Shown here: piece by piece, positions 1-52,070 of the stretch
How the letters are laid out: every line of letters starts with the position of its first letter
Position numbering within the stretch: position 1 is the stretch's first letter
Assembly: GCA_001724265.1 (NCBI GenBank)
Contig: MEDY01000211.1
Span: 1 to 52,070 of the forward strand
Source: Rhizaria sp. SCN 62-66
Lineage: Eukaryota
DNA length: 52,070 bases
Direction of reading: 5' to 3'
Made by a program: the position numbers and the translations under genes
The notes under the pieces: generated by a model
Told to the model about the DNA's origin: nothing
The model's database searches: none
What the model saw: only the letters and a program-made list of their open reading frames with translations

Positions 1-1
1 C

Positions 2-3000
2 CGCGCCGACGCCGCGCAGCTGGCGGCGCCGTGGCGGCCGCCGCGCGGCTTCGAGGCGCGCAACGCGGTCGACTCCACTGACGCCGACGCCGCCGCGCTT
101 GAGGAGGCGCTGGCCGCCCCGCCTGCGGCGCGGCTGAGCCACGGCGCGCGCGCCGCCACGGCCGCCGCACAGGAGCTCGCCGTCAGCGCGGGCGGCTCGG
201 GCAGCGCCGCGCTGGAGGAGGCCGACATGTCCGGGCTTGCGCAGGGCGTGCGCGCGCTGCAGCGCCGCGGCAGCGCCGAGTTGGCTCCGCCCTCGCCGCG
301 ACGCGGCTCCGTGGCCGACGCCGCTGACGGCGCCAACGCGGCCGCGGGCGACGCGGGCGTGCTCTCGGCGACGGCGCAGTCGACCACGCTGCCCAGCGCG
401 AGAGACTTCCTCGCCGCGCTGGCCGCCAACGCCGCCGCGGGCGCCGCGGTGCTGGAGCGCTCCGCACGCGGGATGCCGCTGGGCGCGCATCGCGAGCACC
501 CGTTCGCCGCTGCCGCTGACCCGGCCGGCGGCGGCGGCGTCCTGGCCCGCGCGACGGCGCCGCGCGCGGTGCGGCTGCCGGTGCGTCCGCTGCCGTACGG
601 GTTCGTCACAGCCGGTGACCGCGCCGTGGCCGCGCAGGTTGCCGCGCTGCGCACCGCTGCTGTGGCCGCCGCGGCGGACGTTATTGACACCGTGACCACG
701 GCCGCGGCGGCCAACGCCGGCAGTACTGCAACCGAGACAGAGCCCGCAGCACTGATGCCGCCGCGCCTCGCCCTGTCGCGCGCTGAGGCGCCCGCCGCTG
801 CGGCGCTGCGCGCTGCGATCGGCGGAAACCACGGCCTGACCGGCGCGGCGCCGGCGCTGGGCACGCTGCGGCAGCGCGAGCAGCGGCTGCTGATGAGCGG
901 CGCGGCCGCTGCGCTGCAGGTGCTGTTTCCCGCGACGCCCGACACGCCGGACCTCTCGCTGCCCACCGTGCAATTGCTGCTGCTCCAGAAGGACGGCGCG
1001 ACGGCCGAGTCTTCCGCTGGCGCCGTGGGAGATGCTGCGCCCCACAACGGCGGCGCCGCCGATGCCGCCGACGAGAGCGACGGGGACGTGGAGCAGGAGG
1101 CGGATCCTGAGGCCGAGGCTGCCGACGCCGCCGTGCGCGGCCAGTCGCTCGCGGCTTACATGGACCAGCCTGGCTCGGATGAGGAGGCACTGCGGCTGCC
1201 CCCCGGCGCGACGGTGAGCACGCCGTTTCCCATGCCGCCGCCGCGCGCTGCGGCCGCGGGGTCACCCGCGCTGACGCCGCTGACGGAGGCCACGGCCACG
1301 GGCGGCATCGCAGTGCCCGTCCAGGCGCCCGCCCGCGTGCGCGGCGTCGGCGCGCCCGTGCCCGCGCTGCCGCGCCTCGCGATGCCTGAGCCAAGCCAGT
1401 CAACCGCACTGGTTCCCGGCGCGTTGTTGCCGCCCCTTGCGCTCAGCGACTCTGCCCGCGGCTCTGCGCGTGGCACAGCGCGGGCCACCTCTCGCACAAC
1501 GCTTCTGGATCGTGCACCCGTTGAAAAGCCCGCGTTTGAGGCTTCGGTTGCGATGTCCGCATTGGCAGCGTCCAAGGTGCGCCCCAACAAAGCTTCTTTT
1601 TACCCCTCGACGCTGCTCACTGTTCCCGCAGATCCGTTGGTTGCGGCGCAGTCTGCCGCGACTTCTGCTCGCGTGCGTACGACTGCTGCGGCAGCTGCGC
1701 GCGCTGCCGCAGCCGCTAAACAGCGCTCTGGGGCCGTCGCTATCGACCCCCGCGCAGTCGCAGCCGCCTTTGCCGCATCTGCCGAGGCGGAGGCGCTCGC
1801 CTTGAGGGCTGCAGTGGCGGCGTTGCCCGCTGGTGACCACCATCGCGCCGTGCCCACCGCTACGTTTGCCACGGGTGCGCTTGTGCCTTTCGCTGCTGAT
1901 GGGCCTTCGTCTGCTCGCGCGGGCACGCGCAATGACATTGCCGCCGCTGCCGAGGCCGCGCTGGTGTCCTCGGGCAGCATTTCGCACTCGGCCGGCGCTG
2001 GTGTGGGGATCACAACCAACCGTGTCAGCAGTGCAGTCGAGGCCGAGATGGGCGACTATCGCTCTCCGATGGTGTTTGTGCAGGCCAAGCTCGCGGAGCT
2101 GTTGGGAGAGGCGCGCGCGCCCTGGGCCAACGGCACTAACTCCTCTTGGCAGCCGCGGGCGATGCCAGCTAACGCAGGTGACGACCGTGCTTTCCTGACG
2201 CAGCTGACAGATGATGCTGAGCGCAAACGGCTGATCTTCGGCGACACCCCCCTTGGCTCGGCCACCGCAGCTGCTGCTGTTGCTGCCGGCGGACTGACTG
2301 AGCCTGCTGCAGAACTCGACGATGACGGCGCTCTGCTGTCAACATTGCACTCGACCGCTGCACGCGCTCACGCGCTCGTTGACTTGCTGGAGATTGGTCT
2401 CCGTGCTCGCCTTGGACTGCGGGCTACCGCCGCGACTGCAGTTCTGGCTGACCCCAACGTTGCCGCTCCGACGGCCGCCGCCTCTTTGTTCCCCGACAAG
2501 ATTGCGGACCCTTACGAGCTGCCGGCACACACTACTGCTCGCGCCTCGACGTCGGCCGCCGCGCTCGCGGGCTCGGGTTCTGCTGGCGCCGTCACAGCAG
2601 CGGTATCAATCGATCCGCGTTACACTGTGGTGCCTGCAGCAACGCTCGCAGCTGCGGCCCTTTCCTCCGCCGCAGCTACTGGCGCGCGCCTGGAGCCCGA
2701 GAGCGGTCTCGTCGACGCTGGAACCGTGCTCACCGACGGCGCTGGCGACGTGTGGCGTGACGCGGCGGGCGACCCCTGCCACGGCGACCTGCTGCTGCGC
2801 GTATCCGGGCTTGCGGAGGCCGGCGCAGCGGACGACGACACACCCGCCGATGCTGCCGCCGTCGCCGCAGCAGATGCCGGGCTTGTGGAGCTGTGCACTG
2901 ACCCCGCGCTGCTGGACGCCGCCGTCTGCGCGATCTTCTCTGAACTGCGTGAGGCCGTGTTCTCGCGCGAGCACCTGGAGGTCACCGGTGTCGCTGACTC

Positions 3001-6000
3001 TGTGGCGGATGACGCGCGTTCTGTGTCTTCCGCTGCAAATGCTGCCGCAGCGCGTGTGGCCGCTGTCACTGCTTCTGCGGAGGTCGCCCTTGCACAGCAG
3101 CTGCGCGCCGCCGCTGCTAACGATGCGGCTAATGCACGGGATGCGGCAGCCATGCGCGCCGACGTACTGGCATCCGCAGCGCGCGAGGCACAGTGGCAAG
3201 CGCCAGAGCTTCCAGGCGTTTTCCATACCGAGGACGCCTTTGCCGCTACAAATGCCGCCAAGCGACAGGGCTTTGCGGCCACGAGCACCGCTCTCGTTGA
3301 CCTGGACGCACCGAACCCGGCGCCCGTGCAGGCCCCCGCGCCGCCCGCTGCGCCGTCGCGCGTGCGGTTGCTGCCTGTGCCGCATTTCGCCGTTGCACAC
3401 CGCCTTGCTGCTGCGCTCCGCGGGCTCGAGCGCGAGTCGGCTACGGCGGCGGCGGAGGTCGCTCGTTTGGAGGAGGCTGAACACACACAGGAGCAGGAGC
3501 TGCAGTGGCGCTCCGCGTGGCGTGCGAAGAAAGACCTCCAACTGCAGCTGTACCGGCGCGGTGAGGCGGGGCTACTAGAGGAGCTCGCGCTCATTGCGCG
3601 CATTGACGCCGACACGCGCCAGGAGGTTGCGCAGCTTGCGCAAGACAACTTGCAGCTGCTTCAGGGCTACACGCGGCCCGGGCTTGTGCTGGGTGGAGCT
3701 GCGGAGCGCGAGTGGCGTCTGAGGCTCGTCGACGGACACATGTATCCACCGTCTTCCAGCTCCGATTCTGAGGGTGGCGACGATGAGGGTGACGAGGCTG
3801 ATGCGAAGACGAGTGCTAGTCAGCGGCCCGCCCGACATTTGTCGTCGACGATTGGCCACACGCTCTACGATGTGTACCGTCGCCTGTTACGGCAACGTAC
3901 AGAGCACGCCACGCTTGACTGTGAGCTTGCTCTGGCCACTCAAGAACGCGACGCTCTGCTGCTCCGCTTCGAGGCATTGTCGACTCTTACAGCGCAGACG
4001 TTGGTGCACCTCACTCCGCGTGCCATCGTGCCTGCAGCACTCCCCGTGCTACCTGCTTCTGTTGCACGCACTCTTGAGTCCAACGCCACGCCTGGCTCTG
4101 CCCCCGCTCATTCAGCTGGCGCCTCAGGTTGGTCGTCCCAGTCGCCATTCTCCCAGACGCCCTCCTTGTCCGTTGCGAACCCTGCAGCTAACAACGCACA
4201 AAACAAGACCATCACGACGGCGGCGCTCGAGTGGGCTGACGCTCAGGCTGCGCGCTGGGACCGCTGGATGCGGCGCGCGTTTCCGTCTCTGCTGCCGACG
4301 GCCGGAGAGGAGGCTCTGGAGCTCCCGCGTTACTACGCACTTATGCGCCGCCGCATGTTGCGGCAGGCTCATGCTGACGCCGCGCGGCGCACGCGTGCGC
4401 AGGTGCTGACGCAGCAGCTTGCATCGCAGCAGCGCACGGCCGAGGCAGCGGGTTCCCTCAGTGCTGCCTCTTCGTTCGGCGCGCGGAGTGGCGTAATGAC
4501 TCGCAACACCAGTGCCACCGCGATCTCCCTCGCACACGCACATGGACACGCTTCTGCAGCAGATGCTCAAGAGCGCAAGGACGCAACTGCTGCGGAGATT
4601 GATGCTGCGTATGCAGGTGTTGATGAACCTGAATCTGCAGTTGGAGGCGCGTTTGATCGTGCGCTCTGGCGCTGGCTTGCGCTGCGAGCTGGTGCCGCTG
4701 ACTGGGGGCTTATTGGTCTCGCCGCTCTCGATGGCACGGCTACCATTACTGGAGCTGAGCGCCCACTCGAGTCTGTGCTTGCCGCAGCTGCTCGCAACCA
4801 CGCCCGCCACACTCGCGCAGCCGCTGCCGTGTGGGCACTCAACAACTCCGGCTATGCCCCATTCTCTCCCAGAGCCTCCGACCCCTTTGACGGATACACG
4901 AGCGACAGTGGAAGCGACTGCGACGCACCTATGCCTGTGCTGATTCCCGACTTGCACGCCGATTCTTCTAGAGACGACGACACGGCTGCCGCTGCTGCTG
5001 CGGCTGCGAAGGCTGCCGCCGCGGAGCCCGCCGCAGCCACTCCTGTTCGCCGTGCCGCTGCACACGAGCTTCCTTTGTCAACGCTTCTGCAGCATGAGCG
5101 TCGCATGCAGGCGGCCCCAGCCAGTGACGCGTCCAACGCGCTGCGTTTGCCTGGCGAGGAGGAAGGTGAGGCCGCGCCGATGCGGCTGCCTCCGCCTATC
5201 GCGATGCACCGCCGCACCTCTCTCTCGCACCTGGCCACCGCTGCGGCTGCTGCGGCCGCCGCGACGGCAGCAGCTGCCGCCGCGGCTGCCGCTGGTTCGA
5301 GCCCTCACGCCGGGTCTGCTGCCTCCGCTGGTGCCGCGTTTGGTGGTCGTAACAGCAGTTCCTCAGGGTCATTCTTTGGCAACCCACCCGCCCTCGCTCA
5401 AGGGCTAGGTCGTCGTAACTCAGTGTCTCTTGCTCTGGCCGCTGATGCCGCTGCTGCCGCCGCTGCAGCCGCCGCTGCAGCAGCCGCGTCGCCGTCTTCC
5501 CAAGCTCCGCCCGTCGAACCGAGGCGTGAGCGTGCCGCTCCCCGCGCATTGCGCGCTCGTGCGCCGCGGTCGAGACGTGCGGCCGCAAGCCGCCGTGGGC
5601 AGCAAATTGCGGGCAGGCGCCGGTCTGTGGCGTCGAGCTCTGAGAGCGGAAGCTCCAGCGGTGACCAAGACGACGATGATGACGACGAAGTCATTGACGC
5701 CGCCGAGGCCGCGGTGCTTGCGTCTGAGGGCGCTGAGCACGCCGCGCTTGCCGCGCAGCTGTTGCGTCCCGGACTGACGCGCCCGCGTCCGCCCACTGGC
5801 TCCACCGTGCCCACTCTCGGCGCGCTGGCTGGAGCGAACCGCAGCGGCACGATGCCGCCGCTCCCAAGCGCTGGCGGCCGCTCCGTGCGTCTGCGTCCCC
5901 GCGGCGCCGCTGCACCTGAGACTGTAGCCGCTGCGCTTGTGGCGCAACCGGCTGGCTTAAGCACCCCGGGCCGCCGCTCTTTATCGGCCGCATCTGGCGG

Positions 6001-9000
6001 GACACCCGCGCAGTCGCAGCCACCTACGCCCTCGGGGTCGACGACGCCTCGCGTGCCCGGCGCTCTGCAAGCGTTCACCAAGCGACCCAGTCTTTTTGCC
6101 TCTGCTGAGGCGCTGGCGCTCGCACAGACGGCGCTTCTCGCCGGCAGCACTGCGCGCCCAAGCGTCTTCGGCGCACTCGCACGCACGGCAGCACCTGGCG
6201 CCGCCGTGACCGTAAACCCGGGCACATGGCACTCGCCTGCTTTGGCTGTCGCCGTTAGAAACCTTACGAAGCGCGCGATCCGGCGGCTGCGCGAGGCGAC
6301 GCCGTGGCACCAAGCGATGCTACTGACTTCAGCGACAGAGGCTGCAGCTGCAGCTAGTACTGTGGCGAACACTGGTGGCACCGTTGTGCTGACCACCGCT
6401 GCTGGGAAGATTGCTGCTGACACTGCGGCCACCGCGGCCGCCGACGCTGCTGTTGTCCGTGCGCTTGACAACGAGGTTGCCGCCGCGGCTGCCGGAGCTG
6501 CGGACGCGGCGTCGGTGGCGCTGGGCCGCTCCCGTCATCGCGATGCTACGTCTGTCTTCATTGAGAATGAAGACTCGACGCGTGTTCACGGCGCCCAGGC
6601 CGTTGAGGCGTCGACCATTGCGGTGACGACTGCGTTGCAGGCATGGGACGATGCCGCAGCTGCCGCTGCTGCATCTGTAACCGTCACGGATGCCGAACCC
6701 CCTGCAAGCTTTCTTCCTGCGTTGTCTCATTCTGCCGCTGTCGAGACCTCTTCACAGGCACATTCACGGCCGCCAACCCGCCCTGGCACTGCAGCTGGCG
6801 CAGGCGTCCCCTCATCCTCTCAACTCGACGCTGCAGAGCAGGCACTTGCTGCGCAGGCGCTGATTGCTGTGATCCGGCAACCGGGCCTGCTCAACGCGCC
6901 TCTGTCTGCCTCGCCTTTCGCTGTCATGCCGAACACGCCGAAGCCTGCTGGGGACGGCGGCTTTCCGTTGCTTCTCTCACCACGCGCGTCGATGACAAGT
7001 CCTCTGGCTCCTTTGCTCCAGCTGGCCGCTTCCGCCGCCGCTGCTCCGACCGCCGCTACTGCCGAGCAGACTACGGCGAGAGCGTCGTTTTTTACGCAAA
7101 TGGCACAGGTTGCTCCAACCGAGCAGCGTTCAACCGAATCACGGGCTGCGGCTGTCATCCCTCGCTCGTTGCTGCCGCTGTTGCCGCCGCAGATGGTGCT
7201 GTTGATGCGTGCGGTGCCGACGCTGCCGCTCGCCGCCGCGCTTGCAAAGTTGGTGTCTCCAGCTCCTCTACCCGCCGCTTCGGTCACAGCCGCCTCCTCA
7301 GGTGCTGCTGCCGCTGCCGCACTTTCCGCGGCATCAACTGCTGGTGGAATTGGCTATGGTACCCCCGGCCAGCAGCGACGCTCGATGGTGCAGCGGCCGT
7401 CTATGGTGCGCTCATCGACCGTGGGCCTTGCGCCCACGCCAGTGCCCATGACACCAGCTGTTTCTTTGCAGCCGCCCACACCAATGACCACAACCGCACC
7501 TGCACTCGCTGCACCTACGCTTACAAGCGTTGCCTCCAACAGCGCCGTGTTGTCTGTCACTGTCTCTCAGCTTCCCAGACTACCTACCTCGCTGCCGCCG
7601 GCTGTCACCTTGCTTGTGAGCGCTGCGCGCTTGACTCTCTTGCGCGCCGCTTCTGTGCTTGTGACTCGATCCACTGGAGGCAAGGGCCGCGCTGCAGCTG
7701 CTGCGCGCGCCAAAGCTGCACTTCAAGCTGTTTCTGTCAACGTGGATGCTGCCGCTGCAAACGCAACTCACGGCAAGGATGCGAGTCTGTCGCCCTCACC
7801 ACGCCGCTCAAGTCTTGCTGATCTGCGATCTCCCAACGCGCCGCTAACGCCCACTTCTGGCGCGACACCAGCCGCGGGTTCTCACCCCACACAGTCTCCT
7901 GCCGCAGTCGGTTCCTCGAGCGCTAGTGCTCGCGGTCCAATGCTGCCTCCGCTCGTTGCAGCGGCTGTGACAGCTGCTATGGCGTCTGCCCTTGGCTTGC
8001 CTCTTCCGTCCATTGAGGTGAGATCTTCTATGAGGCCGACAGTGAGCGCCCTCGAGACGGCAGTTGCTGCACTTGACGCGGCCGCAGCTGCAGCAGCACC
8101 TGCCGAATCTACCTTGCAGACTGCGACTGCGCAAGGCTCTGTTGCCCTAAGCACATCCAAGTCAGCGTCTCAACGCGCGGCGCAGCGTGCGTCCGCTGGT
8201 CCTGCTGCTGCGCTTGCTGTCGTGGCTACTGCTGTCCGAGCACTCTTGCCACAAGCTGCGCCTGCCAACACTGCCATTTCATCTGGCGTTAACAGTGGCT
8301 TTTCAACCACTCCTAGTTCCGTGCCCGCCTTTGGCTGGGGTAGTGCTGCACCAACGCCTCTGGCAAGCTCAACGGCGGCTTCCTCTGATTCCAGCTCTGT
8401 GGGCCCGCTGTCACCGCGCCATCGTCGTAACGCCAGCAACGATTCCGCCGCAACGCCTGCGTCCGCAATGCACTCACCGGCGGCAGCCGGCGGGCTTGCA
8501 CTTGTTGCCGGCAGCGTTGGCGTTGCAGCGGCACTTGCAGCGGCGCTTGGCGTGCGTCTCGGTGGCCATTCGCGTCGGCCTTCACAGTCGGGCATCGTTG
8601 GCCCCTTGTCTCCCTCGCGTGGCCGCAGCAAGTCGCCTTCCGCGGCTGCTGCTGCTGCAGCGGCGGCAGGAGGACTTACGACGCCTGGTGTTGATCGTTC
8701 GCGCACAGTCAAGTCACCGCGTGCGCCTCCGACTGGCGCCGCGCCGACACCCAGCGCCGGCCGCACAGCCTTCACTTTTGATCTGCCTGAGACGGGCGCT
8801 CCACCGCTTGCTCGGGCGTCGTCAGTGGCTGACAGTGTCAGTTCGCCACGCTCCCGCCGAGGAGGCGTGCACGGCGGGGCTACGCCGCTCGCGATTTCTT
8901 CGCCGCGCTCTGGCGCCACTACTTCGACTCGCGCCGCACACGGTCATGCGCGTCGAGGGTCGGCCGCCGGTGCGACAGCCTCCGCTGCGTCGGCTGCCAA

Positions 9001-12000
9001 CCGCTTTGCTGCGCTTGAGACACTGCTCACGCGTCAGGTCAACCTGTTGCGCTACCTCCGTCGTGCACGTGCGGCCGTCGTGCTGCCGCCTCCGCCACCT
9101 CCAGTGTACTTATCGCTTCCTCTCTTGCTTGATGCCGCGCCACAGCTCGCGCCACTGTGGGCAGTTACGCTCACGCTCGTGCACGCGAACACCAACAGCC
9201 CCACGCGGGGCTCTGGGCTTGTCCTTGCCGCGCGTGCGCTTGGTTTGCCGGCTGGCTCAACTGCGCTTGCGCATATGTCGGCGCTGACCGCTGTCGCTGG
9301 CCCACTCTGGCGTGTGTTGCTGTCGGAACCTTTAGCGTCACTGCCAACACCGGCACGCGCGATTGTCACGGCGTTACTGGCCCGTTCCAATACTGTCTCA
9401 GCACGTGCGCGCGCGGCAGCAGCCGCGGCTGCGGCAACGGCGGCGTTACAGGCCCTGGAAACTGCTCGTACAGTGTCAGTGCTATTGACCGCCGAAATCG
9501 CCCTTGGTGAAGCCTGGCTCTCGACAAATCCGATGCTCGCCGCCGCAGTTACTGCTACGGAGACCACTAAGACAAATTTGTTTGTTGAAACAGGCCCTGA
9601 CTCCGACACAGATGCTGATACCGACAGTGACAGCGATGATGGTGGAACCGCGAAGCGCGCAGCAGGTTTATCTCGGCGTACGCCGACAAAGGTCAGTCGC
9701 AGCGCCATGGTCGATGCCGAAATCTCTGCATGTGTCAATGGATTTTCTGTCACATCTGCCGCTTTGTATGCTTCCGCCGACGCTCTTGCCACCGCTTTAT
9801 CACCTGCTACTGCTGACGATCGCCAGAACGCAACGCTGCCCATTCACCCGCTTGTCGCTCGCGCTTTGTCGCTGTCGACACCCTACCGCGCGCTTCACTC
9901 CGCGCGCCGCCGCGCTGCGGCCGCAGCTGTGCGCCGCGCAGCTCGTGCGCGTGCTGCAGCGGAAGCCGCCGCGACTGCTGCAGCACTCGCTGCTGCTGCC
10001 CGCAAAGCTGCCCACAAAGCTCGCGCCAAAGCCCGTGCCGCCGAAAAGCATCGCTTGCGAACGGGCGGTGCACGGAGTTCTTCCACTGCGACAGCCGCAG
10101 TTATTGACGCTGTGACTGAGGTTCCGGTTGTCGTGCCTGCGGAGGAGCCGGTGCCCACTCTGCCTGCCCCCTTGCCCGGTAGTATTGCTGCTGCCGATGC
10201 TGCCACGGCTGCCGCTGCAAGTGCGACCGAGTTCTCAGTCCGATGTGCACGGCGTCGCCGTGCTGCAGTTACGGCGCTCACGGCTCTTAACACAGCTGCG
10301 CAGGCACACGCCACATGGTGGATGTCGGTTGCTGCCGCGGCCGGTGCCCCGGTGTCTGTATCTTGGAACCAGCACTCGCGCAGTGACGACCCTGAGTTAG
10401 TCCTGCAGCGCGTCTCTGCTTCCGACGCCGACCCCGCGTGCGGTGGGGAGAGCAACATCGACATTACGCCCGACGCTGTGGGCGCCACAAACAGCGATGA
10501 CCTCAATCGTACGGGTTCCCCTCGCCCGCCCCGTCGCGCAGCCCCTCGCCGCCCTCCGACTGGTCCTTCGACCGCGGCCCTATCGCCGGCCACGCTTGCC
10601 CGTGCGCTACCTTCTGTTCCGAACCGTCCCGCGCCGCGGCGTGCGGCTCCTAGACTCGCTCCTGGCGCGACGTCGGGCACGGCGACGCTGGCTACGACTC
10701 TTGTGGTCGGGAGCATTTTTGCCGTTCAGCGCACGCCGTCACCAGTGCCTGTTAGAGAGATTCCTGCTTTGTTCCCGACCGCAGTGTTTAATTCCGTTGC
10801 AAGTGCCGTTGCCTTTGAGGAGCGCCGTGCTCGCCACCGTGACGCTCTCTGGGCTCGCATGTCTGTCACCTCGCGGTCCTTGAAGAGTGTGATGTCACAG
10901 CTGCACCGGCTGAAGTGTACGGTTCACGCAACCAGTAACGGCCATTCTGGGTCATCAAGTGCTACGCAAATGAATCCTGACGCGATGGCTTTGCTTCCTT
11001 TCCTATCGTCAGATAAATTCACCAGCGCGACTCTGCCTGCTCCCAAGGGGTCTCTTCCTCTGAGCCCTCCACCGCTGCCCCTGTCAGCTGCGCTGGTTGC
11101 CGCGGCCGAGTTTTCTGCTGTTGCGGCGGCGGCTGATCTTCAGGCGCAACGTCGCGCCCTCGCCACGCCACTGCCCACCGCTGCCACAGCCTCGGGTGCT
11201 GCTTTGGCTGCAGCTGCAACGACTGCGGCTACGGCTGGTGCGGGGCTGCAGACACTCTTGTCGCCGCCACTGCTACACGAACTTTTTGCGGCATACGTTA
11301 TCAGCAAGGCTGAGGCTGTCGCCATTGGGGCGTGTGGATCACTGCGCGACGCTGCAGACATTGGGCTGGGTACGGCAGCTTTGTCTCATCACCCGACTGA
11401 GCATGGCGTGTGGACTGTCGCTTCTAAGAAAGTTTCCGATGGTGTCGCTGTGTCCGAAGCAAAGCCGGACCTGGATGGTCAGGATGCGCTTGAGAGTGCT
11501 TTCCGCGAGCTTGCTATGATCGCTAAGAACAGCAGTAACCCTGCGGTGGCCGCTGCTGCCACAGCCGCCTCGGCTGCTCCTGAGCTCCCTACTGTACCAA
11601 CACTTACATCGATGCTTTTACAGGCTCCGCGGTTTGTACAGGCCGACTCGTCAGCCGACTCTTCAGCCTTGCCAGTTCCCGCGGTCGCTGCCTTGATTGC
11701 GACATCACTTATGCGTGCATTTGCGCAGCATGCTGTTGCGGAACCCTCACTTGCACTGATGCTTGCTTCTTTACAAGACAGCATTGCTCTTGCGGCTGCG
11801 CCTTGCGTTGCCCCAATTGCGTCTGTTTCAGCATCAGGATCTGGAATTGCAGCGAAAAAAGCTTCTAGCTCTACTGCGCCGACGACCCACGTGCATTCAA
11901 GCTCGAAGAAATCTGCAGCTGCCAGTGGTAGCGTGGCGGACTCTATTGCTGTTTCCTGTGTGATGCCGCCCCGTCGCGCTGTCCGGCACAAGTTTATGGG

Positions 12001-15000
12001 CTTAGGCACAGCGTCGGGTGTCTCGGCGGCCACCGGTGCGCCCGCTGTGTTGTGTGACGACGCGAGTGTTTTTGATGCGGATGACGACAATGATGCGGCT
12101 GCCGCGGTCGGCAGCACGCCGTGGCCGTTATCACATCTCGCGGCCGCCACCGAGGACGCATCTGCACTTGACTCAGCGATGCGCACGTGGGCCGCTGTCG
12201 CGTCTGCGCAGCTCGAGTGGGCGTTAACGACGGGCGCTGCAGCGACATCCTCCGCATTCGCGTCTGCCATGGACTCTGCTGAGGGCGTTCCCGACGTCAC
12301 TCCTGTTTGCGCACTTACCGCTGCCTTGCAGGCGAGTAAGCGTCATCGTCTATCATCGGCGCGTGGTCGTGTTGCTCCTCCGGTGCCTTCGTTCACTCCC
12401 GGATTGGGCGATGCAGGCGGTGACGGAGGTGATGGCCAGCTGCCACAGGTTCTACCACTGCCGCTTTTACGCGTACTGCTTCGGACTGTGTTCCCACTGA
12501 AGCCGCCTGCGCACATCGAGGAGCTTCTCACCGTTGCCGTGCGTGACGGTGGATTTGTGCTTCGCTGCGATGGGCCTCCGCCGTTGGCGCCTGACGGCAC
12601 ACCGCTCTTGGCCGCACAGCGCCGTGGTCGCGGCCCGCTCGGCCGCAACAGTAAGCGGAACAATGAAACCGCTGTGGCAGGTCCCGTGACAGCAGCTGTC
12701 GCCCTTGCAATTGCGTCCACAGCTGAGCGCACTCTTGTGACGCTCACAGCAAACAAGGCTGCACAAGAGGCAAACGCCGGCGTTTCTGCATCGAGTGCGT
12801 TGCTTGCTGTCCCACCACACTTGTGCGATGCTGCTGCATCTACCATCTTAGCCGCTGGTCCTGCAGAGTCTGTTAACAACGGTCCACAGCAAGGAGGACA
12901 ACAGATTCAACCCCCGCAGGCACCGTCGCTGATGGCTTCGTTGCTTGACCATCGCTCTGGCCTCACGCGTGATACATGGCACCGTCTTTTACTGCAACTT
13001 TCGCCCGCAAATGTTACACAGAGCGGACTTTCCTCGGCTGCTGCCTTGGCTCTGGAGTGCACACCTGGTGCGCATGGCTTGCTGACGACGTTGACCAAGC
13101 TGTTGGCTTGTCCACGTGTCTCGCCTGACTCTGAGGCCCGCGACAACGCTCCATCCGCCTCTTCTCGCGCTCCCACGATTGCGGCTTTGCACGAGGCTGT
13201 GTTGTCTGCTCTGGGGGGCGATCCTGCAGATCGCGCAGTTGCTGTTGGGCGACATTGGGCGTCATCGACTCGCGGCGCTGCGCGCCTTGCCGCTGCTGCC
13301 TCCCTGCGTAATCCGCTCTCGGCGCCACACTCGTCACTCGCTGCCGTCGCGCCTTCCGTCGCGCCCCCGGCCCCCGTGATGCTTGGTCGGGATATTGTGC
13401 AGGCCGGCAGCTCGCGCACTGCCGATGCCACCCGCCCCGTTACGCGCGCCGGGGCAGCTGCTCCCGGCGATGACTCTGCGTCAGACTCGGAAGCTCTTGC
13501 CGGTGACAATGGTGTGCCTGCTTCTGACTCTACTGACGGTATGGACTGGTCATGGTTTGACGCACCAAACCTTGGTCCTGAGCTGCAGACTGCTGCGCAA
13601 CGCGTGGACGCTGCAGTGCACGTGACGTACACCGCAGAGGGCACCGCAGAGGCCGCCGTGCCTGCTGTCCACGCGGCAGCTCGTACTGATTGGGAACTTG
13701 ATGAGACGTTGCTTGCAGCTGCTGAAGCCGCAGTTGCCAAGTGCACGACACGTCGTGCATTGCGTGCACTGATTACTGCCGCGACTGAGCGCGCACGTTC
13801 TTCAGTTACGTCAGCGGTTGCATCGGCACTCACCGCGAAGTCGTTTGAACTTACTCAATCTTTTGTTTATGTTGGCTCTGTGACGACACCGAACACCAGT
13901 GCCATCACGCCTAACATATCGACGAAGGCTCCTGCAGCGCCTGGGGCCGCACGTAAATCGCGGTCGTCAAATCTCTTGCAGCGCCTGTTGGTCGGTGGCG
14001 AGGGCTCTTTGGCGCCGTCCGAGGCCCGCGCTGCGTTTGAGAGCGCAGCAGCAGACGATGAAGAGCAAGCCCGTGTGCGAGTCGAGGCAGAGACGGCTGG
14101 TCTGAAGCCTGTCAGCAACACGGATGCATCAACTGGTTTTACGAACGGAAACACCCAGAAGCCTAACAACAACCCCGTAGCGCTTGCAAGAACTGTCTCC
14201 AACGCGGCCACGGCGGCGCGTATATTTACCCCTACTGGTACTTTGGGCTCACCAGTTGCAGCACCTGTCGCATCAATCGTCTGCCGTCAACCAAGTGTGC
14301 TCGACCGCGCATCATCCCTTCTGACCGTGGTTTCTATTCCAGCCTTGCTTGCGACTCCGGCCGCGTCTGGCGCTGCTCTTACGCCCACACCGTTCATGTC
14401 GTTGTTGCGTGCACAAGCGCTGACAGAGTCGTCAGACGCCGTCGCGTGCACGCTGCGCCGCTCGTTGCACATGAGCGCTACTGCCTTGCCACATTCACGG
14501 GCTGTCCGTGCGCGTGCGACGACCCGTGCTGCCGCCCGCGCCTTGGCGACACTGGCCCGCGCTGCCGCAGCTCAAAGGCTCGCGGCACTACCCGCCGCAT
14601 CACAAATGGCGTCGCTCAATGACACTGCTGCCGCAGCAGCCGCCGTTGCGCAGCCCTCACCCGTGGCTGGTGGCGAGACTGAAGCAGGATCCGCTGCCAG
14701 TGCGCCGCTACAAGCTCCTATTGTCACCGCACCAGTGACCGTCGCTCGCGCCTCGAGCCGCGCGTCAGTTTCATCAACGCCCGCGCTTGCGCCGCGCACG
14801 ATGGGATCAGTGCCTGAACTTACGCTTGCTGTGCCTGCTGCAGGTCCAGTTGCCAGCGTTGTTTCGAGTGCAACTGCATGCGTCGCCGTCTCTGCTGCGG
14901 TCGGCGCGTTGGGAGCCGCAGCTGGGCTTGCGGATGCGACATTAGTGTTGGACGCACTTGCGACTGGTGCACCTCTGCCGCCTGCGGTGACTGATTGCGC

Positions 15001-17188
15001 AGCTGCGCAAGCTACACGGCAGTGTCGCCGATTGTGCCCGTGCCAGTGGGCGCTGTACCGTGCACACCTCACTGCTGTGGCTTCAGCTCGTTCGTCCTGT
15101 CCTTGCCATGGCGCTGCCTCTGCGAACGATTCGACGGACGCATTTTGCACAGGAGCGCAGCTTGCTGCCAGTGTCATTGAAATGGCGCGCTCTGACATTG
15201 CTGCGCGGGTACGGCCGATGCCACGACTGGGCCGATCAGGCTCTGTGGTCTCGAGCTCTGGTGGAGACAGCCAACCAGACAACCAGCCCAGCTCCGGACC
15301 TGCAACAGGGCTTAGTGCGGTTGCTGGTGCGCCCTTGGCCTCCCCTAGAGCGATGCCCTTCTCGTTGCCATCACTCCCGCTTCCGCTCAGCGTTGCTGAG
15401 GAGAACGACGATGACGTTGGTGAGATATTTGTGACCCCATCTGTTCCTGCAGTAGTCACTGCTCCAGTGCAACAGGTCTGCTCGTGCACGCAGCAGCAGA
15501 CGCTTGCTGCCGTGCTCCGCTCGGCTGGCGTGCCTCGTCACTACATTACCGTTGCTGTTCCCATCCCTGACGGCGCATCCGGGTCCGTCTCGAACGCATC
15601 TAGGGGTGGCGTGTTTGCCGCATCCGGTGCATTTGATGACGATGCGCTGCGCGATGACGAGAGCGATGACGACGACCGCTCTCCGGTGGCCCCACCTTCT
15701 TCAAGGGCGTTGCACGTTGCTGTGCATGGCACGTGCGACCGCGATGCCATCTTTGCCCATTGCGCCACCATCTCTCTCTCCACGGTAGCACCGCCCTGCC
15801 AGCGCCTTGAGGCTTACGCCGCCGCAATCGCTGCCCGCCCCGCTGCCGCCGGTGGTGCCACTTATGCCGCTAGCTCCTACACAAGTCCTGCCGACATCTG
15901 TGCCCACTTTAGCCCAACTAAAACTGCTGCGGTAACTGTTAAGGGCGGCGAAAGTGACGTTGACTCGCTTGCCCGGGCGCTCCGCTTGCTCGACGCCAAC
16001 GATCCCTTGGCGGCCGCAGACGGCAGTTCAACGCAGTTTATTCTCCCAACGCCGTTGGTGTCCGTCGCACCTGCGGAGGAGGGCGACGACCCTGCGTTGG
16101 ACGGTTACAAGCCCTACCGCTCCGGCGACTGGCTGCGCGCCTCTACGCTACGCGGTGGCCACGCCGCCCGTCCCCCCGCGGGCACCGACATTACGCTGGC
16201 TACCGACGCACCGTTGCGCATGGCTTGGGTGCTCCCACATCCATTCGCTCAGTCGTCTGGCCACGTCGATGGTCCTATAGTGACTTTGGCGGCCACAACA
16301 GAGGCATTTACCGCGGCCGTCGCGGAGTCGGCTGCAATTGCAGCGGGCGTTGCAGCGCCTGTACAGGCAAGTGCGGCCGCCGCTCTGCCCCCCGTCTCCG
16401 CCGCCGCTGTTGCCGCAGCTGCTGCGAGCGCGTTTGCGCGCGCGTGTGCTTCCGAGGGCGGAGCTGCGACTTCCGACGGCGACGCCTGCGTCCGCGTCGA
16501 GGCAGTCATTCGTGCCGCGCGGGCGTGCGGCGCGCTGCGTTCGCTGACGCAAGCGGCCCCGCTGAACCCCGCCGCGCTGTGGGGCCCGCGGGCTGCCGTA
16601 GCGGCTGGCTCTCGGCCTGCCACGCGCGCCGCCCCGCTGCGACGCGCTGCCACCGTGCCGCCGCCTGTCGCCGACGACGTGGTGCCCGTGTGCGAGCTCT
16701 CACTGCTGGGCTACGGCGCGTCTGCGGCGGCAGCAGCTGCGCGGTCTGCGGCAGGCAACACCCATGCGGCTGCACACGCGGCTGCGTGCGAGTGCGGCTC
16801 GCACTGCGCAAGCTTCGGGTTCCGCAGCACTGCGGCGCGCCCCGCACAGCCCTCCATCCAGCCTGCCGCGCTCACAGTGTCTCCCGCTGCGGACCGCTCG
16901 GCGACCCCCGATACGGGTCTACTCTGCCAGCGCACGGCTGCCGGTGCCGCGTCAGATGCCGCCGCGCTAGTTGCGGCGCGCGCGTGGATGCTGGCCTCGA
17001 GCGTCGCAGCCGCCGCGGCCGCCGCGAACACCGCGGCCGGGGCGCCAGGTAATGCCAGACTTGTCGCAGGTTTGCCCACTCCCGCCGCAGGTGCCGTCGC
17101 TGCTCTTGACGCAGCAAGTGCCTCCACTGAGTCGTCGGGTTCGCGCAGGCGCCTCCGGTTTGTGGAAATCAAGGAGGAGAGCTTTTGA
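2..17188 (+). CDS. Giant Ala-rich protein, 5'-partial (>=5,728 aa), with dispersed TSNAXIP1-like (translin-associated factor X-interacting protein 1) motifs
   Basis: The frame of the 227..17188 ORF is open back to base 2 and ends TTT TGA TGA. Short blocks resemble TSNAXIP1 as I recall it and occur in the same order: EHATLDCELALATQERD...LTPR (~3902-4021), FMGLG (~11993), LRTVFPLKPPAHIEELL (~12480-12530), PFMSLLRAQ (~14390), LRLLD (~15980). Coding status is firm; the family call is tentative. Confidence 0.75.
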   Translation, partial: RADAAQLAAPWRPPRGFEARNAVDSTDADAAALEEALAAPPAARLSHGARAATAAAQELAVSAGGSGSAALEEADMSGLAQGVRALQRRGSAELAPPSPRRGSVADAADGANAAAGDAGVLSATAQSTTLPSARDFLAALAANAAAGAAVLERSARGMPLGAHREHPFAAAADPAGGGGVLARATAPRAVRLPVRPLPYGFVTAGDRAVAAQVAALRTAAVAAAADVIDTVTTAAAANAGSTATETEPAALMPPRLALSRAEAPAAAALRAAIGGNHGLTGAAPALGTLRQREQRLLMSGAAAALQVLFPATPDTPDLSLPTVQLLLLQKDGATAESSAGAVGDAAPHNGGAADAADESDGDVEQEADPEAEAADAAVRGQSLAAYMDQPGSDEEALRLPPGATVSTPFPMPPPRAAAAGSPALTPLTEATATGGIAVPVQAPARVRGVGAPVPALPRLAMPEPSQSTALVPGALLPPLALSDSARGSARGTARATSRTTLLDRAPVEKPAFEASVAMSALAASKVRPNKASFYPSTLLTVPADPLVAAQSAATSARVRTTAAAAARAAAAAKQRSGAVAIDPRAVAAAFAASAEAEALALRAAVAALPAGDHHRAVPTATFATGALVPFAADGPSSARAGTRNDIAAAAEAALVSSGSISHSAGAGVGITTNRVSSAVEAEMGDYRSPMVFVQAKLAELLGEARAPWANGTNSSWQPRAMPANAGDDRAFLTQLTDDAERKRLIFGDTPLGSATAAAAVAAGGLTEPAAELDDDGALLSTLHSTAARAHALVDLLEIGLRARLGLRATAATAVLADPNVAAPTAAASLFPDKIADPYELPAHTTARASTSAAALAGSGSAGAVTAAVSIDPRYTVVPAATLAAAALSSAAATGARLEPESGLVDAGTVLTDGAGDVWRDAAGDPCHGDLLLRVSGLAEAGAADDDTPADAAAVAAADAGLVELCTDPALLDAAVCAIFSELREAVFSREHLEVTGVADSVADDARSVSSAANAAAARVAAVTASAEVALAQQLRAAAANDAANARDAAAMRADVLASAAREAQWQAPELPGVFHTEDAFAATNAAKRQGFAATSTALVDLDAPNPAPVQAPAPPAAPSRVRLLPVPHFAVAHRLAAALRGLERESATAAAEVARLEEAEHTQEQELQWRSAWRAKKDLQLQLYRRGEAGLLEELALIARIDADTRQEVAQLAQDNLQLLQGYTRPGLVLGGAAEREWRLRLVDGHMYPPSSSSDSEGGDDEGDEADAKTSASQRPARHLSSTIGHTLYDVYRRLLRQRTEHATLDCELALATQERDALLLRFEALSTLTAQTLVHLTPRAIVPAALPVLPASVARTLESNATPGSAPAHSAGASGWSSQSPFSQTPSLSVANPAANNAQNKTITTAALEWADAQAARWDRWMRRAFPSLLPTAGEEALELPRYYALMRRRMLRQAHADAARRTRAQVLTQQLASQQRTAEAAGSLSAASSFGARSGVMTRNTSATAISLAHAHGHASAADAQERKDATAAEIDAAYAGVDEPESAVGGAFDRALWRWLALRAGAADWGLIGLAALDGTATITGAERPLESVLAAAARNHARHTRAAAAVWALNNSGYAPFSPRASDPFDGYTSDSGSDCDAPMPVLIPDLHADSSRDDDTAAAAAAAAKAAAAEPAAATPVRRAAAHELPLSTLLQHERRMQAAPASDASNALRLPGEEEGEAAPMRLPPPIAMHRRTSLSHLATAAAAAAAATAAAAAAAAAGSSPHAGSAASAGAAFGGRNSSSSGSFFGNPPALAQGLGRRNSVSLALAADAAAAAAAAAAAAAASPSSQAPPVEPRRERAAPRALRARAPRSRRAAASRRGQQIAGRRRSVASSSESGSSSGDQDDDDDDEVIDAAEAAVLASEGAEHAALAAQLLRPGLTRPRPPTGSTVPTLGALAGANRSGTMPPLPSAGGRSVRLRPRGAAAPETVAAALVAQPAGLSTPGRRSLSAASGGTPAQSQPPTPSGSTTPRVPGALQAFTKRPSLFASAEALALAQTALLAGSTARPSVFGALARTAAPGAAVTVNPGTWHSPALAVAVRNLTKRAIRRLREATPWHQAMLLTSATEAAAAASTVANTGGTVVLTTAAGKIAADTAATAAADAAVVRALDNEVAAAAAGAADAASVALGRSRHRDATSVFIENEDSTRVHGAQAVEASTIAVTTALQAWDDAAAAAAASVTVTDAEPPASFLPALSHSAAVETSSQAHSRPPTRPGTAAGAGVPSSSQLDAAEQALAAQALIAVIRQPGLLNAPLSASPFAVMPNTPKPAGDGGFPLLLSPRASMTSPLAPLLQLAASAAAAPTAATAEQTTARASFFTQMAQVAPTEQRSTESRAAAVIPRSLLPLLPPQMVLLMRAVPTLPLAAALAKLVSPAPLPAASVTAASSGAAAAAALSAASTAGGIGYGTPGQQRRSMVQRPSMVRSSTVGLAPTPVPMTPAVSLQPPTPMTTTAPALAAPTLTSVASNSAVLSVTVSQLPRLPTSLPPAVTLLVSAARLTLLRAASVLVTRSTGGKGRAAAAARAKAALQAVSVNVDAAAANATHGKDASLSPSPRRSSLADLRSPNAPLTPTSGATPAAGSHPTQSPAAVGSSSASARGPMLPPLVAAAVTAAMASALGLPLPSIEVRSSMRPTVSALETAVAALDAAAAAAAPAESTLQTATAQGSVALSTSKSASQRAAQRASAGPAAALAVVATAVRALLPQAAPANTAISSGVNSGFSTTPSSVPAFGWGSAAPTPLASSTAASSDSSSVGPLSPRHRRNASNDSAATPASAMHSPAAAGGLALVAGSVGVAAALAAALGVRLGGHSRRPSQSGIVGPLSPSRGRSKSPSAAAAAAAAAGGLTTPGVDRSRTVKSPRAPPTGAAPTPSAGRTAFTFDLPETGAPPLARASSVADSVSSPRSRRGGVHGGATPLAISSPRSGATTSTRAAHGHARRGSAAGATASAASAANRFAALETLLTRQVNLLRYLRRARAAVVLPPPPPPVYLSLPLLLDAAPQLAPLWAVTLTLVHANTNSPTRGSGLVLAARALGLPAGSTALAHMSALTAVAGPLWRVLLSEPLASLPTPARAIVTALLARSNTVSARARAAAAAAAATAALQALETARTVSVLLTAEIALGEAWLSTNPMLAAAVTATETTKTNLFVETGPDSDTDADTDSDSDDGGTAKRAAGLSRRTPTKVSRSAMVDAEISACVNGFSVTSAALYASADALATALSPATADDRQNATLPIHPLVARALSLSTPYRALHSARRRAAAAAVRRAARARAAAEAAATAAALAAAARKAAHKARAKARAAEKHRLRTGGARSSSTATAAVIDAVTEVPVVVPAEEPVPTLPAPLPGSIAAADAATAAAASATEFSVRCARRRRAAVTALTALNTAAQAHATWWMSVAAAAGAPVSVSWNQHSRSDDPELVLQRVSASDADPACGGESNIDITPDAVGATNSDDLNRTGSPRPPRRAAPRRPPTGPSTAALSPATLARALPSVPNRPAPRRAAPRLAPGATSGTATLATTLVVGSIFAVQRTPSPVPVREIPALFPTAVFNSVASAVAFEERRARHRDALWARMSVTSRSLKSVMSQLHRLKCTVHATSNGHSGSSSATQMNPDAMALLPFLSSDKFTSATLPAPKGSLPLSPPPLPLSAALVAAAEFSAVAAAADLQAQRRALATPLPTAATASGAALAAAATTAATAGAGLQTLLSPPLLHELFAAYVISKAEAVAIGACGSLRDAADIGLGTAALSHHPTEHGVWTVASKKVSDGVAVSEAKPDLDGQDALESAFRELAMIAKNSSNPAVAAAATAASAAPELPTVPTLTSMLLQAPRFVQADSSADSSALPVPAVAALIATSLMRAFAQHAVAEPSLALMLASLQDSIALAAAPCVAPIASVSASGSGIAAKKASSSTAPTTHVHSSSKKSAAASGSVADSIAVSCVMPPRRAVRHKFMGLGTASGVSAATGAPAVLCDDASVFDADDDNDAAAAVGSTPWPLSHLAAATEDASALDSAMRTWAAVASAQLEWALTTGAAATSSAFASAMDSAEGVPDVTPVCALTAALQASKRHRLSSARGRVAPPVPSFTPGLGDAGGDGGDGQLPQVLPLPLLRVLLRTVFPLKPPAHIEELLTVAVRDGGFVLRCDGPPPLAPDGTPLLAAQRRGRGPLGRNSKRNNETAVAGPVTAAVALAIASTAERTLVTLTANKAAQEANAGVSASSALLAVPPHLCDAAASTILAAGPAESVNNGPQQGGQQIQPPQAPSLMASLLDHRSGLTRDTWHRLLLQLSPANVTQSGLSSAAALALECTPGAHGLLTTLTKLLACPRVSPDSEARDNAPSASSRAPTIAALHEAVLSALGGDPADRAVAVGRHWASSTRGAARLAAAASLRNPLSAPHSSLAAVAPSVAPPAPVMLGRDIVQAGSSRTADATRPVTRAGAAAPGDDSASDSEALAGDNGVPASDSTDGMDWSWFDAPNLGPELQTAAQRVDAAVHVTYTAEGTAEAAVPAVHAAARTDWELDETLLAAAEAAVAKCTTRRALRALITAATERARSSVTSAVASALTAKSFELTQSFVYVGSVTTPNTSAITPNISTKAPAAPGAARKSRSSNLLQRLLVGGEGSLAPSEARAAFESAAADDEEQARVRVEAETAGLKPVSNTDASTGFTNGNTQKPNNNPVALARTVSNAATAARIFTPTGTLGSPVAAPVASIVCRQPSVLDRASSLLTVVSIPALLATPAASGAALTPTPFMSLLRAQALTESSDAVACTLRRSLHMSATALPHSRAVRARATTRAAARALATLARAAAAQRLAALPAASQMASLNDTAAAAAAVAQPSPVAGGETEAGSAASAPLQAPIVTAPVTVARASSRASVSSTPALAPRTMGSVPELTLAVPAAGPVASVVSSATACVAVSAAVGALGAAAGLADATLVLDALATGAPLPPAVTDCAAAQATRQCRRLCPCQWALYRAHLTAVASARSSCPCHGAASANDSTDAFCTGAQLAASVIEMARSDIAARVRPMPRLGRSGSVVSSSGGDSQPDNQPSSGPATGLSAVAGAPLASPRAMPFSLPSLPLPLSVAEENDDDVGEIFVTPSVPAVVTAPVQQVCSCTQQQTLAAVLRSAGVPRHYITVAVPIPDGASGSVSNASRGGVFAASGAFDDDALRDDESDDDDRSPVAPPSSRALHVAVHGTCDRDAIFAHCATISLSTVAPPCQRLEAYAAAIAARPAAAGGATYAASSYTSPADICAHFSPTKTAAVTVKGGESDVDSLARALRLLDANDPLAAADGSSTQFILPTPLVSVAPAEEGDDPALDGYKPYRSGDWLRASTLRGGHAARPPAGTDITLATDAPLRMAWVLPHPFAQSSGHVDGPIVTLAATTEAFTAAVAESAAIAAGVAAPVQASAAAALPPVSAAAVAAAAASAFARACASEGGAATSDGDACVRVEAVIRAARACGALRSLTQAAPLNPAALWGPRAAVAAGSRPATRAAPLRRAATVPPPVADDVVPVCELSLLGYGASAAAAAARSAAGNTHAAAHAAACECGSHCASFGFRSTAARPAQPSIQPAALTVSPAADRSATPDTGLLCQRTAAGAASDAAALVAARAWMLASSVAAAAAAANTAAGAPGNARLVAGLPTPAAGAVAALDAASASTESSGSRRRLRFVEIKEESF

Positions 17189-17454
17189 TGACGATCAACA
17201 CATTATTGTACGCAGCTGTTTTACCTACTACAGTGCGACCCTGTTTATCTATTCGTTACTTATCAACATTTTAAATAGTTAACTGCTTATTAATACACAT
17301 TTTAACATTTCATATCACGTGTTCTGTTGGGAAAATTTCCAATCTATTGTATTTCATATGGCCTGCATAAGTAGTTTGATCTTGGCCATCACTCATAAGA
17401 AGCTTTGTAACGTGTTTGCGTCCGCAACAATCAGACTGCTTAGTGTGCAAGTGC

Positions 17455-18215
17455 TCACTCGGCTTTGACGGCAGGCGCACGAGGCGTCTTGGGCTTGGCC
17501 TCGACCTGCGGCTTATTGCCCGAGAGCAGGTTCGAGATGGACATTTGCGACTGCATGCGGCGCATTTCAGCCTTCTCCTCGGGCGTCATGTTGCCCATGA
17601 GGCGCGGCATGAGCAGAGCCATGCCGCCCATCAGCACCATCATCAGCACCATCGGCTGCTTCAGCCACGCCAGCACGTCAATCGACTCGCGTGGCACGAA
17701 GTACGTCTCTGGCGCCGCGGGCCGCAGCTGGAGCGGGTACGCGGCGGGGGTGCGCACAGGCGTGGGGTCCGTCGCCGACAGCGCGTGCTGGCGGAACGCG
17801 GTCACCGCGCCCTTCTCGGAGACAATTATACTCGTCTAAGTGAAGTTGTGAGGCAAGATGAGAGAAGACGGCGATGGTTATGAGTGACACGTTCATGCTA
17901 TCCGGGCTTGCTAATCGTGCGGAGGTCATGGTGAAATGTTGATTGACGTACGGGTTCAAACTGAAAGCCTGTGGCGGAGACATCGACCGTGTACTGGCCG
18001 GGGGCAACGTCGGTGAAACTAAATCCGCCATCCTTGCGAATGAAGGCAGAGCGGCGGCCAGCGTCAAGGATGACCATCGCATCGAGGGGGGCAGCAGCAG
18101 GCGCCTTAAGTGCAGGGTTCATGTAGACGAACTTCACAGACCCGTCAATGGAGGCCGCAGAAGCAACCATAGCCATCGCACAAATAGCTACAGCAAGGAT
18201 AGTGCAACAATTCAT
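17455..18215 (-). CDS. EMC7: ER membrane protein complex subunit 7, 2 exons (18215-17952, 17835-17455), 214 aa
   Basis: Signal-peptide-like N-terminus (MNCCTILAVAICAMAMVASA). Beta-sandwich motif AFIRKDGGFSFTDVAPGQYTVDV. Then YFVPRESIDVLAWLKQPMVLMMV (TM) and MPRLMGNMTPEEKAEM, typical of EMC7/DUF2012. A phase-0 intron joins two ORF-track fragments in frame. Confidence 0.9.
17836..17951 (-). other. Spliceosomal intron in EMC7 (116 nt)
   Basis: CCC|GTACGT...TTCACTTAG|ACG; removal restores the frame. Confidence 0.88.
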
Positions 18216-18762
18216 CGAGAGAACCGGTAAAAGTGTTCTTGACGACTCAATCACCTCACACACAATCTGTGAATGAACAGCGATTCGGATCGGGGCTTTG
18301 ATTTTTTACGAACCTTGGGAATGGGGCGAAGAGACACCAAGCGAGGGATGAAACCACATGCTATTTTGCTTCTCCGGGTGATAAGTGTATCCATCACATA
18401 TGTTTTCTTAGGGTGCACACATTATTAACGCCCTACGACTCATCTTTTGGAACATTAAATTTTGTAGCCGAACACGTTCTTAGACTTGAAACCGATGTCT
18501 CGTAACCAACTGTAATGTCGGCCATTGCTCAGCAACTTTAAAAGCAGCGTCCCTCTCGGAGGCGCAAGACTTGTTGGACTCATATTGCATTGTTTGCTAT
18601 CTAATCTTATACGTTACTTCCTTTTGTGTTGTTGCAATTCAATTCTGTCTTCATTAGCGTCAACAGCAGGGAACTTTCCTGACAGCCCTCCCTAACCGTT
18701 GGTGAACCCCTCCGCTTCTGTCGTCGACCGCTCAGGTTCTCTGAGAGCGCCTCTAACCCGCG

Positions 18763-19096
18763 ATGCAGCCCATGGCGATGCAGCCGGCGCCCCGCGTGCC
18801 CTCGCGCCCGTCCTCGACGCGTCACAGCCGTCCGCCGGCTTCTGAGCACCAGTACCAGCACGCTCCCGTCCAGTCCCCGCAGCACCAGCCGCAACAACAG
18901 CAGGGCTTGCCCGCCCACTACCTCACACCCGCGCCGTCGTCGCGCATGACCACTGCCGTGAACTCGGCCGCGGCGCGCGCGCTGCAGAACACGGTTCCCA
19001 GCAAAGGCTTCGCGGCCCATGCGATGGGCTACGATGCGCCGCAGCAGATGCACTCACCGCCTTCGCAGCAACAGCAGCAGCAGGCGCAGCACCATT

Positions 19097-19140
<44 letters not shown>

Positions 19141-21078
19141 CAACAACAACAACAACAGCAAGCTGGACTGCCTGCCGGAATGTCGGCGCTGCAGCTAAAC
19201 CGTGTGCGCTCGCAGACGCCGCACTTTGACGCCTCCCCGCGCAAGGGTTTTCCCCCGCAGCAGCAGCAGCAGCAGCAGCAGCTGTCGCAGCAGCAGCTGC
19301 AGCAGCTGCAGCAGCAGACCCACGCGCAGCGCCAACAGCACCAGCAACAGACGCAGCAGCAAGACTACGCGTTCGCGCCCCACGGCGTGCGCGGCCGCGG
19401 CGGACACATGTCGCAGCCCAGCACGCCCGCGCACCGCTCCGCGCACAACTCCTTCGGCCCCAGTGCCAGCTCCGGCGCCGGCCCCGCGCCCGCTGCGTCG
19501 TCCACGCCCGCGCCCGCGCACGTGCCCGCGGCCGCTAGCCACCGCGCCGCCTCTCCGTCGCCCTACGCCGCGCAACAGCAACAGCAGCAGCAGCAGCCGC
19601 GTATGCAGGTGCAGATGCAGCAGCCCGTGGCTCAGTCGGGCCTCGCGGCGTCGCACCAGTCATCCGCCCTGGTTCCCGTGGCCTCGCCCGCGCCTACTAT
19701 GCAGACCCAGTCGAGCGGCGCGTTCGCGTCGAGCTCTGCCGTGGTCGCGGCTGCGACGAGCGGGCCGTTCCCGCTCTCCGCGTCGCTCGACGGCACGCTG
19801 GTCGAGTCCGTGCCCGTGGGCGCGGGCGCGGTCAAGTTGACGCCGCTGCAGGCTCTGTACAAGGACCGCTGCGACCTGCTGCGCTACCTGCACCACTACA
19901 AGGAGGACGTCGCGGCGCGCGAGAGCGACATGCGCGCTGCTTTCGTCCGCCTCGCGCAGGAGCTGGGCCGTGCCAAGCGCGACCTGGGCGCGCTGCAGCA
20001 GCGCGAGGCGATGCTGCGCGACCTGTGCAAGGGCATGCTGCTTGACAAGGGCGCGCACAAGGTGCACGCGCAGAGCGAGGAGGCATTCTGGTCCGCGCTA
20101 GGGCTGGGCGCCCCCGACGCCGCGGGCGCCAACGCGGGCGCCGTGACGGCGGGCACGACCTCGGGTGGCAAGGCCATCTCGCTGCTCATCGCGTCGCAGC
20201 CGGCCGACTCGTTTGCCTTCGACTCTGAGGCCGTGTCGGGCACCTATTGGGGCCAGCACATCGCCGCGCCCGTGCCCGCCAAGACGGTCGCCAACAACGC
20301 CGCAATGGGCACCTCGGCCGTCGCGGGCGCGGGCGCGGGCAACGCCGCGGCGTCGTCGGGCAACTATGTCTCCTTCGGCGAGTTCCAGAAGATGCGCGCG
20401 AAGCTCACTGCGCTGGACCGCGAGCGCCGCGAGAGCGCGGAGAAGATTGCGCAGCTGCAGAAGGAAAATGACCGCTTCCGCACCAAGCAGCGCGACCAGG
20501 CGCTGGCGCGCACCGACGCCAAGTGGGAAAAGCAGCGCGAGCACCTCATGGGCGCCGTCAAACGCATTCAGTGGCTCGTTGGCGAAACTAAGCGCCTTGA
20601 GAAGGGCCGCAAGGACGACGCGGCCTACATCCTGCGCCTCGAGCAGGCCATGCTCGCGATGCGCCAGCGGCTGCGCACGGTGACCGCGGGCGCTGCCGCG
20701 GGCCCCACGCCGCAGCAGCTGCAGCAGCAGACGCAGCGCCAGGCCGCGAGCGCCGCCGCCGCGCTGCAGGGCACCGGCATCTCGCTCCATGCCGCGGTGC
20801 CGCGCGTCTTCGGCGAGCCCGCGTCGGCGGCCGCCACGCTGCCCGCGGGCCTGACCTCTGCGCCCGGCACGCCGGTCCGCGGCCCCGGCGGCGCGGGCGC
20901 GGCCCCCACCCCGGGCTCTGGCTCGGCGGACCTGCAGGCCGCGGTGCGCCGCCTGCGGAGACTCGAGATGCACACTGCGCTCTACCAGTCCGCGAACGCA
21001 CCCCAACAGCCGCAGCAGCAGCCAGTGCAGCAGCAGCCACCGCAACAGTACGCGCATCAGGGTTATGCTCCGCAGCAG

Positions 21079-21109
<31 letters not shown>

Positions 21110-21699
21110 CGCAGCAGGCTGACTACGGCCACGGCGACTACGCCCCCGAGCACGCTGACGGCCAGTACGACGGCAGCCAGTACGGCAATGGCGAGTACGG
21201 CCACGAGCCCTCACAGCACCAGCAGCATCAGGGCCAGTCTGAGGCCGAGCCCCACCCGTCCCACGCCCCAGCCAATGCCTCCGGCGCCGCGCCCAGCGCG
21301 GGCTACGGCGGCGGCGGCGAGGAAGACATGCTGAGCGACGAGGCTTTGGCGGCACTGCTGGCCGAAGCCGACGGCGCGGCCGCCGCGGTCGCCGACGAGG
21401 ACGCCGACACGGATCAGTCGCAGTCGCAGGGCGCTACGCCCGCGCACCGCCGCGCGGGCTCCGTCTCCGGCGGCGGGGTCTCGTCCCTGCAGGGCGACCC
21501 GGCCGCCGCCGACGTCAGCGGCGTCGGCGGCGATGGCGACTGGGCGTCGTCGTCGATGATGCGCGACCTGCTGGCCGAGGCCGGTGTCGACGCGGATGAG
21601 CTCATGGGCTTTGCGCAGGCGCGCAAGAACGCTCCGGGCCCCGCGCCGCAGCCTGGTCAGCCACAACAGCACCAGCAGCAGGGAAGCCGTTTAAACTGA
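18763..21699 (+). CDS. PolyQ-rich coiled-coil protein, 978 aa (zero-frame product of a probable frameshifted gene)
   Basis: ATG start and strong GC3 bias. Two predicted coiled-coil blocks (LQALYKDRCDLL...; FGEFQKMRAKLTALDRERRES...) and polyQ tracts. Ends CGT TTA AAC TGA. Confidence 0.85.
19099..19161 (+). repeat. CAG/CAA trinucleotide repeat encoding Q21
   Basis: Read directly from the sequence. Confidence 0.95.
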
Positions 21700-21739
21700 T
21701 TTCCGCTGCCGGTGGGAGTGCGCACCCAGTGATGGCGGA
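21690..21739 (+). promoter_or_regulatory. Candidate -1 programmed ribosomal frameshift signal (T_TTA_AAC, 5-nt spacer, hairpin)
   Basis: X_XXY_YYZ heptamer at 21690-21696, in phase with the upstream ORF, with TGA at 21697. Stem 21702-21708 pairs with 21733-21739; inner TGGG/CCCA pair. The -1 frame runs to 23828. Confidence 0.65.
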
Positions 21740-21807
21740 CGGTAACGCCGCCCTGCCTTCCGCGCGCACCTGGGCGGGACTGCAGCAGACACAGCAACAT
21801 CAATACG

Positions 21808-21838
<31 letters not shown>

Positions 21839-23828
21839 GCAACAGCAGTGGCAGCATCAGCAGCCTCAACAGCCGCAGCCGCAGCAGATGACATGGCACC
21901 AGATGCTCTCCGCGTCTGCCGCCGCCTCGATGTCGCAGTCGTCCGCGCAGTCTCCCGCCCCGGGCGCCGCCGCCTCACTCGCGCACGCTGGGACCCCTGT
22001 CCCAGCCCAGCCTACCGCCAGCGGATCTCTCTTCGCATCCGCTTCTTCCCCTCCGTCGCGCCCGCGCTCCGCAGCCCCGCATGCGGCCAGCACCGCGCCC
22101 AGAGCGTCGCTGGTGCCCGCCGCGGCGACGCGCCCGCTCTCACGGCCCATGTCCCGCGCGCGCCACGCGGCCTCGCCCGCGCACACGCCGGCGGCCTCGC
22201 GCTCGCCCGCCGCGGGCCGTCCCAGCCGCTTGCAGACCGTCGCGCAAGGCCTCGCTCGCCGCGCGCTCGCCGGTCGCGCCGCGTCCCCCGCCGCGTGCGA
22301 TGGCGGGCACGACTTCGCGGCCTCCGCGCCCGCTTTCTCGCTCGGCGCGCTTAACAGCACACCCTCGCGCCGCGCGCGTCTGGCCGCTAACGTTGCCTCG
22401 CCGGGCAGTGAGGCCGCGCCCCGTGGTCGCCCGCGCCCGTCCGTATCAATGCACGCCGGCAACGCCGTGCTCGACACCGCCCCACCCAACGATGACGAGG
22501 ACGGCGGCTTTGGCGGCTACGGATACGGCCCCAGACCCACCGCGCGCGCCGCCGCAGCCGCGTACGAAGCCGAGCTGGGTGCGCTGCAGACGGCCTTCGA
22601 GACGGACACGGCGCCCGCGCCGTCGCCCTCGGCCTCGGTCGCGGGCGTGGGCTCGTACGCGCAGACGACGTCGGTGCAGCGCAGCCGGGCAGACGCTGTC
22701 CGCGCCTCGGCCGCGCACGGACCCGCTTACGCGCCTGTGCCCGCGCGGTCCGCGACACCCGCGCGCCGCAACGCTGCCGAGACCGCCGCGGCGACGGTCA
22801 AGCCCGACATTGCGGCCCGCAAGGCCGCGCGCAAGACCAAGGCCGACGACGCCGCCGCCGCGTACGAAGCGTACCAGCGCGACCAGTTCGCCGTGTCCGG
22901 CGCCGGTGCCGAGCTCTCTGACGGCGGCCCCGCGGACTCTGATGACTACGACGACGCTGCCGACGACGACTACAACAGTTCGCGCGCCGGCGGGCTCTCG
23001 CCGGGCTCCGTGCGCGGCGGCGTCGCGCCCCCCGGTCCCAGCGCCGGCCGCGACCGCGCGACCCGCGCCGCGGACCTGAGCGAGACGCTGGCGCTGTTCC
23101 AGGAGCGCGCGCATATGGACGACGCCGACGCCGCGTACGCCGAGGCGCTAGCCGCCGCCCGTAGCCTGCGCACACCGAAGGCCGGCGCGCAGGGCTTCCC
23201 CCGCGGCAGCCCCGCGCGGTCTGCCACCCGCGCCGACGCCGCACCCGTCTACTACAAACACAACGACGATGAAGACGACGATGACGAGTACGACGGTAAC
23301 GATGCTGCTGGTCATGCCGCGCGCCCTGGCTCGATCGCGCCCGGCTCGAGCGGCAGCGGCGATGCCTACGCGAGCAGCGGCGACGGACACCGCGCCGGCG
23401 CAGCCTCACCCCCCGTGAGCCGCGTCGCTGGCCACCCATTCACCCCGCGCGGCGCCAGTGCGGCTCCCGTCTTTGCTGCGCATGCGTCGGTCAATGTGAC
23501 CACACAGAGTGCCGGTGATGACGACGGCAACGACAACGGTGAAGATGACGAGGAAGAGCTGGTGCCGCCGCCGTTCGCGGCTGACGACAGCGCCGTCGAG
23601 CACAGCCTCGAGGGAGGCGTGATCGGCGGCGGCATCGGCGGCGACGACGGCTTTGGCTACGGGTATGGCGACGACGACGCGGCTGCGCACGGGGCGAACT
23701 TGATGTTCCCGGACGCGCCAGAGACCGGCGACGCGGGCCACCGTGAGCATCGCCGCAGCAGCGCCGGCGCAGGCGAGGATGAGGGCGATGAACTGAACCT
23801 TGACCTGAACTTCTCTGACGAACTGTGA
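21696..23828 (+). CDS. Low-complexity acidic/Ala-rich extension (710 codons in the -1 frame; first ATG at 21732)
   Basis: Long open frame with coding-like GC3 bias. Its first ATG is only 32 nt after the upstream stop and there is no AT-rich spacer, so it is probably part of the same gene. Confidence 0.75.
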
Positions 23829-24376
23829 TGCTCTCGCACGTAGAAACGTTTGCCCCGTGACTATACCAGTGTTCTGTCGGCCGTTGCAGGACACACTCCA
23901 CTTAACCTATGTAAGGCTGATCGGCACAGTGCACGTTGATGCCGAGATGTTCTTAACACAAACACTACACTTCTTTTCTCAAAACCCAGCTTTATTTTTC
24001 AACCGTTTTCACTCTTCGCGTTATTATTTTGTTTCTTCTTTTGTCTTTTCCCGTTTGACGATGTGTTGTTTTGCAGTGAGTATTCTTGTGATCCTGCAAA
24101 ACAATAGGTACACGTAGTTTTCTCGTGTCATCCCATTTCGCCAGTAGTATTTTTATGTTCGTATGGTAACGTTCTGTGTTCATAAACCTAACAATACACG
24201 CTATTTTATTTTTAGCAATCTCGTTTTATGTTGTTTCAACCATGCAAGTTTCATTTTTTATAAATAAAAATCTATGTATTGAATCGAGTCACAACTGCAA
24301 TATAATTTCGCATCACGCTCAATAAAGCTAGATAAACATACTTCTAAGGATACTCCACCATTTGGTCATCGCGCAT

Positions 24377-27300
24377 TTACGCGTGGAGCGGTGGCGGCGG
24401 GACCCAGCCGCCGACCTGGCTGTGAATCGCGAGCGCGGCGGCGATCGTGACACCGTCGCAGCCAAAGGCGGAGACGACCTGCACGCCGGTGGGCAGTAGG
24501 CGCACGCCAGGCGTCACGTGGTGCTGCGGAACCGAATGCACCGCGGGTAGCGCCTCCACGGGGCCCGCCACCGACGGGCTGGTCAGACCGGCCGCCGCGT
24601 GCGCCGTGCACGCGCATACGCACTCGGCGGCGTGCGACGCGGCGCCGTTGGCGGCCGTGGAGACCGCGACGGCGATGTCGTCGTCGCCGGGAATTAGCCC
24701 CACTGCCTGCGCGGCTGCGGACGCCGCGGCGGCAAGCACGTGCAGAGCCTGCGCCCAGACTGTGTGCCCGCGCGCGGCGTCGTGCGCGACGGCCTTCAGC
24801 GCGAGCACGCCCGCCGCGGCGCCGGCGCGCAGGAAGCCCCACGCGACGGCCACGGCGTCCACGGCGCGGTCGCCCAGCGTCGGCGTCGACGGCGGCGGCG
24901 CGGCGCGAACCGCGCCCGCAGGCAACACGCTGCGCTCGCCGGGCACCGCGAGCCGCAGCGAGGCGACGGGTGGGCCCGTCGGCGGCGACGGCGTCGGCGG
25001 CAGCGCGGGTGCGCCGTCGGGCTGTGCGAGCGTGGCAAGCGCGCGGCGGCCGCCAGTGCCGCGCGGCAGCATGCGCAGGAAGGTCGACACGGCGGCGCGC
25101 GCCAGGACACCCGCGCCGCTGCCGAGCCCGCGGCCCGCGAAGGCCGGGCCGGCCGGGTGGCGCTGGCGCTGCGTGGGCACGAAGCCTGGGCACGACTCGG
25201 CCGCAACCGCCGCCGCGGGGCCCGTCGCGGGCGCAAGGTAGCGGGCCGCCGCGGAGGACATCACGGCGGGCGACGCGACGACCTTAGCCGAGTCGGCCGC
25301 GCCACAGGGCCCCATGGCGCAGGCGCAGCGGCACGCGGGCCCGCAGCCGCCCTGCGTTGGCGCCGCCGAGGCCCCCACTGCGGGACTGCGGCCTGCGGCG
25401 GCCGCGAGCGCGTCAGCGCGCGACGTGAGCGTTTGGCTGTCGGAGCGGTAGTCGTACCAGCGCGACGTGGGGTAGTAGCCGTCGCGGCAAACGTCGAGGC
25501 CCATCGGCACCGACGTCACCGGCAGCTGCAGCGCGTTGAAAATGGCCGTGTAGACAACGTTGAAGGGCGTGAAGTACGGCAGCGTGTGCCGCGGCGCCAG
25601 CACCGGGTGCGGCGGCAGCACCAGCACGGCGGGGCCCGGCGCAGCGGCCGCGTTGCCAGCGCCGGTGACCGAGGGCGGGCTGGAGAGCGCGGAGTGCAGC
25701 ACAGCGGCGACGGCGCGGGCCTTTTCCTGGCCGCGGCGGCGCAGCGCGGGCACGGCCTCCGACAGCGCCTCGACGAGGCTCAACAGCAGCGCGGGGACCG
25801 TGTGCGGCGTCAGCGACGGCGCGAGCGCGCAAAGCACAACGTGCAGGAAGATGTACAGCGTGACAACGACCTCGTACGCAATGCGCGTGGGGAGCGAGCG
25901 GGTCGGGGCGCGGGGAACCGTCATCGGCACGGCACACGCGTTTGCAGTGTCTTTGCCGGCGAGCGCGGCTGCACGCGCGCGGGCCGCAAAGACGTCGGGG
26001 ATGCGGTGCACAGTGAAGCATGACCTCAGCAGCAGTTGGAGCTGGAACACGAGCCAAACGAGTGCGCGCGTAACCAACCACGCGTCGGACAGCAGGTACA
26101 GCTGCAGGCGCGCTGCGAACAGACGCCGCAGTGCCGATTGCTTCTCCGCGCGCGCGGCCTCGGCGCCGGCATCGACAGCGGCGGCGGGCGTGGCGGCGGT
26201 GGCCACGGGGGCCTCGGCGTCGGGGTCGACGCAGTCCTGCAGCAGCAGGTCGCGGAACGCGGGCCCGCCGGCGCCCGACACGCACGCAGACCAGATGTCG
26301 AAGCCCGCCGACAGCGGCGGCAGCGGCAGCGCGTGCACGTTGGCGGCCGGCACGCCCGCACGGCGCAGCGCGGCGACGGCGCGCAGCACGGCCGCCTGCG
26401 CCGCGGGCTCGGCCGCCTGGCTCAAGCACTCGCTCGGCTCGTCCGTGCCGTCGCGCCCACCGCCGTCCACAGCAGCCCTGACCTCGGTGTCCGAGGAGAC
26501 GAGGCCAAGAAACTGCGCGCGGCGCAGCAGCCAGCGCGGCCAGCCCCAGCGCTCCGCGACGGGCGGCAGCGTGGGCAGGTAGTAGACCGTGAGCCGCGAC
26601 AGGTCCACGGCCGCGGGCGGCGCGCCGCAGAAGGGCGCCGGCACCGCGGGGCGCACGGCGCACGACGCCAGCAGCGCGGGCGGCACGGCGGCCGCGGCTG
26701 CAGGGCCAGACAGCTGCGTAGCCGCGGTCACCAGCGCGAAGCTATCATCGTGGCCAGTCGCAGTGGTCGCAGTGGCCACCGTGACGTCGCTCGGAACAGC
26801 GGAGAGCTCAGCCCCCGCGGGGACAGGCTCGGTGGCGCGGACGAAAGCGGTGGGTTTGGACGCAGCCGCGGTAGACTCCCCGCCGGCGAGTGCGGGCACA
26901 GGCAGTCCGAGCATTGCGGCGACGGCGGCCAGCAGTGCGCGGTCGACGTGGACCGGGACCATGACGCTGCTGTCGCTGGAGCGCGCGGTGGAACACATGG
27001 CGCGGTACTCGAGCAGCAGCTCGTCGGTCTCGCTCTCACTTTCACTTATCGCCACAGCGACTGCAGTGTCCACGTGGGGCGCCGTGGAGGCCGAGATGAG
27101 TCCGCCCGCGGTGGTGTCGGGCGCGTCGGCGTCGGCATCGGTGATGCGCGCACCTGCGGCCGGACCGGTCAGCAGCACGTCGTCGACAAAGGCATCGGCG
27201 GCCAGCACACGCTTCACCGCGACCGCAGTCGCGGCATCGGCGCCGGAGCCAATGTTTAGCTCGCGCAGCGCGGCCACGAGCGCAGCGCCCTCCGCGACGG

Positions 27301-29542
27301 CCGCGGTCTCGGCCGCAGCGGCGGCGGACGCGGCGGGAGCGAAGGCAGCGGCGCGGGCAGCGGCGCGCAGGCGCAGTAGCGAGAGCAGCTCTGTGCTCGA
27401 GATGCCGTGCGGGCCGGCCAGCGCGAGGTCGGAGCCGGCGTTGCTGCTGAAGCCGATGGCGTCCTCGCCGTCGTCCTCGGTCGCGGGGGCGGTCGTGCGC
27501 CACACCCAGGGCTGCTCCACAAGCAGCGACGTGTGCGCTGCAGTGTCGCTGCAGGCCTCTGTCGCAGAGATCGCCGGGGTGGCAACTGCAGTCGAGGCCG
27601 CAGTTGCAGCAGAGCGCACAGCGTTGCGCTCGCGCACGCCGTCCTCATTGCTTTTGCTCTCAGCGCCCGCTTCGTCTTCGTCCGTGCGCGCAGCTGTGCT
27701 CGCGGCGCGTGCGCGCGATGCCTTGCTGTGCGCCGCGCGCGCGGTGAGTGCGGCGAGGTCGTCCGGGAAATCGGCCGGGTCCGCGAAGCCCAGCATCGCG
27801 GCCGCCTTGGCGGAGATGCCGCCGCGCGCCGCTCTCCCCGCCGCCGCCATGGCGCCCGCGCGGGGCTGGCCGGCAGCGGCGGCGACTGCGCGGCCCGCGG
27901 GGAGCACGGGCAGCGTGGTGACGTGGCGCGCGGACCGCGGCAGCGCCATCGGGTCCGCCTCGATGCCGCCCGCGACCGTGGCCACCGTGGCGCTGCGGCC
28001 GCCTGAGCACCCAGCCGACGGCCCAGTGGGCAGCGCAACGGTGGCGAAGGAAGTGGGCAGAGGCGCGCCGCGGATGGCGAGCAGCGCGGGCCACAGGTCC
28101 GCGGGATGGCGCACGATGGGGCCCGTCTGGCAGATGCGGTCGGTCTCGCCGGTCAGCGGCCACGCAACAGCGTCGACGTCACCAGCAGAGTCAAAGTCGA
28201 CGGCGCCAACGCCTACGCCAGAGTTGTGTGAGTGCGAGTACGAGTACGCGGTGACGTCGGCGGCGGCCGAGGGCGGCCATTGGCCCCTGTTGGACGTGAC
28301 GCCGCCAGAGGGCTTGTGGCCGTAGAGGCCGGTGAAGAAGCAGGGCATGCGGATGGAACCGCCGACGTCGGAACCCATGGACAGCGGCGAGGCCAGCGCG
28401 GCGACGAGCGCGGCTTCGCCGCCCGAGGACCCACCCGGCGTGCGCGCGAGATCGTAGGGGTTTGCCGTGCGCCCGTAGACGCGGTTCTGCGACTCCATCC
28501 ACATGCACAGCTCCGAAGTGTTGCTCACGCCCAGCAACACGAGTCCGCTGCGCCGCAGCCGCGCCACGGCCGGAGACGTCACCAGCGACACGCCGCGCAC
28601 CGCGTTGGTCGGCGCTGCGGCCACGAGAGAGGGCGCGGGGCGCTCGAAGGCGACGCCGCCCGCGCTGCCAGGGGTCACCAGCGCGACGGGCAGCGCGTCG
28701 GCGGCGATGGCGGCCTCAAAGCCCGTGGTGAGAATGCCTTCGGTGTCGCAGGCCGCGGCCGGCAGCGCGCGCGGCACGGCGGCGCCCGTGAGCGCCCAGG
28801 CCGGCGGCGCGAAAGGGTCCGCGTTCGCGGCCGGGTGTGCCGCATTGCGCCGGGTCAGTGTCGCCGCGTGCACGGCGGCGTCGGCGCGCGCGCGCAAGGC
28901 CGAGGCGTCGGCCTGGTCTGCGGCGGCAGTCAGCAGCGCGGTGGGCGCGCGTGAGAGCAGCCCCGAAGTGTTGGGCAATCCGGCGACGGCGAAGCACTCC
29001 TTGGTGGTGAAGGGCACGCCGAGGAACGGCGGCGGCTGCGACACGGCTAGCACGAGGTCGGCGGGCAACACACGCGGCGGACACATCGAGCCCAGTGCCG
29101 GGCAATGCTCCGACAGCATTGCGGCACGCACGCGCGCAGCAGCAGCGCGACGGCGGCGAAGATATTCGTCGATCGCAGCGGCACGGGCAAGCGCATCGTC
29201 GAAGCAGTCCGCCACAAGCGCGTTAAGAGCATGATTGACGGCGCGAATCTGGGTGATGTGCGCAGAGACCACAGCAGTTGACGTCGTAATGTTGTGGCGA
29301 ATGCGCTGCGCCAGCTCCGTCGCGGAGCATTGCAGGTCCGCGTTCACTTCACGGTGCACGTAGTACGAGAGGTTCTGCAACGGGGCCAACTCCAGGCGCG
29401 AATTGAAGAACTGTTGAAGAACAACAAAGCCAATCGTAACTGAAACAAACGGAACTAGGAACGGAAGGCTCCATACTGTCTGGATATCAAACAGAAGCCA
29501 CGCTAGGAACGCAGTTGCGCCCACGGCGACCATGTGCATCAT
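24377..29542 (-). CDS. Amidase signature family protein, FAAH2-like, 1,721 aa with large low-complexity inserts
   Basis: N-terminal hydrophobic segment. PFLGVPFTTKE (catalytic Lys), GVSNTSELCMWMES, GRTANPYDLARTPGGSSGGEAA, GSDVGGSIRMP (Ser-cisSer-Lys triad), GLYGHKPS, YTAIFNALQLPVTSVPMGL, LPTGVQVV, GGWVPP. First ATG is at 29542 (the ORF track starts at a TTG). Confidence 0.92.
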   Translation of the reverse strand: MMHMVAVGATAFLAWLLFDIQTVWSLPFLVPFVSVTIGFVVLQQFFNSRLELAPLQNLSYYVHREVNADLQCSATELAQRIRHNITTSTAVVSAHITQIRAVNHALNALVADCFDDALARAAAIDEYLRRRRAAAARVRAAMLSEHCPALGSMCPPRVLPADLVLAVSQPPPFLGVPFTTKECFAVAGLPNTSGLLSRAPTALLTAAADQADASALRARADAAVHAATLTRRNAAHPAANADPFAPPAWALTGAAVPRALPAAACDTEGILTTGFEAAIAADALPVALVTPGSAGGVAFERPAPSLVAAAPTNAVRGVSLVTSPAVARLRRSGLVLLGVSNTSELCMWMESQNRVYGRTANPYDLARTPGGSSGGEAALVAALASPLSMGSDVGGSIRMPCFFTGLYGHKPSGGVTSNRGQWPPSAAADVTAYSYSHSHNSGVGVGAVDFDSAGDVDAVAWPLTGETDRICQTGPIVRHPADLWPALLAIRGAPLPTSFATVALPTGPSAGCSGGRSATVATVAGGIEADPMALPRSARHVTTLPVLPAGRAVAAAAGQPRAGAMAAAGRAARGGISAKAAAMLGFADPADFPDDLAALTARAAHSKASRARAASTAARTDEDEAGAESKSNEDGVRERNAVRSAATAASTAVATPAISATEACSDTAAHTSLLVEQPWVWRTTAPATEDDGEDAIGFSSNAGSDLALAGPHGISSTELLSLLRLRAAARAAAFAPAASAAAAAETAAVAEGAALVAALRELNIGSGADAATAVAVKRVLAADAFVDDVLLTGPAAGARITDADADAPDTTAGGLISASTAPHVDTAVAVAISESESETDELLLEYRAMCSTARSSDSSVMVPVHVDRALLAAVAAMLGLPVPALAGGESTAAASKPTAFVRATEPVPAGAELSAVPSDVTVATATTATGHDDSFALVTAATQLSGPAAAAAVPPALLASCAVRPAVPAPFCGAPPAAVDLSRLTVYYLPTLPPVAERWGWPRWLLRRAQFLGLVSSDTEVRAAVDGGGRDGTDEPSECLSQAAEPAAQAAVLRAVAALRRAGVPAANVHALPLPPLSAGFDIWSACVSGAGGPAFRDLLLQDCVDPDAEAPVATAATPAAAVDAGAEAARAEKQSALRRLFAARLQLYLLSDAWLVTRALVWLVFQLQLLLRSCFTVHRIPDVFAARARAAALAGKDTANACAVPMTVPRAPTRSLPTRIAYEVVVTLYIFLHVVLCALAPSLTPHTVPALLLSLVEALSEAVPALRRRGQEKARAVAAVLHSALSSPPSVTGAGNAAAAPGPAVLVLPPHPVLAPRHTLPYFTPFNVVYTAIFNALQLPVTSVPMGLDVCRDGYYPTSRWYDYRSDSQTLTSRADALAAAAGRSPAVGASAAPTQGGCGPACRCACAMGPCGAADSAKVVASPAVMSSAAARYLAPATGPAAAVAAESCPGFVPTQRQRHPAGPAFAGRGLGSGAGVLARAAVSTFLRMLPRGTGGRRALATLAQPDGAPALPPTPSPPTGPPVASLRLAVPGERSVLPAGAVRAAPPPSTPTLGDRAVDAVAVAWGFLRAGAAAGVLALKAVAHDAARGHTVWAQALHVLAAAASAAAQAVGLIPGDDDIAVAVSTAANGAASHAAECVCACTAHAAAGLTSPSVAGPVEALPAVHSVPQHHVTPGVRLLPTGVQVVSAFGCDGVTIAAALAIHSQVGGWVPPPPLHA

Positions 29543-30048
29543 CGTTGGAAGCCGCAATCGTAGGCAATGTGCCTAAGTACCTAGATCGTATCTGGTCGCG
29601 TAGATATTTAAACACAAGAGACAGTAGACATGTAAAAAATAGAGAAATGGTACATATCTAATACCAGTCGAGTGTGGATAACGATACACTTCCTTAAAGT
29701 TACTCGTTATTGGCCTGATGACGGAACTCGCTCACAGTCGTTTTGACAGGAGACCGACAGGCGTGGTGTCGGTTATTCGCAAGCTCGGCTTTCGATGAGT
29801 ATTTCACACCGAATCCCTCGTAAAAGTGTACTTGCGCCGTAATATATTCGTCAAACTTGCGGATTTTATTTAGTCATTAATGAAACATTTGCATTATTTG
29901 TGCTTATAGCTTCTTCTGCTCATTGCTCAATTTCACGAAACGCCCTCCCTCCCTTGGTTTCCAGACTCATCAAAGCTACCTGTTACGCATATTAAGGACT
30001 GACAATAAGCACTGACAACACAACACCCCTGGTGTTCTACCGCACAGA

Positions 30049-33000
30049 ATGGCTACCGCAGCGCAGAGCATGCCCGGCTTCTCGGCGACGGGTGCTTTCG
30101 GTTCGACGCAGCGCTCTCTGGCAACGACTCAGCCGTCTGGCTCGCTTCAGCCGCCGCCCCAACACACGTTCACACCCATCTCGGCTACAACGGCTTCCGC
30201 GACTGATTCGCAGGACTTTGTCATAGGCCGCACGGCCCTACTGACGACCCGTCTGAAGTCGCCCTCATCCGCGCGATCTTCGCAGCCCTCAAGCGTGCGC
30301 GTTGCTTGGGCCCCCACACTACCCCCACCCACAGTGGCGCCGCACCCGCTCTCCACTTCCTCCAACGTCTCGCGCTTCTCGCAGTCGGGACCTATTCGTC
30401 TGCTTCCCTCCGTTGCCCAGGCCGCTAACCGCGGGCCCGCCGCGTCGTCATCCTCGGCGTCGGCCGCCAACACCAACGCCGCTGCAGCCCCCGAGGCGCG
30501 TCCCTGGACCGCGCGCGACTCCGTGCTCGTCGCACCGTCGAGCGAAGCTCGGCAGCGGCGCTACGGCAGCGCTACGCTCTCGCGGCTTGACGGCCACAAG
30601 GTGCGCGACCTGGCGCAGTCGCACGCGCTGCGCACGGCCACCTCGCGCGCTGCCGTGGTCGACTCCGCGGCCGCCGCGGGTCTCTATGCGCCCGCGCCCG
30701 CGACGCGCCTCGACGCGCCGGCCGCGGGCGACTAGGCCGCAGCGGCCGCCGCGCTGGTGACGCTCTCGGACCCGCGCGCGGTGGGCCAGGCGGCGCAGGT
30801 GCCGCGGTACCTCTCAGACGTGTGGCTGGCGAACCGGCAGACGGAGGCGTCTGCGGAGCGGTTGCGCAAGCACACGGCGCACCTCGTTGCCGAATGGTCC
30901 GCCGGGCTCGCGCGCTTCGACGAAGAGGTCACGCGTCGCCAGGAGGTCAACGCGCACACCAAGCCGCGCCTCGCGTGGCGCGGGCCCGCGCTCGCGGCCG
31001 TGCAGCCGCAGGCGGTGCTCCAAGCGCAGCTCGCCGTCTCGCACAGCGCCACTGCCGCGGGGCCGCGCGGACTCGCCGTGCCCGCCAGCGCCGGCGACAG
31101 TGCGCTGCCCTGGGCGCTGCGTGCGGCCGCGGGGCCCGGCGGCGTGGCGGCCCCCGCCGAGATCGCGCGCTACCACACCAGCGACGCGTGGTCAGCCACC
31201 GTGACGGAGCAGCCGCGCCGCGGCAAGAAACCCGCCGCGACGACGGTGCAGCTCGAGCATTGGCAGCAGATGCAGACGCAGCCCGCGCCGCTGCCCGCGC
31301 CGCCCGCGATGGGCACGCAGGCGCCGCCCGGCAGCCGCGGCGGCAAGCGCGCTGTGGCCGCCGCCGAGGCCGCCGCAGCCGCCGCCGCCTCGGCGCCCGT
31401 AACGTCGAGCACGCTCGTCAACGCCACGCCCAGCGCGCTGACGGCCGTGCCCGCGTCGCTGCGGTCCCCGCTGGCGCCACCGCCGATGCCGACGGCGCTG
31501 GATGTGGTCAAGCTGCAGGCGCAGCAGCAGCTCGCCTTCCGGGCCCGCATCCAAGCCTCGTCGCGCATCGGCTCCGCGCCCGCGTCCCTGTCCGCGCCTG
31601 CTTCCGACGGCGGCGCCGACGAGCTCTCTACGCTTATCTCCCACCCGTCAGCGAGCGCTGGCGCCGCCGCGGCAGCGGCTCCGGCTGCGCAGCCCGTGTC
31701 TGGCTTCTCGCTCTCCGCGTACCGCCCCCTGGCGGCCTCGGCGTCGCTGTCGCACTCGCTCGCGCAGCCCGCGCTGACGGCCTACGACGCGCGCGCATGC
31801 TCCGTTGCGCGCCCCGCCGGCGGCAGCTACGCGCTGGCGCCCGCTGTGGACGCGTCGATCACCGCCGCGCTGGCCGCCGCGCCGCCAGGCGCCGCGGGTG
31901 CGCTGTCTCCGGCCGAGGAGCGCGCGCTTGACGCCGCGCGCCTGGTGACGCAGCCTGACGCTGCGACGCGCTCGCCCACCAAGCGCGCGTCGCTGATGCA
32001 GCCCGCGCCGGCGGGCTCCACGGCGGCGTTCCTGCGGCCGCCCGTGGCCGAGGCCGGTGCGCGCGAGTCGCCGCACTTCGATCCCTACACAGACGAGCTG
32101 CCCGTGCCATCCCCGATGCACGGCGCCACGGGCTCGGCAGGCCCCGCGTCTGTGCGCGCCGGCCACGCGCGCAGCCCCGCCGCCGCGGGCACTGGCAAGC
32201 CGCGCACGGCCTTCACCTTCAGCGCAGTCGGCGGCGCGCACGGAGAGCAATCGGCTTCGGCCGCGGCGCTCAACGCCGCCGCCGCTGCACACCAGGAGGC
32301 CGAGCTCGCGGCGCCCGCGGTGCCCGAGGCGCTGCGCACGGCCGTGCTGAACCAGGTCGCTGCGCCGCCCGCGGGCGTGCGTACGCTCCCTGGCTCCTTC
32401 GCGGGCCTCTCGCTCGCCCCCGTGTCCGCCTCGGGCGCGGAATCACAGCAGCAGCAACAGCAGCAGCCGCAGCTCGTGCCCGCGGGCCGCGCGGCACCGC
32501 TACTGGGCGTCAAGACCATCGTGTTGGAGAGCGTGCCCCCGCCCCCGACGGCCGCCGAGGTGGCCGAGGCCGCCAAGAAGGCCGCTGCGGCGCGCAGCCG
32601 CTTCCCGGGCTCTGGCGGCGGCAGCGCCGCGTCGCGCCGCGGTCAGCCCGCGCCCGCGCCGCCGGCGATGCAGAACACGTATGTGGCTGGCGGCGTCAAC
32701 AACGCGCTGGTGCTGCCCCCGCCCGTTGCGTACCAGCTCCCCGCGGGCGCCGTGCAGCCCGCAGGCGTGCAGCGCATCGTGCCTGCGCCCGCGGCCGCCG
32801 CCGCCGCTGCCACTGCGGCGCCCGCGGCCGCCGCCTCCTCGGCCTCAGCGCCCGCTGCACCCGCTGGCTCTATAGCGGTGCCGCGTGCGGCGACGGTGAA
32901 CGAGTTCGCGACGCAGGCACCGCAGCCGACGGCGCATCTGTACTCGATCGCGCATGAGCCGCTGCCCAAGATGACCGTGGGTGCGGGCAAGCTGCGCGCC

Positions 33001-33318
33001 CAGGTTCCCGTGATGACGAGCGGCAGCGCGCTGAGCACGCAGCCCGACGCGGCGCGGGCGAACCTGGCGCGCGCTGCGGCGCACGTGGTGCGCAAGCACG
33101 ATCTGCTCGAGGTCGAGGTGATCAAGACGACACTGGCGCAGAACAACGTCAGCGTCCCCACGAGCACGCTCGAGCGTGCGCTGGTGGCGCCCATGGTGAC
33201 CGTGCCGGACCAGGCGCGCAACGTGTTCCTGCCGCCCATGACGACGCTCGTGGCCAACCCCTACGCGCCTGTCGCGGCCAAGAAGACCAAGCGTAAGACT
33301 GCCGCCAAGAAGCAGTGA
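30049..33318 (+). CDS. Uncharacterised protein, single 1,089-codon frame interrupted by one in-frame TAG (30733-30735)
   Basis: ORFs 30049..30735 and 30757..33318 share a frame and codon-like GC-rich sequence continues across GAC TAG GCC GCA. Globular-looking blocks (YLSDVWLANRQ...EWSAGLARFDEEVTRRQE; HDLLEVEVIKTTLA...LERALVAP...NPY) and a basic tail lie downstream of the TAG. Confidence 0.7.
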
Positions 33319-33797
33319 ACGCGCGCTGAACTTGCGCATACAATGTGTATGAACTAGAATTAGAAGAGAGTAGGTTCTCCTTGTGTGTAACAAGCGTAGA
33401 CCTGAGATGCAACGAGTACGCAAGATGCATTACTCATATGAAAAAAACCTGTCAGGGTAACACACTGCGTGTTCCGGACGAATGTGTGGCCGTTTGATTG
33501 GCCAATTTCAGAATAAACAATGTGGTTATTTTTACAAAGCGCTCAGATGATCAGTTCGATGATTTTTATCCAGTATAGCGTCTGACATGTCACATTTTGA
33601 AGTTAAAGGAGCGCAAAATGTTGATTTGTGGTTGGAACTAGGGTAATGCAATTTCCACGGTCTTTGTTTGGTTCGAAGTTCGCCGCCCTCTCATCGATAG
33701 CGCCAAAACTTACGAAGAATTGTCCCGACTCTCAGAACGCGCACACTTTGCTGGTAATCCGTATCTGAATAGTTGACTGCATTGTCCTCTTTATAAG

Positions 33798-36700
33798 ATG
33801 GACAAATTGCGCGAGAACATTGGTACGTCTCCTTAGTGACAGTCCCCCGAACTCGATCCGACCCCGCTGGTCATCTCAACCTTGACTCACCTTCGCCCGT
33901 CTTGTTTCCCATCTACTTTGCTTCGCAGAGCACGAGCTCAAGTGCTCTATCTGTCTTGACCTCCCCAGAGAGTGTCTCACATGTAGCGCGTGCGCCTACC
34001 TTGTCTGCCTCCCCTGCCTCCAGGTATGTCTCAAAATAACGCAGTAATCCAAGTTTTTAACCCGCGCGCCCACATCACCCATATGCACCAACAAATGTGC
34101 CCACAAACAAAGACGAACGCATATGCTATGTCACAGCCATTTATTTATTAAAGTTGCTCATTATTTTTATCACCCCTCCATACTATGATGTCTTATTCTG
34201 CCCTTCCGCGCATCAGAGCACCTATGATAAGAGCAAGGACCCTGAGGTGACGTCTATCTACCACACATGCCCTGCATGCCATCGCAAGGGTGCCAACACC
34301 ATGATCACGGGACAGTTCGGTGCCCTTGCTGCTCATGCGGCCGCGATGGACCTTGATGCGATCCAGAACCGCTACAACGCGAGCCTCCGCGACGTGAACA
34401 AGCGCCTGCTCGAGCACCAGCTCTCGGTGGCCGAGGAGGGCCTCCGTGTGCTCCTCAAGAACGGTTACGACACCATCACCGTGAAACAACTGCAGGGACA
34501 GATTGAGTTTCTCATGAACCAGCGTAATCTTCCTGGGCTCACCGAAGAGCTCGCGCTGCAGCAGCGTGTGACCTTCGTGCAGCAGCAGAACTTCCAAGTC
34601 CAGGCCCTGCGCACCCAGGTCGACATGAAGCGCATCGAGTACATGAACACCATCGCCCGCCTCAAGGCCGAGATCTACGCGTTATCCATGCCCGACATCC
34701 CCGTTAACACAGTCGCCAAGGCGTCCTTCACGGCCCACCTCATCCCTGGCTCTGCTGCTGCCAAGGCCGCCGCCAAGGCTGCCCGTGCCGCCGAGGCCGC
34801 CAAGGCATCTGGCAAGGCTGTGTCATCGTCTTCACTGTCGCCCGCGTCCCCCTCGCCTGTGGCGCCCACTGCGGCACCGGTCATGCCTGTGTCGGCGTCG
34901 AACAACAACAACAGCAACAACAACGCCGCCAAGCCTAAGGCCGACACTAAGAGCAAGGCTGATACCAAGGCTGATGCCGATGCCAAGGCAGATATTGACG
35001 TCAAGACCAATGCGGAGGCCAAGGCCAAGGCTGACGCCGCCAAGGCTGAGGCCGAGGCTTGGCGCGCGCGCGCGGCCGAGCAGGCCAAGGCCGACAAGGC
35101 TGCGGCTGAGGAGAAGGCTAAGGCCGACAAGGCGGCCGCGGACGAGAAGGCCAAGGCGGACCGCATCGCCGCCGAGGAGGCCGCCGTGGCGCGCCGCCAG
35201 CAGCGCGAAGCCGCGAACATCGAGAAGGAGCGCGTGCAGCTGGAGAAGAAAGCCGCCGAGCGCGCCGCTGCCGAGGCCGCGGGTGCGCGCGCCGCGGCTG
35301 CGAAGTCCTCCGCATTCGGCGCCCTCCGAGAGGAGTCCGATTCGGAGCCCGAGCCCGAGGACGCGGCGGGCAAGGAGGCTGCGCCCGTGGTGTTTGGCGA
35401 GTTGGACATCGTGGCCAAGGCCAAGGCCGCGGCGGCCGCGCAGGGCAAGCGCGTGCCCGAGTTGGAGCTGCGCGCGCTGGAGCGCAAGGAAAAGGCCGCG
35501 CGCGCCAAGGCCGCCGAGGAGGAGGAGGCCGCTAAGAAGGCCGCCGAGCTCGCCAAGAAGCGCGAGAAGCAGGAGCGCGCCGAGCTTAAGCGCAAGGAGG
35601 AGGCCGAGGCCGCGGCGGCCAAGGCTGTCAAGGAGGCCGAGGCCGCCGCCGCCAAGGCCCAGGCCGACGCAGAGGTGCGCGAGCGCGCAGAGCACGAGAA
35701 GGCTGAGAACGCGCGTCTGGCGCAGGAGGCCGCGAAGAAGAATGAGGAGGAACGCGCCGCCAAGGCCAAGGCTGATGCGGCCCAGTTCGCCGCCAAGCAG
35801 GCCGAGGCTGCCGCCGCCAAGGCCGCCGCTGCTGCGGCGCCCAAGGGCTCGACTGCGGACGCTGAGGAGGAAGACGCCCCGAGCGACCCAGCGGAGTGGA
35901 CGGCGGCGCAGGCCGAGGCGTGGGCGCGCCACACTGACGCCGTGCAGCTGCGCTCGCTGGTGCAGCTGGCCAACGACAGCGAGCTTATGGCGTCTGCCAG
36001 CAAGGTCAGCCAGCGCGTCGAGCGCCTGCTGGCGACCGCGAGCAAGCTGCGCGACGCCGAGGCCGCGGCCGTTGACGTGGGCGTGCCCGGGTTCTTGACA
36101 CCCGAGGACGTGACACCGCTGGCGACGCTGCCCAAGACGGTCTCGCCGCTGCCCACGGGCGCTGACACTGGCGCCTTGGCCCTCGCAGTGCGCAATCCGC
36201 TACTCTCGGCGACGCAGGCCCTCGTTGCGTCCAACTACGTCACCGCGCTGGCGCCTAAGCTGCGGTACTCGGTGCAGCGCCAGGCCGTGCTGGAGCGCGT
36301 GATGACGCTGTCCGCGAGCAAGGTGACGGACGGCTCTAACTCCGACGTCGTCGCCGTGGCGCGTTCGTACCCCAGCTCGGACCCCATCTTCATGCCGCTG
36401 ATCGACACCGGCCGCGGTGCCGTTGCCAGTGACCGGTACCTGCTCCTCCCCGAGGGGGTCGCGAACGCCACGCGCGACAAGGCGGGGTTGTGCGCCGTGC
36501 CCTACGTGCTGGACCCGTCCCACGAGGTGGCGCTGCTGGCCGTGGCGCCGCTGACGGCCGCGCAGCTCGCCGCTGTGGGCCCGTCTAACTCGGCCAATGT
36601 GGACGGCATGCTCAAGAACCTGAGCAATAGCGACTACCCGGCCGACGCTGCTGCGCAGCGCGATCTGGCTGCCAAGTGGTGGGGCGGGTCACTGGCTGAC

Positions 36701-39700
36701 GTCGCGGCCCGCATCGCCAAGGACGGCAAGGGCCTCGACCAGTCCTTCGTGCGCGGCCTCGCGCGCCAGCTCTCTCTGCCGGCCAAAAAGACCTTCTGCC
36801 CTCTCACGCACGTGCTGCTGTCTGGCGCCGACGAGGCGCGTAAGCTGGCGCTGCTCTCTGCGGCCGGCTTTCTGCGCTCGGTGGCCGACAACGGCGCGCC
36901 GACAGCCCGCACCTTCACCGATCTCGTGGACGCCTCGCGCGGACTCGGCGGCTCGGGGAGCTACTCCAACAACATCTTCTCGCTCGCCGCGCTGGCGGGG
37001 CAGCCCGCGGCGCTGGCGTACCTTGTCGCCACCGCGCCGGACCTCGCGCACAAGCACGTGATGTCGCTGTCCATGGCCATGCTCGCGCTCGTCCAGCTGC
37101 CCTTCCGCGCCGTGCACTCCGCCTCGGTCACCGGCGAGAAGGAGAACAACGTCGGCCGCGCACAGTGGACTGTGGCACCCCTCTTCGCCACCCATCATAA
37201 ACACCCTAAGCCAAACGCGCTGTTCCTCAACGGCACGCCCATGCTGCCGCGCTTCGACGGTCTCCTGGCGACGGTCGCCGACTTCAAGCCTGCCGCGCTG
37301 CCCGCGGACTTCAAGGCGCACAACGGCATTGCGCGCCCGTGGGTCAACGCCACGCTGGGCTACACGCAGCTCGGCGAGCCAGTGCAGGTGGCCGAGACTA
37401 TCCGCGCGCTCCACGCGCGCTCGCGCTTTGCGGCTCCCAAGGCCGGCGTTAAGCTGACGCCGCACCAGAGCGTGGCTGACCGCCGCGCCGCTGTGTACAA
37501 CTACCTCACCGGCGCGGGCTCGCTCGACGACGTTGTGACGGCGCTCGCGCCCGGCGCGCAGTCTGCTGACGATGGTGTAGTGGCGCACAGCCCCGCGGTG
37601 TGCGACAGCGACGAGTGCCTGCACTGCGCGGTCAACCGCCAGGTGCAGGCGCAGGTCGACGATGACGACCTCTCGCTGCCCGTGCAGCTGCTCTCGATGG
37701 GCTTCGTGCATGCCGCGCGTGTGGCGCTCGACATGGACCCTGCGTACGGCGTGCACAACACCGTTGTTAAGTTCGGCAAGCGCGCCAAGTCGATGGTTTT
37801 TCAGGACATCATGCCCGCGACGAGTTTCGAAGTGACCTCGGAGAGTCAGTTGACCTTTGTCCAGTTCTCCGATGACGATGACGATGAGGGCAAGGATCAG
37901 GATTCTGACTTGGAAGACGGTGCCGCGGCCGCTGCCGCTGTTCCTGCGCTGGCAGGCTCTTACAACATCAACATCCGTTCGATGGTTCGCGTCGTCAACA
38001 TGGCGCTCGACGCCGATACGCTGCCTCTCGCAGTCGACTCCAACAAGCCTGAAGTGTGTGTCTTGCGCAAGAACCGCACTCTGATCACCAAGGCGGTGAC
38101 TAAGGACCAACTCAAGACGTTCGTGAAGCCCCAGCTGCCTGTCGCCGGCGTGCCTATCCCTGCCGGTGCCACGTACGAGCTCCCGTCGGTGCCTCTCTTC
38201 TACATCACTGGCAATGAGCAGTTCGACGACGGGACCACCCGCGCGCGCCCCGCGCCGCTGTCGTCGAAGCAGCTTGATGCTGCGCTGACTGCGCTGGCCG
38301 CCACTGCTCGCTGCGAGGCGCCCACGCCCTCGGCTTCTTTCTTCCACACCCCAGCTCACCTTCTTTTCTCGCGCGCGCTTGCGCCGTACCACGTGCAGCT
38401 GTCGATGCGCGTGGCGTGCGCCGTGGACCCGGCGATCTTCCCGCCCAGCGCCGTGGCGCAGCTGCTGCCCGCGTGGGTCGACTCGCTGCCCCTGTCGACG
38501 CCCATCATGACCAGCCCCGAGCTCGGCACGGCCACGCCGCGCGACGGCGCCGGCACGGAGCAGCGCTACTTGTCGGCACTGCCGGTGCAGAAGCCGACTT
38601 GCAATGAGGTCACGGCCGACACGAAGGTTCCCCCATTGAAGGCTTACCCGCAGCGATACCGCGCTCTCTTCATGGAGGGCGCCTCGCTGCCGTCAACCTT
38701 CATGTCGCGCAAGGGGCTCTTTGTGTTCCACACCACGCTCACGCACGTGCTGCGCGTGGCGTTCGCCAACGACGACAAGCTCAGCCTTGAGATTGCGCTT
38801 ACTGCTGGTGCCGCGCTGCTGCCCGCTGTTGTCGGTCCTAACGGCATGCCTCTCGCTGCAAGCATCAATGTCCCTGACATGAAGCGCCTCTACCGTGCCT
38901 TCAGCACGAGTAGCGCTGGGGACGAGATGACCTTGGAGGATGCGCAGGCCGAGGCCGCGCGCATGCTGGTCAGTCTCGGGCTGTTCGAGGACGAGCTGTT
39001 TGCGATGAAGGCTGTGTACCGTGCCGTCAAGGCCGGCAGCGAGCAAATCGAAAACACGATGTCCGACAGGCTGAGCAGTGCCGCTGGAGAGGCACAGAAG
39101 TTTGCGGCGGCGGTGCCCATCGCCATCCCAGGCATGGAGGCGACCGGTGCCGACTACGGACTTACACTGCTGCCCTACGCTGCGCGCTACGCCAAGTCGC
39201 TCGAGGCCTTCCAGGTCTGCCTTGCTTACGCCGCTGGCGTGCCCACGCTGATGCGCGACATGCATGCGCCGATTGTCGCCACCTCGATTGTACAAACGAT
39301 CCAGACGACAGTCAGTGCGTACTTGTCTCTGTTGTCGCCGGCTGCCGAGTCGTCGCTGACACGCGAGTGTGCTGACTCTCAGCGCCCGCAGCTGCCGCTG
39401 GCGCACCTGGCTGTGACGACGATTTTGCCGCACGAGGCCGTGGCGCCCATCGTCGCGTCTGCGTCTGACGAGTCGCAGATGTCTACCTGCTTCAATAATG
39501 CCACCTTGATCGACTCTTTCCATGGTCTGCTGCCGTTCACGTCCTTTGCACAGCGCGTCGACAGCGCCGAGAAGGAGTTGCCGCAGCATTGGCGCGCGGG
39601 CCGCCTGCAGGCGTCACGCCGTCTCTACTCGTCGCTGCTCGAAAATGGCAACGAGATTGACGTGACCGCGTCGTGCTTCTGTGGCCACACTATCATCACA

Positions 39701-40474
39701 TACCTGGCAGCCATGCGCAGGCTCAACAACCGCAACGGCATGGTGTCTGACCGCATTTACACCTATCTGCTCGATAACCTCCTGGTCGACATGGACGTGC
39801 ACGTCACTGCGCCCGTCGTCGTGCCGCAGTCGTGGGACTTAGCTTCGGTGCCCTGGTGGTGGAACCGCCTTGGCAACGCCTCCCTTGCGCTCCCGCTGGA
39901 CGGGTGCAAGATCGACGCACCCGAGGCCGCTGGGCTCAACGCGCCAGGCGTTGGGGCCACTTTGCCCCAGTGGTTCATGCAGTTCACCGACGCCCCTGTG
40001 CGCGACGTCCTGGCGGCGCTGTCGACCTGCCCGGCGTCGTGTGCCGCGGTCATGATGACGACCATGGCATCGAACCCCATCGCGCAGAACGACGCCTTCT
40101 TCGCGGTCTCGGCTGCCGCGCACTTTCCCAACATGCTGTGGGTGGAGCATGTGCGCACGGCCCGCCAGGCGCGTCCCGACAACCTCGTTGCGCTGCCCTC
40201 GGTCGACTTCGTCCCGCTGCCCGACGCCAAGCGGGCCAAGACTGCCATCGAGGCCGCTATCGCCGAGATCAGCGGTGGCGGCTCTAACGAGGAGTCCAAG
40301 TCGAGCGCGTCCGCGAGCTCGTTGGACAAGCCGCCTGTTCAGCCCGCCGCTGCTACGACCTCTGCCGCGACCGCTGGCTCCGCGGGTGCCAAGACTGCGG
40401 CGAAGGGTGGCAAGACCAAGGGCAAGAAGGGCAAGCAGGATGACGACAATGAGGACTACCTTAAGGACTTCTGA
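33798..40474 (+). CDS. RING-finger / coiled-coil protein with possible degenerate ankyrin repeats (putative E3 ligase), 3 exons (33798-33822, 33929-34023, 34217-40474), 2,125 aa
   Basis: Spliced N-terminus MDKLRENIEHELKCSICLDLPRECLTCSACAYLVCLPCLQSTYDKSKDPEVTSIYHTCPACHRK gives four CxxC pairs. It is followed by a coiled coil, an E/K/A-rich helix and ankyrin-like segments (NIFSLAALAGQPAALAYLV; LLENGNEIDV...GHTIITYLA). Confidence 0.82.
33823..33928 (+). other. Spliceosomal intron 1 of RING gene (106 nt)
   Basis: G|GTACGT...CTTCGCAG|AG, phase 1, with pyrimidine tract. Confidence 0.82.
34024..34216 (+). other. Spliceosomal intron 2 of RING gene (193 nt)
   Basis: CAG|GTATGT...CATCAG|AGC, phase 0, AT-rich; splicing completes the RING motif. 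Confidence 0.8.
35087..35185 (+). repeat. Three imperfect 33-nt tandem repeats (KADKAAAEEKA-type)
   Basis: Translation KADKAAAEEKA KADKAAADEKA KADRIAAEEAA. Confidence 0.7.
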
Positions 40475-40708
40475 GTGCACTGTACTGTCAAGATTCGTGC
40501 TTGCGGTGATCGGCTAATGCCAGTCGCAGCACTCCATCATATCACATTAATAACAACAACAGAACATCTAATCGCATCAGTAACAGCAACAGTTTGAAAG
40601 ACGGTCAGCGCGTGGAGAGACCAGCGCATGTGGCCTGTCTGGGTGGAGTAGCGCCAGTAGACACTGAGACCGATGGCGTGCTGTTTAAGGGGTTATGTGT
40701 TGTTGTTT

Positions 40709-40775
40709 TTTCGCGTGCGTTGAGCTTGTTCAGCACACACTTTTTCTGTGCTGAACAAGCTCAACGCACGCGAAA
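40709..40775. repeat. Perfect 29-bp inverted repeat with 9-nt loop
   Basis: TTTCGCGTGCGTTGAGCTTGTTCAGCACA (40709-40737), loop CACTTTTTC, then TGTGCTGAACAAGCTCAACGCACGCGAAA (40747-40775). Confidence 0.97.
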
Positions 40776-41120
40776 GTTTGCTTCATAGTAACCGGTAATC
40801 ATTTTTAATTTCTTTCTCTTTTCATCAGCAGCAACATTTGTTGTAATTATCACTTTCTATCATCGGAGGTTGTCTGCATATCTAACATCACTATCAATAC
40901 AGTACAAAACAAACACAAAAAGGTCAACAAATGTCGCGTCAGCTATATGCAGTAACTTAATGTGAACGCGCTGTATTGCACGACGAAAAGAAGTAGCACG
41001 GGAATAAAACGACATACAACGATCGAAATATTCAAGTTGAGGGAAAGTAGTGTAATAATAAAGTTAAACAGTTAAACATACAAGTTAAATCAGAAGGTCA
41101 CAGCTCAAAAATGAGCACAG

Positions 41121-44100
41121 TTACGCATTCTTGGCGTCACCAGTCTCCGCTGGGGCGGCACTAGCTTTCGCCTCCGCCTCGGCCTTCGCCGCGGCAGCCA
41201 CAGCGGCCGCCGCAGCGGTGTCCCACACCGCGGTGACCTCGTCCTCGCTCAGCCCCACCGCGGTCGCGATAGCGGCCAGCAGTCCCGAGGGCGCGCGGGT
41301 GTCCGCTGCAGCCGTCGCGTGTGTAGCGGCGGCAGCTGCAGAGGCCATGATAGTGGTCTTGCCCATGAGCGCAAACGTCTTGTCGCCGATAAAGGCCTCG
41401 TCATCGTAGTCTCCGGCGCCGGCGCCGGTGTTGGCCGGCACGGAGCCCGCGGCGAGCGGCAGCACGGGGGCCGCGGCGCCCAGCTGCGAGAGCCCGCCGC
41501 CGGGGATCGAGAGCTCCTTCGACTGCGACTGCGAGCCCGAGGCAGTGGCGAAGAGGTCGCCGGTGGGAGGCAGCAGCCACACGCCCGCGGTGATGTCCTC
41601 GCCCACGCCGTCGCCCTTGCTCTTGCCAGCCATGCTTGCTACCGCGGGCGCGCTCGCCGCAGACGCGCCGTCGGCGTACAGCTGCGCGGCGAGCGTGGCC
41701 TTGGCGATGGCGGTCGCGGCCTCGAGGGCCTCCTTGCGCGCGTGCGCCGCGGCCTCGACCTCCGCAGCCGCGGCGCGCGCGGTGGCCGAGCCCGGGCGCA
41801 CGACGCGGGGCGTGCGGCGCGCCGCGACCACGGCCTTGAGCCCGGCCTCGGCGAAGTCGGCCGCGAACGGTGATACGAGCCGCGTCTGCGCAGGCGCCCC
41901 GGGGGCCGCAGCGCCCGTCGCGCCGGACGCGAGCGCAGCGGTCGCGCGGGCGAAGAGCGAGCCTGGCTTGCCGGTCGCGGCGGCGCCGCCGGTGAGAGTG
42001 CCGGACAGCGTGCCGGTCAGCGCGCCCGTGAGCGTGGCGTTAAGCGTGCCGTTAAGCCCGCCGGCGCCGCGGTCCGCGCGCGCGATCGTTGTGTCGAGCG
42101 AGTCCGACAACGATAGCGCGCCCGCGTCCTCCGTAGCCTGTTGCGGCGCGGGCCGCGGCGGCAGCGGCGCGGTGAGGCGCGTGCGCAGGCGGCGCATGAA
42201 GGAGGACTTGAGCAGCTCCAGCGCCGTGGGGCGCCGTGCGGGGTCGATGTGGAGACAGGAGCGGATGAGCGCAATGAGGTGCGGCGACGGCAGCATCGGC
42301 AGCGCCAGCACATCGCTCGCGTCGCCCGCCGCGCCCGCGGCCGCCGCAGCGCCGCGCTCGCCGTCGCCCGCCGCCGCCGCCGCGTGTGCCGCGGCGGCCG
42401 TGGCCGTGGCGTCGGTGACGACGCGGACGCCCGCGAGGGCAGAGCCGCGCGTCGAGTCTGCCGCGGCGAGGAAGGGAAAGCGCGCAAGCACCTGCGGCAG
42501 GTCGAGCAGGTTTTCCACGCCCTCGGTGGTGACGGCGGCCATGACGGAGAAGTGGTCACCCGACGGCAGCGGGAACTCGCCCAGACGGCACGTGAGCGCG
42601 GATAACCCCAGCGACCAGATGTCGGAGGCGAGCGAGTACACGCGGCCCAGCATGCGTTCGGGCGCCATGTAGATGAGCGTGCCCACGAACGTCGTGCAGC
42701 CCTCGGCGTCCGTCAGCGGCTCCGCGGGATACAGCGACAGCGGGTCAACGATGGCCGCGCTGCCGGGTCGACTCGTGCGCGCCGCCGCGGCAGCAGCGGA
42801 GGGCTCGGCCGTGGCGCTCTTATCGCCAGCCTTGTCGGTGGCGGCCTCTGCGCTGTCGTCCTCGTCCTCGTTCTCCTCCTCCTCCTCGGCGTCCTCCACG
42901 ATAGAGAAGAGGTCGAAGTCCTGGAAATCGTCGGGGTACTCGTCACAGTCGACCTCGGCCGCCGCGGCCGCGATGCCGCGAGGCACCTCCCCGTCGTCCT
43001 TGCCCTCATCCTCGCCCTCGGCGCCAGCCGCAGCCGCAGTGGCGGCAGCGGCAGCGTCGGCCGCGCTGTCAGCCGCGAAGCCCGTGCCGGTGCGCGCTTG
43101 CGCCTCGCCGAAGGCCTTTGCGCGCGACACACGCGCGACGCGGCCGACGATGCCGAAGTCCGCGAGCTTGACGGCGCCGTCGGGCAGCGACAGCAACATG
43201 TTGTGCGGCTTCACGTCGCGGTGCACCCAGCGGCGCGCGTGCAGGGCGTGGAGCCCGCGCAGGCCCTGCTCGAGCAGGAAGCCCGTCTGCAGCTCGTCCA
43301 TGGCGCCGTGCGCGTCGATCCAATCCTGCGCGGAGCCGCCAGCCATGAACTCGAGCGCCAGGCAGACCTCGTTGTCGCGCTCGAAGAAAGCGCCCAGAAA
43401 GCGCGTGATGTTGCGCGAGCGGAACGACACAAAGGCCTCGATCTCGGTGTAGATCTGCCGCCGCTTGACCTGCTCATTGATCGAGATAGTCTTGAGCGCA
43501 ACGAGCCGCCGCAGCGGGATATGCCACGCCTTGTAGACGGTGCCGCTGGAGCCGCGGCCGATGAGCGAAAGCGGCACCACGTCCGCCGACGACAGCGGTA
43601 CGGTCACGCGCGCGCTCACACCCGCCGCCGCCTCGCCGTCTGCCGCGGTCGCGTGTGCACTGCCGAGCCCCGCGGCGTCGCCGTCAACGTCGCCGCCGCC
43701 GTTCGCAGCGCCAGCGTGCGCCGGCGCACCGGGCGCGTCGGCCTTTGCGCTGGCGCCAGAGCCGTTGCCGCCGCGTGCGGCGGCCTTGGCCGCGCCATGC
43801 CGGGGCTCCGGGGCAACGCCAGGCGCGACGACGAGCCCGTGGGAGTTGAGCGCGAACTTGGGCGCGATGAACGTGCCCTCGGCGCTGATCGCAAACGACG
43901 ACGCCAACACCGCCGCCGCCGCCGCGCCGCCGCCCTTCTGCGGCCGTGCCTGCTCCTGCGCCTGCTGCTGCTGCTGCTGGGCAAGCTCGAACAGCGACGC
44001 GGGCCGGGGCGCGGGCGACGCGGGGTCGGCGGCGGCGCCGGCATGACCGGCGGGGTGCCTGGGCTTGCCAGGGCTGCCCGTCGCCGCGGCCACGGTCACT

Positions 44101-52070: not shown

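Follow-up and report, generated by a model that had tools for sequence, protein, structure and literature searches.

Two open reading frames meeting at a coronavirus-type slippery heptamer in a GC-rich protist genome: programmed -1 frameshifting as a real but unproven possibility

The described system closest to the locus reported here is the -1 frameshift signal of coronaviruses and arteriviruses. The heptamer of that signal (given in the available part of PMC5009743) is identical in sequence and phase to the one found here, and the resemblance extends to a 5-nt spacer, a GC-rich stem-loop, a frame-0 stop codon beyond the heptamer and a long -1 ORF, the first part of which shares its DNA with the end of the upstream ORF. 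However, the present site lies in a cellular-looking protist gene, is followed by no pseudoknot above background level, and would lead into a disordered tail rather than an enzyme. The same source ranks U_UUA_AAC with the -1 heptamers on which mammalian cytoplasmic ribosomes slip most readily (PMC5009743). PEG10 and the PNMA genes, which are domesticated from Ty3/Gypsy gag-pol, are likewise chromosomal genes in which a -1 slip extends the protein (PMC5009743, available part), whereas in the two ORFs described below, B1 and B2, neither gag nor protease nor any other domain of retroelements is present. Euplotes offers protist nuclear genes with a frame change right at a stop codon (PMC4759687, available part), but in Euplotes many genes are affected and the reading frame moves by +1, whereas a shift at the present locus would go to -1, would take place on a tandem-slip heptamer, and would concern no other gene of the window. 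Finally, frameshifting that corrects an indel shares with our locus a DNA-level frame break at a shift-prone sequence, from which some full-length product is possible (PMC5009743, available part); it differs in that an in-frame ancestor is without support here, and the B1 stop seems to be where the homologues end too.

If real, the mechanism at this locus would be a known one in an unusual setting. The available text of two sources describes validated cellular -1 frameshifting as rare outside retroelement-derived genes (10.1101/2021.04.23.441185, PMC11451614). Here we describe two ORFs that meet, with no spacer, at a slippery site in the GC-rich genome of a wastewater protist known only from uncultured material, for which programmed frameshifting is a real but unproven possibility.

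Anatomy of the junction

The window, by which we mean the whole stretch of 52,070 nt analysed, is made up of large ORFs on both strands at 70-78% GC and is nearly intron-free. The spacers between its other gene pairs measure 450-1,500 nt and are AT-rich (30-50% GC), and in the spacers that flank the locus (18000-18750 and 23850-24300) GC drops to 0.3-0.5. Contigs that match positions 20200-23200 come from sequencing runs of bioreactors, wastewater and activated sludge, and three of these runs may have supplied the DNA of the window. Pfam recognises the following genes around the locus:

24377-29542, minus strand: amidase domain protein, 1,721 aa
41121-46580, minus strand: protein kinase, 1,819 aa
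48128-47790, minus strand: Roadblock/LC7 domain
48819-50561, plus strand: AMPK-beta carbohydrate-binding module (AMPK1_CBM)

The nearest ESM Atlas clusters of the AMPK-beta protein are all eukaryotic, and the organism is a eukaryote. The amidase and kinase proteins are swollen by low-complexity sequence, with Pfam accounting for no more than some 100-150 residues in either protein. A giant ORF at 2-17188 (plus strand), open at the 5' end of the window and more than 5,650 aa long, has 19 TTA codons and a weaker bias in third-position GC (GC3) than its neighbours, and matches no Pfam family; ARAGORN reports inside it a 'tRNA-???' with a four-base anticodon (16454-16545, plus strand), most likely a false positive. 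None of the window's other genes has a frame break, true introns excepted. At the locus itself the features are these:

18763-21699, plus strand: ORF B1, 978 aa, whose frame is taken as frame 0
21595-21615, plus strand: codons for DELMGFA, a motif also found at the C-terminal ends of two homologues, P0006 and P0007
21600-21699, plus strand: overlap that is open in frame 0 as well as in the -1 frame
21690-21696, plus strand: T_TTA_AAC heptamer, within the palindrome GTTTAAAC (21689-21696)
21690-23828, plus strand: ORF B2, read in the -1 frame, with 712 codons counted from the heptamer and its first ATG at 21732
21697-21699, plus strand: frame-0 stop codon TGA, immediately 3' of the heptamer
21702-21739, plus strand: hairpin made up of an outer stem of 7 bp, inner stems of 2 bp and 4 bp and an 8-nt loop
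21764-21769, plus strand: GCGCAC, complementary to loop positions 21718-21723 and a possible second stem of a pseudoknot

The first-pass annotation had read the end of the 978-aa ORF as AGC CGT TTA AAC TGA and had placed a heptamer there in X_XXY_YYZ phase, and both are borne out: the codons CGT TTA AAC set T_TTA_AAC at 21690-21696 in exactly that phase, and its TTA is, as had also been suspected, the sole such codon in B1 (one of 979 codons, stop included). The -1 frame does read FKLISAAGGSAHPVM and stays open to 23828, giving the proposed fusion of 978 and 710 residues, 1,688 aa in total; translated from 21690, it begins FKLISAAGGSAHPVMADG. Q-rich coding sequence in frame 0 extends to 21681 and the -1 frame before the heptamer looks non-coding, so the change of frame falls within the last 18 nt before the stop, and the in-phase heptamer occupies the final place that the two-frame overlap allows.

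By composition both ORFs look like genuine coding DNA. B1 has a GC3 of about 0.9 in frame 0 up to its stop, and B2 one of about 0.88 in the -1 frame, itself open from 21600, up to 23828; with a GC3 of 0.8-0.9 each in its own frame, the two change over at the stop with no AT-rich spacer between them. The distance from the stop to ATG 21732 is 32 nt at a GC content of about 0.6, in agreement with the earlier remark that this gap is far shorter than the true spacers, which measure 450-1,500 nt elsewhere. GC3 is relaxed to 0.6-0.75 over 21610-21790, against 0.9-1.0 just upstream, which could reflect either constraint on the RNA or recently recruited coding sequence. Reading of TGA as a sense codon was considered and rejected: five other genes (A, B2, D, E and G) all stop at TGA and are then followed by AT-rich DNA, and frame 0 past the B1 stop lacks a coding signature. 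GTTTAA and CTGATTT were sought as shared end-of-gene motifs, and neither recurs at gene ends in the window.

How often would such a heptamer be expected at the break? In eight ORFs comprising 14,394 codons there are 32 in-phase XXXYYYZ heptamers, only four of which have AAA or TTT as YYY (TTTAAAC, GGGTTTT, CCCTTTC and AAATTTG). The three others of this A/U type give a chance rate of 2.1e-4 per codon, or about 2 per 10,000, and hence a probability of about 0.007 for the 33-codon overlap and of about 0.001 for its last 6 codons. The presence of the heptamer at the frame break is more than chance. TTTAAAC occurs at two sites in 52 kb, and the 26.8 kb of coding DNA holds 19 AT islands at least as AT-rich as the one around the heptamer. 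Position 21690 is singled out only by its coincidence with a 712-codon coding ORF and a frame-0 stop.

The RNA structure proposed downstream exists as drawn. The stem 21702-08/21733-39 with its inner UGGG/CCCA pairing is the minimum-energy fold of 21697-21745 (-18.7 kcal/mol), the spacer between heptamer and hairpin is 5 nt as had been stated, and the complement of the loop is indeed found at 21764. Its stability is unexceptional, with a z of -1.13 (26 of 200 shuffles are equally stable) that approaches 0 for longer windows, and with equally stable folds in 38% of 1,234 coding windows of 49 nt and in 47% of coding windows of 79 nt; by chance alone, 60 nt should contain 0.2 complements to the loop. 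Neither the hairpin nor the putative pseudoknot stands out from the background that coding DNA of such GC content provides. Rfam assigned no family at gathering score, and when 21500-21950 was searched at E values up to 10 the 19 matches obtained all lay far under the gathering score, with no frameshift element on this strand.

A second in-phase heptamer, G_GGT_TTT, lies within B1 at 19245-19251 and is followed by a hairpin of -23.5 kcal/mol and an open -1 run of 97 codons. This site is probably due to chance, and it indicates that a heptamer with a hairpin does arise by chance in this DNA.

Sequence integrity, transcripts and splicing

An assembly indel had been raised in the first-pass annotation as a competing cause of the frame break, and the frameshifting idea survives the check. 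A separately built 758-nt contig from a DNA run, X1, with a word depth of 23.6, matches 21123-21800 with no differences and no gaps, so the frame break is not an assembly indel, and no indel at the junction is listed in any of the four runs compared. B2 has been called separately, as a 699-aa ORF with a GTG start, on three public contigs (the longest of 52,251 nt), and the ESM Atlas contains the 978-aa product letter for letter, with the same end; together with the X1 contig these make the frame break reproducible. All three contigs have it in identical form, and 5 kb contain no other defect. The DNA at the junction is correct, and the anatomy of the junction is as set out above.

The frame break could still stem from an assembly or consensus error, or belong to one allele of a polymorphic indel whose intact allele lies elsewhere. 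X1 is possibly the window's own sample and was compared as contigs, not raw reads, in which case the agreement tests the assembler rather than the population; contigs drop rare variants, and X4, an RNA run of another study, has no cover at the site. Set against this are the base-for-base agreement of the separately built contig at its depth of 23.6, the separate B2 ORF on three contigs and the Atlas protein with its identical end, and runs of three T or three A are not known to be error-prone in short-read data. The chance that the break is an artefact or a minority genotype is, in our judgement, minimal.

Possible transcript evidence comes from both sides of the junction. Contigs of X4, a polyA metatranscriptome, match 20200-21661 and 22257-22973 at 100% identity except for one piece, and contigs of X5 (same study, kind unspecified) match 21128-21312 and 21892-22660. 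Contigs of a polyA library match both B1 and B2 at 100% identity and are putative transcripts or DNA carry-over. Among the X4 and X5 contigs (contigs were compared, not reads) none bridges 21662-21891, 21715-21815 being uncovered, and no X6 piece across the junction is among the matches listed. The junction sits between two CAG repeats that break contigs, and the missing RNA cover there is evidence neither way. One X5 contig agrees with the window as far as 21681, where it turns into a loose end of 12 letters, a CAG stretch reading CAGCAGCAGCAG. Were 21681 joined to 21816, where a CAG run begins, 134 nt would be left out and B1 and B2 fused in frame, without canonical splice ends; the X5 piece is short, was placed at 90% likeness and probably belongs to another CAG-rich locus.

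Short introns at the junction had also been put forward as a competing way of joining the ORFs in frame, and were compared with the introns counted as verified in this window because removing them restores domain continuity (a slash marks the donor site):

50562-50730, plus strand: intron of the AMPK-beta gene between AMPK1_CBM and AMPKBI, 169 nt, donor CAG/GTACGC (the AMPKBI match past it reaches 22.5 bits, slightly short of the 24.3 required)
47789-47589, minus strand: intron of the Roadblock/LC7 gene, 201 nt, donor AAG/GTACGA

Both have a GC content of 0.37-0.41 and 80-85% pyrimidine before CAG; a third likely donor, CAG/GTATGT, is found at 34024, and the window's other large genes show no introns. 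The candidates at the junction, 21689-21729 (41 nt, GTTTAA) and 21656-21729 (74 nt, GTCAGC), have a GC content of 0.59-0.61 and 45% pyrimidine before AG, so that they are unlike the verified introns (n = 2) in donor, GC content, pyrimidine content and length. The remark that neither donor resembles the local GTAYG holds good: 21560-21700 contains no GTAYG donor, the nearest upstream being at 21195. With CAG abundant nearby, 299 GT/GC...AG pairs around the junction keep the frame, and the existence of an in-frame splice pair carries no weight. A conventional intron at the junction is unlikely.

An unconventional joining at the RNA level would use the 41-nt or 74-nt GC-rich intron or a CAG-CAG join from 21673-81 to 21816. 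The frame stays open in all three joins, the X5 contig that runs to 21681 before its loose end could be a trace of the last of them, and CTGAT at 21696-21700 is similar to a branch site (consensus CTRAY). However, the donors GTTTAA and GTCAGC contrast with the verified GTACGC and GTACGA and the candidate GTATGT, and lengths of 41 and 74 nt at 0.59-0.61 GC and 45% pyrimidine contrast with 169 and 201 nt at 0.37-0.41 and 80-85%; the CAG-CAG join offers no GT-AG, GC-AG or AT-AC ends in any register, and the X5 piece, for the reasons just given, speaks for another locus. We regard RNA-level joining of this kind as very unlikely. Both the intron and the artefact readings have been weakened by direct tests.

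The two predicted products and their relatives

The B1 product is rich in Q and A, with two conserved coiled-coil-like blocks. No Pfam or NCBIfam family matches it, no function follows from PDB sequences or the ESM Atlas, and its Atlas model has a pLDDT of 0.43. An exhaustive HMMER search with B1 residues 331-978 against 1.84 billion representative proteins yielded six weak homologues (P0003-P0008) of at most 740 aa, all of them unnamed singletons outside any Pfam family; P0006, P0007 and P0008 are encoded on contigs of 16-38 kb. P0006 (740 aa) and P0007 (561 aa) look complete and have both coiled-coil blocks in common with B1, which belongs to a small coiled-coil protein family with no assigned function. 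In a word-index protein search with B1 residues 330-720, only the window's own protein fragments were among the matches listed.

The predicted B2 product is acidic, disordered and of low complexity, and it too lacks any Pfam or NCBIfam family and any function assignable from PDB sequences or the ESM Atlas. Its C-terminus reads NFSDEL (23814-23828), and a signal peptide is not evident after ATG 21732; the final SDEL resembles an ER-retention tail. Word-index searches, one comparing B2 with longer proteins and one using B2 residues 270-712, had only the window's own fragments among the matches listed. The earlier statement that no gag/pol motifs are present stands, with no gag, protease or reverse-transcriptase domain in B1 or B2 (no Pfam match for either).

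No homologue of B1 has anything in common with B2, and none of the six is fused to anything B2-like. A metagenome scan gave a single match, L001, which is 100% identical to window 15638-20175 and ends before the junction, and genome-contig and viral-contig scans matched nothing; across the protein, metagenome, genome-contig and viral-contig searches no relative spans the B1/B2 junction, for the word-index part of the protein searches among the matches listed. The two complete-looking homologues appear to end where B1 ends. The motif [DE][DE][LI]x[GS]FA is followed by 27 residues to the protein end in B1, 27 in P0006 and 10 in P0007, and as a regular expression it matches once in the 89,767 aa of the window's six-frame ORFs. 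This motif was chosen post hoc, a local alignment of the C-terminal tails does not reach significance (275 and 536 of 2,000 shuffles), and a two-sequence HMM fails to pick it out. The comparison gives a weak hint that the B1 stop may be the ancestral protein end. That P0006 and P0007 appear to end at the B1 end, with no B2 part, would fit a normal stop with an optional extension.

The same homologues could be taken to mean that B1 and B2 are two separately expressed cistrons, B1 ending at its natural stop and B2 starting from ATG 21732 by way of an internal start site, of trans-splicing at CCCAG/TG (21729), or of reinitiation. This would agree with B1 homologues that seem to end alike and have no B2-like part, with the sequence around ATG 21732 (G at -3, G at +4, and an AG 3 nt ahead), and with gene callers having recorded B2 as a separate ORF. 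It is hard to square with a gap of 32 nt at about 0.6 GC where 450-1,500 nt of AT-rich spacer are found elsewhere, with the lack of a pyrimidine tract before the AG, or with the lack of TGTAA after the B1 stop; the end of a tailed RNA contig near 21700 was not found among the matches listed, and we know of no expectation that eukaryotic ribosomes reinitiate after an ORF of 978 codons. The coincidence with the heptamer would also be left without explanation. Separate expression is in our view distinctly unlikely.

TGTAA occurs at 17406, 23910, 33386, 40842 and 51495 (plus strand), 68-370 nt past the stops of five plus-strand genes. In green algae TGTAA acts as a polyadenylation signal, and it may do so here. 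It is absent between the B1 and B2 stops, that is, between 21699 and 23828.

A further way to read the junction is as a fossil or truncation without programmed recoding, in which B2 is untranslated or translated at error level only. In one version the loss of a single nucleotide from a short run of T or A would have broken a continuous ORF; in another, deletion of a spacer would have brought two neighbouring genes together. Either would be the simplest account of a frame break in verified DNA, B2 retaining its coding signature because the event was recent. B2 is of low complexity, has no relatives among the matches listed and is probably dispensable, GC3 is relaxed at about 21610-21790, and short homopolymer runs are the usual sites of indels. 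That low-level frameshifting can compensate indels (PMC5009743, available part) is a further point in favour. Against these stands the need for a canonical heptamer to lie in phase at the break by coincidence, with a probability of about 0.001-0.007, and for a stop to follow within one codon when the median open -1 run in B1 is 53 codons, a figure to be taken as a rough guide. Homologues that seem to end at the B1 end speak, weakly, against an ORF that was once continuous; a deleted spacer must have spared both ORFs, just 32 nt apart; and the break is the sole defect in 5 kb, the same in three contigs. We consider this account unlikely.

Recoding weighed against the other readings

According to the frameshifting model, B1 and B2 would form one transcription unit read from a single transcript. 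Most ribosomes would stop at the TGA at 21697 and release the 978-aa coiled-coil protein, and a minority would slip back one base on U_UUA_AAC, aided by the GC-rich hairpin 5 nt downstream. The slipped ribosomes would read the -1 frame to 23828 and add an acidic, disordered tail of 710 aa, for a predicted product of 1,688 aa. A short and a long isoform made from one mRNA in a fixed proportion are thus a reasonable expectation rather than a result.

As first proposed, this model drew on a heptamer, two ORFs and a downstream structure. It has come through the indel and intron tests, and both ORFs have a coding signature; the structure, in contrast, turned out no better than background, no X4 or X5 contig and no relative among the matches listed bridges the junction, and positive signs of a slip are weak or absent. 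In its favour we count the position of the heptamer, the switch in GC3 with no spacer, the verified DNA, the lack of a fitting intron and the absence of TGTAA between the stops. Against it we count that a 1-nt deletion in a run of four T or four A would give exactly the same sequence, together with the background-level structure, the chance control at 19245 and the post hoc nature of the C-terminal motif. A priori, cellular -1 frameshifting has a very low probability and a broken or fossil ORF a much higher one, and the heptamer coincidence is worth roughly two orders of magnitude in odds. On balance we favour programmed -1 frameshifting, tentatively, as the single best explanation; the combined probability of a fossil ORF that is not translated, of separate expression and of odd splicing is higher than that of frameshifting.

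The fuller evolutionary scenario would be that of a -1 frameshift outside retroelements in a free-living protist, in which a conserved coiled-coil protein keeps its ancestral stop and an ORF of 710 aa, captured in this lineage, serves as an optional tail that a coronavirus-type slip on U_UUA_AAC makes accessible. We hold this scenario to be doubtful.

Very few cellular genes that do not derive from retroelements have validated -1 frameshifting, and some of the cases in print are under dispute. Should B2 prove to be a fossil ORF, the locus would be a warning that very GC-rich genomes yield heptamer-plus-hairpin patterns by chance. If frameshifting is true, ordinary nuclear genes can use a viral mechanism to make two isoforms, in this instance with a textbook heptamer, an extension of 2.1 kb and, upstream of it, a protein whose relatives appear to finish at the frame-0 stop codon. 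Such a gene fusion would have come about by recoding, not by loss of a stop codon, and would represent one way in which neighbouring genes become linked.

Follow-up and report, generated by a model that had tools for sequence, protein, structure and literature searches.

Readthrough of stop codons in cellular genes usually extends a protein that is already complete, and the stops of readthrough genes of the kelch and headcase type are conserved among relatives. A leaky UAG codon of the TMV type is followed by the motif CAR-YYA. In Drosophila, according to the account drawn on here, the product of kelch ORF1 is by itself a protein subunit. In the sections of the source used here (PMC4178896), readthrough of the UAG between gag and pol of MuLV amounts to 5-10% and requires a compact H-type pseudoknot that follows the stop after a spacer of 8 nt. 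UAG may also change its meaning in a nuclear code while the other stop codons keep theirs. The portions of the report consulted give UAG = Gln in Iotanema spirale and UAG = Leu in the rhizarian exLh; I. spirale has 204 in-frame UAG codons in 126 genes, corresponding to ~8% of its Gln codons, and in exLh most genes have at least one in-frame UAG (Pánek et al. 2017, PMC5304391).

We have analyzed a stretch of DNA of 52,070 nucleotides (the window) that contains a gene interrupted by one TAG codon. Like kelch and headcase it has an internal stop, with a short ORF1 and a long ORF2 in the same frame and two possible isoforms. Unlike kelch, whose ORF1 is itself the subunit in the account cited above, the stop here splits the conserved blocks of a single family, and no relative seen has it. 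As in MuLV gag-pol the UAG is followed by G and lies between two same-frame ORFs, but in place of the 8-nt spacer and pseudoknot described in the parts of that source used here (PMC4178896) the only hairpin noted begins at the stop, and is at chance level. As in I. spirale and exLh, a conserved gene contains an in-frame UAG and termination is by UAA and UGA, with no TAG among the ten terminators of the window. Yet the portions of the source consulted place at least one UAG in most genes of those organisms (PMC5304391), whereas the count here is one in about 15,000 codons. The locus also resembles a natural nonsense allele or a young unitary pseudogene, in having a single stop that is absent from homologues, no recoding signal, an undecayed ORF and a near-clonal lineage. 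It is unlike a typical nonsense allele in that the wild-type allele is unseen, two out of two downstream polymorphisms are synonymous, and TAG serves nowhere else in the window as a terminator. The best reading is nevertheless that a near-clonal lineage carries a nonsense allele, and we hold it with about an even degree of belief.

The TAG codon and the gene that contains it

The features of the gene, and those of the window with which it is compared, are collected in Table 1. A reading made from the sequence alone had placed two ORFs in one frame, joined by TAG in the sequence GGC GAC TAG GCC GCA GCG GCC, and this is confirmed. Taken from stop to stop, the ORFs (30016..30735 and 30736..33318) share a common frame. 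Translation from the ATG at 30049 with TAG read as X gives 1,089 residues, of which X is residue 229. The same reading correctly placed the next in-frame ATG 3' of the TAG at 31270, and correctly noted that there is no AT-rich spacer at the TAG, because the surrounding GC content is 0.80-0.83. A codon-usage score trained on the other long ORFs of the window is above zero in frame 1 over 30025-33250, on both sides of the TAG. GC3 is likewise 0.90-0.96 before and after the codon, and neither the coding score nor GC3 dips from ~30475 to 33250. A scan of ORFs and coding score found no second stop or frameshift in the 860 codons downstream of the TAG. Positions 30049-33318 are one exon of one gene.

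Table 1. Positions of the interrupted gene, its conserved blocks, and the introns and RNA contig used for comparison.
Feature	Positions	Strand	Description
Gene part 1	30049..30732	+	228 codons, first ATG to codon preceding TAG; frame-1 coding score positive throughout
In-frame TAG, codon 229	30733..30735	+	Variable linker; X3 contig identical there
Gene part 2	30736..33318	+	860 codons and TGA terminator; same frame as part 1
Conserved block A	30577..30693	+	Residues 177-215; upstream of TAG; in alignment A1 and in BLASTP HSP to P0005
Conserved block B	30808..30945	+	Residues 254-299; downstream of TAG; alignments A1 and A2
Conserved C-terminal block (C)	33082..33261	+	Residues 1012-1071, then lysine-rich tail; alignment A1
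Hairpin GGCCG-CAG-CGGCC	30735..30747	+	5 bp, 3-nt loop; overlaps G of TAG; 0-nt spacer
Reference intron 1	17836..17951	-	EMC7-like gene; 116 nt, GC 0.48, GTACGT...TTAG
Reference intron 2	50562..50730	+	AMPK-beta-like gene; 169 nt, GC 0.37, GTACGC...CGCAG
X4 contig, polyA RNA run	30415..30726		312 nt, 0 differences, 0 gaps; ends 7 nt before TAG

When 1.84 billion cluster representatives were searched with phmmer, 25 sequences matched, two of them being the window's own halves (P0002 and P0003). For 12 of the 23 others, one unbroken stretch of alignment spans residue 229. In three the best stretch starts after residue 229, and in eight the match is confined to the C-terminal block. The latter eight were left out of alignment A1, which comprises P0001 and the remaining 15 homologues; each of the 15 is conserved upstream as well as downstream of the TAG. 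BLASTP against P0005, the best full-length relative, gave one HSP (query 151-383, E = 1e-29) that runs through X229, and a second at the C-terminal block (E = 3e-13). A metagenome scan with a smaller alignment (A2) found two loci, L001 and L002. P0005 is encoded at L001:9773-12451 as an uninterrupted ORF of 892 codons from ATG to TAA, on a contig with GC ~0.53, and L002:4140-6113 is another family member, again with an uninterrupted ORF at the DNA level. The contig of one relative also encodes a PHD finger with CpG_bind_C, a TPT transporter and BT1.

This is therefore a single gene interrupted by one real TAG, since homologues align across residue 229 and the TAG is present in the contig of a separate run (X3, see below). 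Two separate genes are ruled out by the homologues that span both sides. Restart at the ATG at 31270 was also considered; it would skip block B, and would come after an ORF of 228 codons.

Block A has the motifs (K/R)-x-RDL-x-x-SH and L-Y-x-P-R, within which Y213 is nearly invariant in A1. W283, E292, E293 and E299 are invariant in block B, and I1025, L1041, E1042, R1043, L1045 and P1048 are conserved positions of the C-terminal block. All five invariant columns of A1 and eight of its ten nearly invariant ones fall downstream of the TAG, and the gene retains every invariant residue there. An AlphaFold2 model calculated with a 16-row alignment is mostly of low confidence (mean pLDDT 46), with confident helices at blocks A, B and C. 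Helices are predicted at residues 188-195 and 200-209 in block A (mean pLDDT 63-87 in blocks of 10 residues over 181-210), at 250-309 in block B (88-93 on the same basis over 251-300) and at 999-1060 in the C-terminal block. Residues 213-229, leading up to the TAG, have pLDDT <50, and the model therefore places the TAG within a variable, low-confidence linker between the predicted helical blocks A and B. In the alignment this one site likewise falls in a variable linker of low complexity, the length of which differs widely among the homologues in A1.

Searches with Pfam assigned no family to 15 of the 16 members, the other matching SURF2 at E = 0.002. A profile search of the PDB with the family found no relative, and neither the Atlas searches nor Rfam applied to the window gave the family a name. 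The gene is thus a member of a protein family that has no name, is mostly disordered and shares three conserved helical blocks. The present analysis defines this family, which lacks a Pfam or PDB match.

The presence of the TAG in the DNA was examined in sequencing runs, dated 2015, 2016 and 2017 for X1-X3, which come from two studies and may include the source sample. A contig of run X3 alone (Logan) covers 30283-31404 at a depth of 5.78 with no difference from the window, TAG included. X1, X2 and X3 each contain 1.00 of 101 words sampled from 30300-31300. In the protein collection the two split products, P0002 (853 aa, starting at GTG 30757) and P0003 (221 aa, residues 8-228), are each represented by one member sequence and four contigs. 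The 1,089-aa form was not found among proteins of 598-1906 aa in a search whose 8000 candidates were taken up by low-complexity words, and which recovered the two halves of the window's own gene and nothing else. Given the TAG in the X3 contig, the full set of words in X1-X3 and the split products on four contigs, random sequencing error at the TAG is unlikely. The sequence-only reading had named such an error as one way in which it might be wrong, and that objection fails.

More broadly, the stretch occurs in metagenome runs from bioreactors, wastewater and sludge, and in one polyA metatranscriptome. Contigs of X3, X4 and X5 differ from the window at 0, 0 and 1 positions respectively in the pieces listed, which amount to several kb. 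Contigs of this kind reveal the presence of an allele and not its absence, and minor alleles are invisible in them. None was seen with a different letter at 30733, where the X4 contig has already stopped (at 30726) and which the listed X5 and X8 pieces miss. A match of X8 at 30735-30757 is short, partial and of low complexity.

The TAG could instead be an artefact of the consensus, a minor or erroneous variant kept by the assemblers while most cells have a sense codon. GGC motifs and inverted repeats are linked to sequencing errors, and both flank the TAG. The depth of the X3 contig is low, a minor allele would not be displayed, and X1-X3 are possibly the source samples themselves. Such an artefact must however be reconciled with three separately assembled runs that contain all the sampled words, with both split products on four contigs, and with the near identity of the window to the X3, X4 and X5 contigs. 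We consider it improbable to a marked degree.

Splicing and RNA

Two genes in the window contain introns. In an EMC7-like gene the Pfam domain EMC7_beta-sandw falls into two frames (profile positions 2-56 in one, 87-122 in the other) that are joined when reference intron 1 is taken out, and in an AMPK-beta-like gene the CBM and the interaction domain lie in two frames that are joined by removing reference intron 2. Both spliced models translate without internal stops. These two real introns have a GTACG donor, lower GC content and a pyrimidine tract at the 3' end.

The organism therefore splices, and 65 GT..AG spans that include the TAG are in frame, so that excision of an unusual intron might take the codon out of the mRNA, as might RNA editing. 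Yet the 65 spans all lack a GTACG donor, none of them begins beyond 30726, and their GC content is 0.75-0.83, compared with 0.48 and 0.37 in the real introns. All their donors are located at or before 30680, so that each span would remove at least Y213, which is nearly invariant, from block A. Moreover, codon periodicity is unbroken across the TAG. One such intron had been proposed as an alternative by the sequence-only reading, AAG/GTGCGC at 30601-30735 (135 nt). It fails, because it deletes block A, is unlike the real introns, and is retained in the X4 contig.

X4 is a polyA RNA run, with contigs on both sides of the TAG (30415-30726 and 32554-32730). The first of these is unspliced, being colinear with the DNA past every span donor from 30500 to 30680, although its origin in mature mRNA is unproven; 202 of the 2,289 X4 bases listed lie outside coding sequence. 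The TAG is not in an intron, and we give hardly any credence to its removal by unusual splicing or by editing.

Reassignment and readthrough of UAG

Nine ORFs of the window that were counted contain one in-frame TAG in 14,858 codons, and eight of them have none. A six-frame scan together with a coding-potential map of the window found no other coding frame broken by TAG. The same nine ORFs have 516 CAG and 93 CAA codons, that is 609 Gln codons, from which about 50 TAG codons would be expected at the I. spirale rate, and one is observed. Reassignment of UAG, suggested as a candidate by the sequence-only reading, is therefore not supported when set beside the frequency given for I. spirale in the portions of the source consulted (204 in 126 genes; PMC5304391). 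Frequent use of UAG as a sense codon can be dismissed here.

The terminators of the window are eight TGA and two TAA, with TAG in none of the ten. The sample is small; if TAG made up about one fifth of terminators, none in ten would be expected about one time in ten. It might be that UAG is reassigned or ambiguous in a rarer manner, no longer acting as a terminator and seldom used as sense, as in an early stage of a UAG-only code change. The terminators are consistent with this, as is the occurrence of an in-frame TAG inside a clearly coding, conserved gene, and UAG-only nuclear reassignments exist, as the parts of the paper drawn on here describe (PMC5304391). On the other hand the shortfall from the I. 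spirale rate is large, and L001, from a more distant relative, has a TAG terminator in one of seven ORFs. ARAGORN found no tRNA with a CUA anticodon within the 52-kb window, and made one doubtful tRNA call only, though 52 kb says little on this point. We regard a code change of this kind as very improbable.

A signal like that of MuLV had also been suggested, from the GAC UAG G context and a small hairpin. The hairpin exists as described. Its significance was not upheld, as it is one of 10 perfect hairpins with 5 bp and a 3-nt loop in the 3.27-kb gene, and is therefore at chance level. There are 69 perfect 5-bp hairpins with loops of 3-8 nt in the gene, and 16 inverted-repeat pairs in the 701 nt of 30400-31100. 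The 120 nt from the TAG fold with -61.3 kcal/mol compared with -62.7 ± 4.2 for shuffled sequences (z = +0.34), and 125 of 200 shuffles fold as well, these being nested folds with pseudoknots outside the prediction. With a hairpin at chance level that has no spacer, and a downstream fold no better than shuffles, a MuLV-like signal is not supported. The TMV-type motif is absent at the TAG, where the sequence is UAG GCC GCA. Among nested folds, hairpin counts and context, no readthrough signal exceeds chance.

None of the homologues seen has a stop at the position of the TAG. The 12 of 23 hits that span it cross without interruption, and the ORFs of L001 and L002 are uninterrupted in the DNA itself; these relatives are distant, at 30-41% identity, and a protein search would overlook a homologue that is split. 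The stop is therefore not conserved among the orthologues seen. Only two differences in other runs fall inside the downstream ORF, 30924 A>G and 32520 C>T, and both are synonymous changes in the third position. Given that ~28% of possible single changes are synonymous, two out of two would occur by chance with a probability of roughly 0.08 under neutrality.

Under functional readthrough a near-cognate or suppressor tRNA would decode the UAG, and a protein of 1,089 residues would be made beside the 228-residue form. The inserted amino acid would lie in the linker, predicted to be disordered (pLDDT <50), where any residue would probably be tolerated. The intact downstream ORF with all of its family-invariant residues is what this reading would require, and the synonymous polymorphisms, the lack of TAG among the ten terminators and the persistence of the TAG in the runs of 2015, 2016 and 2017 all point the same way, as does a recoding-like site in a neighboring gene (see below). 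Weighing against it are the absence of the stop from every homologue seen, a +4 to +9 context (G CC GCA) that is not the TMV-type motif, and structure that is not above that of shuffles, the one hairpin at the stop having no spacer. Unlike the usual cellular cases, moreover, conserved blocks are split by the stop. Functional readthrough is thus a possibility that we take seriously but consider doubtful. If the TAG is read through, this would be a rare instance in which a cellular gene needs a stop located between its conserved blocks to be decoded.

A nonsense allele and a neighboring frameshift-like site

We infer that the TAG arose by recent mutation and does not serve as a signal. The sequence-only reading had itself listed a strain-specific nonsense allele among the outcomes that would refute it. 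A single-base nonsense change would have occurred at codon 229, and be either fixed or one allele of a diploid. The ribosome would stop at the TAG, the product being a fragment of 228 residues without blocks B and C, and only basal, unprogrammed readthrough would pass beyond it. Since the lineage is near-clonal, judged from the 0, 0 and 1 differences in the listed X3, X4 and X5 pieces, a recent lesion could persist without decay of the sequence downstream. In that case it would be an ordinary lesion in a dispensable gene.

Several observations stand against a nonsense allele. The 860 intact codons downstream fit recency and functional readthrough equally. The two downstream polymorphisms are both synonymous, none of the ten terminators is TAG, and contigs of the RNA run X4 flank the TAG on both sides. 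If the break in the neighboring gene is counted, two lesions in 11 genes are many for plain mutation. The wild-type allele was not seen in the run contigs, which cannot show minor alleles, and phmmer found no relative closer than 41% identity.

The neighboring ORF, 18763-21699, ends in U_UUA_AAC UGA, with the heptamer (21690-21696) in the slippery phase, and the -1 frame is open from the heptamer to 23828. In-frame heptamers of the form X_XXY_YYZ are infrequent, with only four in 15,059 codon positions. No structure above that of shuffles was found downstream of the heptamer (z = -0.19), and a word-indexed protein search found no homologues of the ORF at 18763-21696. An intron of 41 nt (GT..AG, 21690-21730) was considered for this break and rejected, as it is unlike the two real introns. 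From its sequence the break may be a candidate -1 frameshift-like site, ~9 kb upstream of the TAG.

It is mainly because of this site that a recoding reading is kept alive. UAG would then be a poor terminator or none, decoded in the gene studied here, and the ORFs of the neighbor would be joined by -1 slippage at U_UUA_AAC before its stop. We think this combination decidedly improbable. If true, two out of 11 adjacent cellular genes of a free-living eukaryote would make use of translational recoding. Readthrough of the TAG taken together with the neighboring site would suggest that termination is relaxed in a protist lineage so far unstudied, possibly as an early stage of stop-codon reassignment.

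If the TAG is no more than a nonsense allele, the locus would serve mainly as a caution for the annotation of eukaryotic metagenome contigs, in that prokaryotic gene callers cut this gene into proteins of 221 and 853 aa. We take the window to come from an uncultured eukaryote, GC-rich and poor in introns, that occurs in wastewater and bioreactor metagenomes. Its GC content per 2 kb is 0.58-0.76, with long ORFs on both strands, and Pfam identifies Amidase, Pkinase, Robl_LC7 and AMPK1_CBM domains in the neighboring ORFs.

Protein family of the TAG-interrupted gene

Searching with P0001, the predicted 1,089-residue read-through product of the TAG-interrupted gene, returned 25 hits among 1.84 billion representatives. 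The members include homologous proteins and uninterrupted frames in two metagenome loci of relatives, L001 and L002 (see table). Pfam and PDB give no match to the family. Three helical blocks are conserved among its members and the tail is rich in lysine; the rest of the protein is disordered. This is an unnamed protein family, and it is known from predicted proteins alone.

One contig from X4, a polyA RNA run, maps to 29837-30038, in the divergent intergenic region directly 5' of the gene's start codon, ATG 30049. Its origin is either a 5' UTR measuring 210 nt or more, or DNA carried over into the library.

Terminators and introns

The ten gene ends in the window use TGA (8/10) or TAA (2/10), and TAG at none (0/10). 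In the relative's locus L001 the terminators are TAA in six of seven cases and TAG in one. The organism splices, since the EMC7-like gene carries a GT-AG intron. The AMPK-beta-like product after splicing is about 808 aa in length, and has a long, low-complexity N-terminus.

Features of the window and members of the P0001 family
Feature	Position	Strand	Remarks
EMC7-like gene	17455-18212	minus	one GT-AG intron
Intron of EMC7-like gene	17951-17836	minus	116 nt, GTACGT donor, GC 0.48
Downstream ORF at U_UUA_AAC junction	21732-23828		
AMPK-beta-like gene	48819-51414	plus	CBM + interaction domain, one GT-AG intron
Intron of AMPK-beta-like gene	50562-50730	plus	169 nt, GTACGC donor, GC 0.37
P0001 family members	L001:9773-12451; L002:4140-6113		also P0001 and homologues P0004-P0027

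A frameshift-like junction and a long open frame

An in-frame U_UUA_AAC heptamer is located immediately 5' of the TGA that ends ORF 18763-21699 (window 21690-21731), and the −1 frame beyond it is open for ~700 further codons. In-frame X_XXY_YYZ heptamers number four in 15,059 codon positions. Structure 3' of the heptamer does not rise above that of shuffled sequences, and a protein search for homologues of the ORF at this site found none. Two readings fit the junction at 21690-21731: a site of −1 frameshifting, or a lesion that shifts the frame.

The plus strand carries, at 2-17188, a single open frame that is 5,728 codons or longer and continues beyond the window's 5' end. The sole ARAGORN tRNA call in the window (16454-16545, with a four-base anticodon) falls within this frame, and is probably spurious.
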